The translations under genes and the position numbers were made by a program. Below the pieces are notes generated by a model that was not told the origin of the DNA, searched no databases, and saw nothing but the letters and a program-made list of their open reading frames with translations. DNA of 63,944 nucleotides, filler included. It is 4 parts of 4 records of this genome, joined end to end, with 100 filler letters (N's around TTAATTAATTAA, not from the genome) between each part and the next. Parts side by side here need not be neighbours in the genome. Positions count along the whole stretch, not along the records: positions 44,262 to 58,812 come from SRR20825019_353; 3 more parts are not named here. One strand, written 5' to 3'. Shown here piece after piece: positions 1-63,944 of this stretch; within the stretch, counting starts at the first letter, position 1; each line of letters starts with the position of its first letter.

Positions 1-1
1 T

Positions 2-145
2 ATTAAAATATATGCTGAAGAATTAGGCGGTACAGATGTAATAAGCGCAAACATTTATTCTTTAAACTCTAACTATATACTAAAGCCTTGTGAAATGCCT
101 GAACAGAAGGTATTGCATTTTCTAAACCATAAACAAGATTTATAA
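2..145 (+). CDS. 3' end of a hypothetical protein (partial)
   Basis: Open frame from the window edge, [20 protein letters not shown]...[21 protein letters not shown], with TAA at 143-145 just before queG. Confidence 0.6.
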
Positions 146-147
146 TT

Positions 148-1077
148 TTGAATACTAAAGCTCAATATTCTGCATTTATAAAAAATGAAGCTAAGAGATT
201 AGGGTTTATGTCTTGTGGAATTTCTAAAGCAGAATTTCTCGAAGCAGAAGCGCCAAGATTAGAAGAGTGGCTGTCTAAAAATAGACATGGTGAGATGCAG
301 TATATGGAGAATTATTTTGATAAACGCCTTGACCCTACTAAATTAGTTGAAGGCTCAAAAAGCGTTGTGTCTCTACTATTAAATTATTATCCTTCAGAAA
401 CTCAAACAGAAGAATCTTATAAGATCTCAAAATACGCTTACGGTACAGACTATCATTTTGTCATAAAAGATAAACTAAAAACATTATTACATAGCATTCA
501 GGAAGAAATAGGAGATGTTCACGGTCGAGCTTTTGTAGATTCTGCTCCAGTTCTTGATAAAGCTTGGGCTGCAAAAAGTGGCTTAGGCTGGATTGGTAAG
601 CATAGTAACTTATTATCTAAACAGGCAGGATCTTTTTACTTTATCGCTGAATTGATTATAGATTTAGAGCTAGATTATGATACGCCAGTTACAGACCATT
701 GTGGTACGTGTACAGCTTGTATAGACGCTTGTCCTACACAGGCAATTATAGAACCTTATAAAGTAGATGGCAGTAAATGTATTTCATATTTGACTATTGA
801 GCTTAAGAACGAAATACCTAATGGGTTTTCAAACCAAATGGACGATTGGATGTTTGGTTGCGATGTATGTCAAGATGTATGCCCTTGGAATAGGTTTAGC
901 AAACCCCACAATGAACCATTATTTAATCCACATCCAGAGTTGCTCACTAAATCTAAGAGTGAGTGGCAAGAATTAACAAAAGAGGTGTTTGCAGAGATTT
1001 TCAAGAAATCTGCAGTAAAACGAACTAAGTTTACAGGACTAAAACGGAATATTAATTTTTTGGATACCAATACATAA
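148..1077 (+). CDS. queG: tRNA epoxyqueuosine(34) reductase
   Basis: [28 protein letters not shown] and Fe-S motifs [13 protein letters not shown] and [12 protein letters not shown]. Confidence 0.95.
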
Positions 1078-1143
1078 TATAACAGAATTTTAAAACATCT
1101 TGTATTTTAAAACCCGTACATTTCATAAAAAAAAAAGAAAGAT

Positions 1144-1575
1144 ATGAGTATTTGGGATAAGTTTAAAGAGAAGACTTCAGAAGACTTTATTGATGATGTT
1201 GTTACAGAAGATAAAATGAAAGAAGATGTTTCTGAGGTTAGTGCAGAAGATGTTGAAGTTGTTATAGATAAAGAAGAAGCCATTAATAAAAAACTGTCTG
1301 GTAGTGCTTCTTTAAAAAAATATGTGGAGCTTGGTAGGTTAATGTTGGCTCTTATAAAAGATTCTTCAAGTGGTAAGTATAAACAAGTGCCTTGGTATAC
1401 AATTGCAACTATAGCATTCTCACTGCTATACGTATTAAACCCTATGGATATTGTACCAGACTTTATTCCTGGATTAGGGTATTTAGATGACATTACAGTA
1501 CTTTCAATTGGTTTAGGTTGGATAGAAAGTGACTTGCATAGATACTTAGATTGGAAACTTGAGAGCACCTCATAA
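1144..1575 (+). CDS. YkvA/DUF1232 family membrane protein
   Basis: Signature LLYVLNPMDIVPDFIPGLGYLDD. Confidence 0.85.
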   Translation: MSIWDKFKEKTSEDFIDDVVTEDKMKEDVSEVSAEDVEVVIDKEEAINKKLSGSASLKKYVELGRLMLALIKDSSSGKYKQVPWYTIATIAFSLLYVLNPMDIVPDFIPGLGYLDDITVLSIGLGWIESDLHRYLDWKLESTS

Positions 1576-1624
1576 ATAACCAAACATATTTCAAGCTTTA
1601 ATTTTCTTCGTCAATTAAGGTTGT

Positions 1625-1632
1625 TACATTTG
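1625..1632 (+). promoter_or_regulatory. Bacteroidota -7 promoter element upstream of maeB
   Basis: TACATTTG matches the TAnnTTTG consensus about 40 nt before the ATG. Confidence 0.55.
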
Positions 1633-1674
1633 TAATAGAGTATAAATACATATTTTATTCAACACCTATAGTCC

Positions 1675-3975
1675 ATGTCTAAAGAAAGCAAACGAAGAGA
1701 AGCCTTAGTATATCACGCCAAACCAACACCTGGTAAGATAAAGGTTGTCCCTACAAAAAAATATTCATCTCAGCGAGACCTTGCCTTGGCATATTCGCCT
1801 GGAGTTGCAGAACCTTGTTTAGAGATAGAAAAAGATAAGGAAAACGTATACAGATATACCACCAAAGGTAATCTTGTAGCTGTAATTTCTAATGGTACAG
1901 CAGTACTTGGTTTAGGTGATATAGGTCCAGAAGCTTCTAAACCAGTAATGGAAGGTAAAGGGTTATTGTTTAAAATTTTTGCAGACATAGATGTTTTTGA
2001 CATAGAGGTAGACACTAAAGATGTCGATGCTTTTGTTGAAACAGTAAAGAATATAGCGCCAACATTTGGTGGTATAAATCTAGAAGACATAAAAGCACCA
2101 GAGGCTTTTGAGATAGAACGAAGACTTAAGGAAGAGCTGGATATTCCTGTGATGCATGACGATCAACACGGCACAGCAATTATATCTGCAGCAGCTCTAA
2201 TTAATGCACTAGAGTTAGCAGACAAGAAGATTGAAGATGTAAAGTTTGTGGTATCGGGTGCTGGATCAGCTGCAATTGCCTGCCTTAATTTATACTTGTT
2301 ATTAGGTGCAAAACCAGAAAACATGTCTGTATTTGACTCTAATGGATTACTCCACTCTGAAAGAGGCGATATAACAATACAGCAAGAAAAATTCTGTTCT
2401 AAAAAAATGTACGGTTCTTTAGCCGAAGCGTTTGTTAATGCAGATGTCTTTTTGGGGCTTTCAGTAGGAAATATAGTATCTCCAGAGATGATAAAATCTA
2501 TGGCTAATGATCCTATTGTATTTGCTATGGCTAATCCAAATCCAGAAATAGATTATGATCTGGCTATAAGTGCACGCAAAGATATCATTATGGCTACAGG
2601 ACGTAGTGATCATCCTAATCAGGTTAATAATGTATTAGGCTTCCCATTTATATTTCGTGGCGCTTTAGATGTTAGGGCTACTAAAATTAATGAAGAAATG
2701 AAAATGGCTGCGGTAAAGTCTTTGGCTAAATTAGCTAAGGAGCCAGTTCCGGAGCAAGTTAATATAGCCTACGGAGAAACGCGTCTAAACTTTGGTAGAG
2801 ATTATATAATACCAAAACCATTTGATCCAAGACTAATTGCACAAGTGCCACCAGCAGTAGCAAAAGCAGCTATTAAAAGTGGAGTAGCCAGGAAAGAAAT
2901 TTTAGATTGGCAGAAATATGAAGACGAACTTTATGATCGTATGGGTAACGATAATAAGGTAACAAGGTTACTTCATAACCGTGCTAAAATGAATCCTAAA
3001 CGTATTGTTTTTGCAGAAGCAGATCATCTAGATGTACTAAAGGCTGCACAGATTGTTCATGATGAAGGTATGGGTATTCCTATTCTTCTGGGACGCCGAG
3101 AAGTTATTAAGGAATTAATGATCGAGTTAGATTTTGATTCTGAAGAGGTTACCATTATAGACCCAAAGTCAGATGAAGAGAAAGGTCACCTAGAAAATTA
3201 TGCCAACCAATTCTGGAAGGCTAGACAAAGAAAAGGGGTTACACTCTACGACGCTCAAAAGCTATTGAGAGAACGAAATTATTTTGCTGCCATGATGGTT
3301 CAGTTAGGAGATGCAGATGCTATGCTTTCTGGATACTCTAGAGCGTATCCTACTGTGGTGAAGCCAATTTTAGAAATAATTGGTAAGCTTAAAGGAGTAA
3401 CCAAAGTAGCCACGTGTAACTTAATGAACACCTCTAAAGGCCCAATTTTTATTAGTGACACATCAATAAATATAGATCCTACAGCTAAAGATTTAGCTAA
3501 AATAGCTCAAATGACAAACCATACTGTAAAAATGTTTGGGATGGAAGCTATTATAGCAATGGTTTCATATGCCAATTTTGGCTCTTCAAAAGATGCGCAC
3601 GCTACCAAAGTAAGAGAAGCTGTTGATTTGCTTCATAAAGTAGCTCCCGATGTAATTGTAGATGGAGAGTTGCAAGTAGATTTTGCTCTTAATAGAAAAA
3701 TGAGAGAGGAAAAGTTTCCATTCTCTAAATTATCCAATAGGAAAGTAAACACATTAATTTATCCAACGCTGGACTCAGCAAACGGAACCTATAAATTAAT
3801 AAAGGAACTTACTGGTGAAGATTCAATAGGCCCAATTATGATGGGGTTAGAAAAACCTGCACACGTTATTCAACTTGGGGCAAGTGTAGAGGAAATGGTA
3901 AATATGGCTGCTGTTGCAATTGTTGATGCACAGGATAAGCAAAAACGCCAGCAAATGAAATTAGAAATCCAATAA
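1675..3975 (+). CDS. maeB: NADP-dependent malic enzyme fused to a phosphotransacetylase-like domain
   Basis: [47 protein letters not shown]-terminal PTA-like domain ([14 protein letters not shown]); 766 aa. Confidence 0.95.
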
Positions 3976-3993
3976 TTAGCTGAGACATTACGT

Positions 3994-4023
3994 TTTGCGA
4001 TCTTAATAAATTTGCTACATTTG
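3994..4023 (+). promoter_or_regulatory. Bacteroidota -33/-7 promoter for ruvA-sprA
   Basis: TTTG at 3994-3997 and TACATTTG at 4016-4023. Confidence 0.6.
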
Positions 4024-4045
4024 GCAGTCTAAGTCTTCAGTTCAA

Positions 4046-4627
4046 ATGATAACCCAACTAGCTGGTCAATTAATAGAGAAAAACCCTACAAACATTATTG
4101 TAGATTGTGGTGGCGTCGGCTATTTTGTGAATATTTCATTGCACACTTTTGGCCTTATTAAAAATGAAGAACGCGTAAAGATTTTTACTCACCTACAAGT
4201 AAGAGAAGATGCGCATACACTATTTGGCTTTGCAGAAAAAGCAGAGCGAGAAGTTTTTAGATTATTAATAGGTGTTTCGGGTATTGGTGCAAGTACTGCA
4301 AGAACAATGTTGTCATCACTAACTCCGCAACAAGTTACAGAAGCTATATCTCAAGGAGATGTTGCAACTATACAATCTGTTAAAGGAATAGGGTTAAAGA
4401 CTGCGCAACGTGTTATTATAGATCTTAAGGATAAGATACTTAATGTTGTAGGCTTAGATGAAGTTTTGCCATCCCAAGGCAATACTCAAAAAGAAGAAGC
4501 GTTATCTGCTTTAGAAACCTTAGGATATACGAGGAAACAAAGCGACAAAGTCGTGGCAGGAATACTCAAAACAGATCCAGAAGCTTCCGTTGAAACTATC
4601 ATCAAACTAGCACTTAAAAAACTTTAG
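4046..4627 (+). CDS. ruvA: Holliday junction branch migration protein RuvA
   Basis: GVGY, VREDAHTLFGF, HhH motifs VSGIG and VKGIGLKTAQR, C-terminal ALSALETLGY. Confidence 0.96.
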   Translation: MITQLAGQLIEKNPTNIIVDCGGVGYFVNISLHTFGLIKNEERVKIFTHLQVREDAHTLFGFAEKAEREVFRLLIGVSGIGASTARTMLSSLTPQQVTEAISQGDVATIQSVKGIGLKTAQRVIIDLKDKILNVVGLDEVLPSQGNTQKEEALSALETLGYTRKQSDKVVAGILKTDPEASVETIIKLALKKL

Positions 4628-4632
4628 GCGAA

Positions 4633-7600
4633 TTGGCGAACTTCTATTTTAAAATTCCGGCTTTAAAAACAGCAATCCTTTTATTTGCTTTATTAGGTGC
4701 TTACTCTGTAACTGCACAAGAAGAAACAGAACAAGACTCCACTAGTACGGGATACTCCTTAGGAAAAATAGAACTTTCAGACCCCAATAGTATCTTAAAC
4801 AAATACACTTACGATGTAGATTTAGATCGTTATGTGTACACTCAAAAACTTGGAGAGTTTAATATCTCTTATCCCTTAATCTTAACGCCAGATGAGTATC
4901 AACGTTTAATATTTCAAGAAGAAATGCGAAAGTATTTCAATGAAAAATCTGATGCTTTAAGTGGAAAGAAAGAAGGAACGGAAGAAGAACAAAAAAACTT
5001 ACTGCCTAACTTTTATGTAAACAATAACTTTTTTGAAAGTGTTTTTGGAGGCAGAGAAATAGAGGTTATCCCAACAGGAACGGTCGAGGTAGATTTGGGT
5101 GTGCTTTATACAAAACAAGACAATCCGTCTTTTTCACCAAGAAACAGGAGTAACCTAACATTCGATTTTGACCAACGTATAAGTCTTAGTTTGCTTGGTA
5201 AAGTAGGAAAGAGGCTTCAGGTAACAGCAAATTATGATACAGAAGCTAGTTTCGATTTTCAAAATCAAATTAAGTTAGAGTATACTCCAACAGAAGATGA
5301 TATTGTAAGAAAAATTGAGATTGGTAATGTGAGTTTGCCGTTAAACAGTTCTCTTATACAAGGTGCACAAAGTTTATTTGGAGCAAAGGTTGAAATGCAA
5401 TTTGGTAAGACGACTATTACTGGTGTTTACTCTGAGCAGAATTCTGAACGTAACACAGTAAATGTTGAAGGCGGTGATGCCGTACAGGATTTCGAAAAGT
5501 TTATCTTAGATTATGATGAGAACAAACACTTTTTCCTTTCCCATTACTTTAGGGATACATATGATAGATCTTTAGCAAACTATCCATTTATAAACTCAAA
5601 CGTTCAAATTACAAGAATACAAGTTTGGGTAACTAACAGGACAAACAACACGCAATCCTTAGTAGATGCAAGGAACATTGTTGCAATACAGGATATTGGT
5701 GAGTCAGATCAAAATAATATTGGATTAGATAACCAACCAGCAGGTTTCGTTAATGAAGCGCCAGGCTCTTTTCCCGATAATGAAAATAACGACTTTAACC
5801 CTTTTGGTATTGGCAATCCTCAACAACAATCTATCTTAAACAATCAAATTAGAGATGTAGCTACTATAGGTCAAGGTTTTGGCACCCAAGTTACAGAAGG
5901 AAGAGATTACGGCGTTTTAGAAAATGCAAGACAATTACAAAATAACGAGTATACTATAAATACTCAATTAGGTTATATATCTCTTAACCAAAGATTGAGT
6001 AATGATGAAATTTTAGGTGTTGCTTTTCAATATACAGTTGGCGGCCAGGTATTTCAAGTTGGTGAATTTGCAAATGATGGTGTAGAGGCAACTGCATCTA
6101 ATCCAGATACAGATTTAGATGGTATTTTAGATAGTGTAGATGCAGATGTTGATGGTGATGGTACTAATGATAATGGCCAAGATACAGATGGCGATGGTAT
6201 TAATGACGCAAGTGATGTAGACCAAACCAATGGTCAAGATGCTAATAATGATGGTATAGATGATGCTGCTTTACCACCAAACATGTCTGCCATAGTTAAC
6301 CAGACGCTTGTTGTAAAAATGCTTAAAAGTCCTATAACTAATGTTAACGAACCTATTTGGGACTTAATGATGAAAAACATTTACAGCTTAGATGCGTTTG
6401 ATGTCTCTGCTGAAGATTTTAGATTCAATATATTATATACAGATCCACAACCATTAAACTATATACAATCTGTAGGTGCAGATCCGCTTCCAGATGATGT
6501 TGAGCAAACAACATTATTACGCGTTTTAAATCTTGATAAACTTAATGCCTACAATGATCCTGTTTTGGAAGGTGATGGCTTTTTTGATTATGTGCCAGGG
6601 TTAACAATAGATCCACAAAATGGTAGAATCATATTTACAAGTACAGAACCGTTTGGAGAATACTTGTTTAACAAGCTAAGATTAAATCCTTCAGAAGATT
6701 ATGATGATGAAATGGATGGCTCTGATAATGAGTTGCTAACTTATAACTCTAACCAAAGAGAATACGTATTTAAGAAACTTTATACCACAACTAAAATACA
6801 AGCAGAACAAGAATCTGCAGAAAAAAATAAGTTCCAACTTAAAGGACGCTACAAATCTAGTGGAGTAGACGGTATTCCAATTGGTGGTTTTAATATACCA
6901 CAAGGTTCTGTAACAGTAACTGCTGGTGGTCGTGTACTTCAAGAAGGAGTAGATTATGTAGTGAATTACCAATTTGGTCGCGTTCAAATACTAGATGAAT
7001 CTTTACTAGCATCAGATGTGCCTATTCAGATTTCAACAGAAAGTAATGCATTATTCGGACAACAAACTAAACGTTTTACTGGATTAAATGTTGAGCACCG
7101 TTTTAATGAAAACTTCTTAATTGGTGGTACATACCTTAACTTAAATGAGAGACCAATTACGCAAAAAGCCAACTATGGTTATGAACCTATAAACAATTCA
7201 ATTTATGGTTTCAATATTAATTACTCTACAGAAGTACCTTGGTTAACACGCTTTGCAAACCATTTACCTAATATTGATACAGAGGTAGAGTCTAATTTTT
7301 CAATACGTGGAGAGTTCGCTTATTTACAACCAGGCTCACCAAGTGGAGACAATTTTAGAGGAGAAACGGTAACCTATGTAGACGATTTTGAAGCGTCACA
7401 AACCTCTATTTCAATATTAACTCCATTATCTTGGGAATTGTCAAGTGTTCCTACAGGACCAAATGGTTTTGATGGTGGTTTCGGAAATGGAGATTTACGT
7501 GTAAATGATCGTCGCGCAAGAATAAACTGGTATACAGTAGATCCTATCTTTTATAGTAACCAGCGTCCAGATGGTGTGTCAGATGCAGATCTTTCAGATT

Positions 7601-10600
7601 ATAAAACCCGTCGTGTTTTTATTGATGAAATCTTTCCGGAAACAACTATTGTTCAAGGACAACCCCAAGTATTGTTTCCTATGGATATTGCATTTTATCC
7701 AGAAGAGCGTGGTCAATACAACTATGCAACTGGAGCCAATGGGACAAATACATTACCAAACCCAGAACAAAATTTTGGAGGAATTACACGTCAAATTACA
7801 AACACAAACTTTGAACAATCTAATGTAGAGTATATAGAATTTTGGTTACTAGATCCATTTATTTACGATGAAAACGCAGGAAGTACTGGTGGTACAATAT
7901 CATTTAACTTAGGTAGTATTTCTGAAGATGTACTTAAGGATGGAAGAAAACAATATGAGAACGGTTTGCCAGAAGATGGCGGTACAACACAAACCCAATC
8001 TACAGCTTTTGGAAAAGTACCACAAAACCAATCTTTAGTATATGCTTTTGATACAGAAGGACAAGCACGTGTTAATCAAGATGTAGGTTTTGATGGTTTA
8101 GATGATGCGGAAGAAGCTTCAAGATTTGGAGATTTTGCAGGTCTTGCAGATCCTTCAAACGATAATTACAATTATTTTTTGAATGCACAAGGTAGTATTA
8201 CAGAGCGTTACAGACAATATAATGGTACACAGGGAAACTCTCCAACAGATGTGTCTCAGGATAATAGAGGAAACACAACGTTCCCAACAGTTGAAGATGT
8301 GAATCGAGACAACACGATGAACACTATAGACAGCTACTTACAGTTAAATGTCCCAATTGCACCAAACCAGATGTCTCCAGATACAAATGAGTTTGTGACA
8401 GACGTTAGGGAATTAGATGTAAATACAGTTGATGGAGGTACGTTACCAACACGTTGGGTGCAGTTTAGAGTACCATTGCAATTTCCGCAAGATTCTAACG
8501 ATCCTTTAAGAGAGGTTGTTGGTGGTATTGGAGATTTAAGATCTGTACGTTTCATGAGAATGTTCTTACAGGATTTTCAAGAAAATATTCATTTAAGATT
8601 TGCAACATTAGATTTAGTTAGAGGAGATTACAGAAGGTATAATGTAGCAATACAACCAGATGGTAATAACCCTACAACAGATGATGCCTTATTTGAAGTT
8701 ACCTCAGTTTCAGAAGAAATGACTTCTAATTATGAGCCGCCACCAGGTGTAATTAGAGAAGAGTTTGTAAACAATAACCAGTCGGTTTTAGAAGATGAGC
8801 AATCTTTAGCATTAACTGTTTCAGGATTAAAACCTAATGATTCTAGAGCTGTTTATAAAAACTTCCAGGTAGATATGAGGCAGTATGAAAAACTTCAAAT
8901 GTTTCTTCATGCAGAGTCTTTACCAAACGAAACACCATTGGAGGATGATGAAATGGTAGCATTCATTAGAATGGGATTAGATTTTACAGACAACTTCTAT
9001 CAAGTTGAGATTCCATTAAAAGTAACAGCACCAAATGCTACAAATGCTGCTGAAATTTGGCCGTCAGAAAATGAACTTCAATTACCATTAGATTTATTAC
9101 AAACTGTAAAGGCTACTGTTTTAGGTAGTGATCAATTTGCCCAGACAGATTTAAATTTCTTTAATGAAAATGGAGAAGTATCTTTAGATAATGTTCCTGG
9201 TGAGTTAAGAGTGGGTATTAAAGGTAATCCGAGTTTTGGTAACGTTAGGGTTATTATGTTAGGTGTAAAAAATACAAATGACAATAATTTAGACGAAACT
9301 TCTGGCCAAGTATGGTTTAATGAATTAAGATTATCTGGTCTTAAAAATGAAGGAGGTTGGGCTGCTGTAGTAAATATGGATGCCAACGTAGCAGACTTCA
9401 TGAATGTTTCTGCCACAGGTAGACGAAGCACTGTAGGGTTTGGTAGTATAGAGCAAGGCCCTAACCAACGTAGCCGTGAAGACGTACAAAGTTATGATGT
9501 AACAACCAATGTAAGTGTAGGGCAATTGTTACCTAAAAATTGGGGAGTTCAAATACCATTTAATTACACTAGAGGAGAAGAGTTAATTACACCTCAATAC
9601 GATCCAGAATTTTTAGACCTAGAGTTAGATGATAGGATAGATGCTGCTCAAGATTCTCAAACAGCAGATGCAATTAAAGAGCGTGCAGAAGATTATACCA
9701 GAAGACAAAGTGTAAGTATAATTGGATTAAGAAAAAACAGAGTAGTCTCTACAGAACCAGGTGCAGAGCCAAAAACACCTATGCCTTACGATATTGAAAA
9801 TTTCACCCTTTCTGGCACATATAATCAAACAGATCATAGGGATTTTGAGATAGAAGAGTCTATAGATCAAAATGTAAGGGTAGGCGCCACTTATGAGTAT
9901 GCTGTTCCAGAAGTTACAATAGAGCCATTTAAGAAAATTGCTGTTTTAGATAGTAGTGCTTACTTTAAGCCAATTAAAGATTTTAACTTTAATCCTTTAC
10001 CTACAAGTATTTCTTTAGGATCTAATATACAACGACAATATAACAGACAGCGTTTCAGGTCGTTTTTGGGAGAAGGAAATATTATTCCGCAATTATACCA
10101 ACGTAATTATTTGTACGATTGGCAATTTGCACTTAATTGGAAACTCTCTAAGTCTTTAAACTTTAATTATACTACAGGAAATAATTTTGTAGTTAGAAAT
10201 TATGTGAATGATGATCTCACACAAGATCAAACTATAGGACTATGGGATGGATTCTTTGAAACAGGAACTCCTAACATACATACTCAAAATCTTCAGCTTA
10301 ATTATGAGTTACCTCTAAATAAGATACCATTACTGGAGTTTGTGAAGTCTACGTATAGTTATGAAAGTTCTTACCAATGGCAACGTGGTTCAGAAATTTT
10401 TAACAACCTACAAGATCAAGGAATTCCAAGATTAGGAAATACGGTTCAAAATTCTATGAAGCACGAGTTAAACTCGACTTTAGATCTACAAAGACTTTAT
10501 AATTATGTAGGTCTTAAAAAGAAACAGAAAAAAACTACTGCAAGACGAACATCTACCAATAGGAGAGATTTAAGACAAGGCCAAACAAGCACACCTAGAT

Positions 10601-12024
10601 TAGCTGCTCAAGGCAACCAAGATAATACGCCTTCTAATAAACTAAGTGGCGCAGATAAAGCTATTAATACAGGAATAGGTCTGCTTACAGCTGTTAAGAA
10701 ATTGCAGGTGTCTTACATCGAGCGTCAAGGTACATTCTTACCTGGATATACTCCAACAGTAGGATTTATAGGTTCTGTAAGACCAACAGTAGGGTTTACA
10801 TTAGGTAGCCAAAGAGATGTGCGCGAAGAAGCAGCAAGACGTGGTTGGCTTACATTATACGACCAGTTTAATCAGCAATATCAAGAAGTTGAAAATAGAG
10901 AGCTAAATATTCAGGCTACAGTAGATTTATTGCCAGATCTAAAAATAGACCTAAACGCTGCCAGAAATTATTCTGAAACTTTTCAAGAAAACTATAGAGT
11001 TACTGGAAGTGGCATTGGAGATTATCAATACAATTCCCTTACGCCAAATACCTTCGGAAACTTTAGTATATCAACAGTATTAATTGCCACAGCATTTTCA
11101 CAAAGTGACCAAGATTCATCTGAAGCATTTGATACTTTTAGAGAAAACCGATTAGTTGTAGCAAGACGATTAGCAGCACAAAATGGTCAAGACCCTACAG
11201 ATGTAGATGAGAATGGTTTCCCAAGTGGTTATGGTAGAGGTAATCAAGCTGTTCTGCTACCAGCATTCTTGTCGGCTTATTCTGGTAAAGATGTAAATAG
11301 TGTAAGTTTAGGTGCATTTAGAGATACGCCACTTCCAAACTGGACAATTAAGTATACTGGCCTTATGCGATTAAAATGGTTTAAGGATAACTTTAAACGT
11401 TTTTCATTAAATCACGCGTACAATTCTGTTTATACTTTGAGTCAATTCCAGACTAATATAGATTTTGATACAAATAATCCATTTGGAGATAATAATCGTG
11501 ACCAAGCCGGAAACTTTAAGAACAGGACATTATTTTCTAATGTGAATATTACAGAAGCATTTAGTCCACTGGTCAAAATAGATATGGAAACAAATAACTC
11601 TATCAAGATTTTAGCAGAAATTAGAAAAGATAGAGCACTATCATTAAGTTTTGATAACAATCTTCTTACAGAAATTAGCGGAAACGAATATATTGTAGGA
11701 CTAGGTTACAGAATTAAAGATCTAAAAATAGCGACTAGAGTTGCCGGTAAACGCCGTATACTAAGTAGTGACCTTAACTTTAAGGCAGATATTTCATACA
11801 GACGTAATAAGACTATTATACGATACTTAGATTTAGATAATAGCCAAACAACAGCTGGTCAAAACATCTGGACTATTAATTTTACAACAGACTATGCGCT
11901 TACTAAGAATTTAACAGCATTGTTCTATTACGATCATAGTTTTTCTACCTATGAAATTTCTACTGCATTTCCGCAGACAACAATTAGAGGTGGCATAACT
12001 TTGCGTTACAATTTTGGAAACTAA
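4633..12024 (+). CDS. sprA: Type IX secretion system outer-membrane translocon SprA/Sov
   Basis: 2463 aa with signal peptide, [34 protein letters not shown] and barrel end LRYNFGN; canonical ruvA-sprA-gcvH order. Confidence 0.95.
6100..6270 (+). repeat. Acidic DxDxDG (thrombospondin type-3-like) repeat insertion inside sprA
   Basis: Translates [57 protein letters not shown]. Confidence 0.7.
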
Positions 12025-12053
12025 AAAATATAACTAACACTATAACTAATAAC

Positions 12054-12431
12054 ATGAATATCCCACAAGAATTAAAATATACCAAAGATCACGAATGGAT
12101 TAAGATTGAAGGTGATGTAGCAACTGTAGGTATTACTGATTTTGCTCAAGGCGAATTAGGAGATATCGTATATGTTGAAGTAGAAACTGTAGATGAAACT
12201 CTAGATAGAGAAGAAGTATTTGGTACGGTTGAAGCTGTGAAGACTGTTTCAGATCTTTTCTTACCGCTTACTGGTGAGATTATAGAGTTTAATGAAACGT
12301 TAGAAGACGAGCCAGAATTAGTAAACTCAGACCCATACGGAAAAGGCTGGATGGTTAAAATTAAATTTTCTGAAGCTTCAGAAGTAGAAGACTTGTTAGA
12401 TGCTGCAGCCTATAAAGAATTGGTTGGTTAA
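12054..12431 (+). CDS. gcvH: Glycine cleavage system H protein
   Basis: [23 protein letters not shown], lipoyl-Lys motif VEAVKTVSD. Confidence 0.97.
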
Positions 12432-12834
12432 AAACGCCGTTCTATTAAGTATTGTTTTTACAATACTTGTAGCAATAGCTAGTTTAGTAAAACCTACTAG
12501 TTTTCCTAAAACTGGTGTGAGTTTTTCAGATAAGATAGCTCACACAGCCATATATTTTATTTTAACAATACTTTGGCTCTTCAGTATGATGAGGCAAAAA
12601 GTATCTCAATACCCATTTTCTAAAATAGGAATAGCAATTCTACTTCTTGTGATAGGTTATGGCATATTTATTGAGTTTTTACAAGATACGCTAACAGATT
12701 ATAGGTCTTTTGATTATTATGATATGTTAGCAAATACATTAGGTGCTTGTCTAGGTTTCTTAATTTTTAGAGGTTTTCAACAACAAATTGTGAACTTAAA
12801 AAGTGTTGAGAATTCCATGTTAGACAAAAATTAA
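12400..12834 (+). CDS. VanZ family membrane protein
   Basis: DKIAH...Y, IEFLQ...[11 protein letters not shown] motifs, hydrophobic; exact start uncertain. Confidence 0.85.
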
Positions 12835-12866
12835 TTACATTAGCAATCCTTAAACACGAACGCATT

Positions 12867-13586
12867 ATGGAACCAAAGAAAAATCCAAAAGCAGACCTTA
12901 GAAAGAACAGCGTGCTGTACTTTCAAATTGGTCTAATTTTAATTTTATTCCTCACATGGCAAGCCATTGAGATGAAAACTTATCCAGACGAAATTGATAT
13001 AGGACAAGTTCAAGTAGATGATTTACTTGATGAAGATGTGCCTATTACAGAAATACAGAACACGCCACCGCCACCACCACCGCCACCGCCGCCAGCACCT
13101 GAAGTAATCGAGGTTGTTGAAGATGAGGCAGAGGTAGAGGAAACTATTATCGAGTCTACAGAAACAAACCAAGAGGAAATTGTTGAGGTAGAAGAGGTAG
13201 AAGAGGCAGTCGAAGAAGAAATTGCAGATGTACCATTTGCAGTTATCGAAAATGTGCCAATTTTCCCTGGATGTGAAGGTGAAACTAATAATGCAGCTCG
13301 TAAGAAATGTATGAGTGAAAAAGTTGACAAGTTTGTTAAACGTAAGTTTGATCAAGAACTTGGAGGCGAGCTTGGATTAAGTGGTATACAACGTATTTAT
13401 GTAGCTTTTAAAATTGATAAAAGCGGTAATATTACAAACGTACGTGCAAGAGCACCACACCCAAGATTAGCTAAAGAAGCAGAAAACGTTGTAAAAGCGT
13501 TACCTAAGATGACGCCAGGTAAGCAACGTGGTAAAGCAGTAGGTGTATTATATTCATTACCAATTGTTTTCCAGGTTTTAGATTAA
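12867..13586 (+). CDS. Energy transducer TonB
   Basis: MEPKKNPKADL start, TM helix, poly-Pro and Glu-rich linker, TonB C-terminal domain (VPIFPGC...PGKQRGKAV). Confidence 0.9.
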   Translation: MEPKKNPKADLRKNSVLYFQIGLILILFLTWQAIEMKTYPDEIDIGQVQVDDLLDEDVPITEIQNTPPPPPPPPPPAPEVIEVVEDEAEVEETIIESTETNQEEIVEVEEVEEAVEEEIADVPFAVIENVPIFPGCEGETNNAARKKCMSEKVDKFVKRKFDQELGGELGLSGIQRIYVAFKIDKSGNITNVRARAPHPRLAKEAENVVKALPKMTPGKQRGKAVGVLYSLPIVFQVLD

Positions 13587-13608
13587 TTCTAAATATACCC
13601 TAAATATC

Positions 13609-13646
13609 AAAATCCCGCCTTGTTTTCAAGAGCGGGATTTCTTTTT
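13609..13646 (+). terminator. Rho-independent terminator
   Basis: Stem AAATCCCGC...GCGGGATTT followed by CTTTTT. Confidence 0.7.
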
Positions 13647-13694
13647 GGTATGCTTGTTGATTCGGTTTTTATTGTAACATTAAAACCATTTATT

Positions 13695-14429
13695 ATGAAC
13701 AACAAGCACGATGCTAATGTACGAAAAAGTACATTGGTAAACTTTCAGTTAGGCTTAATTGTAGCCTTAGTAACCACCGTTTTGGTGATGGAGATTAAAT
13801 CTGCGGTACCAGTTGTAAAGCCCGATGATGTGGCTGTGGACAACTCAGAAGTAGAAACTTATTTTAATCCAGAATTTGTCATTGTTAAAGACAAAGTAGA
13901 GAAAAAACAGCCTCTTAAAAAAGTTCAAAAGATTATAGACGTTATAGATGTTATCGATGACGATACTCCAACAGAGCTCTTTGAGGATACAGAACTTACC
14001 ACAGAACCAGATATCACAGAAATTGAACCTGGAGATTTGGTTGAAAAAACAGAAGACCCAGAAATTGCTCCAGTACCATTTGTTAAAGTGGAGTTTGTAC
14101 CTATTTTTCCTGGTTGTGAAGGTTTAACTACCAATGCAGAACGTAGAGCATGTATGTCTAGTAAGATAAATACAATTGTACAACGTAAATTTGATGGTGA
14201 TCTAGCTTCAGATCTTGGCTTAAGTGGACAGCAAAGAATTTATGTGAGATTTAAAATAGACAAAACAGGTAATGTTGTAGATATTCAAGGTCGCTCTACG
14301 CATCCTAAGTTAACTAAAGAAGGAGAACGTATGGCTGGCTTAATACCTAAGATGAAACCAGGACAACAAAGTAACAAGCCGGTAGAAGTTATTTTTGATC
14401 TTCCAATTGTATTTAATGTAAAAGACTAG
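13695..14429 (+). CDS. Energy transducer TonB (second paralogue)
   Basis: Similar C-terminal domain (VPIFPGCEG...PGQQSNKPV). ATG 13695 is preferred over the track's TTG 13620, which lies inside the terminator. Confidence 0.85.
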   Translation: MNNKHDANVRKSTLVNFQLGLIVALVTTVLVMEIKSAVPVVKPDDVAVDNSEVETYFNPEFVIVKDKVEKKQPLKKVQKIIDVIDVIDDDTPTELFEDTELTTEPDITEIEPGDLVEKTEDPEIAPVPFVKVEFVPIFPGCEGLTTNAERRACMSSKINTIVQRKFDGDLASDLGLSGQQRIYVRFKIDKTGNVVDIQGRSTHPKLTKEGERMAGLIPKMKPGQQSNKPVEVIFDLPIVFNVKD

Positions 14430-14448
14430 CCATCAACTGTCTTTATTT

Positions 14449-14488
14449 AAAAGCCTTTTCGACTACTAATTCGAAGAGGCTTTTTTTT
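14449..14488 (+). terminator. Rho-independent terminator
   Basis: AAAAGCCTTTTCGA...TCGAAGAGGC followed by a T8 run. Confidence 0.75.
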
Positions 14489-14548
14489 ATAGGTCACCTA
14501 AATGAGGTATCTTCATCACCTGAAAAACCTGAAGTTTTTTTAAGCGCT

Positions 14549-16642
14549 ATGAAGACCTTTTACACCTTATTTTTATTGCTTCCTTTTTTAGTCTGTGCTC
14601 AAACAGCAACAACTTCTTCAGAACGCTATCCTGTTTTTAATGAATGTGAAACTGTTGCACTGTCTAATCTTGAGAATTGTTTTGATGCTACTTTAAAATC
14701 ATTTATCTATTCCAATTTTCAAATACCTGATGGTATTGAAACTAAAGATTTAAAAACAGATGTAACAGTGATTTTTGAAGTGGATACAGAAGGAATCTTT
14801 AATGTAATATATACAGAAGCAGTGTATGAAGAGTTACAAGAGGCAACCTTAGCTGTTTTTGAGAAATTACCAAAAATACAACCTGCAAGTTATAATAGTA
14901 GAGCTATAGATATGCAATTTCGTATGCCTATAAAACTACCATTGTCAAGAATGTTAAACCCGACAATAAACGAAATAGATGATCCTGTAAAAGCGATTAC
15001 AACTGTGTCACCAAACACTATTAAAAATGAGTATGATGATGTAGAGGTGCGTCCGTTTAAAAATAGACAAGCGTCTAGCCAAATAAACATTCCTTTATCA
15101 CATGAAGTTTATTCTCGTTTTGATGATGACATGAACCAAGTTGGCACCAATAATCATACAGCTTCTAAGCCTTTATTATATAAAGAAGTACAACGCTATT
15201 ATGATTTTGAGAAAGAAAATAAAAAATTACATTATGATAAATCTTCTTGGTTTGGCAGGAAGTTTTTTAATGAACATTTAATTAGGCTTCAAGGAAAAGA
15301 TTATTGGTTTACGTTAGATGTTGCTGCAGATTTACAGTTGGGAAGAGATTTAGATAGAGATTTAACTACTTATAACAATACAAGAGCTGCAGTTTTTCAA
15401 GGAGGTCTAGGAAAGAACTTAAATTTCCACACTGTATTATATGAAAGTCAAGGCCGCTTTGCTGGATATTATAATGATTTTGCAAGGAGTTTAAAGCCAG
15501 ATGGAGGTAACCCAGCTATCATACCAGGAAGAGGTATTGCAAAAGAGTTTGGAGAAGACGCATTTGACTATCCTATTGCTACAGGATACTTGTCGTATTC
15601 ACCGTCAAAATTTTTTAATGTGCAGTTTGGGCACGGCAAAAATTTTATAGGTGATGGTTATAGGTCATTATTATTAAGTGATAATGCAAGCCCTTATCCC
15701 TACTTTAAATTAAATACTACATTTTGGAAATTAAAGTATACAAATACTTGGATGTCTCTGCGCGATGTAAGACCAGCTGTAACTGCAGATGGTTCTTTCA
15801 GAACAAAGTATATGGCTAACCATTACTTAAGTATAAATGTGTCTAAACGCTTAAATATCGGCTTGTTTGAAAATGTAATTTGGGAAAATGATAATGACAG
15901 AGGTTTTGATCTTAATTACTTAAATCCAGTGATATTTTATCGAGCAATTGAGTTTTCAACTGGTTCTCGTGGTGGTAATGCAATAATTGGTTTAACAGGA
16001 AAATACAAATGGAGTGACAGCTTTAATACTTATGCGCAATTATTAATAGATGAGTTTTCTAGCGGAGATATTACAGGTGGTGAGGGCAGTTATAAAAATA
16101 AAATAGGTTACCAATTAGGTATAAAATATTTTAATGCATTCAATGTCCCAAATTTAATTGTTCAAGCAGAATATAATCAAGTAAGACCTTATACGTATTC
16201 TCACAATAGCATTACTCTTAATTATGGGCACAACAACCAAAGCCAGGCACATTTATGGGGTGCAAATTTTAGAGAATATATAGGGATTTTACGCTATAAG
16301 CATAAGCGCTATTATGGTCTAGGAAAACTTATTTATGGTGAACGAGGTTTTGATTTTAAGGATGGTGTTGTTTATGGCGGTAATATATTTACAAGTGAAG
16401 ATGATAGGCCTGCAGATAATGGAAATAATTTGTTGCAAGGTAATAAGGCAACTAGCTTTTATGGCGAGTTAGAATTAGGCTACATTATAAATCCTGCCAC
16501 TAATTTTAAAGTATACGCTACTGCAATTTATAGAGATTTCTCTGTAGATGAAGATGTGAGCGATGTTATACAAGCACAAAATACTGTATGGTTAAACTTT
16601 GGTGTTAGGACAGACTTGTTTAATTGGTATTACGATTATTAA
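14549..16642 (+). CDS. remB: Gliding motility protein RemB-like outer-membrane protein
   Basis: Signal peptide, N-terminal TonB-C-like domain, FIGDGYRSLLLSD, YLNPVIFYRAIE, aromatic C-terminus FNWYYDY; typical position after tonB. Confidence 0.8.
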   Translation: MKTFYTLFLLLPFLVCAQTATTSSERYPVFNECETVALSNLENCFDATLKSFIYSNFQIPDGIETKDLKTDVTVIFEVDTEGIFNVIYTEAVYEELQEATLAVFEKLPKIQPASYNSRAIDMQFRMPIKLPLSRMLNPTINEIDDPVKAITTVSPNTIKNEYDDVEVRPFKNRQASSQINIPLSHEVYSRFDDDMNQVGTNNHTASKPLLYKEVQRYYDFEKENKKLHYDKSSWFGRKFFNEHLIRLQGKDYWFTLDVAADLQLGRDLDRDLTTYNNTRAAVFQGGLGKNLNFHTVLYESQGRFAGYYNDFARSLKPDGGNPAIIPGRGIAKEFGEDAFDYPIATGYLSYSPSKFFNVQFGHGKNFIGDGYRSLLLSDNASPYPYFKLNTTFWKLKYTNTWMSLRDVRPAVTADGSFRTKYMANHYLSINVSKRLNIGLFENVIWENDNDRGFDLNYLNPVIFYRAIEFSTGSRGGNAIIGLTGKYKWSDSFNTYAQLLIDEFSSGDITGGEGSYKNKIGYQLGIKYFNAFNVPNLIVQAEYNQVRPYTYSHNSITLNYGHNNQSQAHLWGANFREYIGILRYKHKRYYGLGKLIYGERGFDFKDGVVYGGNIFTSEDDRPADNGNNLLQGNKATSFYGELELGYIINPATNFKVYATAIYRDFSVDEDVSDVIQAQNTVWLNFGVRTDLFNWYYDY

Positions 16643-16646
16643 TTAA

Positions 16647-17530
16647 CTAGTTTTTTTCAGAAGTTAAACTAAGGTAAATGGTTCTTCTCCATTTTTCTGG
16701 CGATATAAAAGCACCTTCTGTGTAAAATTTCCCATCAAGATCTTCAGTTAAAGCTCTGTTTTGTGTAACATCTTCCTGAGTAGCGCCACGGTTAATTTCA
16801 TTTTCAATGCGGGAAATACAAGTGTTGTACATAGCTAATGTTTTTTCTAAATCTGTTTTTGTAGCGCGTTTTCCATGTCCTGGAATAATTTGCGTTTCAG
16901 CATTAATAAGCATCAACATGTGTTCTATCGCCTTTTTGGCACCGATAACACTTCCTCCAGAATCTAAATCTATATAAGGATATCTGCTATTAAAGAATAC
17001 ATCTCCGGTGTGTAATACATTTTCTTCAACAAAATAAATAATTGCATCGCCATCTGTATGTGCTGTTTCAGGATGAAAGATTAAGACTTGTGTAGTGTCG
17101 AAATATAAATTTAACTCGGTTGAAAAGGTTAAAATTGGTAAGGCTTTTTTAGATGATTTAGTCTTGTCTTCAATACTTTTTAATAAATGGACTCTTGCAT
17201 TTTTGTGAGCAAAAACAGAAGCGCCTTTATTTACTATATTTTCATTGCCGCCAGTGTGATCGCCGTGATGATGTGTGTTAAGGAGTATTTTAATTGGTTT
17301 GGGGCTAATGGTTTTTATTTCCGCAAGAATTTGGGGAGTTAATTTACCAAATTGAGAATCAATCATCAATAAAGCATCTGAATCTTCAAACAATCCTATG
17401 TTACCACCTTGTCCGGTAATCATATAAACATGATTAGATAGTTTTTCTGAATTTATAGATACCTTTTGGGAATGCAAAATAAAGGTGAGCTTAGAAAAAT
17501 TAATGCCAGTGTGTGGGTTAAGACTTTCAT
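16647..17530 (-). CDS. MBL-fold metallo-hydrolase (cyclase-like), signal peptide out of frame by 1 nt
   Basis: THHHGDHTGGN, AHTDGD, TGD and IPGHG motifs. ATG 17530 encodes MKVLTHTLALIFLSSPL.. 53 nt upstream of the main frame that begins at 17477. Confidence 0.8.
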
Positions 17531-17679
17531 AATTACAATTGTTTGTGAGGTAGGTCGTAAAAAGATTAAGATACTTAATAATTTAAAACTTGCTCTAATA
17601 GATTTTTAATATTGAAATACAATACTTTATATTATAAATTTTATAGGCTGTTCATCGTGGCAAAACATCTATAATGCAG

Positions 17680-17687
17680 TATCTTTG
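17680..17687 (+). promoter_or_regulatory. Bacteroidota -7 promoter element upstream of cyoE
   Basis: TATCTTTG. Confidence 0.55.
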
Positions 17688-17711
17688 CACCCCAATTGAA
17701 AAACTTATTTC

Positions 17712-18269
17712 TTGGCTGAAACAGTGCTACATAATACGACAACTTCTTGGAGTTCTGACTTTAAGGAAATCACTAAAATGAGATTAGCAATTAGCGTGGT
17801 CTTTTCTTCAGTAGCTGGTTATTTTTTAGGCGCCACCGTTTTAGACTTTGTAGATGTTCTGCTTCTTGCAATTGGTGGCTACTTAATGGTTGGAGCATCA
17901 AATGCCTATAATCAAGTTATAGAAAAAGATCTTGACGCGTTAATGGACCGCACTAAAAACAGGCCATTGCCAGCAAAGCGAATGAGCGTGCAAATGGCTT
18001 TGTTTATAGCTACGGCTTTTGCAATAAGCGGTGTTGCGGTGTTATATTATATAAATCCTAAAACTGCAATGTTTGGTGCATTGTCTATCTTATTATATGT
18101 ATTGGTATACACACCTCTAAAAACAAAAACACCTTTAGCCGTATTTGTAGGAGCTTTTCCAGGAGCAATACCATTTATGCTGGGTTGGGTTGCCGCTACT
18201 AACGAATTTGGAATAGAACCAGGTACATTATTTATGATACAGTTCTTTTGGCAATTCCCACATTTTTGG
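17712..18269 (+). CDS. cyoE: Protoheme IX farnesyltransferase (partial, cut by contig end)
   Basis: NQVIEKDLDALMDRTKNRPLP, YTPLK, GAFPGAIP, WQFPHFW. Confidence 0.93.
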
Positions 18270-18369
18270 NNNNNNNNNNNNNNNNNNNNNNNNNNNNNNN
18301 NNNNNNNNNNNNNTTAATTAATTAANNNNNNNNNNNNNNNNNNNNNNNNNNNNNNNNNNNNNNNNNNNN
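18270..18369. other. Artificial contig linker
   Basis: N44-TTAATTAATTAA-N44 (stops in all six frames); genes truncated on both sides. Confidence 0.98.
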
Positions 18370-18404
18370 GAATACACCGAGATGGTATACCATTGTTTTC
18401 CCAT
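18370..18404 (-). CDS. ilvN: Acetolactate synthase small subunit, 5' end only
   Basis: ATG at 18404 reads MGKQWYTISVY(S), resembling the flavobacterial IlvN N-terminus; lies downstream of ilvB. Confidence 0.7.
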
Positions 18405-18411
18405 GCTGTTC

Positions 18412-18990
18412 TTATTTTTTTACTGCGACTATAAGTCCTGTGGACCAGTCCATCTTTGTTATTGTAATGTCTTTTCTTTTTTCAATTGATTTGATCAATT
18501 GGTTTGCCTTTTGTTCATGTCCTTCCGGCCAATTGGGCTGTTTTTTCATATCGTCGATTACATAGTAACCGCCCTTTTTCAACAATCCCAAGGTTCTGTC
18601 CAAATGACTGTACTTTCCCGGCCACGCATCTGCAAAAATCAAATCGAAAGTATCGCCATTGTATTCCTCCAACCATTTCCCTCCATCATCACACACAAGC
18701 TCCAATCTGTCTTCGTCTTCAAAAAACAATTTTGCCACTTCGATGAGCGAAGCATCATTGTCTACACTTATGATTTTTGAATCCTCGTCCATTCCCTGAA
18801 TCAACCAAGACAATGATAGTCCGATTCCTGTACCCAATTCCAAAAACTTACCTGATGGTTTTGATGCCACCAATGTTTTCAATAAAGTGCCAATATAAAT
18901 ATCGGAAGGCATGGTAAATCCCATCTCCTTGCTCTTCTCAAGCAAATCTTGATATTGCTTGGGTTTTTCTGTGATAGTGGATTGATCCAT
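18412..18990 (-). CDS. Class I SAM-dependent O-methyltransferase
   Basis: FLELGTGIGLS, FDLIFADAWPGKY, GGYYVIDD. Confidence 0.88.
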   Translation of the reverse strand: MDQSTITEKPKQYQDLLEKSKEMGFTMPSDIYIGTLLKTLVASKPSGKFLELGTGIGLSLSWLIQGMDEDSKIISVDNDASLIEVAKLFFEDEDRLELVCDDGGKWLEEYNGDTFDLIFADAWPGKYSHLDRTLGLLKKGGYYVIDDMKKQPNWPEGHEQKANQLIKSIEKRKDITITKMDWSTGLIVAVKK

Positions 18991-20724
18991 TTACTTCAAC
19001 CTGATATCTGAAACGGATGCCCCTGATGGAATCATTGGGAATACATTATCCTCTTTTTCCACCTTAACTTCCAAAAAGTATGGGTCCTTGGAGGCCATCA
19101 TTTCTTTTACCGCCTCTTGAAGGTCGCCACGTTCGGACACTCTTCTTGATTTGATATGATACCCCTCAGCGATTTTTACAAAATCCGGGTTGGTCATTAC
19201 CGTAGAAGCATAGCGTTTGTCGAAGAACAATTCTTGCCATTGTCGCACCATTCCCAAGTGATCGTTGTTCAACACCACGATTTTGACGGGCACATTGTGC
19301 TGGAAAATAACACCGAGTTCCTGAATGGTCATTTGATAACCGCCGTCACCGATAATAGCGACCACTTCGCGATCCATTGCACCCATTTTGGCACCAATGG
19401 CCGCTGGAAGTCCAAATCCCATGGTTCCTAGGCCTCCAGAGGTTATATTGCTCTTGGATTGCTTGAATTTGGCATAGCGACAAGCAATCATTTGGTGTTG
19501 TCCCACATCGGAAACAATCACGGCTTCATGGCCAGAAGCCATATTGATTTGCTCGATTACTTCGCCCATCGTCAACCCTTCCTTGGTCGGATGAATATCG
19601 TTGTTGATCAAGGTGTCATATTCAATTTGATACATTTTATCAAATTCGGCTTTCCATTCTTTATGCTCATTTTTATTGACCAAAGGCAATATCTGGCTTA
19701 AAGTTTCCTTGGAATTGCCCAAAACAGCCACATCCACTTTCACGTTTTTGTTGACCTCTGCTGGATCTATCTCAAAATGAATGATCTTCGCCTGCTTCGC
19801 GTAGGTATTCAAATCTCCGGTCACACGATCATCGAAACGCATTCCGATGGCGATGAGCAAATCACACTCGTTGGTCAACATATTGGGACCGTAATTTCCG
19901 TGCATGCCCACCATACCCACATTCAACGGATGGTCGGTATCCATGGCAGAAAGACCTAGAATGGTCCAAGCTGCGGGGATTCCGGTTTTTTCAACAAGGG
20001 CTTTGAGTTCGGCTTCTGCTTCGCCCAAAATCACCCCTTGACCAAATACAATAAATGGCTTTTTGGCACTATTGATCAATTCGGCCGCTTTTTCAAGACT
20101 ACTAGGCTCCGGTTTGGGAGCTGGTTTATAGCTTCTTACCGCTGTACATTTTTCATATACAAAATCAAGCTCATCAAACTGGGCATTTTTGGTAATGTCC
20201 ACCAATACAGGCCCCGGTCTTCCTGAGCGGGCAATGTAAAATGCCTTCGCCATAATCTCTGGAATCTCTTCCACCCTGGTAATCTGATAGTTCCACTTGG
20301 TTACTGGCGTGGAAATGCCCACGATATCCGTTTCTTGGAACGCATCGGAACCCAAAAGGCTTCTGGTCACCTGGCCCGTGATACAAACCATGGGGGTGCT
20401 ATCTATCTGCGCATCGGCAATTCCAGTGACCAAATTGGTCGCACCAGGGCCTGAAGTTGCCATAGCGACCCCTACTCTGCCGGTAACCCTTGCATAGCCT
20501 TGGGCGGCGTGCGTGGCACCTTGCTCGTGACGCGTCAAAATATGCGTCAATTTATCTTGAAACTTGTAAAGTTCATCGTAGACGGGCATAATGGCACCGC
20601 CTGGGTAACCGTATATCAAATCGACCCCTTCCGCGAGCAAACAATGGATAATGGCTTCTGCACCAGAAATCCTGATTGATTTTTGACTTTTACTATCTTT
20701 TTTTTGTGCTTTTAATGTCTCCAT
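18991..20724 (-). CDS. ilvB: Acetolactate synthase large subunit
   Basis: GYPGGA, RHEQGA, TSGPGATN, ThDP motif GDGGYQM...NN, GMVRQWQ. Confidence 0.96.
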   Translation of the reverse strand: METLKAQKKDSKSQKSIRISGAEAIIHCLLAEGVDLIYGYPGGAIMPVYDELYKFQDKLTHILTRHEQGATHAAQGYARVTGRVGVAMATSGPGATNLVTGIADAQIDSTPMVCITGQVTRSLLGSDAFQETDIVGISTPVTKWNYQITRVEEIPEIMAKAFYIARSGRPGPVLVDITKNAQFDELDFVYEKCTAVRSYKPAPKPEPSSLEKAAELINSAKKPFIVFGQGVILGEAEAELKALVEKTGIPAAWTILGLSAMDTDHPLNVGMVGMHGNYGPNMLTNECDLLIAIGMRFDDRVTGDLNTYAKQAKIIHFEIDPAEVNKNVKVDVAVLGNSKETLSQILPLVNKNEHKEWKAEFDKMYQIEYDTLINNDIHPTKEGLTMGEVIEQINMASGHEAVIVSDVGQHQMIACRYAKFKQSKSNITSGGLGTMGFGLPAAIGAKMGAMDREVVAIIGDGGYQMTIQELGVIFQHNVPVKIVVLNNDHLGMVRQWQELFFDKRYASTVMTNPDFVKIAEGYHIKSRRVSERGDLQEAVKEMMASKDPYFLEVKVEKEDNVFPMIPSGASVSDIRLK

Positions 20725-20760
20725 AAGCCTGTATTTAGGGAGATACCCCTATCATAATTG

Positions 20761-22437
20761 TTAAAACAAATCGGTAACACAGCCTTTTGCTGCAGATGAT
20801 ACCGTTTTGGCGTATTTGTACAAGCTTCCCGACTTTATTTTAAGTTCAGGTTGCTTCCATTCTTTTCTTCGTTGTTCGAACTCTTCGTCCGAAATATTAA
20901 TATTGATGGTATTGTTTACCGCATCAATGGTGATTTCATCGCCATTTTTTACCAAGGCGATGCCCCCACCTACTTGTGCTTCGGGGGAAACGTGACCCAC
21001 AACAAATCCGTGGGAACCACCGGAGAACCTTCCATCGGTAATCAGGGCCACATCCTTTCCAAGGCCTGCGCCCATAATGGCGGAGGTAGGCTTCAACATT
21101 TCGGGCATTCCCGGAGCTCCTTTTGGCCCCTCGTAACGGATGACCACCACATCCCCTTTTTGGACCTTGCCTGTGTGGATGCCTTCGTTCACCGCTGTTT
21201 CGCTGTCAAAAACACGGGCAGTTCCTGTGAATTCCAGTCCTTCTTTCCCTGTGATTTTGGCCACGGCACCTTCGGAAGCTAGGTTTCCATATAATATACG
21301 AATATGTCCCGTCTCCTTAATAGGTTGCTCCTTTTTTCTTATGATATCCTGCCCTTCTTGTAAATCCGGTGCATCCAATAGGTTTTCCGCCAAGGTTTTT
21401 CCAGTGACCGTCATACAATCACCGTGAAGCATACCTTCCTTCAACATATATTTCAATACCGCAGGAACCCCTCCCACCTTGTGTAGGTCTTCCATCAAAT
21501 ATTTTCCACTTGGTTTTAAATCGGCCAACAATGGCGTCGACTCACTGATTCTTGTGATGTCCTCCAAGGTAAAGTCCACTTCAGCAGCGTGCGCAATGGC
21601 CATAAAGTGAAGCACCGCATTGGTAGAGCCACCAAGCACGGTCACCAACCTAAAGGCATTTTCCAATGCTTTTTTGGTAACAATGTCTCTTGGTTTAATA
21701 TCTTCTTTCAATAAATGATACAGTGCCGCTCCCGATGCTTCACAATCTGCTTGTTTTTTATCGTTAACCGCCGGAATGGACGAGTTGAACGGCATGGACA
21801 TTCCCATGGCCTCAATGGCAGATGCCATAGTGTTTGCAGTGTACATACCCCCGCAGGCGCCGGCTCCCGGACACGCTTTGTGAATGACTTCCTTATATTC
21901 TTTTTCATCTATCGCTCCAGCAACTTTTTGTCCGTAAGCCTCAAAAGCGGAGATGATATCGAGTTTTTTATTGTTATGGCAACCTGGCGCAATGGTTCCG
22001 CCATATACCAAAATGGACGGACGGTTCAATCGCAGTTGCGCCATTAGGGCACCGGGCATATTTTTATCGCATCCTACCACAGTGACCAACCCATCGTAGC
22101 TCATCGCTTGGATCACGGTTTCAATGGAATCTGCAATAATATCCCTTGAAGGCAAGGAATATCGCATTCCTGGTGTTCCGTTGGAGATTCCATCGCTGAC
22201 CCCAATGGTGTTGAAAATAAGGCCGACCAAATTGGAAGACTCCACTCCTTTTTTCACTTCGAGGGCCAAATCATTTAAGTGCATGTTGCAGGGGTTTCCC
22301 TCGTAGCCCGTACTCGCTATTCCGATTAGGGGTTTTTGTAAATCTTCGTCTGTGAGCCCAATCGCGTGCAACATGGCCTGGGCGGCAGGCAGCGTGGGGT
22401 CCTGTGTTACTTTTTTGCTAAACTTGTTCAATTCCAT
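20761..22437 (-). CDS. ilvD: Dihydroxy-acid dehydratase
   Basis: [37 protein letters not shown]. Confidence 0.96.
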
Positions 22438-22486
22438 TATCAAATTTCATTCAAATACAGTATTCTTCTGAATTTATACCGTAATT

Positions 22487-22494
22487 CAAAGATA
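22487..22494 (-). promoter_or_regulatory. Candidate -7 promoter element just upstream of ilvD, downstream of the attenuator
   Basis: Minus strand TATCTTTG about 50 nt before the ATG. Confidence 0.45.
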
Positions 22495-22628
22495 TATGTT
22501 TAAAATACCCTAGATTTTTAACAGTTGTTCGCTGTTTAAATCCACTGGAAACATAATAAACATAATTTACTGTATTTCAGTTTTTTAGATTGATTAAAAT
22601 TCCAATATTCAATTAATTTTATTGTAAT

Positions 22629-22665
22629 AAAAAAGGCCTGTATCGTGTGGGATACAGGCCTTTTT
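22629..22665 (-). terminator. Attenuator terminator of the ilv operon
   Basis: Perfect stem AAAAAGGCCTGTATC / GATACAGGCCTTTTT with a 6-nt loop and a U-run on the minus strand. Confidence 0.85.
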
Positions 22666-22685
22666 AAGTCAATTGCAAGTCCGTA

Positions 22686-22742
22686 TCACTCCATTTCTGG
22701 AATAATCACGACCTCGACAATGACTTGTTTATTTCTTTTCAT
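22686..22742 (-). CDS. ilv leader peptide (18 aa)
   Basis: MKRNKQVIVEVVIIPEME*; 7 Val/Ile codons within 8 positions, directly before the terminator and ilvD. Confidence 0.85.
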   Translation of the reverse strand: MKRNKQVIVEVVIIPEME

Positions 22743-22798
22743 ATTGTAATGGTACGAAAAATATTATGAATTTAGAATCAAGAATTAGAATATGTTTC

Positions 22799-23638
22799 TC
22801 AAACCAGTTTAAACTTCAACTCATCCCCATACTTTTTCTGGGCCAATATAGATATGGATTCCTCGCTCAATTGAAGTATACGGGGATACCCTCCTGTGGT
22901 CTGGCCATCCTTCATTAAAATGATCATTCGGCCTGCTGGTGTCAATTGTATAGTTCCCGGCAAGGTTCCAGAGGTCAGCATGGAATGGGAATGTCCGGTA
23001 ATCAATTCGGAGAGCTGATAGGCCATTCGGTTGTTTTCTTTGGAAACGGTATACGGTTTGGCAAAAATCTCTGTAAGCTGGCCATCGGATAAAAGAGAAA
23101 ACTCAGGCCCTTTATAGACCTTTAAAATATTATTTTCGAAATGTTCTTCAATTTTCACCTCTGAGATTTTTGGTTCATAGTTCTTGGTTTCGCTGTATGG
23201 CACCTCATCACCATCTTTAAGTCGTGCCGATTTTGTAACAGGATAAAACTGTGAGCGACTATCGAGCACCTTTTTGGTCTGAAAACCGCCCTTTATAGCG
23301 ATATATCCTCTAAAACCTAATTCCAATCGGCCGTAGGACAAAATATCTCCCTTTCCAATTTTGATGACTGAGTAATTATCTATCGGCTCATTGTTCAAAG
23401 TGGCCACAATATGGGCTCCGGACAAACTTATATATGTGTCCGTATCAAATTGGAGGGTTGGCCCGGTCATGGTTATTTCAAGAACCGCATCATTTTCATC
23501 ATTTTCCAATAGCAGATTGGCTTTCTTTACCGATTCCACATCCATGGCTCCTGCAATCGGCACTCCAATATCTCTGTGACCGTACCTTCCTAAATCCTGA
23601 ACGGTCGTATAAAGTCCGGGTTTTAAAACTTTAAGCAT
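22799..23638 (-). CDS. pxpC: 5-oxoprolinase subunit C
   Basis: TTVQDLGRYG, GAMD, NRMAYQL, DGQTTGGYP. Confidence 0.88.
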   Translation of the reverse strand: MLKVLKPGLYTTVQDLGRYGHRDIGVPIAGAMDVESVKKANLLLENDENDAVLEITMTGPTLQFDTDTYISLSGAHIVATLNNEPIDNYSVIKIGKGDILSYGRLELGFRGYIAIKGGFQTKKVLDSRSQFYPVTKSARLKDGDEVPYSETKNYEPKISEVKIEEHFENNILKVYKGPEFSLLSDGQLTEIFAKPYTVSKENNRMAYQLSELITGHSHSMLTSGTLPGTIQLTPAGRMIILMKDGQTTGGYPRILQLSEESISILAQKKYGDELKFKLV

Positions 23639-24365
23639 TCAGTACAACTTTTTCGGGTTCGTAAATACCTACTTCGCCTTCAATCTTATGGAGTTTATAC
23701 TCTGCTTTGGAGATGCGCTCAAACTGTATCTTATCCCCTACTTTTACAAAACAAGGGTCGTCCTTCATCGGGTTGAATAAATCAACGGGGCAATTCCCGA
23801 TAATGTTCCATCCCCCGGGAGAATCCTGCGGATAAATGCCGGTTTGCTTACTGGCCAAGCCTACGGAACCTTTCTGCACTTTTAATCGTGGTTCTGCCCT
23901 GCGTGGAATTTCCAAAGTTGATGGAAGTCCGCCCAAGTACATAAATCCGGGCAAAAACCCGATGCCGTACACCACATATTGGTGCGATGTGTGCTGCTCA
24001 ATAAGTTCTTTGACCGATAAACCTAATGTTTTGGAGGCCTCTTCAATGTCCATTCCGAATTCGAGGTCATAGCACACGGGTAATGTCCATAAATGTTGTA
24101 TGCGCTCTGTTTTGGATTTGGCCTGCTTTTCGTGGCACTCCAGAATCATGTTTTTGGTCTCCTCAAAATCAATATGGTCTTGGTTATAGACCATGGTCAA
24201 GGAATTATAGGCCACGGACATTTCCCAATCTGGAATTTCCAGTTCTTTGAAAGCATCCATAAAATCGAGGATGTCCGCTAAAATGGATTCACTCACCTTT
24301 TCGGGCCATTCTACTAAAACGGCTCGTTCTCCGAAAGGCTTAATGCTAATGGGGTAACTTTTCAT
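23631..24365 (-). CDS. pxpB: 5-oxoprolinase subunit B
   Basis: LPVCY, GFLPGFMYLG, QTGIYPQDSPGGWNIIG. Confidence 0.92.
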   Translation of the reverse strand: MKSYPISIKPFGERAVLVEWPEKVSESILADILDFMDAFKELEIPDWEMSVAYNSLTMVYNQDHIDFEETKNMILECHEKQAKSKTERIQHLWTLPVCYDLEFGMDIEEASKTLGLSVKELIEQHTSHQYVVYGIGFLPGFMYLGGLPSTLEIPRRAEPRLKVQKGSVGLASKQTGIYPQDSPGGWNIIGNCPVDLFNPMKDDPCFVKVGDKIQFERISKAEYKLHKIEGEVGIYEPEKVVLNA

Positions 24366-25105
24366 TTTTGTATCCGCACCTGGTTTTGGGGTAATTGTTT
24401 AGAAAGATACATTAATATTTTTAAGGCAGAAACTGTATCGCCGTGTATGCAAAGGGTGTCCGCCTGAATATTTAAGGATTGGCCTTGCACCGATAACACT
24501 TCTCCCTTTTTGATGATGGGCAAAATATGTTCCAATACCGCTTCCGGGTCTTCAATTAGCGCATTTTTATCTTTTCTGGAGACCAGTGAAAGGTCGGAAT
24601 TGTAATTTCGGTCCGCAAAGGCTTCAAACCAAATTTTAAATCCACGCTCTTCTGCCATTCTTGCTATTATGGAATCAAAAGGAACATAAAGAATGGTCTT
24701 TTCTTTATAATCGGCAATGGCGTCCAAATATACTTTGGCCAAATTATCGTTCATTGCAGTCTGATTATACAATGCTCCGTGGGCTTTGATGTGATGCAGG
24801 CTGACTTCCGTCTTTTTCAATACTTCATCAAAAACCGACAATTGCTGCCTAATACTATGTATTAGATCTTGGTTGGAAATATCCATCACTTCCCTGCCAA
24901 AATTGGCTTTATCGGGGTATGATGGGTGCGCGCCCACTTTAAGTTGATGCTTTTTGGCCAGTGAAGCTACTCCCAACATGGTTTCCTTGTCACCAGCGTG
25001 GCCTCCACAAGCAATATTGCAAGAACTTATAAACGGGAAAATATTAGCCTCATTGTCCACACCCTCACCTACATCACAATTAATATCAATAGTGAATTTA
25101 TGCAT
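24362..25105 (-). CDS. pxpA: 5-oxoprolinase subunit A (LamB/YcsF)
   Basis: DINCDVGEG, NIACGGHAGD, GAHPSYPD, HIKAHGALYN, CIHGD. Confidence 0.93.
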   Translation of the reverse strand: MHKFTIDINCDVGEGVDNEANIFPFISSCNIACGGHAGDKETMLGVASLAKKHQLKVGAHPSYPDKANFGREVMDISNQDLIHSIRQQLSVFDEVLKKTEVSLHHIKAHGALYNQTAMNDNLAKVYLDAIADYKEKTILYVPFDSIIARMAEERGFKIWFEAFADRNYNSDLSLVSRKDKNALIEDPEAVLEHILPIIKKGEVLSVQGQSLNIQADTLCIHGDTVSALKILMYLSKQLPQNQVRIQK

Positions 25106-26308
25106 CTAAAACAGTCCGATTACTTTAAAAATACTTTTTGCGCCCAAAAATATCGTGAACAGCACAATGGCCGCACCAAATGCATTCTGGACCAGGGAAT
25201 TTTTGTTTTCGCCCATTACGGATTTCTTATTTACCACCCATAAAAGCAACAAGGCCATTACGGGGAGCAAAATGCCATTGGCGACTTGGGCAAACTGGAT
25301 GACCTCGATGGGTTTAATATCAAAGGAAAGAAATAGGACGCCGCACAAAAGCACAATGGCCCATACCATTTTAAACTTTTTATTCTGCATGCCACCTTCC
25401 CATCCAAAGCAACTACTGGCCACATAGGCTGCGGCCAAAGGAGCGGTAATGGCCGATGTGATTCCTGCCGCCAAAAGCCCGATGGCCATGAACAAAAACG
25501 CCATTTTTCCAAAAAGAGGCTCCAAGGCCTTGGCCATATCCAATGCATTGTTGATTTCTGATATTGGCGCTGCCGAAGCTGTGATCAGTATGGCCATGGA
25601 TACCAACCCTCCCAATCCAATGGAAACAATGGTGTCCCATTGCACTGCTTTTAGATCGGTTTTGGAATTCCATTTTTCCTTGACCAATGAAGCATGCAAG
25701 AAAAGGTTATAAGGCACCACCGTAGTTCCCACTAGGGCAACGACCGTAAGCAATCCATTTTCAGGCAACCTTGGAATGAACATTCCTTTGAATATTTCAG
25801 AAATCGATGGTTGAACCATAACGGCACAAATCACAAAACTGACCCCCATAACACCAACAAGTCCAACGAATATCTTTTCCAAAATCTTGTAGCTACTGAA
25901 CCATAGCAATAGAAATATGATGCTCCCGATAATGGTCGGCAAAAAGGGTCTCAGTTCCGGTTGGGGCAACAATTGTTCAAGTCCCAAAGTTGCACCTCCA
26001 ATATTACCGGCTTCGTAGGCTGCGTTGCCCACCAAAATAGCACCCAAAACAATGGCAATCACAAAATTTTTGACCCACCGGGTCTTAAGTTCTGTCCTAA
26101 CGACATCCACAAGACCGCTTTGGGTCACTAAGCCGATTCTGCCCGCCATGCCCTGCAATACGATGGTCGCCAATACAGATACGAGCAAGGCCCACAGCAG
26201 GGCGTATCCAAAGTTTGTTCCCGCCAAGGTACACATCGTAATGGTTCCAGGACCCACGAATGCTGCAGCTACCAACACTCCCGGACCTATTTTATTGAAC
26301 ATGGGCAC
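25106..26308 (-). CDS. NRAMP-family (YcsG-like) transporter
   Basis: GPGVLVAAAFVGPGTIT, GTTVVPYNLFLH; lacks the metal-binding DPGN motif; heads the pxp operon. Confidence 0.82.
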   Translation of the reverse strand: MPMFNKIGPGVLVAAAFVGPGTITMCTLAGTNFGYALLWALLVSVLATIVLQGMAGRIGLVTQSGLVDVVRTELKTRWVKNFVIAIVLGAILVGNAAYEAGNIGGATLGLEQLLPQPELRPFLPTIIGSIIFLLLWFSSYKILEKIFVGLVGVMGVSFVICAVMVQPSISEIFKGMFIPRLPENGLLTVVALVGTTVVPYNLFLHASLVKEKWNSKTDLKAVQWDTIVSIGLGGLVSMAILITASAAPISEINNALDMAKALEPLFGKMAFLFMAIGLLAAGITSAITAPLAAAYVASSCFGWEGGMQNKKFKMVWAIVLLCGVLFLSFDIKPIEVIQFAQVANGILLPVMALLLLWVVNKKSVMGENKNSLVQNAFGAAIVLFTIFLGAKSIFKVIGLF

Positions 26309-26480
26309 TATATTTAAAACGATGAATTTAAAAGATATCTTAACAAAAAATGCATTTCATCCAAAAAAAGGCAATTCGTATAAAAGTGGGGTGCCGTACG
26401 TCGAATTTTTATACTATTTCAAAAATCTCAAAGTTATAATAATCCCAAATCATACTTTGACATAAACTTGACTAAAACTA

Positions 26481-26924
26481 ATGAAATGTAAGGATTGCGG
26501 CAAAGATATTAGCCCCCAACAGTTTAAGGCCTCAAAAGAAGCTTTAGGTGTAGCGCTTTGCGAACGACATACACGACTTATCAAAAAGGTGATTCTAGAC
26601 AATGATACCCCAATTGATGCGGTCCATTTATTTTACGCCCTAAAAGATGCCGGTGTTCACCCCATGTTGGAATGGTGGGATGGTAAAAAATCAGTGGATA
26701 TTGCCATTTCCAGGGTCAAATTAAATATTGAAATCGACAGGAATTACAATATGATCACGCATGAGCAGGCCATAAACGACCTAGAGGATGCAATGCACTC
26801 CTTTAAAAACGGTTTTACCACCGTTAGAATTCCTCATCTTGCGGTTAAATATTATTTGGAAGAGACGGTAGAGAATATTTTAGGCATCATATCCGGACTT
26901 AAGGCAAATATCAAGGCGATTTAA
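26481..26924 (+). CDS. Zn-finger plus DUF559/Vsr-like nuclease-fold protein
   Basis: N-terminal CKDC...CERH; VDIAI..KLNIEID and GFTTVRIP. Confidence 0.55.
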   Translation: MKCKDCGKDISPQQFKASKEALGVALCERHTRLIKKVILDNDTPIDAVHLFYALKDAGVHPMLEWWDGKKSVDIAISRVKLNIEIDRNYNMITHEQAINDLEDAMHSFKNGFTTVRIPHLAVKYYLEETVENILGIISGLKANIKAI

Positions 26925-27331
26925 TTTGAAAAGTGCATGTTGCTCTTTTTTTCCACAGTCTTGTATTCAAGGATATTGATGACAATGGCGTACTCGCCGA
27001 TGTTCTCTAGATCATTGATGTAATTTTTTCCTCTATTTTCGAAGTAATCGGCATCTCCCTGATTCAGTTTGATCATGTCAATTTTACCATTTCCATAACG
27101 CGTGATTACAAGGCCTCCGGTGGTGCACACCCATCCATAATTGGTATTGTGCCTTCTAAAATCAAGCCTTTCGCCGGGTAAAAGTCTGAGGTCCCAAAGT
27201 TTAACGCTCTCGTTCTCGAATACCAATTGGTCCGTTAACGACTCTTTGATTTTTTGATGTAGCAACTCATCAATCTTCTCCTGCTCCCAAGGGTCAAAAT
27301 TGCCCATTGGGTTCAACTCCACACATTGCAT
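26921..27331 (-). CDS. Cupin-fold hypothetical protein
   Basis: VFENESVKLWDLRLLPGERL..RH, DLENIG; TATATTTG -7 box at 27358-27365 on the minus strand. Confidence 0.65.
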   Translation of the reverse strand: MQCVELNPMGNFDPWEQEKIDELLHQKIKESLTDQLVFENESVKLWDLRLLPGERLDFRRHNTNYGWVCTTGGLVITRYGNGKIDMIKLNQGDADYFENRGKNYINDLENIGEYAIVINILEYKTVEKKSNMHFSN

Positions 27332-27542
27332 TCCTGTACTTTCTTTTAAAAACGGCGCAAATATAGATTTTAAAATACTTAAAAACAGTAGATTAAGTAA
27401 TGTTTAACGTAATCCATGAACATTCGTCCAATTAAACCGATTTAATTGACAATTTGATCAATCACAGTAGATTAAATTATTTTTTTCTTATCGATTGCTT
27501 AGCGATTTTTATCTAATTTGGAGGCATCAACCATAACCGACC

Positions 27543-28970
27543 ATGAAAAAAATTCTCCTTGCCATTCTGGCTATCATTGTGATTCTTATCGCCGTACTGA
27601 CAATCAACACCTTTTCCCTTACATCAAAACAAGTTGCTTCGGAACCTTTGGAAGCAATGGATTTCCCTGAAGGTGCATTTCAAAATCTATCAAAAGCCAT
27701 ACAGTTCAGAACCATCTCCTTGAGTGAGGATGCCATCCCCGATTCTACTGCGTTCAACGGCTTTCATCAGTTCTTAAAAGAAACCTATCCTCTCCTGCAC
27801 CAGAACCTCGTTTTGGAGAAAATAAACGATTATAGCCTGCTCTACAAATGGGAAGGTTCCGACCCGTCACAAAAACCTATTGTATTGCTTTCCCATCAAG
27901 ATGTGGTTCCTGTGGACCAACCCACCCTATCCGAATGGGAGGCGGGACCATTCGAAGGGGCTATCACGGACACCCACATTATCGGTAGGGGCACTCTGGA
28001 TGACAAAAGCTCCTTGATGGCCCTTATGGAATCCGTAGAAATGTTGTTGAAAGAATCCTTTGTGCCAAAGCAAACCATTTATCTGGCGTTTGGACATGAT
28101 GAGGAACTTGGAGGTGGAAACGGCGCAAAGGCTATTGCAGCATACCTGAAAAATAAAGGCGTCCATACCGCCATGACCTTGGACGAAGGTGGGTTTTTAG
28201 CAGAAAATATGGTTCCCGATTTTGACAAGACCGTCGCTATGGTCAATTTGGCGGAAAAAGGCTATGCTTCATTTCAACTTATTGTAAAAACCAGCGGGGG
28301 CCATAGTTCGGCACCGCCGGAAAACAACACCCTTGGCATGCTGGCCCAGGCCATTGTGGATTTAGAGAACAATCAGCGTCCCTATAAACTGGTAAAGCCC
28401 ATCGATTATCAATTCGAATATATGGGTGCCGAAATGCCCTTTTTCAAAAAAATGGCATTTGCCAACCCATGGCTTTTCAAAGGCCCTGTCCTAAAGGCTT
28501 TGAACGCACATACCACTACGTCGCCCACCATAATAGAAGGCGGGGTCAAGGACAATGTGATTCCCACGGTGGGCAAAGCCACTATTAATTTTAGGATATT
28601 GCCCGGTGAGACCATTGAATCGGTTAAGGAACATATCAAAAAAACCGTTGGGGATGGAATCGAGGTTGAACTGAATGGCTTTGCCACAAACCCTTCCCCT
28701 GTTTCCGGAATAGATTCCGATGCCTTCAAAAACCTTGAAAAAACCATACGCTCCGTGTTTCCCGAAGCCGTTGTGGTGCCGGGCCTGATAGGTGGCGGTA
28801 CGGATGCCAGATACTTTTATGATGTATCCGATGATGTGTACAGGTTCTACCCTATTCGAATAGGTCCGGACAGTATGACAAGATTCCATGGGATCGATGA
28901 AAAAATTGCGAAAGATAACTATAAGGAAATGATTGTTTTTACCTACAACTTGATCAAAAGGTTCGATTAA
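27543..28970 (+). CDS. M20 family peptidase/amidohydrolase (carboxypeptidase S/PM20D1-like)
   Basis: SHQDVVP, GRGTLDDK, GHDEE, GGHSS, GGTDAR, FHGIDE; N-terminal anchor. Confidence 0.9.
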   Translation: MKKILLAILAIIVILIAVLTINTFSLTSKQVASEPLEAMDFPEGAFQNLSKAIQFRTISLSEDAIPDSTAFNGFHQFLKETYPLLHQNLVLEKINDYSLLYKWEGSDPSQKPIVLLSHQDVVPVDQPTLSEWEAGPFEGAITDTHIIGRGTLDDKSSLMALMESVEMLLKESFVPKQTIYLAFGHDEELGGGNGAKAIAAYLKNKGVHTAMTLDEGGFLAENMVPDFDKTVAMVNLAEKGYASFQLIVKTSGGHSSAPPENNTLGMLAQAIVDLENNQRPYKLVKPIDYQFEYMGAEMPFFKKMAFANPWLFKGPVLKALNAHTTTSPTIIEGGVKDNVIPTVGKATINFRILPGETIESVKEHIKKTVGDGIEVELNGFATNPSPVSGIDSDAFKNLEKTIRSVFPEAVVVPGLIGGGTDARYFYDVSDDVYRFYPIRIGPDSMTRFHGIDEKIAKDNYKEMIVFTYNLIKRFD

Positions 28971-28984
28971 AATCAAATTTACAT

Positions 28985-29524
28985 ATGAAAAACATTGGAA
29001 TCGTTATTACTTTGATGCTTACACTAAGTGTTGCAATTGCTAATGCGGGTAACCCTAAAAACGATACAAACGGTAAAATTGAAACTCCAAATGATTCGTT
29101 AAGACTAGCAGAACTAAATAATTTTTGGGCCGAGGTTTCGAGAACTGTAAATGAGGGGGACTTTGAAGGCTATAAAGCTACCTACCATGAAGATGCGGTT
29201 GTTGTATTTACAACTGGTGAAAACAAAGGATCCGTACCTATTGCAAAGGCGCTACTAAATTGGAAGCAAGGTTTCACAGACACCAAGACAGGAAAAACAC
29301 AGAATAGTGTGGAATTCCGTTTTTCACAGCGAATAGGTGACGAAACTACCGCACATGAAACAGGAATTTTTGCTTACCAATCCAACAATGGGACTGGTAA
29401 CGCCAATCAAAAACAATTCGTACATTTTGATGCCCTACTGATAAAACGCAATAAAGCTTGGTTGTTGGTAATGGAATATCAAAAATCCAAAGCAACTGAA
29501 GAAGAGTGGAACTTATTGGAATAA
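28985..29524 (+). CDS. Secreted NTF2-like (DUF4440) protein
   Basis: Signal peptide; GDFEGYKATYHEDAV, FSQRIGDETTAHETGIF. Confidence 0.7.
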   Translation: MKNIGIVITLMLTLSVAIANAGNPKNDTNGKIETPNDSLRLAELNNFWAEVSRTVNEGDFEGYKATYHEDAVVVFTTGENKGSVPIAKALLNWKQGFTDTKTGKTQNSVEFRFSQRIGDETTAHETGIFAYQSNNGTGNANQKQFVHFDALLIKRNKAWLLVMEYQKSKATEEEWNLLE

Positions 29525-29666
29525 TCTTGCAATCCTTACTAAAAAACAACATACGTTTTAAGATATAAGATTGTACAACAAACTTCGGAATACCATACCA
29601 TGGCACATGTAAGTTTGTGAAGCGGAAAAACTATTCGAAGTGGTTAATAAGGTAAAGTATCCTTTA

Positions 29667-31202
29667 TCACCCCAACCAGCCTTCTCTGTCCAGACTCCGG
29701 TACTGAATGGCTTCCGATATATGGTTTTCCACTACCCCTTCAATACCCTCTAAATCTGCAATGGTACGTGCCACTTTCAAAATTCTGTCGTAAGCTCTGG
29801 CCGACAAATTCAGTCGTTGCATCGCTTCTTTCAAGAGATATTTAGAGGATTCGTTGAGTTTACAGAACTCCCTAATATGCTTAGTACCCATTTGGGCATT
29901 GTAATGAATTCCTTCAATCTTTTTGAATCTTCGGGTCTGTAACTGGCGTGCCGCCTCTACTTGTTCCCTGATAATGGCACTGCTCTCCCCTTTTCGTTCC
30001 TCGGACAATTTATCAAAAGGGACCGGGGTCACTTCAATGTGGATATCGATCCTATCCAATAATGGTCCGGATATCTTGCCCAAATAACGTTGCATTTCAG
30101 CCGGTGAGGAAGTGACCGGCGCATCTGGGTCGTTAAAATAGCCCCCTGGGCTCGGGTTCATACTGGCCACCAGCATAAAACTGCTAGGGTATGTTACCGT
30201 AAACTGGGCCCTGGCTATAGTAACCTCTCTATCCTCTATCGGTTGTCGCATAACTTCGAGCACACGGCGTTCAAACTCGGGCAGTTCGTCCAAGAACAGA
30301 ACACCGTTATGTGCCAACGAAATCTCGCCTGGCTGCGGATAACTGCCTCCTCCTACCAAGGCAGCGCTGCTAATGGTATGGTGAGGGCTTCTAAACGGTC
30401 TTTGGCTCATCAACCCCCTATTCTTTACCTTTCCGACAACACTGTGGATTTTGGTAGTTTCCAGTGCTTCGTGAAGTGTCATTGGAGGCAGAATGGAAGG
30501 CAACCTTTTGGCCAGCATGGTCTTTCCCGCACCCGGTGGACCTATCAAGATGACGTTGTGGCCTCCGGCAGCAGCAATTTCCATACATCTTTTAATACTC
30601 TCCTGCCCTTTTACATCTGAAAAATCAAACTCGGGAAAGCTCAGGTGTTCATAAAATTCCTGTCGGGTATCCACCACCGTTTGTTCCAAAGGTGCATCGG
30701 TATCAAAAAAGTCGATTACCTCTTTTATGTTCTCGACCCCATATACTTTCAGTCCATTTACCACCGCTGCTTCATTCGCGTTTTCTTTGGGCAGTATAAA
30801 CCCCTCAAAACCTTCCTCTTTTGCTTTGATGGCAATGGGCAAAGCGCCTTTTATCGGTTGCAGGCTCCCATCCAAAGACAGCTCCCCCATAATTAAATAC
30901 TTGTCGATATTTTCGGAACGAATCTGATTGGATGCGGTTAAAATACCGATGGCCAGTGTCAAATCATAGGCAGAACCTTCCTTTCTTAGGTCGGCAGGTG
31001 CCATATTGATGGTGATTTTTTTTCCGGGAATGCGATACCCGTTATTCTGAAGAGCCGCAGCTATCCTAAAATTGCTTTCTTTAATGGCGTTATCCGGCAA
31101 TCCAACCAAATGATAACCAATACCCTTATCTATATTGACCTCTACAACAATTGTTGTTGCTTCGATTCCAAAAACGGCACTTCCGTAAACTTTTATAAGC
31201 AT
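29667..31202 (-). CDS. comM: YifB/ComM Mg-chelatase-like AAA+ ATPase
   Basis: VGLPD, INMAPADLRKEGSAYDL, GPPGAGKT, FRSPHH, GEISLAHNGVLFLDE. Confidence 0.92.
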   Translation of the reverse strand: MLIKVYGSAVFGIEATTIVVEVNIDKGIGYHLVGLPDNAIKESNFRIAAALQNNGYRIPGKKITINMAPADLRKEGSAYDLTLAIGILTASNQIRSENIDKYLIMGELSLDGSLQPIKGALPIAIKAKEEGFEGFILPKENANEAAVVNGLKVYGVENIKEVIDFFDTDAPLEQTVVDTRQEFYEHLSFPEFDFSDVKGQESIKRCMEIAAAGGHNVILIGPPGAGKTMLAKRLPSILPPMTLHEALETTKIHSVVGKVKNRGLMSQRPFRSPHHTISSAALVGGGSYPQPGEISLAHNGVLFLDELPEFERRVLEVMRQPIEDREVTIARAQFTVTYPSSFMLVASMNPSPGGYFNDPDAPVTSSPAEMQRYLGKISGPLLDRIDIHIEVTPVPFDKLSEERKGESSAIIREQVEAARQLQTRRFKKIEGIHYNAQMGTKHIREFCKLNESSKYLLKEAMQRLNLSARAYDRILKVARTIADLEGIEGVVENHISEAIQYRSLDREGWLG

Positions 31203-31265
31203 ATAACCTTTCTAATTGAAAAAGGCTAAGAAAATAGCCAATCTCCAATCAAAAAAATCAATGGT

Positions 31266-31315
31266 TTGACGATACCCTTATTTGAATTGACGAATGCCCC
31301 TTTTGAATTAACGAA
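31266..31315 (-). promoter_or_regulatory. Three direct repeats with 21-bp period (LytTR-like operator candidate)
   Basis: TTGACGAT at 31266, TTGACGAA at 31287, TTAACGAA at 31308. Confidence 0.55.
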
Positions 31316-33695
31316 AGATCAAAACAGATGCAGCAGTTTCTTCAATTTCCTTCTTGTTCATCATCATTTTACGGAACTCTCCGTTGACATACATCTGTGC
31401 TTGATCATCGTAATGTTTGCTCAGGGGGTTACCGGATTGCCCGGTCGGCAAAATACTGATGCTGTTCTCGATATCGGAGAAATCTATGATTCTACGGGTC
31501 GAAGGTCCTGAATTCACCTTATAGAAACCGGTGCTGTCGTAAGGAAAAGCAAGATTGTTTATTACCTCACGTGTACCTTCTACAGGGAATGGCCCCACAT
31601 TGAAGTATTTTCTCAAGGATGCCACTTGGCCAAAGGGGTGCCCATGTTCCAAAGTATGTACCTTGTCCCAAGTCCACTGGCTAGTATCCTCTCCAAAGTC
31701 TTTAATCAATGATTCCCATGTCTGAGCGAACGACATCAACACGATATCCTGCCTTGTTTCCACTACATCTGGAGTGTTGACGTTGTCCCACCATTTTCCG
31801 GATTTCATACTGGAGCCCCAAGCTATCTGTCTCTTAAATAGATGTGTGGACAAGAATTGTTTGAACATTTCTGGGCCCAATTCGTCTTCCATGGTATTCT
31901 TTACCATAAAATATAGTGTCCTGTGATATATCACCGGGCTAATGGATTTGAGCCTATATTCCCCATTCCAATTTTTCATGGAGTCCAAAAGCACCAATTG
32001 TTCATTGTTCAAATTTGAAACATCGAACAATTTAATCAACTCGGTGACCACATCCGTGTTCACTGGAGAGGTAACATCCAATATCATCTCAGAAATGGAT
32101 TCCCTGTCCCAATCATCTTTAGCGTCCAATAACTGCACAATCCGCTTGGCACGGTTTTCAGGCAAATAATAACCAGGATAGAGCATCCCTGCAATGGAGT
32201 CGGGCTGGTTATTGGCAGAATACACATAGTTCCATGGTGGATTCTCGGCCATGGGATTCTCTGAAAAGTCCAAATAGCGCAATGGCTCTTCTTTGCCTGA
32301 TGTGCCATCCAAAATAAACTTGGTGGACAGAATGTCCGGCATCTCGTAAAGCTTGGCGGTGGCCCACCATGCCACATTTCCTTGGGCATCACCATACATT
32401 ACATTGAGTCCCGGTGCATGAATATTGGGCAAAGCGTTTTTAAACTCTTTCATATTGCTTGCATGGCTCAATCCGTATAAGGCATGCATCACCATATTCT
32501 TGGGTTTGGTATATATCCAAGACATGGCAACTGGTTTTTCCTCCGAAATTTGGTCAGCTATATTGTTTAAGACAGGCCCGTGATGTGTTTTCTTGTAAGT
32601 AAACGATACATCCTCACCATCTTTTACTTTGATGGTTTTATTTACAAATTCATAGTCCTTCCATCCTTCTGCTGTTTTGTATTTGGTACTATCGGATGGG
32701 TGGGTTTCTTCATAATAAAAATCGATGTCGTCGTTCTCGAACATGGTGAGTCCGTACGCCAGATTTCTGTTGTGTCCCAATAAAGGAAATGGAACTCCTG
32801 CCAAATGATACCCGTACTTTTCATAGGTTGGGGTACTTATGTGGGCCTCATACCAAACCGAAGGTTGTGCAAACCCAATGTGAGGGTCGTTGGCCAAAAT
32901 CACCTTTCCATTTTTAGTTTTTTGCGGAGCAATCACCCAACTGTTGCTTCCTTCGAATTGCGGAATGGGTAGCTTGCTTAAGGCTGTATTCACACTTGCG
33001 GTAATATTTGTACCGAGAGTATCGGTAACTTCTCCTTTAAAATTTTTAATCCATACAGTAGAGGTATCCGAACTTATGGCCAAGTCCTTCATGTACTCGT
33101 CCCCCAATTTGTTGCGCATACTTGTCAACAAAGGGTCTGTTTTGTGGGCCATGGCAAAACTGAATGCCATATATCCCACCGCATTGTACACATCTTCAAT
33201 GGTAAAGGGCTCCTTATCGATGCCGGTCAAATAAAACTCTATGGGAGTCGGTCCCTGTTTTAGAAATTCATTGACTCCATCCAGATAGGCTTCGGCGAGC
33301 ACAATGGTTTCACTATCGGTAGCAAGACTAGCAACAGTTTCTTTTGTGTGATCGGCAATGCCCAGAGAGAGAAAAAACTTGTCAGTTCCAATCATATCCT
33401 TCCCAAAAACCTCAGAAAGTCTTCCTTTGGCCACCCTTCGCAACAACTCCATTTGCCATAATCTGTCCTGAGCATGAACATAACCCAATGCCTTCAATGC
33501 ATCAGCCTCGTTCTCGGCATAAATATGAGGAATTCCATAGGAGTCAAAATAAGTGGTTACCTCATTGGAAATACCTGGCAGTTTTTTTTCACCGCTATAG
33601 TCTGGTTTTAGGGAATTTAAGAATATAGCAATACCTATAATTACAAGTAGAAGGAATCCTGCAAGAACAAGAAGAATCTTTTTGTACGTTTTCAC
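31308..33695 (-). CDS. Penicillin acylase family Ntn hydrolase (peptidase S45)
   Basis: GIPHIYA, GYVHAQDRLWQME, nucleophile GSNSW, ILANDPH, GQSGNPLSKHYDDQ. Confidence 0.92.
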   Translation of the reverse strand: MKTYKKILLVLAGFLLLVIIGIAIFLNSLKPDYSGEKKLPGISNEVTTYFDSYGIPHIYAENEADALKALGYVHAQDRLWQMELLRRVAKGRLSEVFGKDMIGTDKFFLSLGIADHTKETVASLATDSETIVLAEAYLDGVNEFLKQGPTPIEFYLTGIDKEPFTIEDVYNAVGYMAFSFAMAHKTDPLLTSMRNKLGDEYMKDLAISSDTSTVWIKNFKGEVTDTLGTNITASVNTALSKLPIPQFEGSNSWVIAPQKTKNGKVILANDPHIGFAQPSVWYEAHISTPTYEKYGYHLAGVPFPLLGHNRNLAYGLTMFENDDIDFYYEETHPSDSTKYKTAEGWKDYEFVNKTIKVKDGEDVSFTYKKTHHGPVLNNIADQISEEKPVAMSWIYTKPKNMVMHALYGLSHASNMKEFKNALPNIHAPGLNVMYGDAQGNVAWWATAKLYEMPDILSTKFILDGTSGKEEPLRYLDFSENPMAENPPWNYVYSANNQPDSIAGMLYPGYYLPENRAKRIVQLLDAKDDWDRESISEMILDVTSPVNTDVVTELIKLFDVSNLNNEQLVLLDSMKNWNGEYRLKSISPVIYHRTLYFMVKNTMEDELGPEMFKQFLSTHLFKRQIAWGSSMKSGKWWDNVNTPDVVETRQDIVLMSFAQTWESLIKDFGEDTSQWTWDKVHTLEHGHPFGQVASLRKYFNVGPFPVEGTREVINNLAFPYDSTGFYKVNSGPSTRRIIDFSDIENSISILPTGQSGNPLSKHYDDQAQMYVNGEFRKMMMNKKEIEETAASVLIFR

Positions 33696-33775
33696 GAAGA
33701 TGGGTTAAGTCAATTAGTACTCTAAGGTATAATTAATTTCTTAGATGACTTTAATAAAATATTGACAAATATCAA

Positions 33776-35764
33776 CTATTTGATCATGGAAAGATGGTGT
33801 TTTTCCAAGCCTGACTTTAACCATTTCTCATAGGTTTCAACGTCAACATATTGTACCGCTTCGTTAAGAATTTCAAGATTTGGAGAAAGCAATACATAAT
33901 AGGGTTGGGATGCGGCATTAAAATTAATGGTCTGGAACGTCCCCCATTTTTGGCCAATCGTCTGGATGGATTTCACCCGTCCAGAGTCATATTTAAAATC
34001 GAACTGCTCGGATTTAGGCAGTTCTTTTCTATCATCAACATAAAGTGAAATCAACACATAATCTTCCTTTAAAATGGGGTAAATATTGGAATCGCTCCAC
34101 ACATTTTCCTCCATTTTTCTACAATTTACACAGGCCCAGCCCGTAAAATCGAGTAAAATAGGCTTGTTTACTTCTTGCGCGTAAGCCACGCCTTTTTCAA
34201 AATCTTTATAGCAATCCAACCCTAACGGACAATCGCTCTCTGTTTCTACCACACTGTAAAAACTTGGTGGCGGGAACCCGCTCAACAATTTTAATGGTGT
34301 AATATTGAACAATCCGAGTACCAAATACACCGTGAAGGCAAAACTCAATAAACCAAATCCTTTTCGGGCCGTTGAGAGATTCTTTTTGGGTCCATCATGC
34401 GGAAACCTAAAAATTCCGAATAGGTAAAGTGTCATCAAAACAAATAGCACTACCCAGATACCAATAAAAATTTCTCGTTTAAAAATGCCCCAGTTCCCCA
34501 CCAAATCTGCGTTGGATAAGAATTTGAAGGCGAGTGCCAATTCCAAGAACCCAAGCACCACTTTTACGGTCGTCATCCAACCACCAGATTTTGGCAACGA
34601 ATTTAACCAAGCTGGAAACATGGCAAACAAAGCAAACGGAAGCGCCAATGCCAAACCAAAACCAACCATTCCCGAGGTTAAGTTGGTGGCCACGTTCCCT
34701 TCAGCCAAGGTTGTACTTCCTAAAAGACCTCCCAAAATGGGTCCTGTACAAGAAAATGATACTATGGCCAGCGTCAAGGCCATAAAAAAGATACCCAATC
34801 CCCCTCCTACTTTGGACGAGGCCGAATCCATTTTGTTCGCCCAAGAACTGGGCAACGTCAATTCATAGTAGCCAAAGAATGAAAAGGCAAAGAATACAAA
34901 AATGACAAAGAAGAACACGTTCAACCAGATATTGGTGGCGATGGTGTTCAAAATTTGCGAGTCCACCGAATTGAACAAATGGAACGGTAAGCTCAACAAG
35001 AAATAAATCAAAACGATAAAGAAACCGTAGAGCAAGGCGTTTACTATTCCTTTGGATTTATTCTGGGTCTGCTTGGTGAAAAAAGACACCGTCAAAGGAA
35101 TCATAGGGAACACGCAGGGCGTCAACAAGGCTATTAATCCCCCGATAAAACCCAATCCAAAAATCATCCACAGATTGGACCTTCCTTCAGAATCCGTAAC
35201 TCCGTTTTGATTCAAAAGATTCTTGTTCTTAAAATTAACCTTAAGTGATTCACCCAGGGCAACGCTCCGTTCGTCCAGAGCTGCCTCTTCTGCAACAAAC
35301 CCTGTTCCGTCCAACGAAATCTGGAACAGTTCGTCAACAGGAATGCAAACCTCCTTGCAGATTTGGTAGAACAAATTCACAGAAATCTGGTTGACATCCG
35401 GGTCGAGAAGTTTAATTTTTTGGGTGAATATGGCCTCTTCTTTGAAAAAAGTTTCATCTACCTCAAAAATTTCGCTGTATTCTATGATTGTTTCACTTTC
35501 CTGCGTTTTACCTACCAGCTCGTAATCCTCACCGGATTTTTTAAAAGTAAATTCGCTGGGCAAAGAACCACCTTCATCCGTATACTGTGAATAGATGTGC
35601 CACCCATCCATAATTTTTGCCTTGAACACCAATTCGTATTCGGTATCGGACAATTTATGCACCTCATGGCTCCAAACTGCGGGGTTCTTATCAGTTTGGG
35701 CAAATGTGCTCAAATTGATGAGCAATAATCCTAAAAAGAGAAGCGATAATTTTATTTTAGCCAT
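33776..35764 (-). CDS. dsbD: Thiol:disulfide interchange protein DsbD family
   Basis: CKEVC, LTPCVFPMIP, SFSCTGP, thioredoxin WACVNCRKME. Confidence 0.9.
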   Translation of the reverse strand: MAKIKLSLLFLGLLLINLSTFAQTDKNPAVWSHEVHKLSDTEYELVFKAKIMDGWHIYSQYTDEGGSLPSEFTFKKSGEDYELVGKTQESETIIEYSEIFEVDETFFKEEAIFTQKIKLLDPDVNQISVNLFYQICKEVCIPVDELFQISLDGTGFVAEEAALDERSVALGESLKVNFKNKNLLNQNGVTDSEGRSNLWMIFGLGFIGGLIALLTPCVFPMIPLTVSFFTKQTQNKSKGIVNALLYGFFIVLIYFLLSLPFHLFNSVDSQILNTIATNIWLNVFFFVIFVFFAFSFFGYYELTLPSSWANKMDSASSKVGGGLGIFFMALTLAIVSFSCTGPILGGLLGSTTLAEGNVATNLTSGMVGFGLALALPFALFAMFPAWLNSLPKSGGWMTTVKVVLGFLELALAFKFLSNADLVGNWGIFKREIFIGIWVVLFVLMTLYLFGIFRFPHDGPKKNLSTARKGFGLLSFAFTVYLVLGLFNITPLKLLSGFPPPSFYSVVETESDCPLGLDCYKDFEKGVAYAQEVNKPILLDFTGWACVNCRKMEENVWSDSNIYPILKEDYVLISLYVDDRKELPKSEQFDFKYDSGRVKSIQTIGQKWGTFQTINFNAASQPYYVLLSPNLEILNEAVQYVDVETYEKWLKSGLEKHHLSMIK

Positions 35765-37059
35765 GAAATCTTTACTATTTTTCGGGTTGATTCCTCAACC
35801 TTGAACCTTTCGTCAGCGCGCTTGCCTACAATCCAGACAATTTTATCGCCTGAACAAAGCAACCATTGCTTTTCTTTTGAAATGAGGTCCATTTTTTCAT
35901 CCTTGAAAAATTTGGACAACTTTTTTTTTCCTTGCATCCCAAAAGGATAAAAATAGTCGCCTTTTTCCCAGTTTCTTAACACCAACGGAAAGATTAACTT
36001 TTCCATATCCAAAAATACGACATTTTGTGTCTGTTTTTCAAAGGATTCTACCTCTTCTAACTGTATTTTAATGGGCAATCCATCCGAAGTTTTATCCAAA
36101 TGAAGGTTATACGTTCCTTTTATTTCAGGAATGATTTCAGCAAGAATCAAGAAATCCCTGTTCTTAAGAAGTCGATGGGTCTTGGAAAAGACTTGTTTGC
36201 CACTCTCGGCCGTCAATAAATCCTTCACATCGTTCCACTCGGTAAATCCATAACTATGTAACAATCCATAAATATAAGCGTCCAAGGGATTTAACTGCTG
36301 AAGCTCGGCAATTGGAATTGCAACAGCCCCATCTCGTTGACGAAACAATTTTGATTTTAATTCTTCCAAATAATTGTGTGCCAAATCGCTCGTCTGCCTT
36401 AAAAAATGTTGGGTATGCTGAAAGTTTTGAAGAAATGTTGGATTGAGTTCCTTTACGATAGGAACTATTTGATGACGAATCTTGTTACGAAGGTATTTGA
36501 TACTCGCATTGCTACTGTCTTCCCGCCACTCCTTACCTTCCAAGGTGGCAAATTCCAAAATTTCTTCCCGTGAAAAGGACAATAACGGTCGCACAATGTT
36601 CCCGTTCATCTTAGGAATGCCCGAAAGCCCTTGAATACCTGTTCCTCGGGATAAATTGATGAGAAAAGTTTCCAAACTATCATCCGCATGGTGGGCCGTC
36701 AGCACATAATCGTATCCCTTGGATGTCAACAGTTCATCAAACCACTGGTAGCGCAATTCCCTGGCGGCCATTTGCACGGATAAACGCTTTGTTTTGGCTT
36801 CTTGTTCCGTATTGAACTGCTTCACAAAACATTCTACCCCTAATTGTGATGCCAAATCAGCTACAAAGGTCTCGTCCCCTTCACTTTCTGCGCCTCGAAG
36901 CGAAAAATTGCAATGTGCTATGGCAAAATCAAATTTTGAAGCAGCGCATAAATGAGTTAAAACAACGCTGTCAAGTCCTCCACTGCAGGCCACTAAAAGT
37001 TTTTTCTCTTTGAGAAATGGCAAGCTTTTTACAATGTGCTCATTGAATTTTTGGACCAT
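35752..37059 (-). CDS. tilS: tRNA(Ile)-lysidine synthase
   Basis: ACSGGLDS, AARELRY, TAHHADD, EDSSN..YLRNKIRH. Confidence 0.95.
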   Translation of the reverse strand: MVQKFNEHIVKSLPFLKEKKLLVACSGGLDSVVLTHLCAASKFDFAIAHCNFSLRGAESEGDETFVADLASQLGVECFVKQFNTEQEAKTKRLSVQMAARELRYQWFDELLTSKGYDYVLTAHHADDSLETFLINLSRGTGIQGLSGIPKMNGNIVRPLLSFSREEILEFATLEGKEWREDSSNASIKYLRNKIRHQIVPIVKELNPTFLQNFQHTQHFLRQTSDLAHNYLEELKSKLFRQRDGAVAIPIAELQQLNPLDAYIYGLLHSYGFTEWNDVKDLLTAESGKQVFSKTHRLLKNRDFLILAEIIPEIKGTYNLHLDKTSDGLPIKIQLEEVESFEKQTQNVVFLDMEKLIFPLVLRNWEKGDYFYPFGMQGKKKLSKFFKDEKMDLISKEKQWLLCSGDKIVWIVGKRADERFKVEESTRKIVKISWLK

Positions 37060-37392
37060 GATGCGAATTTACAAATAAACCCTAAGCCTTACGGCTAGGT
37101 TATATTGTTAGTATGTTTCTGAGTTATTGTGTTTTTCTATCCGTGTATGAGGTTGAATTGATACTTGATAGCATCTTTAAATCCGTCCTTATGTCCAACG
37201 GCGGAGTGGTCTTGGTACTTTTTCTCTTGCACTTCATTCTTTTCTCTTTTTGACACCAATTCCACAAATCCTCCCGAATGTTTTTTATCGATTTTGACGT
37301 TTGAACTTTTACACCTGCATACTGATTACTGAGTTATCTGTTTATAGGTCTGTGTTCTTTTATCCAAAAGCGCAGCGGTCTTGTTTCCTTAC

Positions 37393-38682
37393 CTATGTTT
37401 CTCTTTCCTCCAAAACCGTTCGCATTGCTTTAGCTTTCAGCAAACATTCCTTATACTCCCTTTCTGGGTCGGATTTAGCTGTAATGGCACTGCCTACGGA
37501 AAAGGACACATATTTATTGCTTGCATTGTACAGAATACTGCGAATCACGACATTGAAATCAAAATCACCATTTGGTGAAAAATAACCTACCGCTCCGCTG
37601 TACAGACCTCGTTTGGTTTCCTCCAATTCCTCGATGATTTTCATTGCGGAAATTTTTGGAGCTCCGGTCATACTTCCCATTGGAAAAGTTTCTTTGATTA
37701 ATTCCAGCGGATATTTATCCTTAGGCACGTTTGAAACTATTGTGGAAATAAGTTGATGTACTTGCTTAAAAGTATAGGGGTTACAAAGTTCCTCTACTCG
37801 CACCGAACCCTTTATTGCACTCTTGGACAAATCATTCCGAACCAAATCGGTGATCATAATATTTTCGGAGCGTTCTTTTTCATCTTGAGCTAAATCTCTT
37901 TTGAATTTTTCATCTTCCCGCTCATCATCACCTCTCCTTGCAGTTCCCTTTATGGGTTGTGAAATTACTTTTTGTCCTTGCTTTTTTAAATATCGTTCAG
38001 GCGAAGCGCACATCAAATAGTTATCGTTGAGGCGTGCAAAAGCGGCAAACGGCGGTTCCGATATGCCATTCAACTTTTGATAGGTCTCCCATGGATTGAT
38101 GGTAGCATCTTCGGCATAAAACTCTTGACAAAAGTTGGCTTCATAAATATCTCCTCTGTGAATATGTTCCAAAAAACGATGGGCCTTTTCAAAATAAGCA
38201 TCCTTGTGAATCCTCATTTTTATTTTGATAGCATCTTGTGGCTCGGGCGGCAATTGTAAAGGGACAAAATCTCTGATTTCTTCAAAATCCGCTTCAATTT
38301 CCTGAGCAACCTCATTCAAATAAATGAAATGAAGCTCATCATTTTCTACCCGGATAACCTTTAACGGCTGAAAAAACTGCACCGCCGGAAACCCGAGACC
38401 GTCAAAATTATTTGAGGTCAAGTCCTCCAACTCGTTCTTTACATCGTATGAAAAGTAACCAAATAGCCAATCTTTTTCGTTTTCTAAAAAATCGTGGAGC
38501 GTTTTAGTGATTTCAAATTTTTGAGATGCGCCAACCGCTAAACAGGCTTCAAAACTGGAATATCGGTCCTGATGGGAATTGCTGTCCAGCCAAACGGCCG
38601 TTTCAAATTGTTTGGACCACCAAAAAAGCGCCTCTTTACTTTGTAAAAGGGATTTTATCTTAAAGGAGCGATGCGTCCGCAA
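37393..38682 (-). CDS. pabB: Aminodeoxychorismate synthase component I
   Basis: SPERYL, PIKGT, SENIMITDLVRNDL, FPMGSMTGAPK. Confidence 0.85.
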   Translation of the reverse strand: MRTHRSFKIKSLLQSKEALFWWSKQFETAVWLDSNSHQDRYSSFEACLAVGASQKFEITKTLHDFLENEKDWLFGYFSYDVKNELEDLTSNNFDGLGFPAVQFFQPLKVIRVENDELHFIYLNEVAQEIEADFEEIRDFVPLQLPPEPQDAIKIKMRIHKDAYFEKAHRFLEHIHRGDIYEANFCQEFYAEDATINPWETYQKLNGISEPPFAAFARLNDNYLMCASPERYLKKQGQKVISQPIKGTARRGDDEREDEKFKRDLAQDEKERSENIMITDLVRNDLSKSAIKGSVRVEELCNPYTFKQVHQLISTIVSNVPKDKYPLELIKETFPMGSMTGAPKISAMKIIEELEETKRGLYSGAVGYFSPNGDFDFNVVIRSILYNASNKYVSFSVGSAITAKSDPEREYKECLLKAKAMRTVLEERET

Positions 38683-38685
38683 TAG

Positions 38686-39222
38686 TTATGAGTTTAGGGA
38701 ATCCAAAAATGTATCCAGCGCCTGTTGGTGTTCAATCTGCAGGGTCTTGTCCAAAATACCATCATCACCAAAATTCTCATAAAAAGAGGGCAATGAAAAG
38801 CTCGCTGTTATTTCCGCTCCAAATCTTGGCAGCATACCTTCAATCACTGTAAAAGAACCTTTTGCGCCACGTCTGCCGCCCGATGTGGACATCAAAAACA
38901 CCTTGGTGCCTTCCAAAAAATTACGGTCCATGCGGGACAACCAATCCAATACATTCTTAAAATATGCAGACGGATTGCCATTATGCTCGTTTACGGACAA
39001 AATAAGTGCATCCGAACTGTTGATTTTTGCTTTCAAATCCTGTAAGGAATCAGCATATCCATCTGATTTCTCCAAATCTTCACTAAACATGGGAAATGCA
39101 TGTTCTGACATGTTTAGGAGTTGAATATCATGCTGTTGAACCAAGGAAACGGTAAATTTCACCAATCTAAAATTGATAGAAGTGGAAGAATTACTCCCCC
39201 CTAATGCCAAAATTGCAGCCAT
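38686..39222 (-). CDS. NADPH-dependent FMN reductase
   Basis: GGSNSSTSIN, EHNG...FKNVLDWLSR, STSGGRRG. Confidence 0.88.
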   Translation of the reverse strand: MAAILALGGSNSSTSINFRLVKFTVSLVQQHDIQLLNMSEHAFPMFSEDLEKSDGYADSLQDLKAKINSSDALILSVNEHNGNPSAYFKNVLDWLSRMDRNFLEGTKVFLMSTSGGRRGAKGSFTVIEGMLPRFGAEITASFSLPSFYENFGDDGILDKTLQIEHQQALDTFLDSLNS

Positions 39223-39352
39223 ATCATGGAATTGTTGATTGTTTCGCTAAAATACCCCAATTGGAAGTTAGATGCGACTATTTTGCATATTTTTGATGCG
39301 GCCAACATCTAAACTACTTGCTAAACAAGTATATAGGGTGAATCAAATACAA

Positions 39353-40549
39353 ATGACTGCAAAGACTGACAGACTATTTTTTGTGGATGCCATGCGTGCA
39401 TGGGCAATTTTGATGATGCTGCAAGGACATTTTATAGATGGCCTACTAGACCCTGTTTTTAGGGATGCCGGCAACACGACCTATAACATCTGGTTATATT
39501 TTAGGGGGATAACTGCTCCCGTGTTTTTTACGGTTTCCGGTTTTATTTTTACCTACCTATTGATTCGGGTTCCACAAAGTGGTATGGAAAACCCAAGGGT
39601 GGCCAAGGGAATCAGACGTGGGATACAATTACTGCTCATTGGCTATTTGCTTCGAATGAATCTTGGAGGATTATTTAAAGGAGAAATTTATGATTCTTTC
39701 TATCTGGTAGATGTTCTCCACTGTATTGGTCTATCTATTTTGGGACTTATAGGTGTTTATGTACTGACTGCAAAAAAGAAAAGCTATGTTTTTCCGACTG
39801 TTCTTGTGATCATCACATTGGTGCTTTTCCTGTTCGAAAGGGTTTACAAGGATTGGTCCTTTGCATTTTTGCCCGACTTTTTGGCAAATTACTTTACAAA
39901 GTCCAACGGTTCTGTATTTACCATCATACCCTGGTTCGGCTACACCACTATTGGGGCATTTGTATCCGTGCTCTTTACCAGATTCAAAAATTATAGATAT
40001 TTATACCCTGTCGCTATTTCCATAGCATTGGCAGTAGGTTATCTGTTGATTTATCAATCGTCCAATTTCTTTGAAATCGTTTACGAAAGAACTGGGTTCA
40101 ATTTTCTCAAACAACTGCTCACCAACAACTACCTATTTATTCGGTTGGGCGATGTTTTTGTAGTTTTTGCCGTGTTTATGGTACTCCGCAGATTAATGAC
40201 CAACAAGACTGTTTTGAAAATCGGAGCAAGTACTTTGTCCATCTATGTGATTCACTTTGTTATCCTTTATGGCAGTCTTACAGGCTTGGGGCTCTATCGG
40301 TTCTTTCACCATTCACTTTCTCCCGAGATCGTGGTTCCCGGTGCACTTGCATTTATGATTACGTGCACATGGTTGGCCCTTCAATACAACAAGTACGAAT
40401 TGGGCATCAAAACACAGATTTCTACAGGTCTTGCGTTCATCAAAACCCAGGCAATCGAACTAAAAGAAATATCCATTCCGGTACTTCGAGAAGTTTTTAT
40501 CCGTGTTCGTATTTTTCTAAGACGCGTTTTCCGAACTGTCAGGAGCTAA
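39353..40549 (+). CDS. DUF1624/HGSNAT-like membrane acyltransferase
   Basis: RLFFVDAMRAWAILMMLQGH, DVLHCIG, FTIIPWFGY; multi-TM. Confidence 0.8.
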   Translation: MTAKTDRLFFVDAMRAWAILMMLQGHFIDGLLDPVFRDAGNTTYNIWLYFRGITAPVFFTVSGFIFTYLLIRVPQSGMENPRVAKGIRRGIQLLLIGYLLRMNLGGLFKGEIYDSFYLVDVLHCIGLSILGLIGVYVLTAKKKSYVFPTVLVIITLVLFLFERVYKDWSFAFLPDFLANYFTKSNGSVFTIIPWFGYTTIGAFVSVLFTRFKNYRYLYPVAISIALAVGYLLIYQSSNFFEIVYERTGFNFLKQLLTNNYLFIRLGDVFVVFAVFMVLRRLMTNKTVLKIGASTLSIYVIHFVILYGSLTGLGLYRFFHHSLSPEIVVPGALAFMITCTWLALQYNKYELGIKTQISTGLAFIKTQAIELKEISIPVLREVFIRVRIFLRRVFRTVRS

Positions 40550-40582
40550 AAAAAGCATCCAATCCTAAGACTGAATGCTTTT
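40548..40582. terminator. Probable bidirectional terminator
   Basis: AAAAGCATCC...GAATGCTTTT between convergent genes. Confidence 0.5.
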
Positions 40583-40607
40583 AGTATAAATCGTTCTGAT
40601 TTTCTAT

Positions 40608-42011
40608 CTACACATGCAATGCCCTATCATCCGTAGCGGCCAACGCAGCTTCCTTAACGGCTTCGGCAAAGGTTGGGTGTGCATGGCTCATACGTGAAAT
40701 GTCTTCGGCAGATGCCCGGAACTCCATAGCAGTAACACCTTCGGCAATCAAATCGGCACAACGTGCACCAATCATATGGATACCTAGAACCTCATCTGTC
40801 TTTTTATCAGCAAGGATTTTTACAAAACCATCCAAATCCATACTGGCACGGGACCTTCCTAGTGCCCTCATTGGAAACTGACCTGATTTATATTCCACGC
40901 CTTCTTCCTTCAATTGCTCCTCTGTTTTGCCCACAGCGGCAACTTCCGGCCAGGTGTAGACCACTCCCGGAATCAAATTGTAATCGATATGTGGTTTCTG
41001 TCCCGCTAAAATTTCAGCGACCATGGTACCCTCTTCTTCGGCTTTGTGGGCCAACATGGCTCCTTTTACCACATCGCCAATGGCGTAAATGTTGGACACA
41101 TTGGTCTGTAGATGTTCGTTTACCTCTACTCTACCCCTATCGTCCAATTTTACTCCCGCTGCTTCAGCGTCCAATCCATCGGTGTAGGGCTTACGACCCA
41201 CACTTACCAAACAGTAATCACCTTTAATGGTGACTTCCCCTCCTTTTTTGTCGTCGGCTTTTACGATGACCTCATCACCTTTACGCTCCACGGATTTTAC
41301 TTTGTGGGACAGGTTGAACTTTACTTTTTGTTTCTTCATCACCTTGGTCAGCTCTTTGGACAATGCACCGTCCATTCCTGGGATTATGCGGTCCATATAC
41401 TCCACTACGGTTACATCGGCACCCAAGCGCTTGTATACTTGGCCCAGTTCCAATCCAATGACACCGCCTCCAATAACAATCAGGTGTTTTGGGATTTCTC
41501 TCAGCTTTAAAGCTTCGGTAGAAGTGATCACGCGCTCCTTGTCAATTTCAATAAATGGCAAGGACGATGGTTTGGAGCCAGTTGCTATAATTATATTTTT
41601 AGCTTCAATGGTCTCCTCTCCGCCCTCTTTTGCAATGTTGATGTGCGTGGCATCTTTAAAGCTACCTACACCGTGGTACACATCAATTTTATTTTTGTCC
41701 ATCAAAAACTCGATGCCCTTGGTGGTCTGGTCCACAACGCCTTGTTTACGGGCAATCATTTGCTCCAAGTTTACTTTGATCTCACCCGGTATATCGATAC
41801 CGTGTTCCTCGAAATGCTTTACGGCATCCTCGTAGTGGTGCGATGAGTCCAACAGTGCCTTGGACGGGATACAGCCTACGTTAAGACAGGTTCCGCCAAG
41901 GGTGGCATACTTTTCTATAATTGCGGTTTTCATTCCCAATTGGGCACATCGAATGGCCGCCACATAGCCTCCTGGTCCAGAGCCGATGATGGCTACATCA
42001 TATTGATTCAT
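40608..42011 (-). CDS. lpdA: Dihydrolipoamide dehydrogenase
   Basis: GSGPGG, GGTCLNVGCIPSK, HAHPTFAE. Confidence 0.96.
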   Translation of the reverse strand: MNQYDVAIIGSGPGGYVAAIRCAQLGMKTAIIEKYATLGGTCLNVGCIPSKALLDSSHHYEDAVKHFEEHGIDIPGEIKVNLEQMIARKQGVVDQTTKGIEFLMDKNKIDVYHGVGSFKDATHINIAKEGGEETIEAKNIIIATGSKPSSLPFIEIDKERVITSTEALKLREIPKHLIVIGGGVIGLELGQVYKRLGADVTVVEYMDRIIPGMDGALSKELTKVMKKQKVKFNLSHKVKSVERKGDEVIVKADDKKGGEVTIKGDYCLVSVGRKPYTDGLDAEAAGVKLDDRGRVEVNEHLQTNVSNIYAIGDVVKGAMLAHKAEEEGTMVAEILAGQKPHIDYNLIPGVVYTWPEVAAVGKTEEQLKEEGVEYKSGQFPMRALGRSRASMDLDGFVKILADKKTDEVLGIHMIGARCADLIAEGVTAMEFRASAEDISRMSHAHPTFAEAVKEAALAATDDRALHV

Positions 42012-42288
42012 ATGGTATTGTTTGTAAGGATAATTGCTAAAAAACTGTGTTTTTGTAAAAACAAGTGTAAAAATACGAATGTTTTTCGGGACAGTACCAA
42101 GGAATTATGTGGGATTGTTGGGTTGATGGAGGTTTGATTGAATGGGTCAAGGGTGATGGGTAAAAGGTAAAGGATTGAATGGGTGTGAACATTTAGATAA
42201 TTCGGTTGTTGGTTGATTGCTCATTGTTAACTGCTTACTGACTTCCAACTTCTAAAATCTAAATACTAACATTTCATATCTAATTATA

Positions 42289-42322
42289 AAAAAACCGGAA
42301 AAGCACGTGGCCCCTCCGGTTT
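42289..42322 (-). terminator. Terminator after the DUF285 gene
   Basis: Stem AAACCGGA...TCCGGTTT with an A-run on the plus strand (U-run on minus). Confidence 0.6.
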
Positions 42323-42343
42323 GTAATTGCTGATTCTTATTTT

Positions 42344-44041
42344 TTAATCGCAGGGTTTCACACCATCTGAAATAATAGCCCAGTTATTGGGCGCATTAGT
42401 AAGAGTTATAAAAGCATTGATTCCATCATCATCGTCTAAACAGAGATACAAACCCTCCGCTCCTAAAATGATATTTGACTTTACCCCTGGAGCTGCCCAA
42501 CCGATCAAAGTGTTGGAAAAGTTGAGAGGCGACATATTACTATCATCGAACATATTTTCCATCATTATTACACTGCTGATATCCCAACTACCCAAATCCT
42601 GATCAAACGATACAGCTCCATCGAACATGAACGTCATGCTCTTTATGTTGGCAGTGTTCCATCCACTAATATCCCCATTAAACGAGGTAGCATCCAGAAA
42701 CATAGCAATAACGTTTTGCACTTTAGTTAGGTCGGGGAGATCCATGGCATTGTATACCATATTACTACATTGGGCAAAAGTAGCTTCAAAATTTTCCCAT
42801 TCTATTTTTCCCCATTGCTCTATACTCAACAAACGAGACTCAAAACCCTGATCTGCATTAACTATACTAAAATAAGGAATTTGACCCTGAATAGCCACGG
42901 TATAGGTGCCTGCCGTCTCGTACTCATGCTGTATACTAAAACTATCAGGAACCTCATTAATATCAATAGTTTCCACGATACCATCGCCCCAGTCAACAGT
43001 AAAATTGTATTCGTAGTCAACAGAAATGTAAAACCCTATTTCCTCTCCATTAGCCTCTGTTTGCCAAGTAGTGATAAAAGAGGTCGGGTCTTCTACCATA
43101 CTATCAATAACGTTCTGGACAGTTATGGTAATGGTGGCCTCCACGGTCTCCTCACCATCTGTAGCGCTAACCGTAAGGCTGTGAGAAGTCTCTGTTTCAT
43201 AATCCAATGCTTTGCCTTCGGCAAGTGTCAACACACCAGCATCCGAGATATCAAACAGTTCGCTGTCGGCAATACTAAAGGTCAAGGTGTCGTTATCGGG
43301 GTCAGTGGCCACTACCTGCCCTATTTCATCTGCATTCGTAATACTTTCTGAAACCACAAATTCCTGATCCTCCATCAAAGGGGATTGGTTGTCAGGGTCA
43401 CCTTCCAGAACATTTATAGGGACCTTGGCCTCTGTAATAGTGCTCCCATCGGATGCCCCTATGGTAATTTCGTGCTCCGTTGCAGATTCAAAATCAAGGC
43501 TTTTGCCCTCGGCAAGGGTCAATATTCCCTTTTCTGTTATATAGAACAGGTTGTTGTCGTTGGCAACAATGTTAAAGGTAAGTTCGCCCCCTTCGGGATC
43601 CGTGGCCTGGATCTGTCCTATTTCGTCCGTATCCGTAATGGTCTGTTCAACGCTGAATTCCTGATTTTCCATTACAGGGGATTTATTCTCCGTATCAGCT
43701 TTTGTAACGATAAACGTACCAGTACTGGTCGCGGTATTTCCACTCACACTAACGGAAATCTTGGCCGTTGTTGCTCCTGTAGGTACGTTCACAACTATCT
43801 TGGTGGCCGTAGCAGTAACAACACTGGCCGCTACCGAACCAAACTTAACTGCATTGTCGGCAGCGATGGTGGAGAAATTGGTTCCTGTAATGGTAACCAC
43901 TGTGCCCACTGTGCCCGTTTTGGGGTCGAAATCAGTTATGGTAGGTTTGCTCTGTACTGGCGGAGTAGCTGGGCCATCGTCCTTGCCACAAGACCAAAGG
44001 ATGGCCATGGCCAACAACACCGAAAAAAGTATCTTTTTCAT
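42344..44041 (-). CDS. Surface lipoprotein with IPT/TIG, two cadherin-like, PKD-like and DUF285 (BspA-like) domains
   Basis: Lipobox LWS-C; GTVVTITGTNF; two ATDP(E/D)..LTF.I...LD(F/Y)E repeats; VDWGDG; FNGDISGWNT and FDQDLGSWDIS repeats. Confidence 0.85.
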   Translation of the reverse strand: MKKILFSVLLAMAILWSCGKDDGPATPPVQSKPTITDFDPKTGTVGTVVTITGTNFSTIAADNAVKFGSVAASVVTATATKIVVNVPTGATTAKISVSVSGNTATSTGTFIVTKADTENKSPVMENQEFSVEQTITDTDEIGQIQATDPEGGELTFNIVANDNNLFYITEKGILTLAEGKSLDFESATEHEITIGASDGSTITEAKVPINVLEGDPDNQSPLMEDQEFVVSESITNADEIGQVVATDPDNDTLTFSIADSELFDISDAGVLTLAEGKALDYETETSHSLTVSATDGEETVEATITITVQNVIDSMVEDPTSFITTWQTEANGEEIGFYISVDYEYNFTVDWGDGIVETIDINEVPDSFSIQHEYETAGTYTVAIQGQIPYFSIVNADQGFESRLLSIEQWGKIEWENFEATFAQCSNMVYNAMDLPDLTKVQNVIAMFLDATSFNGDISGWNTANIKSMTFMFDGAVSFDQDLGSWDISSVIMMENMFDDSNMSPLNFSNTLIGWAAPGVKSNIILGAEGLYLCLDDDDGINAFITLTNAPNNWAIISDGVKPCD

Positions 44042-44111
44042 AATCTTAAAATTTTAGTTATTAAAAAATCAAGATAAATTCGGGAGTTCTCGTGAGGTTT
44101 TTGCCCACCAA

Positions 44112-44161
44112 TTGACCGATGCCCCTTTTGGGTTGACGGATGAGGGGTTTGGGTTGATGGG
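44112..44161 (-). promoter_or_regulatory. Three direct repeats with 21-bp period upstream of the DUF285 gene
   Basis: TTGACCGA at 44112, TTGACGGA at 44133, TTGATGGG at 44154; shares ATGCCCCTTTTG with the 31266 array. Confidence 0.55.
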
Positions 44162-44261
44162 NNNNNNNNNNNNNNNNNNNNNNNNNNNNNNNNNNNNNNN
44201 NNNNNTTAATTAATTAANNNNNNNNNNNNNNNNNNNNNNNNNNNNNNNNNNNNNNNNNNNN
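44162..44261. other. Artificial contig linker
   Basis: N44-TTAATTAATTAA-N44; sharp AT-rich to GC-rich change. Confidence 0.98.
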
Positions 44262-44262
44262 G

Positions 44263-45522
44263 GGCGGGCAGATCATGCCGCCCGTCATGGGCGCCGTGGC
44301 CTTCATCATGGCCGAAACGCTCAACGTTCCTTATGCCGCGATTGTGCAGGCTGCCATTGTGCCGGCCCTGCTCTACTTTGCCGTCTGTTTCTGGATGGTG
44401 CGCCTGGAAGCCGGAAGGCTCGGGCTCAAGGGTCTGCCCAAGGACAAGCTTCCCAATCCCTGGCAGGCGGTCAAGGAACAATGGCCCTTGATCCTGCCTC
44501 TTGCTGCGCTGATCTACCTGCTCCTGGCGGGCTATACGCCCGTCTTTGCCGGCACGATGGGCCTGGCGCTGGTCGTCGTCCTGATCCTGGGCACGCCGCT
44601 CGCCGCCCGTATCGGGCCAATGGCCTTTCGCGTGGTGTTCTGGATCGCGCTGGGTCTGGCAGCCGCCTCATTCGCCTGGGTCGGCGTCAATCTGCTGTTT
44701 GCCGTGATCGCCGGGCTGGTCCTGGCCTGCGCCTTGTTTAAGGGCGGTCGGGAAACGCTGGTCATTTGCCGCGATGCGCTGGCCCAGGGCGCACGCAATG
44801 CCCTGCCGGTCGGCGTGGCCTGTGCCGTGGTGGGCGTGGTGATCGGCACCCTGACGCTCACCGGCATTGCCTCCACCTTCATCAGCGCCATCATCAGCAT
44901 CGGAGAAAGCAATCTCTTCCTCTCGCTCGTCCTGACCATGCTGACCTGCCTTGTACTGGGCATGGGTATTCCCACCATCCCCAACTACATCATCACCTCC
45001 TCGCTGGCGGGGCCGGCCTTGCTTGAGCTGGGCGTGCCTCTGCTAGTCAGCCATATGTTCGTCTTCTATTTCGGCATCATGGCCGATCTCACCCCGCCGG
45101 TCGCATTGGCCTGCTTTGCGGCGGCCCCCATCGCCAAATCGAGCGGGCTCAAGATTTCGCTCAATGCCATCAAGCTGGCGGCGGCAGGATTTGTGATCCC
45201 CTTCATGGCTGTGTTCACGCCGTCCCTGATGCTGCAGGACGGTGGCTGGATGGCTGACGCGTTTGGCTACCCGGTGGAAGTCGCCTATGTGATCTTCAAG
45301 GCCTGTGTGGGCATCGGGCTGACCGGCGTCGGCCTGATCGGCTTCCTCTTTGTTCGAGCCGGGGTGCTGGAACGCATGGCTTTCCTTGCCGCCGGCATTA
45401 CGCTGATCCTGGCTCTGCCCTTGACCGATGAAATCGGCTTCGCCCTGGGATTTGGCCTTGTCGCTTTGCAGGTCTGGCGGGTGCGCAAGGCGCGTCAAAA
45501 TGTCGGGGGCCAACCGGTATGA
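44263..45522 (+). CDS. TRAP transporter fused 4TM/12TM permease (TAXI type), 5' partial
   Basis: GGQIMPPVMGAVAFIMAE, LGMGIPTIPNYII, ADLTPPVALA. Confidence 0.9.
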   Translation, partial: GGQIMPPVMGAVAFIMAETLNVPYAAIVQAAIVPALLYFAVCFWMVRLEAGRLGLKGLPKDKLPNPWQAVKEQWPLILPLAALIYLLLAGYTPVFAGTMGLALVVVLILGTPLAARIGPMAFRVVFWIALGLAAASFAWVGVNLLFAVIAGLVLACALFKGGRETLVICRDALAQGARNALPVGVACAVVGVVIGTLTLTGIASTFISAIISIGESNLFLSLVLTMLTCLVLGMGIPTIPNYIITSSLAGPALLELGVPLLVSHMFVFYFGIMADLTPPVALACFAAAPIAKSSGLKISLNAIKLAAAGFVIPFMAVFTPSLMLQDGGWMADAFGYPVEVAYVIFKACVGIGLTGVGLIGFLFVRAGVLERMAFLAAGITLILALPLTDEIGFALGFGLVALQVWRVRKARQNVGGQPV

Positions 45523-45893
45523 GCCTTTGCATCGCCGCAAGCGGGAAGCTTATCGCGCTTGCGGCGACCGCTTTTTCGCTCAACTGGACCCATTCGGTCG
45601 AAAAGACCATCTGGTCCGAAAACTGGATTGTCGAGGGTGGTGCGCTCCGGGTCGTTCAGGCAAGCGTCGAGGGCTCTGGTGCCGGGATCGAGCTTCCTGA
45701 CAATGCGGTGCTGCGAGGGAAGAGCTGGGTCTACACGCCCGACCTCGCCCCGGTCGAAAATCTGACTCTGGCGGCGTCTGGCGCGACTGTCTCACCCTGG
45801 ACCCTTTGCACTATCGATACCTGCATCGAGCTTGGTGCTGTGGCCGCAGACCCGGTAAAGATCTGGGTCGCAAAGACATGCACGGCCGGCTGA
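45519..45893 (+). CDS. DUF1850 family protein
   Basis: FSLNWTHSVEKTIWSENW, VEGSGAGIE; typical TAXI-TRAP neighbour. Confidence 0.8.
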   Translation: MSLCIAASGKLIALAATAFSLNWTHSVEKTIWSENWIVEGGALRVVQASVEGSGAGIELPDNAVLRGKSWVYTPDLAPVENLTLAASGATVSPWTLCTIDTCIELGAVAADPVKIWVAKTCTAG

Positions 45894-45986
45894 TGGAGCC
45901 TGCAAGCAGGTGTCTATGGCCACCATGCAGAAGGGCCACTGTCCACCGGCTTTGAGGTGCGGTCGCGCCGATTTGCTGAAAATGCG

Positions 45987-47372
45987 CTAAGCGTCTGCAG
46001 CGGGCGCCAGCGCGCCGGCAATGGTTGGGACCAGTTCAGCCACCGTGGGATGGATGTGCATGGTGTTGGTGAGGGCATCTGCCGTTGCCCCCATTTCGAT
46101 CATGTCCAGGATGGAATGGATCGCTTCATCGCCCCCCGTCCCGAATATGGCACCGCCAAGGATCGCGCGTGTGTCGGCGTCGACGACAATCTTCATCAGG
46201 CCTTGCGTCTCCCCTTTTTCGACGGCGCGTCCGACGCGGGTCATCGGGCGTTTGCCGATCAGGACCTTGTGTCCCTTGGCCAGAGCCTCGGTTTCCGAAA
46301 GCCCGGTCCGGCCCAGGGGCGGATCAATATAGAGACCGTAGCTCATGACGCGGTCCGAGACCTTGCGGGCGCCGCTATCGAGCAGGTTGGACGCAACAAT
46401 TTCATAGTCGTTATACGAGGTGTGGGTGAACGCGCCTTTCCCGTTGCAGTCTCCCAGCGCCCAGATGCCGGGGATGTTGGTTTCCAGGCGATCATTGACC
46501 CGGATAAAGCCGCGCTTGTCGAGCTCCACGCCGGTTTGCTCGAGGCCCAGATCGTCAGTATTTGGCCGACGGCCGACCGCCAGCAGGATGTGGGAACAGG
46601 CGATTTCGGGTTCGCCTGAGGTGCAATCCACCCCCACGACGAGGCCCGTCTCTGCGCGCGAAAAGTGGATGCATTCGGCATTGGTGCGCACCGCAATGCC
46701 TTCTGCTTCGAGTACCTCGCGGATCGCCTCGGAAATCTCCGGATCTTCCTTGCCGGCCAGATGCGAACCGCGCTCGACAATGGTGACACCAGACCCAAAG
46801 CGCCGGAACATCTGCGCAAATTCGAGGCCGATATAGCTGCCGCCGACAATCACCAGATGTTCGGGGCGTTGCTTTAGCCAGAACAGGTCCGAATTGGTCA
46901 GCACCTCGACCTGATCGAGGCCTGGCATGTCGGGAATGGCGGCACGGGCGCCGACATTGAGAAAGATCTGATCCGCCTCATAGCTGTCGCCGCCCACGCT
47001 GATGCGCTTGGGCCCGGTAAAGCGCGCATGGCCGCGCACCAGCGTCAGCCCGCTCATGCCGTCCAGCCAGCGTTCGACGCTGTTGCGGGACTTGGCGCTG
47101 ATGGCCATGGCGCGGCGCAGAACGGCGTCGAAGTCGACCGCCGGGGGCGCCCCGATGCTGATCCCGTATTCTTTTGCATGGGCAACCGAATGCGCGACCT
47201 TTGCGCTGGCCACCAAGGCCTTGGTCGGGGTGCAGCCCGTGTTCACGCAGGTGCCGCCGACCTGTTCGCGCTCGATCAGCGCTACGGTCTGGCCGGCCGC
47301 CGTTAACCGCGCCGCCAGGGGCGGGCCGGCCTGACCTGCACCAATGATGATCGCGTCGAAGGTCTTGGTCAT
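45987..47372 (-). CDS. Flavoprotein disulfide reductase (RclA/MerA-like class I)
   Basis: GAGQAG, redox disulfide GGTCVNTGCTPTK, GGSYIGLE, HIHPTVAE; no C-terminal Cys pair. Confidence 0.85.
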   Translation of the reverse strand: MTKTFDAIIIGAGQAGPPLAARLTAAGQTVALIEREQVGGTCVNTGCTPTKALVASAKVAHSVAHAKEYGISIGAPPAVDFDAVLRRAMAISAKSRNSVERWLDGMSGLTLVRGHARFTGPKRISVGGDSYEADQIFLNVGARAAIPDMPGLDQVEVLTNSDLFWLKQRPEHLVIVGGSYIGLEFAQMFRRFGSGVTIVERGSHLAGKEDPEISEAIREVLEAEGIAVRTNAECIHFSRAETGLVVGVDCTSGEPEIACSHILLAVGRRPNTDDLGLEQTGVELDKRGFIRVNDRLETNIPGIWALGDCNGKGAFTHTSYNDYEIVASNLLDSGARKVSDRVMSYGLYIDPPLGRTGLSETEALAKGHKVLIGKRPMTRVGRAVEKGETQGLMKIVVDADTRAILGGAIFGTGGDEAIHSILDMIEMGATADALTNTMHIHPTVAELVPTIAGALAPAADA

Positions 47373-47435
47373 GGCACATGGTCTCCTTGTCTGGGCCCCT
47401 TGCGAGGCCGCGCTGCATCAACGGTGCTGGCACAA

Positions 47436-48596
47436 TCAAAGGGGGGAGGGCATGGTTGCACGCTCGATCGCATCAAGCACCGCCACTCCAGCGGCCGAGC
47501 GCCCCGCAGATTTGAGCCAGCAAAGCCAGTATTGCATGTCAAATGCCAAAGGCAGAGGGATAGAGTGCAATTCCGGGCGGATCGAGGCGACCGACGCCAG
47601 CGGCAGGACGGAGACAAAGCCGTAATGCAGCACAAGGTTGAGAATGACCGGGATGGAATCGATCTCGAGCAGGTTCAGCCGGTCTCTTTCGGCGTCGCTG
47701 AAGGTCATGTCTAAGAGCGTGTCGATACGCAGCCGCAGCCCGCTGCGGTGACTGGGCAGGGCGATGGGCCGGTCCCGTAGCGCTGCGGCGATGTCCGTAC
47801 CCTTGGCACCCACAATGGCAAGGCCCGACGCGGCTATGGGCGCGCCCTCAAGATCCTCGGGCAATTTCTCGGTATCGAGCAGCACGACGTCGAAGGCGCC
47901 GCTTTTGAGCCCCCGCAACAGCTCCTCGGCCGTGGTGGAACTGATAAACAGCGGCTGCCTGGGGCGGGTCATGGCCCAGCTCGCCGTCAGCTTTGCCAAT
48001 TGGCGGGCGATCTCGCTTTCATAGCCAAGCGGCATGATCGAGCCCAGCCTGACGGTCGCCTGGGCGCGGCGAAACCGGTCCTCGGAGGTTCTCGAGATCT
48101 GCCCCCAGAGCTGCAGCAACCGGCTGCAATCGTCCCAGAGCCGTACCCCTGTCGCCGTCAGCATCGTACCGTCAGTGGCCCGCTCGAGCAGCCTGTGTCC
48201 AAGGGCGGCCTCGAGATGGGCCAATTGCCTGGACAATTGGGGCTGTCCCAGCATCATGGCCCGCGCTGCCTGCCGGATGGACCCGCGTTCGGCCACTTCA
48301 ACAAATCGTCCCAGCGCTTGCAGTCTGACGGTGGATGCGAAAGGATCGGTTCCAACGGCGTAGAGGCGGCGCGCCAGTTGGGCGGCTTCCGCGATTAATG
48401 GTGCGAGACGATTGGCTTCGAGGGTAAAGGCCAGTCCGGAGCCGGCCCGCTGGCAGAGACTGGTCGACAGCGCGCTTTCGCAGCGCGCCAATGCTGCAGC
48501 GATGCTCGATGCGGGGCGTCCGGAAAGCCGCGCTGCGCCGCGCAGACTACGCTGGTTCAAAACAATATCGACCAGGAGCAAGGTCGAAGTGTCCAT
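47436..48596 (-). CDS. LysR-family regulator with two tandem HTH domains
   Basis: HTH1 RSLRGAARLSGRPASSIAAALARCE and HTH2 GSIRQAARAMMLGQPQLSRQLAHLE, then an effector domain; AAGAGG RBS before ATG 48596. Confidence 0.85.
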   Translation of the reverse strand: MDTSTLLLVDIVLNQRSLRGAARLSGRPASSIAAALARCESALSTSLCQRAGSGLAFTLEANRLAPLIAEAAQLARRLYAVGTDPFASTVRLQALGRFVEVAERGSIRQAARAMMLGQPQLSRQLAHLEAALGHRLLERATDGTMLTATGVRLWDDCSRLLQLWGQISRTSEDRFRRAQATVRLGSIMPLGYESEIARQLAKLTASWAMTRPRQPLFISSTTAEELLRGLKSGAFDVVLLDTEKLPEDLEGAPIAASGLAIVGAKGTDIAAALRDRPIALPSHRSGLRLRIDTLLDMTFSDAERDRLNLLEIDSIPVILNLVLHYGFVSVLPLASVASIRPELHSIPLPLAFDMQYWLCWLKSAGRSAAGVAVLDAIERATMPSPL

Positions 48597-48641
48597 CTCG
48601 ATGCCTCTTTGTTGAGCACTCAGTCGGCGTGCCCACAGATA

Positions 48642-48674
48642 GAACATAGCCTGTTCAGCTTTTGGGATATCCCA
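48642..48674. promoter_or_regulatory. Inverted repeats in the divergent LysR/lyase promoter region
   Basis: GAACA-N5-TGTTC at 48642-48656 and perfect palindrome TGGGATATCCCA at 48663-48674. Confidence 0.45.
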
Positions 48675-48724
48675 TGAATATGAAATTTCCAATAGCGTCG
48701 TCCTTGCAGGGAGACCCGGACGAC

Positions 48725-50308
48725 GTGAACGCGCAAATCGCCATACCGACCGACACCATCCGGCTTGAAGGCAAGCCGCTCAGCTTTGCCGATTTTGTGC
48801 GGATTGGGTCGCGTAGAGCATTGATCGTGCCGGAGGCCGCCGCGCTTGAGCGCGTCCACAAGGCCCGCCAGGTCATGGAAGAGGCCATCAGTTCCGGGCA
48901 GCCGGTTTATGGTGCCACCACCGGCGTGGGGGCGATGAAGGACATTTCCTGGTCCGAGGAAGAGCTTGACGCCTTCAGTACGGGTCTTGTGCGCGCCCAC
49001 CATTTTGGTACGGGCAGCGCCTTTCCGCTCGAGGTGGTCCGCAACGCCCTGGCGATCCGGATCAATATGGCATTGACCGGGCGCGTCGGGTGCACACCCG
49101 AGCTGGTCTCGGCCTTTCAGAGGCTGCTTGACGCGGACGTCATCCCGGTCGTGCGCCGTACCGGCTCGATTGGTTGTGCCGATATTGGATTGATGGGGCA
49201 GATCGGCGCTGTGTTGACCGGGGTGGGGGAAGCCTATCATTCAGGCGAGCGTCTGCCGGCCGCCGAAGCCATGGCGCGCGCCGGCCTCAAGCCGTTCAAG
49301 CTGGCACCGCGCGACAGTCTCGCTTCGGTCTCGACCAATGCCGTCGGCTATGCGGCCGCCATGCGGGCCATCCGTCAGGCGGCCACTACGGTGCGCGTGC
49401 TGCTGGCCACGGGCCTCACCACGGCCGGGGCGCTGGGCGCCTCGCGCGATCCCTGGAAAGCGGTGGCCCATGTCGGCACCGAGCGCGAGGCCGGTGTCGG
49501 TGCCTGGCTCTATTTCAACGCCATGGGCTGGGACTGGCCCACGGGCACGCATGTCCAGGATCCGCTCTCGATCCGCATGATGAGCCAGGTGTTTGCCACC
49601 GCCTTTGAAAGCCTGACGGTTGCCGGCCGCACGGTTCTGGCTGCGACGGGCCGCACCGACGACAATCCGGTGGTCGCCGGCGGCCAGGTGCTCACCTCCG
49701 GTGGTTCGCTGCCGCTCGATGTCACCGTGTTCCTGCAAACCGCCCAGCTGGCGCTGGCCCATGTGGCGCGCAATTCCTTCAATCGCTGCGTGCTTCTGGG
49801 CAATGGCGGGCGACGGGATCTGCCGGTCAACCTGGTGGCGCCGGGAGCGATCGCAACCGGGTTCGGGCCGATCATCAAGCTGGCGGGTGAATTGTACGTG
49901 CGCTGCCTGTCGCTCTCGAATGCGATTTCCGCGCAGTCTCTCGTGGTCGCCAATGGTCTTGAAGACGAGGCAGCCTTTCTCCCGCTGGTCGTCGAGCGGT
50001 TCGAGCGGCAGGCGGGGGCCCTGCGGCGCCTCGCAGCTCTTGAAGGTCTGCTCGCCGCCCAGGCCATGGACATTTCGGGTGACACGCCGGGCAATGTGCC
50101 CGGCATGGTCTATGATCTGGTGCGCCGGCACGCGGCCTTCTATCGCGAGGACCGTCCGCTCTCGGCCGAAGTCGAGGCAGTGGAGGCGGCCCTGGCGTCC
50201 GATGACTTTGTTGGCGAACTGATTTCACATTCCGCCATTATGGAGTTGGACGAGTATTTTGCACTCGGCCCGCAAACTGGGAATGAAACGACCACTGTCA
50301 CGAATTGA
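48725..50308 (+). CDS. HAL/PAL-family lyase lacking the MIO tripeptide (ergothionase-like)
   Basis: VYGATTGVGAMKD; GSIGCADI in place of GSVGASGDL; QDPLSIR; DDNP. Probable GTG start 48725 after GGGAG (alternatives 48674/48680). Confidence 0.78.
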   Translation: MNAQIAIPTDTIRLEGKPLSFADFVRIGSRRALIVPEAAALERVHKARQVMEEAISSGQPVYGATTGVGAMKDISWSEEELDAFSTGLVRAHHFGTGSAFPLEVVRNALAIRINMALTGRVGCTPELVSAFQRLLDADVIPVVRRTGSIGCADIGLMGQIGAVLTGVGEAYHSGERLPAAEAMARAGLKPFKLAPRDSLASVSTNAVGYAAAMRAIRQAATTVRVLLATGLTTAGALGASRDPWKAVAHVGTEREAGVGAWLYFNAMGWDWPTGTHVQDPLSIRMMSQVFATAFESLTVAGRTVLAATGRTDDNPVVAGGQVLTSGGSLPLDVTVFLQTAQLALAHVARNSFNRCVLLGNGGRRDLPVNLVAPGAIATGFGPIIKLAGELYVRCLSLSNAISAQSLVVANGLEDEAAFLPLVVERFERQAGALRRLAALEGLLAAQAMDISGDTPGNVPGMVYDLVRRHAAFYREDRPLSAEVEAVEAALASDDFVGELISHSAIMELDEYFALGPQTGNETTTVTN

Positions 50309-50363
50309 CAGTGCTTACAGGGTAGGGACAGCCGGAATTTTCCGGCTCACAAAGGAGAGAGTC

Positions 50364-51275
50364 ATGCGCCTAACGAAAACGCTATTGAGTGCGGCGACCG
50401 CACTCGCATTGACCATGACTGCCGCGCAGGCACAGGTGGTCGTTTCGTCCAAGATCGACACGGAAGGCGGTGTGCTTGGCAACATCATCAAGCAGGTGCT
50501 CGAAGCCAACGATATCGCGGTCGAAGACCGGATCCAGCTCGGTGGCACGCCGATCGTGCGCGAAGCCATCACTGCGGGCGAGATCGACATCTATCCCGAA
50601 TATACCGGCAACGCGGCCTTCTTTTTCGAACGGGCCGATGATCCGCTCTGGAACAATGCACAGTCGGCCTATGAAGAGGCCAAAAAGCTCGATTACGACG
50701 CCAACCAGATCGTCTGGCTGACCCCGTCGCCCGCCAACAACACCTGGGCCGTGGCCATCCGTCAGGACGTGGCCGAGGCCAATGGCCTGGATACCTTCAC
50801 CCAGTTCGGTGAATATGTCGCCGGCGGTGGCGAAGTGGTGCTGGCGGCCTCTGCCGAGTTCGTGAACTCGCCGGCCGCTTTGCCCAAATTCCAGGAAGTC
50901 TATGGCTTCACGCTCTCGCCCGACCAGTTGATCACCCTTTCGGGTGGCGACACCGCAGCCACCATCGCGGCTGCCGCACAGGGCACCAATGGCGCCAACG
51001 CGGCCATGGTCTATGGCACGGACGGCGGCATCGCGCCTTCCGGGCTCAAGGTGCTCGAGGACGATCAGGGCGTGCAGCCGGTCTATCAGCCCGCCCCGAT
51101 CATTCGTGAAGAGGTTCTTGCCGAATACCCGCAGATCGAAGAGCTGCTGGCGCCGGTCTTTGAGGCGCTGACGCTCGAAACCCTGCAGGAGCTCAATGGC
51201 CGGGTGCAGGTTGGCGGCGAGGCGGCGTCCAGCGTGGCCACCGACTTCCTGACAACCAACGGCTTCCTGAGCTGA
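50364..51275 (+). CDS. osmF: ABC substrate-binding protein, OsmF/YehZ (quaternary amine) family
   Basis: Signal peptide, SSKIDTEG, IDIYPEYTG, NNTWA, VYGTDG, QPVYQPAP; AAGGAGA RBS before ATG 50364. Confidence 0.88.
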   Translation: MRLTKTLLSAATALALTMTAAQAQVVVSSKIDTEGGVLGNIIKQVLEANDIAVEDRIQLGGTPIVREAITAGEIDIYPEYTGNAAFFFERADDPLWNNAQSAYEEAKKLDYDANQIVWLTPSPANNTWAVAIRQDVAEANGLDTFTQFGEYVAGGGEVVLAASAEFVNSPAALPKFQEVYGFTLSPDQLITLSGGDTAATIAAAAQGTNGANAAMVYGTDGGIAPSGLKVLEDDQGVQPVYQPAPIIREEVLAEYPQIEELLAPVFEALTLETLQELNGRVQVGGEAASSVATDFLTTNGFLS

Positions 51276-51281
51276 GCCCAG

Positions 51282-51349
51282 GGCCTTCGCCACTGGCGGA
51301 GGCCATGCCCGCCGGGGTGGCGGCGCCAAACGCTCGTCACCCCACCGGC
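51282..51349 (+). other. Two GC-rich stem-loops between the binding protein and permease genes
   Basis: GGCCTTCGCC-ACT-GGCGGAGGCC and GGGGTGGCG...CGTCACCCC; no U-tract. Confidence 0.4.
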
Positions 51350-51429
51350 CGCGGACAGCCTCGGAATGCCGGGGCAATCCAGACAGCGTCCAGGTGACGC
51401 TTTGCCTGCCACGAGGAGCGAGGGCGCGC

Positions 51430-52620
51430 ATGACGACCGCCGATACCACGGGCCAAAGCCGTGCCGCATGGCCGGCCTTCGACAAGCTCGGTGTGCTGAT
51501 CGCCCTGATCGCCGCCGCAGGGGCCTTCCTGCCCTTTGCTGTCTTCCGCGCCAATCGCATCGTTCTGGGCGAAGGGCTGCTGGTCCCATCCGCCCTCAAT
51601 ATGCCATCGGCGATCCTGCTCGGTCTCGTCATCCTCATCGGCATCGGGACAATGCTTCTGCGCGTCAATCCTTTCGCCAAGCTCGGTGTCGGCTTCCTGG
51701 TGCTGGCCACGCTCCTGGTCCTGATCGGCCAGTCCGCGACGTTTCTGACGCCCCCTGACAATACCTTCGCGCGGGTGTCGCCCGGCGCCGGGTTCTGGCT
51801 TCTGATCTTTGCCTTCGCGCTGATGGTCACCGATGCGTTGACTCGCCTCCGGTTCGGGCCATTGCAGCGTATCGGCATTCTCGCCGCGGTTGGCGCGGCG
51901 ATGGCAGCGCTGCTCTGGAGTGGCGCCTGGAACGATCTGTCGATCCTCAAGGAATTCGCCAATCGCGCGCCGGCTTTCTGGGCCGAAGCCCGTACCCATC
52001 TGCTTCTGGCCTTCGGGTCGGTCGCCATCGCCATCATTGCCGGCGTGCCACTGGGCATTCTGCTCTACCGGGTCAAACCGCTGCGCGCCGCCGTGCTCAA
52101 TACCCTCAATATCGTCCAGACCATCCCCTCGATCGCGCTGTTCGGGCTGCTGATCGCCCCGCTGGCCTGGGTTGCCGCCAATGTGCCGGGCGCATCGGCC
52201 GTCGGCATTTCGGGCATCGGCATCGCCCCGGCCATGGTGGCGCTCTTTGCCTATTCGCTGCTGCCCATCGTTTCGAACACCGTGGTGGGCCTGGTCAACG
52301 TGCCCGAGGCTGCCAACGATGCGGCGCGGGGCATGGGCATGACCAATCGGCAGCGCCTGTTTTCGGTGGAGCTGCCGCTGGCCTTTCCCGTCATCCTCAC
52401 CGGCATTCGCATCGTGCTGGTCCAGAATATTGGCCTCGCCACCATCGCCGCGCTGATCGGCGGCGGCGGCTTCGGCGTCTTTGTGTTCCAGGGCATCGGC
52501 CAGACCGCCATGGATCTGGTGCTGCTGGGCGCCGTGCCCACCGTGGCCCTGGCCTTTGCGGCTGCCGTCATCCTCGATGCCTTTGTCGAAATGGTCAGCA
52601 CCAGGGAGCGTGCCCAATGA
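51430..52620 (+). CDS. ABC permease (YehY-like)
   Basis: QTIPSIALFG, DAARGMGMT..QRLFSVELPLA. Confidence 0.88.
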   Translation: MTTADTTGQSRAAWPAFDKLGVLIALIAAAGAFLPFAVFRANRIVLGEGLLVPSALNMPSAILLGLVILIGIGTMLLRVNPFAKLGVGFLVLATLLVLIGQSATFLTPPDNTFARVSPGAGFWLLIFAFALMVTDALTRLRFGPLQRIGILAAVGAAMAALLWSGAWNDLSILKEFANRAPAFWAEARTHLLLAFGSVAIAIIAGVPLGILLYRVKPLRAAVLNTLNIVQTIPSIALFGLLIAPLAWVAANVPGASAVGISGIGIAPAMVALFAYSLLPIVSNTVVGLVNVPEAANDAARGMGMTNRQRLFSVELPLAFPVILTGIRIVLVQNIGLATIAALIGGGGFGVFVFQGIGQTAMDLVLLGAVPTVALAFAAAVILDAFVEMVSTRERAQ

Positions 52621-53549
52621 TCGAAATCCAGGAGCTGACCAAGGTCTATGGCGAGACGACGGTGGTCGACAGGGTCTCCCTGACCATCAACGCCGGCGAG
52701 CTGTGCGCGATTGTGGGCACGTCCGGTTCGGGCAAGACCACGCTGATGCGCATGGTCAACCGGCTGGTCGAGCCGACCTCGGGCAAGGTGCTGATTGACG
52801 GACAGGATACGCGCGACGTTCCCGCCTATGAATTGCGCCGCCGCATCGGCTACGCCATCCAGGGCCATGGCCTGTTTCCCCACCGCACCGTGGGGCAGAA
52901 TATCGGCACCGTGCCCCATCTGCTCGGCTGGGAAGCCTCGCGGATTTCGGCGCGGATCGATGAATTGCTCTCGCTGTTCCAGCTCGATCCGGCCCGGTTT
53001 CGTGACCGTATGCCCAATGAATTGTCGGGTGGTCAGCAGCAGCGCGTCGGTGTGGCGCGCGCCTTGGCGGCCGAACCCAATATCCTCCTGATGGACGAAC
53101 CCTTTGGCGCGCTCGACCCGGTCATCCGCTCCAAGGCCCAGGACGATTTGCTCGCCATCCAGAAGCGGTTCAACACCACAGTGGTGCTGGTGACCCACGA
53201 CATGGAAGAGGCCATCCACCTGGGCAGCCGCATCGCCGTCATGGATGGCGGCAAGCTGCTGCAATACGCGACGCCTGAGGACATCATCGCCAATCCGGCC
53301 ACCGATTTTGTCGCTGAACTCATCGGCGGCGACCGGCCCTTCCGCATGCTCTCGCTGGCAAAGGTGCTCTCCCTGGTTGAGCCCGGTGACGCTGCGGGTG
53401 AACCGATCTCCGCCAGCGCCAGCCTGAGAGAGGCCTATGCCGAATGTCTCTGGTCGGGGCGGGAAGCCTTGCCAGTCATTGAGGACGGTAAGCTGGTCGG
53501 CCGTATCAGCCGCGCCGAGCTGGCCAGACGCGCCGTGAGGCCGTCATGA
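52617..53549 (+). CDS. ABC ATP-binding protein (YehX/OpuCA-like)
   Basis: GTSGSGKT, LSGGQQQRV, LLMDEPFGALD, C-terminal CBS-like segment. Confidence 0.92.
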   Translation: MIEIQELTKVYGETTVVDRVSLTINAGELCAIVGTSGSGKTTLMRMVNRLVEPTSGKVLIDGQDTRDVPAYELRRRIGYAIQGHGLFPHRTVGQNIGTVPHLLGWEASRISARIDELLSLFQLDPARFRDRMPNELSGGQQQRVGVARALAAEPNILLMDEPFGALDPVIRSKAQDDLLAIQKRFNTTVVLVTHDMEEAIHLGSRIAVMDGGKLLQYATPEDIIANPATDFVAELIGGDRPFRMLSLAKVLSLVEPGDAAGEPISASASLREAYAECLWSGREALPVIEDGKLVGRISRAELARRAVRPS

Positions 53550-54298
53550 GCATCGGTCTTGTCATCCGCCTCCTCGTTCTGGCCCTGCTGGTAGCATTCC
53601 TGGTCAGCCCGGAGAGCTTCGCCTTTGTCTTCGAGCCGCTGACCAAGAACAACCAGCCGGTGATCTACAATCAGGGCAGCCTGCTCGACCTCACTCTAAA
53701 CCACTTGCTGATCGTGGCGATTGCGACGGCCCTGGCCACGGCCGTCGCGGTCGGCCTCGCCATCCTCGTGACGCGTCCCTTTGGCGCCGAGTTCCTGCCG
53801 CTGTCGCGCAGCCTGGCCAATGTCGGGCAGACCTTCCCGCCTGTTGCGGTGCTGGCCCTGGCCGTGCCCATGCTCGGTTTCGGCACTGCCCCGACATTGG
53901 TGGCCCTGTTCCTCTATGGTCTCTTGCCGATCTTCGAAAACACCCTGACCGGCCTCACCGGGCTGCCGCCCACAGTGACCGAAGCGGCGCGGGGCATGGG
54001 CATGACCGGCGGGCAACGCCTTGTTCGCGTCGAGCTGCCCTTGGCGCTGCCGGTCATTCTCGCCGGGGTGCGGCTCTCCACGGTGATCTCGCTGGCCACC
54101 GCCACCATCGGCTCCACCGTCGCTGCCCGCACTTTGGGCGAAGTCATCATCGCCGGGCTCTTGTCCAGCAATACCGCCTTTGTGCTGCAGGGCGGGCTCA
54201 TCGTGGGCGCGCTCGCCGTGCTGATTTACGACGGCCTCTCGGCCATCGAGCGGGCGCTGACCCGTCGCACCGGCCAGGGCGCCCGCGCCAACGCCTGA
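53546..54298 (+). CDS. ABC permease (YehW-like)
   Basis: GQTFPPVAVLAL, EAARGMGMT. Confidence 0.88.
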   Translation: MSIGLVIRLLVLALLVAFLVSPESFAFVFEPLTKNNQPVIYNQGSLLDLTLNHLLIVAIATALATAVAVGLAILVTRPFGAEFLPLSRSLANVGQTFPPVAVLALAVPMLGFGTAPTLVALFLYGLLPIFENTLTGLTGLPPTVTEAARGMGMTGGQRLVRVELPLALPVILAGVRLSTVISLATATIGSTVAARTLGEVIIAGLLSSNTAFVLQGGLIVGALAVLIYDGLSAIERALTRRTGQGARANA

Positions 54299-54318
54299 CT
54301 ACGGAAAGACTACAGATC

Positions 54319-55680
54319 ATGTCCGACTTCGACCTCAGCCTCACCGGCACCATCGTCCTCCCGGACCGCATCATCGAGCGCGGCCATATCGCCGTGCGTG
54401 ATGGCAAGATCGCCTTGGTCGGCGAGGGCACTGGTCCTGAGGCAAAGGAACGCCATGATCTGGGCACGGCCATGATCCTGCCCGGCGCCATCGACGCGCA
54501 GACCCATTCCCTCAGCCAGAAAGATCAGGAAGACTTTGTCTGGTCGACCCGCTCGGCAGCGGCCGGCGGCGTCACCACGATCGTCGACATGCCCTATGAT
54601 GAAGGTAATCTCGTCTGCTCGGCCGACGCAGTCCGCATCAAGGTCGATCATGCCAGCCCGCAGGCCCGCGTCGATTTCGCGCTTTATGGCACGATCAACC
54701 CGGAAGAGGGGGCCGCCCGCATCGCCGAACAGGCCGAGGCGGGCGTTGCTGCCTTCAAGTTCTCGACCTTCGGCACCGATCCGATCCGCTTTCCGCGCAT
54801 TCCACCGGCGCTGCTGGAAGAGTGTTTTGCCGCCGTCGCCAAAACCGGCCTGACAGCCGGCGTGCACAATGAAGACGATGAAATGGTCCGGTCCGCCATG
54901 GCCAGGGTCAAGGCAGCGGGAATAACCGACTACCGCGCCCATGGCCTCAGCCGCCCACCGCTGACCGAACTGCTGGCCTCGCTGCAGATCTACGAGACCG
55001 GGGCACAGACAGGATGCCCCGCCCATGTGGTGCATTGCTCGCTCGCCCGCGGCTACGAGATCGCCCGCACCTATCGCGACCAGGGCTACGCCGCCACCAT
55101 CGAATGCTGCATTCACTATCTGACGCTGGACGAGGAGAACGACGTCGCCCGGCTCGGCGGCAAGGCCAAGATCAATCCGCCGATCCGTCCGCGCGCCGAA
55201 GTCGAAAAGCTCTGGCAGCATGTCGCGGCCGGCAATGTCACCCTGATTTCGACCGATCACGTCAGCTGGTCCGAGGACCGCAAGACCAATCCGGATATGC
55301 TCGCCAATGCCTCGGGCGTGCCCGGCCTCGAAGTCATGGTGCCGCTGTTCATCAAGGGGGCCCTGGACCATGGCGTAGCCCTGACCTGGGCGGCCAAACT
55401 GATGGCGGAAAACCCCGCCCGCCACTTCCGCCTCGACCACGTCAAGGGCGCCCTGCAGGTCGGCAAGGACGCCGACATCACTGTTCTCGTCGATCGCCCG
55501 CAGGTCTATGACGCGGCCCGCAGCGGCCATAACGTCGTCGGCTGGAGCCCGTATAACGGTATTGAACTGCCCTGGACCGTCGCCGGCACGTGGTTGCGCG
55601 GCCGGCAAGTTTTTGATGGTACAGATGTTTTATCTGAACCGGGCACCGGCCGCTTCGTCCGGCCCGAGGCCCGCGCATGA
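54319..55680 (+). CDS. Cyclic amidohydrolase (hydantoinase/allantoinase-like); predicted hydantoin-5-propionate hydrolase
   Basis: PGAIDAQTH, AAAGGVTTIVDMP, FKFS, VHNE, VVHCS, KINPPIR, STDH. Confidence 0.8.
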   Translation: MSDFDLSLTGTIVLPDRIIERGHIAVRDGKIALVGEGTGPEAKERHDLGTAMILPGAIDAQTHSLSQKDQEDFVWSTRSAAAGGVTTIVDMPYDEGNLVCSADAVRIKVDHASPQARVDFALYGTINPEEGAARIAEQAEAGVAAFKFSTFGTDPIRFPRIPPALLEECFAAVAKTGLTAGVHNEDDEMVRSAMARVKAAGITDYRAHGLSRPPLTELLASLQIYETGAQTGCPAHVVHCSLARGYEIARTYRDQGYAATIECCIHYLTLDEENDVARLGGKAKINPPIRPRAEVEKLWQHVAAGNVTLISTDHVSWSEDRKTNPDMLANASGVPGLEVMVPLFIKGALDHGVALTWAAKLMAENPARHFRLDHVKGALQVGKDADITVLVDRPQVYDAARSGHNVVGWSPYNGIELPWTVAGTWLRGRQVFDGTDVLSEPGTGRFVRPEARA

Positions 55681-56930
55681 CCCGCAACCTGCCCACCAGC
55701 GCCGAGCGGATCGACGAGGACATCTCGGCTTTGGCCGAAATCACCGAGCCCGACCGCCCCTACACCCGCCGCGCCTTCACACCCATGTTCCTCAAAGGCC
55801 GCGACTGGCTGGCGCAGCGCTTCCAGGCCGCCGGCCTCACCACTCACATCGACGCAGCCGGCAACCTCATCGGCTCCCGAAAGGGCAACAAACCCGGCCT
55901 TGGCACGATCATGCTCGGCTCGCATTCCGATACGGTGCCCGATGGCGGCCGCTATGACGGTATCGCGGGGGTCTCCGCCGCCCTCGAAGTGGCGCGCGCC
56001 CTTGGCGACAAGGGCATAGAGCTCGACCACGATTTGGAGATCATCGATTTCCTCGCCGAAGAAGTTTCGATTTTCGGCGTCTCCTGCGTCGGCAGCCGCG
56101 GCATTACCGGAACCCGCCCCGAAGACTGGTTGGGCCGCGAGAGCCAGGGCGTTAGCCTCGCCAATGCCATAGCCGAAGTCGGCGGTAATGCCGCAATCCT
56201 GGCGACGCGCAATGACATCGCCGCCTTCCTCGAACTCCATATCGAACAGGGGCCGGTCCTCGAAGACGAAGAGCTCGATATCGGTGTGGTGACAGCCATT
56301 GCGGGCATTACCCGCATCGAGATTGTCGTTGAGGGCCGAGCCGATCACGCCGGCACCACACCCATGGGCAGCCGCAAGGATGCGCTTTCGACCGCAGCCT
56401 GGATCGCGCTGGCGGTCGAGCGTTTCGCAACAGATCTGGCGGCCGGCGATTTCCATCTCGCAGCAACAGTTGGCGAGTTCCGCATGGAACCCAATGCCGC
56501 CAATGTCGTGCCCTCGCGCGTCACCATGCTGATCGATGCGCGCGCCGAGCGCCGCGCCGACATGGAGCATTTCCTCGCCCAATTGCGTGAAGGCGTTGCC
56601 GGCATTGCCGCACAGACTGGCGTGACGGTGCCGGAACCGCGCATTATTTCGGACAATCTGCCGACGCCCAGCGACGCCGATATCCTGGCCGCACTGGACG
56701 CCGCCTGCGACGCCACCGGCGCCCGCCACCGCCGCATGGCCTCCGGTGCCGGACATGACACCGCCTGGATGGCGCGGGTCACCAAGGCGGCGATGATCTT
56801 TGTGCCTTGTGTCCAGGGCCGCAGCCATACCCCCGAAGAATCCGCCAAGGCCGAGGACATCGCGCTTGGTGCTGCCGTGCTGCTCGACGCGGTGCAGCGG
56901 CTCGATAAAGACCTGCAGGAGACAGCATAA
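55677..56930 (+). CDS. M20 Zn hydrolase of the N-carbamoyl-L-amino-acid amidohydrolase type
   Basis: GSHSDTVPDGGRYDG, AEE, ELHIEQGP, DHAGTTPM, SGAGHD, SHTPEE. Confidence 0.88.
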   Translation: MTRNLPTSAERIDEDISALAEITEPDRPYTRRAFTPMFLKGRDWLAQRFQAAGLTTHIDAAGNLIGSRKGNKPGLGTIMLGSHSDTVPDGGRYDGIAGVSAALEVARALGDKGIELDHDLEIIDFLAEEVSIFGVSCVGSRGITGTRPEDWLGRESQGVSLANAIAEVGGNAAILATRNDIAAFLELHIEQGPVLEDEELDIGVVTAIAGITRIEIVVEGRADHAGTTPMGSRKDALSTAAWIALAVERFATDLAAGDFHLAATVGEFRMEPNAANVVPSRVTMLIDARAERRADMEHFLAQLREGVAGIAAQTGVTVPEPRIISDNLPTPSDADILAALDAACDATGARHRRMASGAGHDTAWMARVTKAAMIFVPCVQGRSHTPEESAKAEDIALGAAVLLDAVQRLDKDLQETA

Positions 56931-58018
56931 TGGGACGCATCCTTACCGAGAAAGACGTGGAAGCGGCCGTCAAAGGCGGCTCTGTCTATGCAGCAGGCGG
57001 CGGCGGCTGGGCCGATCACGGCCGTATGCTGGGCTATGCGGCGGTCTCGATCGGCAAACCCGAATTGGTTTCGGTGGAGGAACTGGACGACAGCGACTGG
57101 GTGGCGACGGCGGCCGCCATTGGCGCACCGGCCTCGACAACGCCCTGGGAAATGCGCGGCGTCGATTACATCAAGGCCGTGCAACTGCTCCAGGATGCGT
57201 TGGGCGAAAAATTGGCCGGCCTGATGGTCGGCCAGAACGGCAAATCCTCGACGCTCAATGGCTGGCTGCCCTCGGCGGCATTGGGCCTGAAAGTGCTCGA
57301 CGCCGTGGGCGATATCCGCGCGCACCCCACCGGCGATATGGGCTCGATTGGCCTCGCCGGTTCGCCCGAACCGATGATCCAGACCGCCGTGGGCGGCAAT
57401 CGCGACGAGAACCGCTATATCGAGCTGGTTACCCGGGGCGCCACCGCAAAGGTGTCCCCGATCCTGCGCACCGCCTCGGACATGTCCGGCGGCTTTATTG
57501 CATCCTGTCGCAATCCGGTGCGCGCCAGCTATGTTCGCGACCATGCGGCCCTGGGCGGCATTTCGCTGGCGCTCAAGCTCGGCGAGGCGATCATCGCGGC
57601 CGAAGGCAAGGGTGGCACCGCCATCATCGACGCCATCGTCAAGACAACCGGCGGGACGATCCTGGTGGAAGGCAAGATCACCAAAAAGGCGGTGACCTAT
57701 ACCAGCGAGGCCTTTGATGTCGGGACCGTCACGCTCGAAAATGGCGCCGTGCTGCATGTCATGAACGAATATATGGCCGTCGACACCCGCGATGGCGCCC
57801 GGCAGGCCACTTTCCCGGATGTGATCACCACGCTTTCGATCGATGGCGAGCCGCTCAGCGTCGGCCAGCTTGAGGAGGGCATGCCCATCTTCGTGCTGCA
57901 CGTCCCCAAAGCCATCATTCCACTGTCTTCGAGCGTGCTCGATCCGTCTGTCTATCCGCATGTCGAAAAGACCATGGGGATCGAACTGGCCCGCTACGCC
58001 CTGTCCAAGGAGGGCTGA
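56930..58018 (+). CDS. DUF917 protein; predicted thiohydantoin desulfurase
   Basis: AAGGGG, IGAP, DAVGDIRAHP, NEYMAV, ATFPDVI match DUF917 patterns. Confidence 0.8.
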   Translation: MGRILTEKDVEAAVKGGSVYAAGGGGWADHGRMLGYAAVSIGKPELVSVEELDDSDWVATAAAIGAPASTTPWEMRGVDYIKAVQLLQDALGEKLAGLMVGQNGKSSTLNGWLPSAALGLKVLDAVGDIRAHPTGDMGSIGLAGSPEPMIQTAVGGNRDENRYIELVTRGATAKVSPILRTASDMSGGFIASCRNPVRASYVRDHAALGGISLALKLGEAIIAAEGKGGTAIIDAIVKTTGGTILVEGKITKKAVTYTSEAFDVGTVTLENGAVLHVMNEYMAVDTRDGARQATFPDVITTLSIDGEPLSVGQLEEGMPIFVLHVPKAIIPLSSSVLDPSVYPHVEKTMGIELARYALSKEG

Positions 58019-58020
58019 AC

Positions 58021-58812
58021 ATGCCGACCCCCAATCCCCGTCACCCGCGTTTCCCCATTCCCGGTGGCAATGAAGTCCGCGCACGCGGCTGGCGCCAGGA
58101 AGCCCTGTTGCGGCTGCTCGAAAACGTCCTGAGTGTTGGTGAAGACCCGGACAATCTTGTCGTCTATGCGGCCCTGGGCAAGGCGGCCCGCAACTGGGCC
58201 AGCCACGACGCGATTGTCCATGCACTCAAGACCATGGACGAGGATCACACGCTGATCATCCAGTCGGGCAAGCCGATTGGCCTGGTCAAAACCCATGCCA
58301 AGGCGCCGCTGGTGATCATGGCCAATTGCAACATCGTGGGGCAATGGGCCAAGGCCGAAGTTTTCTACGAACTGGAGCGCAAGGGCCTGATCTGCTGGGG
58401 CGGGCTGACCGCCGGCGCCTGGCAATATATTGGCAGCCAGGGTGTCATCCAGGGCACTTATGAAATCTTCATGCGCATTGCCGAAAACCGCTTTGACGGC
58501 GATCTGGCGGGGCGCTTCATTCTGACTGCGGGCCTGGGTGGCATGGGTGGCGCGCAACCGCTGGCCGGCCGTATGGCAGGCGCGGCGATCCTCTGCGTCG
58601 ATATCGACCCCGAGCGCGCGGCCAAGCGCAAGGAAATCGGCTATCTCGAAGAGATCGCGCCTGACCTCGACGCAGCGCTCGAAATGATCGCGACCGCCGT
58701 TCGCGAAAAGCGCGCGACCTCCATCGGCCTGGTCGGCAATGCCGCCGACATCTATCCCGAAATTGCGCGGCGCGGCATCACGCCCGATATCGTCACCGAC
58801 CAGACCTCGGCC
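58021..58812 (+). CDS. Urocanate hydratase-family protein (divergent, thiourocanate hydratase-like), 3' partial
   Basis: QSGKP, YIGSQGVIQGTYE, TAGLGGMGGAQPLA, VTDQTSA; pocket variants VYAALG and WGGLTAG. Confidence 0.85.
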
Positions 58813-58912
58813 NNNNNNNNNNNNNNNNNNNNNNNNNNNNNNNNNNNNNNNNNNNNTTAATTAATTAANNNNNNNNNNNNNNNNNNNNNNNNNNNNNNNN
58901 NNNNNNNNNNNN
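58813..58912. other. Artificial contig linker
   Basis: N44-TTAATTAATTAA-N44. Confidence 0.98.
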
Positions 58913-58913
58913 A

Positions 58914-61900
58914 AGTCTGTATCTCTCTATTATAAACTATGGGGTAGCATTTCATCATGCCGGTCTTACCTCTGAACAACGCACCCTCATCGAGGACGCC
59001 TTCCGAAACCGAGTGGTCTGGGTAATCTGCTGCACCACAACCCTCGCAACTGGTGTCAATTTACCTGCACGCCGTGTTATTTTCAAGACGATTAAAATGG
59101 CGAATCAGACGATAGACTCTACTCGGTACCACCAAGCCGCTGGCCGTGCTGGAAGGCAAGGCTACGACACAACAGGAGAGGTTTACGTGCTTGGAAGACA
59201 AGTCGAACGGACGGCAATCCTTCGAGTAATGTCGCCTGTTTTACCGCCGCTCGAATCCAACTTTAGCGCACATAGGAGGGGTATGGTTCGAGTTCTTCTG
59301 GAGGGTTTTTCCACTAAGACAATTAAAACGGTGTACGATATCAAACATTGTGTCGAAAGGACGCTACTAGCTGCCGCATCTCCACCTTCAGTTACCACCA
59401 CTACTACCACTGAATCATCATCCCTGCTGCAACCGATTCCACCCCCACCACCAACAAACAACCTTGAAGAAGTCTTTGCCACAACTAAAAATGCGCTAGA
59501 TTTCTTAGAATGTAACAGATTTATCGAATGGGACTCCTCACTGGATATATTCGTTTCTACTGCCCTTGGGGAGGCGACCGTAGCGTCATCCCTCGCTCCA
59601 GACGAGGCCCTTCTTTTATACGAGGACCTGTCTCATGCACGATCCTCCGTCTGCCTTGAAAATGACCTCCATCTGCTGTTTTTATGTACGCCATATTATC
59701 ATGGACTGGAGCCGGAGTGGTCTAGATTTCTTCCTGAGTTTTTGAATGGGAGCTCACTACGCCTTTCCGATGCTTCAGTTCGACACGTCATGACACTCAT
59801 TGGCGTGGATTTCGGCTTCCTGCATCAATGCTCGGTTATCCCTCCACCTCGCGGTGCCGGCATTCTGACACTTGGAGAAATATCTGCATCAGACAAACAA
59901 CAGCAACAGAATAATAACAACACCACTGCAGTAAATGTCTCTGCGGCTGTTCAAAAGCGACTCCTACTTCTCCACAGAAGGTTGTATCTTACACTAGTAC
60001 TGTGGGATGTGATCAACGAAGTCCCTCCCTCCGCCATATCACGCAAATTCGGCAACAGCGTCAGTACAGGAGAACTACGTCGATTACGAGATCTCGCATC
60101 GACCTTTTCAAATATGGCAGCCAATTTTTGTGATAAGTTAAATTGGTGGCAGCTACCACCACTTCTTGAACGCATTGCCACACGGCTATCAAAGGGCGTC
60201 GAGGCGGATCTTTTGCCACTAATGGGCATCGAGGGTTTAACACCATCACGTGCCCGTGAGCTCGCCAAGAAGGGCTTCCGTACCCCCCTTTCAGTGGCAT
60301 CTTCGTCGGTAGTAGAGCTGGAATCTATCCTTTCAGATAGTGCTCAATTTTCTGGTGCCATGATCGGCCACAAACAGCAACAAGAATCAACCACGGGATT
60401 TACCAATAATAGTAACAACGCTAACAATGCTGCGTCAGACTACCTTCAGCAACATGGCGGTGTAGAAGAATCTGAGAACTCGCGGGCTGAGCAACTTTCA
60501 AAGTTGTGTAATGCGTCAACACTTTCATCATTATCTTCTTCCCTCACTGCAACTGCAGCAGGCTCAAGTAGTCTCACTAAGCGAAACCTAGCTCTCTGCC
60601 TGATAGAGGGAGCTAGAGCAGTACTCCTAGCCGAAGCGTCGGAAATTGCGGAATCCCTTCAGAATGTGTCCAATATTGGTAGCAGTGGAGGAGGAGGTTT
60701 GAATCATCATACAGATATGTCCTCCATGCCCCTCACTACAACCCTCAATACATTCTCATCGTCCTTTGGTGGGGGAACGATAGCTGGTGGGCTATCGGCT
60801 TCAGGCAGTAGTGGTGGAGGTGGAGGATCTTGGGGCGGTAACTCCCTGATGTCGGCAGCATCATCGTCCCTCACTCCGCACCAACAACAGCACCATCAAC
60901 ACATGATGATGTCACCATCTGCTGCATCGCTTGTATCTACATCATCATCACATTCGTCGCTTGGCAGCCTCCTTCTCTCCTCAGCCTCCCTCGACTTCAG
61001 GGTCGGATCCTCCTCCTCTGAAGCCTCAACGTGGGTCGCAATAGATGCCAAAATACCGGCACAGTGGTCTAAATTCCTCACTTGTATGTCTCTTGTGCGC
61101 CGTCGGAATGATAGTGATAATGGAGGCGATACCAATACTACTATTAGTTGCTGGTCGGGTAACTCTTCTGAGTGGATCCAGCACGGTCCCTTCATTTCAC
61201 TCCTCGCTATCCCACCCTCCCACCACCACAATACCAATAACTCTACTACGTCCTCATCGGAGTTGAGTGGGCACCAAGACATTGCATTTTGCGTCCAGGG
61301 CAGCTTCTGTACCGCCGCGAGTAGTAGTGGAAATATACCCACTATTTCTTACAACTTGGCCACTCAACAATCCACTATCTTCTACATTCAAAACGCCTCG
61401 TCAAGAGCCGAGATCGACACTGAAGAACATCAACCACAACGACGACCACCCACCCCAACAAAAGACAGTGCTCTTCCAGTTTCTTCTGTTGCCGAAAATG
61501 AACTTACAGCAGAAGTAGTATCAGCACCTCATCACCACCACATCGGCGGCAGTAGCAGCAGACACATCCCGTGTGAGGCCATGTCATCCTTCCTATCACA
61601 CACTTTCTTCCCATCACCACACTTCGCCAAAATTCTACCCGACTCCAAGACTACAGTGTTACTGCTCCGTTCGGTTGGGCTGCTTCCAAGGTCAGTTGGG
61701 GAGTATCCTCGTATATTCTTCTCTCCTGGCTGCGGACCCACTGTGGACCCTTACATTGCCGATTGGCTGTTGTCGCCGGAGGATAGATCGTCGTACAGAT
61801 CTCCGCCTATTGGGCAATTATGTGCATCCCACGGGGTACCTCCGACCTCCCAAGCCCGCTTTAACACCCTCCTCGCTACCTGGCTACTGGATATCAAATC

Positions 61901-63944
61901 ACCACCACCACCACATCAACATCATCAACAACCCATGATGGTGGATGGTTTCATTCCACCTCCCCTCACATCATCATCATCGTCATCTGTCTCCAAAGGC
62001 CTGAAGAGGTACCTCAAACACATCTCGAATAGATGTGCATTGTCCACACTGGAGTCCAACTGTGCTCTTTCCATTTCATGTCTAAATGTGACTCTAGCCC
62101 TCCTTCGAAAGCTGGACTCGTTGTCAACCCAGGGAGGCTCGAATACCACCACCACTGGATCCCTCCACAACAACAACACGACAACAATGGCGTCGTCTTC
62201 AGTTAATTTTGAGTGCCAAGTTGGTTGTCTTTTTCGACTTGAAATGCCAACCATGCTGTGCCTAGTCCAAATGGAAGCCCATGGTATCGGCTTCGACCAC
62301 ACCTACTACGAGTCCCTACTGCGGCTGATGGATCGACGCCGGGTTGAGATCGAGGAGGAAGCGTATATGGCCGCAGGAGGCGTCAGTAACTGGGACCTCA
62401 CGTCCCCTAAGGATTGTGCCAGGGTGCTGTACGACGTACTCAATATGCCTTCTCTTGAACGGACTTTTGAAACAAAATATCTCCCAAAACGCCTTCATGG
62501 ATCTGCTGCAAAAGGACGGGGCCGAGGAGCAAACATTATGAGGGAAACGAGGAGCACGAAGCAGTCCGTATTAAAATCGTTGCAGCGGATGTTTCCAGAG
62601 AACCCCTTACCAACGCTACTAATGGAACATCGAACAATGGTGGGATGGAGTGAAAAATACCTACATGCAATTCTACATTTATCTAAAATCAGCACATCGA
62701 CGTCTTCGCGATTTTTTAGACGGATTCATGGAACGTTCTTACAAACGTCGACGGCGACTGGGAGACTCACAATGGAGGATCCCAATCTCCAAACCATCCC
62801 GCACCCCATCACATTCAAATTCACCAGACCGCCTGCTGATACTATCCATGTAGCTCTCCGTCGAGCCTTCATCGCACAGCCATTCCAACTAACGGACACC
62901 CACCGAAGCAGCTCTTCTTCCTCTCGTGTACCTACCACTTCTACTACACCAGTAAAGCAACACATTACTTGCTCAATTTGCAGTAAATCCTCCGACTTCC
63001 TTACCTCTCGTACATTGGGCCTAAAGTCTTCCCTCGATGGTGAGAGCAGTATTTTATCAGTCGATTATGGTCAGATTGAGGCAAGACTTCTTGCGCATTT
63101 TAGTCAAGATGAGAAGCTAATTGCAGTGTTTAAGCGCTGCTCTGGCATGGGCGGAAGTGGTGGAAGTGGAGAGACTCCTCTCGATATTTTCGAGGAGCTT
63201 GCGAGGCAGATTCAAGAGCGTGTCTTGGCACCAAATCGTACTCCCTCCTTGTCAACAACAAGCAAAAATAGGTCGAAAACTAAGAAGTCCTCTACAACGC
63301 CCCTCCCACCAACAAAGAAGCAATCTCCAGTGGTTGTAGCTACGACAACAGATCACCACCAACTACTTGATGTAGATGACATGGAAGATGAACGTGAAGG
63401 CAGACGCTCCGTCAACAGCCGTGCGAACCCCCTTGCTAGACGTGTCGGTGGGGGTGCTGATATTGGAGGCACCATCATTGGCCAAAAGAGGCCTCGAGAC
63501 GGTGATGATAAAGATGGGTACAAAGTACCAGGCATAGTTGTAATGGCTAATCGGGTCGAGACTCCTCCTGCCAGGCCACCCATTACCCCCGATCAGCGAA
63601 AAGCGGCCAAAACGTTATGTTATGGCATGATCTATGGTAAAGGCGCGAATGCAATCGCCGAAGACTTGGAGTTGGAAATCGATGAAGCAAAGGATCTACT
63701 TGCGGATTTCAGGGCAACGTATAAAACCGCAACTACTTTCATTGAGTCTGTTGGAAGCGCCTCGTCATCTGACGGCTTTGTTCGAACCATAACGGGCAGG
63801 AAGAGGTGGTTGCCGTATGCCAGCAGCAACAACCAACGTCATAAGAGTGCCTCTGACAGGATGTCTATAAACACTATGTGTCAAGGCTCGGCGGCTGATG
63901 TGATGAAGTTGGCGATGATTAACCTAGTATCCATTCCACCACCA
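58914..63944 (+). CDS. POLQ: Eukaryotic DNA polymerase theta (Ski2-like helicase plus family-A polymerase), partial at both ends
   Basis: Helicase motifs GVAFHHAGL, TTTLATGVNLPARRV, QAAGRAGR and LENDLHLLFLCTP; polymerase motifs TATGRL...PNLQ, DYGQIEARLLAH, AKTLCYGMIYG and CQGSAADVMK all fall in the same frame. The track lists no ORF in this frame, consistent with no stop. Confidence 0.9.

What the first reader, a model, noticed from the sequence alone, without database searches (positions are those of the whole stretch)
47436..58812. A 'hut-like' cluster that is probably an ergothioneine-type uptake and five-step catabolism system
Seen: one co-oriented, largely start/stop-overlapping run of an MIO-less HAL-family lyase, a four-gene OsmF/YehZ ABC transporter, a hydantoinase-like amidohydrolase, an M20 carbamoylase, DUF917 and a divergent urocanase, opposite a LysR. 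No hutI, hutG, hutF or hutC is visible, though the contig ends inside the urocanase. Established: bacterial ergothioneine catabolism uses ergothionase (MIO-independent, releases trimethylamine), thiourocanate hydratase, a DUF917 thiohydantoin desulfurase (releases H2S), a hydantoinase-type enzyme and a carbamoylase to give glutamate. Inference: all five steps plus a betaine-class importer and regulator are here, so this alphaproteobacterium could turn ergothioneine or a relative (S-methyl-ergothioneine, selenoneine, hercynine) into TMA, sulfide and glutamate. Automated annotation would call it histidine utilisation plus osmoprotectant uptake. The pathway type is known; the substrate of this variant is not established from the sequence.
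Basis: partly seen in the sequence, partly recalled or inferred. Interest (0 to 1): 0.85.

Follow-up and report, generated by a model that had tools for sequence, protein, structure and literature searches.

The report
Ergothioneine breakdown operon with built-in importer
This is a Devosia gene cluster that most likely imports the antioxidant ergothioneine and breaks it down to trimethylamine, sulfide and glutamate; the pathway is already known, so the find is a tidy new example and not a new system.

Summary
Window 44262-58812 is a separate 14.5-kb, 64% GC contig, and its closest relatives are Devosia. It carries a divergent LysR gene and nine co-oriented genes. These are a lyase of the histidine ammonia-lyase fold without the MIO cofactor motif, four osmF-yehYXW-type ABC importer genes, ErtD, ErtE, a DUF917 thiohydantoin desulfurase, and the first 264 codons of a thiourocanate hydratase cut by the contig end.

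NCBIfam curated models for ergothioneine use are passed by ErtD, ErtE and the desulfurase. Full-length hydratase orthologues in 5 of 5 nearest Devosia genomes also pass. The lyase has no curated model. It lacks Ala-Ser-Gly, keeps the lysine that binds the thiolate in Treponema ergothionase, and sits in a well-supported clade next to that enzyme's group. The S-methyl, hercynine and ordinary Hut readings score worse.

The nearest Devosia genomes show no HutH, no ordinary urocanase and no EgtD, so the substrate is probably taken up from outside.

What is new is modest: the embedded OsmF-type importer, a distinct lyase clade and a LysR regulator with two DNA-binding domains. No activity was tested. 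Interest is low to moderate.

The parts
44262..58812 (.). The contig that holds the cluster (14,551 bases, GC 0.64), bounded by artificial N/TTAATTAATTAA spacers
   Evidence: The neighbouring contigs have GC 0.35, 0.42 and 0.50.
47436..48596 (-). LysR-family regulator, 386 aa from ATG 48596 (the ORF is open to TTG 48692). It has an extra, degenerate HTH_1-like domain ahead of the normal HTH_1 and substrate-binding domains.
   Evidence: HTH_1 73 bits in 2 stretches, LysR_substrate 57.7 bits; the N-terminal stretch alone gives HTH_1 25.9 bits against a cut-off of 26.6; 41% identical from residue 1 to the long LysR beside ErtD-ErtE-DUF917-hydratase in Paracoccus aminophilus.
48663..48674 (.). Perfect 12-base palindrome TGGGATATCCCA in the 77-base divergent intergenic region, ending at the lyase ATG. 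Candidate LysR operator.
   Evidence: TTGGGATATCCC occurs once upstream of the lyase in 16 of 16 related loci that carry this LysR, and in 0 of the other 51 related loci. The core GGGATATCCC also lies between the long LysR-like gene and ErtD in Neorhizobium L079.
48674..50308 (+). MIO-less lyase of the histidine ammonia-lyase fold (544 aa), a predicted ergothionase (ergothioneine trimethylamine-lyase). Catalytic Tyr79: 48908-48910. Cys168-Ala169-Asp170 in place of Ala-Ser-Gly: 49175-49183. Lys402, equivalent to Treponema Lys384: 49877-49879.
50364..51275 (+). Periplasmic substrate-binding protein, OsmF (YehZ) type, with a signal peptide
   Evidence: NF049931 492.8 bits, cut-off 400; 475 bits to 4nd9, 348 bits to E. 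coli OsmF 4wep, 95-102 bits to ergothioneine-binding EgtUC.
51394..52620 (+). ABC permease, long (YehY-like). The start is uncertain: GTG 51394, or the ATG about 36 bases downstream.
52617..53549 (+). ABC ATPase of the ProV/betaine family with a C-terminal CBS remnant (YehX-like)
   Evidence: ABC_tran; CBS weak; TIGR01186 293.5 bits, below the 326.6 cut-off
53546..54298 (+). ABC permease, short (YehW-like)
54319..55680 (+). ErtD, hydantoin-5-propionate amidohydrolase
   Evidence: NF058538 788.4 bits, cut-off 600
55677..56930 (+). ErtE, N-carbamoyl-L-glutamate amidohydrolase (M20)
   Evidence: NF058540 592.2 bits, cut-off 520. The generic NF009531 also passes with 649 bits.
56930..58018 (+). 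DUF917 thiohydantoin desulfurase
   Evidence: NF058529 595.5 bits, cut-off 440; S-methyl model NF058532 only 279.5 bits. Pfam S-Me-THD_N and S-Me-THD_C.
58021..58812 (+). Thiourocanate hydratase, first 264 codons only; the gene is cut by the contig end
   Evidence: NF058530 475 bits on model positions 2-247 of 535, against 368 (S-methyl) and 323 (hutU); 363 bits to 7ned against 298 for the next chain; orthologues reach 1036-1048 bits, cut-off 930.

Best explanation
The contig comes from a Devosia (Hyphomicrobiales). It carries an inducible operon for taking up and fully degrading exogenous ergothioneine.

The inferred steps are these.
1. The OsmF/YehYXW-type ABC system brings ergothioneine into the cytoplasm.
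2. The MIO-less lyase removes trimethylamine and gives thiourocanate. The conserved Tyr takes the beta-proton and the conserved Lys holds the thiolate.
3. Thiourocanate hydratase gives the thiohydantoin propionate.
4. The DUF917 desulfurase releases H2S and gives hydantoin-5-propionate.
5. ErtD opens the ring.
6. ErtE releases glutamate, ammonia and CO2.

The divergent LysR with two HTH domains probably switches the operon on through the palindrome next to the lyase start.

Shown here: gene content, family assignments, conserved residues and conserved synteny. Inferred: every enzymatic activity, the transported substrate and the regulation.
For: - Family models: ErtD, ErtE and thiohydantoin desulfurase pass the curated NCBIfam equivalog cut-offs.
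- Hydratase: the fragment scores best with the thiourocanate hydratase model and with chain 7ned. Full-length orthologues in 5 of 5 nearest Devosia genomes score 1036-1048 bits against a cut-off of 930.
- Lyase, best solved relative: the ergothionase 6s7j at 185.7 bits, against 126 bits for histidine ammonia-lyase.
- Lyase, residues: it has no Ala-Ser-Gly and keeps Lys at the Treponema Lys384 position. That Lys is reported as essential for ergothionase and is replaced by Asn or Gln in histidine-betaine lyases.
- Lyase, alignment of 132 sequences: 93 lack ASG and have this Lys; 0 of the 18 with [AS]SG have it.
- Lyase, tree: a 15-member clade with support 1.0 is sister, with support 0.995, to a group holding P0154 (593.6 bits to 6s7j) and P0266 (392 bits).
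- Synteny: all nine genes lie in the same order in 41 of 67 related loci, plus Microvirga L067 with a lyase only 37% identical.
- Genome background: the nearest Devosia genomes have only this lyase as a HAL-family gene (5 of 5, all below the hutH cut-off). They have only this hydratase as a urocanase-family gene. They have no EgtD (0 of 5).
- Independent cluster: a Burkholderia plasmid joins the same five enzyme families to a lyase of another type that also has the Lys.
Against: - Nothing was assayed.
- The lyase is only about 27-35% identical to the relatives of characterised ergothionases, and no curated model covers it.
- The hydratase is incomplete in the window.
- The binding protein is a close orthologue of OsmF proteins (475 bits to 4nd9, 348 bits to E. 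coli OsmF). The E. coli system is described, in a paper title only, as a low-affinity betaine transporter.
- In an order-wide sample, 27 of 31 genomes with OsmF lack the desulfurase, so the transporter family is not dedicated to this pathway.
- Two related loci, L007 and L014, run the catabolic genes without the transporter.
- Related substrates (selenoneine, ergothioneine sulfonate) cannot be excluded from sequence. The paper on the sulfonate pathway was not held.
Confidence: 0.82

Rival explanations
1. The enzymes degrade ergothioneine as above, but the embedded OsmF/YehYXW transporter imports glycine betaine or another small betaine and is only a passenger in the operon.
For: The OsmF equivalog is passed. 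The binding protein scores 348 bits to E. coli OsmF and 475 bits to 4nd9. The E. coli system is named a betaine-specific transporter in a paper title. OsmF is found in 31 of 201 sampled genomes of the order, against 4 of 201 for the desulfurase. L007 and L014 lack the transporter.
Against: The four genes sit between the lyase and ErtD, with 4-base overlaps among themselves and a 20-base gap to ErtD. This placement is kept in 41 of 67 loci across lyase identities of 69-97%, and in Microvirga. The lyase has no signal peptide (sequence), so its substrate must be imported. In G002-G004 this is the only OsmF copy. All 4 desulfurase-positive genomes of the sample have OsmF, and in 3 of them it lies within 7 kb of the desulfurase.
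Confidence: 0.25
2. The cluster handles a modified ergothioneine instead of ergothioneine itself: S-methyl-ergothioneine, ergothioneine sulfonate or selenoneine.
For: The lyase belongs to a separate clade (Gly-Cys-Ala-Asp motif) that I could not link to any characterised enzyme. Variant clusters exist, for example on A. tumefaciens pAt, which has a DUF917 36% identical, a glutathione S-transferase and a molybdopterin S/N-oxide reductase. An ergothioneine sulfonate pathway is in print for Agrobacterium radiobacter; only its title was seen, in reference lists.
Against: The S-methyl models score far below the thio models: 279.5 against 595.5 bits for the desulfurase, and 368 against 475 bits for the hydratase fragment. 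Orthologous hydratases pass the thiourocanate cut-off. The thiolate-binding Lys is kept.
Confidence: 0.1
3. It is an ordinary histidine utilisation (Hut) operon next to an osmoprotectant transporter, as older annotation reads it.
For: The lyase, urocanase and amidohydrolase families are those of Hut. Public names are 'histidine ammonia-lyase', 'aromatic amino acid lyase' and 'urocanate hydratase'. These Devosia genomes have no other HAL-family or urocanase-family gene.
Against: The Ala-Ser-Gly needed for the MIO cofactor is missing. The lyase scores 197 bits against a hutH cut-off of 539. The hydratase prefers the thiourocanate model. A desulfurase, a hydantoinase-type enzyme and a carbamoylase take the place of HutI and HutG or HutF.
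Confidence: 0.02
4. The lyase acts on hercynine (histidine betaine) or an N-methylated histidine betaine, like the Shewanella enzymes.
For: Those enzymes are also MIO-less members of the same fold.
Against: They carry Asn or Gln at the Lys384 position and are periplasmic partners of flavocytochromes. The window lyase has Lys, has no signal peptide, and is linked to a desulfurase that a sulfur-free substrate would not need.
Confidence: 0.03

Closest known systems
Bacterial five-step ergothioneine catabolism (ergothionase, thiourocanate hydratase, thiohydantoin desulfurase, hydantoin-5-propionate amidohydrolase ErtD, N-carbamoyl-glutamate amidohydrolase ErtE). The links to Burkholderia sp. HME13 and to the Beliaeva-Leisinger-Seebeck reconstitution are recalled; only titles were seen.
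   Same: The same five enzyme families. Three pass the curated models in the window, and the fourth passes through its orthologues. A Burkholderia plasmid cluster with the same families was read for comparison.
   Different: The lyase is of another clade, 32% identical to the Burkholderia-type lyase. The importer is a four-gene OsmF-type ABC system where the Burkholderia cluster has MFS transporters. The regulator is a long LysR with two HTH domains, unrelated beyond family level to the Burkholderia cluster's LysR.
Treponema denticola ergothionase (PDB 6s7j, 6s7q)
   Same: Best solved match (185.7 bits). No MIO motif. The catalytic Tyr, the Gln/Arg/Asn/Glu substrate-binding positions and Lys384 are all conserved in the alignment. 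Leu stands where histidine ammonia-lyase has Tyr/Phe in QDP[YF]S.
   Different: P0154, which stands for the Treponema enzyme's group, is 27% identical to the window lyase. The window has Cys-Ala-Asp where Treponema has Glu-Gly-Asp. The two lie in separate clades with full support.
EgtUV / EgtU ergothioneine ABC importer (Helicobacter pylori, Streptococcus pneumoniae)
   Same: The same Pfam binding-protein family, PF04069, the same betaine-type ABC class, and the same proposed substrate.
   Different: EgtU fuses the permease to the binding domain. Here the binding protein is free and there are two permease genes. The match to EgtUC chains is only 95-102 bits. The ergothioneine-contacting residues listed were not mapped.
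E. coli OsmF-YehY-YehX-YehW (YehZYXW)
   Same: The OsmF equivalog is passed. The match to the E. coli OsmF structure is 348 bits. The gene order is the same as listed in EcoCyc.
   Different: Here the operon is embedded inside a catabolic operon. The E. coli system is described as a low-affinity betaine transporter (title only).

Membership tests
Ergothioneine catabolic cluster (five-step pathway) | Ergothionase: a HAL-fold lyase without the Ala-Ser-Gly MIO motif, with the catalytic Tyr and the thiolate-binding Lys (Treponema Lys384) | tested here: met
   Cys-Ala-Asp at the MIO site, Tyr79 and Lys402 conserved. Activity was not tested.
Ergothioneine catabolic cluster (five-step pathway) | Thiourocanate hydratase (NCBIfam NF058530, cut-off 930 bits) | tested here: inconclusive
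   The window holds only 264 codons: 475 bits on model positions 2-247 of 535. Full-length orthologues, 96-99% identical in the shared part, score 1036-1048 bits in 5 of 5 genomes.
Ergothioneine catabolic cluster (five-step pathway) | Thiohydantoin desulfurase (NF058529, cut-off 440) | tested here: met
   595.5 bits
Ergothioneine catabolic cluster (five-step pathway) | Hydantoin-5-propionate amidohydrolase ErtD (NF058538, cut-off 600) | tested here: met
   788.4 bits
Ergothioneine catabolic cluster (five-step pathway) | N-carbamoyl-L-glutamate amidohydrolase ErtE (NF058540, cut-off 520) | tested here: met
   592.2 bits
Ergothioneine catabolic cluster (five-step pathway) | Turnover of ergothioneine to trimethylamine, H2S and glutamate | not testable with these tools
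   Needs enzyme assays or growth tests
Canonical histidine utilisation (Hut) | HutH with the MIO motif, passing TIGR01225 (cut-off 539) | tested here: not met
   197.1 bits and no Ala-Ser-Gly
Canonical histidine utilisation (Hut) | HutI plus HutG or HutF in the cluster | tested here: not met
   None among the genes of the contig. The contig ends in the hydratase, but the Devosia orthologous locus L003 shows no ORF of 150 aa or more in the 627 bases held after that gene.
S-methyl-ergothioneine pathway | S-methyl thiourocanate hydratase (NF058531, cut-off 880) and S-methyl thiohydantoin desulfurase (NF058532, cut-off 450) | tested here: not met
   368 bits (fragment) and 279.5 bits. Both are lower than the scores for the thio models on the same proteins.
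Histidine-betaine trimethylammonia-lyases (Shewanella type) | A neutral residue (Asn or Gln) at the Lys384 position, and a periplasmic leader | tested here: not met
   Lys is present and no hydrophobic leader is in the N-terminus.
OsmF/YehZYXW ABC transporter | OsmF equivalog NF049931 (cut-off 400) and the four-gene order binding protein, long permease, ATPase, short permease | tested here: met
   492.8 bits; gene order and the EcoCyc listing
EgtUV ergothioneine transporter | Fused permease and binding-domain protein EgtU plus ATPase EgtV | tested here: not met
   The binding protein is separate and there are two permease genes.
EgtUV ergothioneine transporter | The ergothioneine-contacting residues of EgtUC (aromatic pentagon, K242, R379, T296, I243, T274) | not tested
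   The residues are listed. No residue-level alignment to EgtUC could be obtained, because only the five best chains are printed.

The most novel reading that the evidence does not exclude
The OsmF/YehZYXW family as a whole, and not only this Devosia copy, may be an importer of ergothioneine or of histidine betaines. The window's binding protein is a close orthologue of the E. coli, Brucella-type and Agrobacterium-type OsmF proteins, and here it is wired into an ergothioneine catabolic operon. That would give a physiological substrate to a transporter known in E. coli only as a low-affinity betaine system. It would also define a second, unfused architecture for bacterial ergothioneine uptake beside EgtUV. 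Caveat: the 2022 Cell paper on EgtUV, which I could not read, may already count Salmonella or E. coli homologues as ergothioneine transporters. hint at this.
Probability: 0.35. Interest if true: 0.55.

Novelty: new member of a known kind. Interest (0 to 1): 0.3.

Why it matters
Ergothioneine is a widespread fungal and bacterial antioxidant. Its breakdown releases trimethylamine and sulfide, so knowing which bacteria consume it matters for sulfur and methylamine cycling.

This locus shows that the pathway is a genus-wide trait of Devosia: 41 of 67 related loci hold the full set. These organisms seem to lack both ordinary histidine utilisation and ergothioneine synthesis.

It flags a lyase clade that public records still name 'histidine ammonia-lyase' and that no curated model covers.

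It also offers a clean genetic setting to test whether OsmF/YehZYXW transporters carry ergothioneine, and to study a LysR regulator with two HTH domains and its palindromic site. These are useful refinements, not a new kind of system.

Tried and rejected

- The window's own assembly is not held. The nearest held genome, G001, has only an ordinary urocanase-level match (301.9 bits). It is therefore kin to another contig of this mixed window and not to the Devosia contig, so I worked from the Devosia genomes reached through loci L001-L005.
I located the spacers with a script instead.
- The cluster look-up for 10 lyase representatives gave only 'histidine ammonia-lyase', 'hutH2' or no name. I therefore labelled the tree with two PDB searches.
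- Promoter and terminator scans found no more than the shuffles did: 3 against 2.3, and 7 against 8.1.

**Papers not held or not seen**
- Dumitrescu 2022, Beliaeva 2021 and Yan 2022 are not held.
- Maurer 2019, Muramatsu 2013 and Lang 2015 were seen only as reference titles.
- Supplements were not opened. The alignments in the supplements of the two Shewanella preprints may bear on the residue mapping.

**Literature searches**
- Searches for ergothioneine together with OsmF, YehZ or YehZYXW found one paper that holds both kinds of term. It only cites the Cell paper for yehZ.
- No paper in the library links Devosia with ergothioneine catabolism.

- I did not map the EgtUC contact residues onto the binding protein, because no stored EgtU sequence or printed alignment was available.
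- I considered folding the lyase or the binding protein. I dropped it because the fold alone would not separate ergothionase from histidine ammonia-lyase, or OsmF from EgtUC.

Full report
**What the window is.** The 63,944-base window is not one piece of DNA. N runs with a TTAATTAATTAA core stand at 18270-18369, 44162-44261 and 58813-58912. They split the window into four contigs with GC 0.35, 0.42, 0.64 and 0.50. The finding lies wholly in the third contig, 44262-58812.

**Source organism.** A protein-guided scan of one genome per species returned 67 loci related to the lyase. Of the record titles, 54 name Devosia, 2 name Devosiaceae, 1 names Pelagibacterium and 1 names Microvirga. The other 9 carry only higher-rank MAG labels. 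The best matches are 95-97% identical at the protein level. The nearest genome that the tools hold for the window as a whole, G001, has no thiourocanate hydratase. It must be kin to one of the other contigs.

**Anatomy.** On the minus strand lies a LysR gene, 47436-48596 (or to 48692 from an upstream TTG). Divergent from it, on the plus strand, run nine genes:
- a lyase, 48674-50308
- a binding protein with a signal peptide, 50364-51275
- a long permease, 51394-52620
- an ATPase, 52617-53549
- a short permease, 53546-54298
- an amidohydrolase, 54319-55680
- an M20 hydrolase, 55677-56930
- a DUF917 protein, 56930-58018
- 264 codons of a urocanase-family protein, 58021-58812

Five junctions overlap or nearly abut. 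The two larger gaps are 55 and 118 bases. Promoter and terminator pattern scans gave nothing above the shuffled background.

**Family assignments.** Pfam gives the expected broad families. NCBIfam release 20.0 is much more specific:

| Protein | Model | Score (bits) | Cut-off |
|---|---|---|---|
| Amidohydrolase | hydantoin-5-propionate amidohydrolase ErtD | 788 | 600 |
| M20 hydrolase | N-carbamoyl-L-glutamate amidohydrolase ErtE | 592 | 520 |
| DUF917 | thiohydantoin desulfurase | 595.5 | 440 |
| DUF917 | S-methyl thiohydantoin desulfurase | 279.5 | 450 |
| Urocanase fragment | thiourocanate hydratase | 475 | 930 |
| Urocanase fragment | S-methyl thiourocanate hydratase | 368 | 880 |
| Urocanase fragment | hutU | 323 | 375 |

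The 475 bits of the fragment come from 246 of the model's 535 positions. The fragment cannot reach the full-length cut-off. Its orthologues in the five nearest Devosia genomes are 96-99% identical over the shared part. They score 1036-1048 bits. Among solved structures the fragment matches 7ned best, at 363 bits against 298 for the next chain. I recall that 7ned is a thiourocanate hydratase; the entry title says only 'urocanate hydratase'.

**The lyase: residues.** This is the one enzyme without a curated model. Its best NCBIfam hits are histidine ammonia-lyase models at 197-216 bits, far below cut-offs of 524-539. Every name shown among the 120 closest public proteins is 'histidine ammonia-lyase' or 'aromatic amino acid lyase'.

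Its best solved relative is the Treponema denticola ergothionase (185.7 bits). Pseudomonas histidine ammonia-lyase scores 126 bits. The printed alignments show these points:
- Cys-Ala-Asp stands where the MIO-forming Ala-Ser-Gly would be.
- The Tyr of the YG.TTG.G motif is conserved.
- The Gln and Arg of QDP.S.R, the Asn of DDNP and the Glu of ED are conserved.
- Leu stands at the Tyr/Phe position of histidine ammonia-lyase's QDP[YF]S motif, as in the ergothionase.
- Lys aligns with the Lys of the ergothionase's IQK motif.

That Lys is chain position 383. It corresponds to Lys384 if the crystallised chain lacks the first Met, and the one-residue offset seen fits this. Two preprints, read in the named sections, state that Lys384 binds the thiolate and is essential for ergothionase. 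They also state that histidine-betaine lyases carry Asn or Gln there.

**The lyase: wider family.** I searched 1.84 billion cluster representatives with the lyase. I aligned the window lyase and the Microvirga lyase with the 130 of the best 150 hits that are at least 430 residues long; 20 shorter ones were dropped. Of these 132 sequences:
- 93 lack the MIO triplet and have Lys at this column.
- 18 have Ala-Ser-Gly or Ser-Ser-Gly, and none of these has Lys.
- 21 lack the triplet and have another residue.

I built a FastTree tree of 131 of them, leaving out the fragmentary P0140, and rooted it on the MIO-bearing clade. The window falls in a 15-member clade with support 1.0. That clade is marked by Gly-Cys-Ala/Gly-Asp, except P0127, which has Ala in place of Cys. 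It is sister, with support 0.995, to a 32-member group. The sister group holds P0154, at 593.6 bits to the Treponema ergothionase, and P0266, at 392 bits.

Two other points tie this clade and the lysine-bearing class to the pathway:
- The Microvirga member of the window's clade is only 37% identical to the window lyase, yet it sits in the same nine-gene context.
- A Burkholderia plasmid cluster with the same five enzyme families uses a lyase from outside this clade. It has Gly-Glu-Ala-Asp, is 32% identical, and also has the Lys.

**Conservation and genomic background.** The 67 related loci break down as follows:
- 41 have all nine genes in the window's order.
- L067 does too, with its divergent lyase.
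- 18 are cut short by a contig or locus end.
- 2 (Pelagibacterium L007, D. ureilytica L014) have the lyase followed directly by ErtD, without the transporter.
- 3 (L017, L046, L065) lack ErtD.
- 2 (L015, L063) lack the downstream genes although sequence continues.

In the five nearest Devosia genomes:
- The cluster lyase is the only HAL-family match, and none passes the hutH cut-off.
- The cluster hydratase is the only urocanase-family match.
- EgtD, the first enzyme of ergothioneine synthesis, was not found in any.

So this is not a spare copy of a Hut operon. The substrate is probably acquired from outside, which fits a lyase without a signal peptide and an importer in the operon.

**The transporter.** The binding protein passes the OsmF equivalog, 492.8 bits against a cut-off of 400. 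Against solved structures it matches as follows:
- 467-475 bits to three structural-genomics OsmF-type proteins (4nd9, 5teu, 5uve)
- 348 bits to E. coli OsmF (4wep)
- 95-102 bits to the ergothioneine-binding domain EgtUC

The gene order is that of E. coli osmF-yehY-yehX-yehW. EgtU is a fusion of permease and binding domain, so this system is not an EgtUV.

In an even sample of 201 genomes of the order, OsmF passes its cut-off in 31 and the desulfurase in 4. All 4 desulfurase-positive genomes have OsmF, and in 3 of them it lies within 7 kb of the desulfurase. Conversely, 27 OsmF-bearing genomes lack the desulfurase. These genomes are related to each other, so the counts are not independent events.

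Other lineages pair the same enzymes with other transporters:
- MFS transporters in Burkholderia
- TRAP or amino-acid ABC systems nearby in Paracoccus, Thalassospira and Neorhizobium
- no transporter between the catabolic genes in Rhizobium sp. SL42

My reading is that Devosia recruited an OsmF-type system as the pathway's importer. The embedding argues for this. Nothing here shows what the system binds.

**The regulator.** The LysR has a second, degenerate HTH_1-like stretch ahead of its normal DNA-binding domain (25.9 bits, cut-off 26.6). It is 41% identical from residue 1 to the long LysR that sits beside ErtD-ErtE-DUF917-hydratase in Paracoccus aminophilus. A similar long LysR lies inside the Rhizobium sp. 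SL42 cluster. The ordinary LysR of the Burkholderia cluster is unrelated beyond the family level.

The 77-base divergent region ends in the perfect palindrome TGGGATATCCCA (48663-48674). The 12-mer TTGGGATATCCC occurs once, upstream of the lyase, in all 16 related loci that have this LysR. It occurs in none of the 51 that do not. Its core also lies between the long LysR-like gene and ErtD in Neorhizobium. This is a candidate operator, and the link is inferred from co-occurrence only.

**Comparison with what is known, and verdict.** The pathway type is established. I could not read the primary papers, and my knowledge of them rests on four things:
- the names of the curated models
- reference titles
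- statements in the papers I did read that ergothionase yields thiourocanate and trimethylamine
- a statement there that thiourocanate is further degraded with release of hydrogen sulfide

The window's cluster meets the sequence-level criteria for four enzymes and, through its orthologues, for the fifth. It fails those of Hut, of the S-methyl variant and of the histidine-betaine lyases. I file it as a new member of a known kind.

- The substrate is most likely ergothioneine itself.
- Current annotation models already recognise most of the cluster.
- The surprise value is modest.

Open points:
- the activity of this lyase clade
- the ligand of the OsmF-type binding protein
- whether oxidised or selenium analogues are also used
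- the role of the LysR and its palindrome

Noticed in passing
window 1-18269, 18370-44161, 44262-58812, 58913-63944: The window is four unrelated contigs (GC 0.35, 0.42, 0.64, 0.50) joined by artificial N/TTAATTAATTAA spacers. The assembly looks like a mixture of organisms. The nearest held genome, G001, shares 57% of the window's sampled words but lacks the cluster.
   Followed up: partly
window 59013-63944 (+): One open frame of more than 1644 codons encodes a DNA polymerase theta-like protein: a Helicase_C remnant, the POLQ helical domain and DNA polymerase A. It has long low-complexity inserts and looks eukaryotic, not bacterial.
   Followed up: partly
window 47436-48692 (-); L074 13395-14786 (-); L076 6043-7248 (+): The cluster's LysR carries a second, degenerate HTH_1-like domain at its N-terminus. 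Long LysR proteins with the same build accompany the ErtD-ErtE-DUF917-hydratase genes in Rhizobium sp. SL42 and Paracoccus aminophilus.
   Followed up: partly
window 48663-48674; L079 7282-7291: The palindrome TGGGATATCCCA upstream of the lyase co-occurs strictly with the long LysR (16 of 16 loci with it, 0 of 51 without). Its core also lies in the LysR-ErtD intergenic region of a Neorhizobium plasmid.
   Followed up: partly
window 45987-47372 (-): An FAD-containing pyridine nucleotide-disulfide oxidoreductase (NF004992, 750.7 bits) lies next to the LysR. This adjacency is kept only in the closest Devosia loci (L001-L006, L064), so it is probably not part of the system.
   Followed up: partly
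window 44275-45893 (+): The left end of the contig holds the C-terminal part of a TRAP fused permease and a DUF1850 protein. These are not conserved next to the cluster in related loci.
   Followed up: no
L076, L078, L079 (plasmids of Paracoccus aminophilus, Thalassospira marina, Neorhizobium sp.): These clusters have a long LysR (in L079 the gene at that place is annotated hypothetical protein), ErtD, DUF917 and a hydratase. ErtE is listed in L076 and L079. In L078 nothing is listed in the 1.26-kb gap between ErtD and DUF917, and PLSDB's gene table is incomplete. No lyase lies within 10 kb, except in L079, where only about 6.4 kb lies downstream before the record ends. These organisms may use thiourocanate made by others, or keep the lyase elsewhere.
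   Followed up: no
L080 (Agrobacterium tumefaciens Ach5 plasmid pAt) 8878-18945: A variant cluster holds a DUF917 (36% identical), a glutathione S-transferase, a Zn hydrolase, a urocanate hydratase, a molybdopterin S/N-oxide reductase, an amidohydrolase and a betaine-type ABC transporter. It may serve an oxidised or methylated thiohistidine betaine.
   Followed up: no
L017, L046, L065: Three Devosia loci keep the operon but lack ErtD between the short permease and ErtE.
   Followed up: no
window 50330-50347: An 18-base hairpin-forming repeat (AGCCGG-AATTTT-CCGGCT) lies between the lyase stop and the ribosome-binding site of the binding-protein gene. The terminator scan did not list it.
   Followed up: no
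window 42344-44041 (-): The neighbouring low-GC contig encodes a lipoprotein-like surface protein with TIG, cadherin, PKD and DUF285 domains.
   Followed up: no
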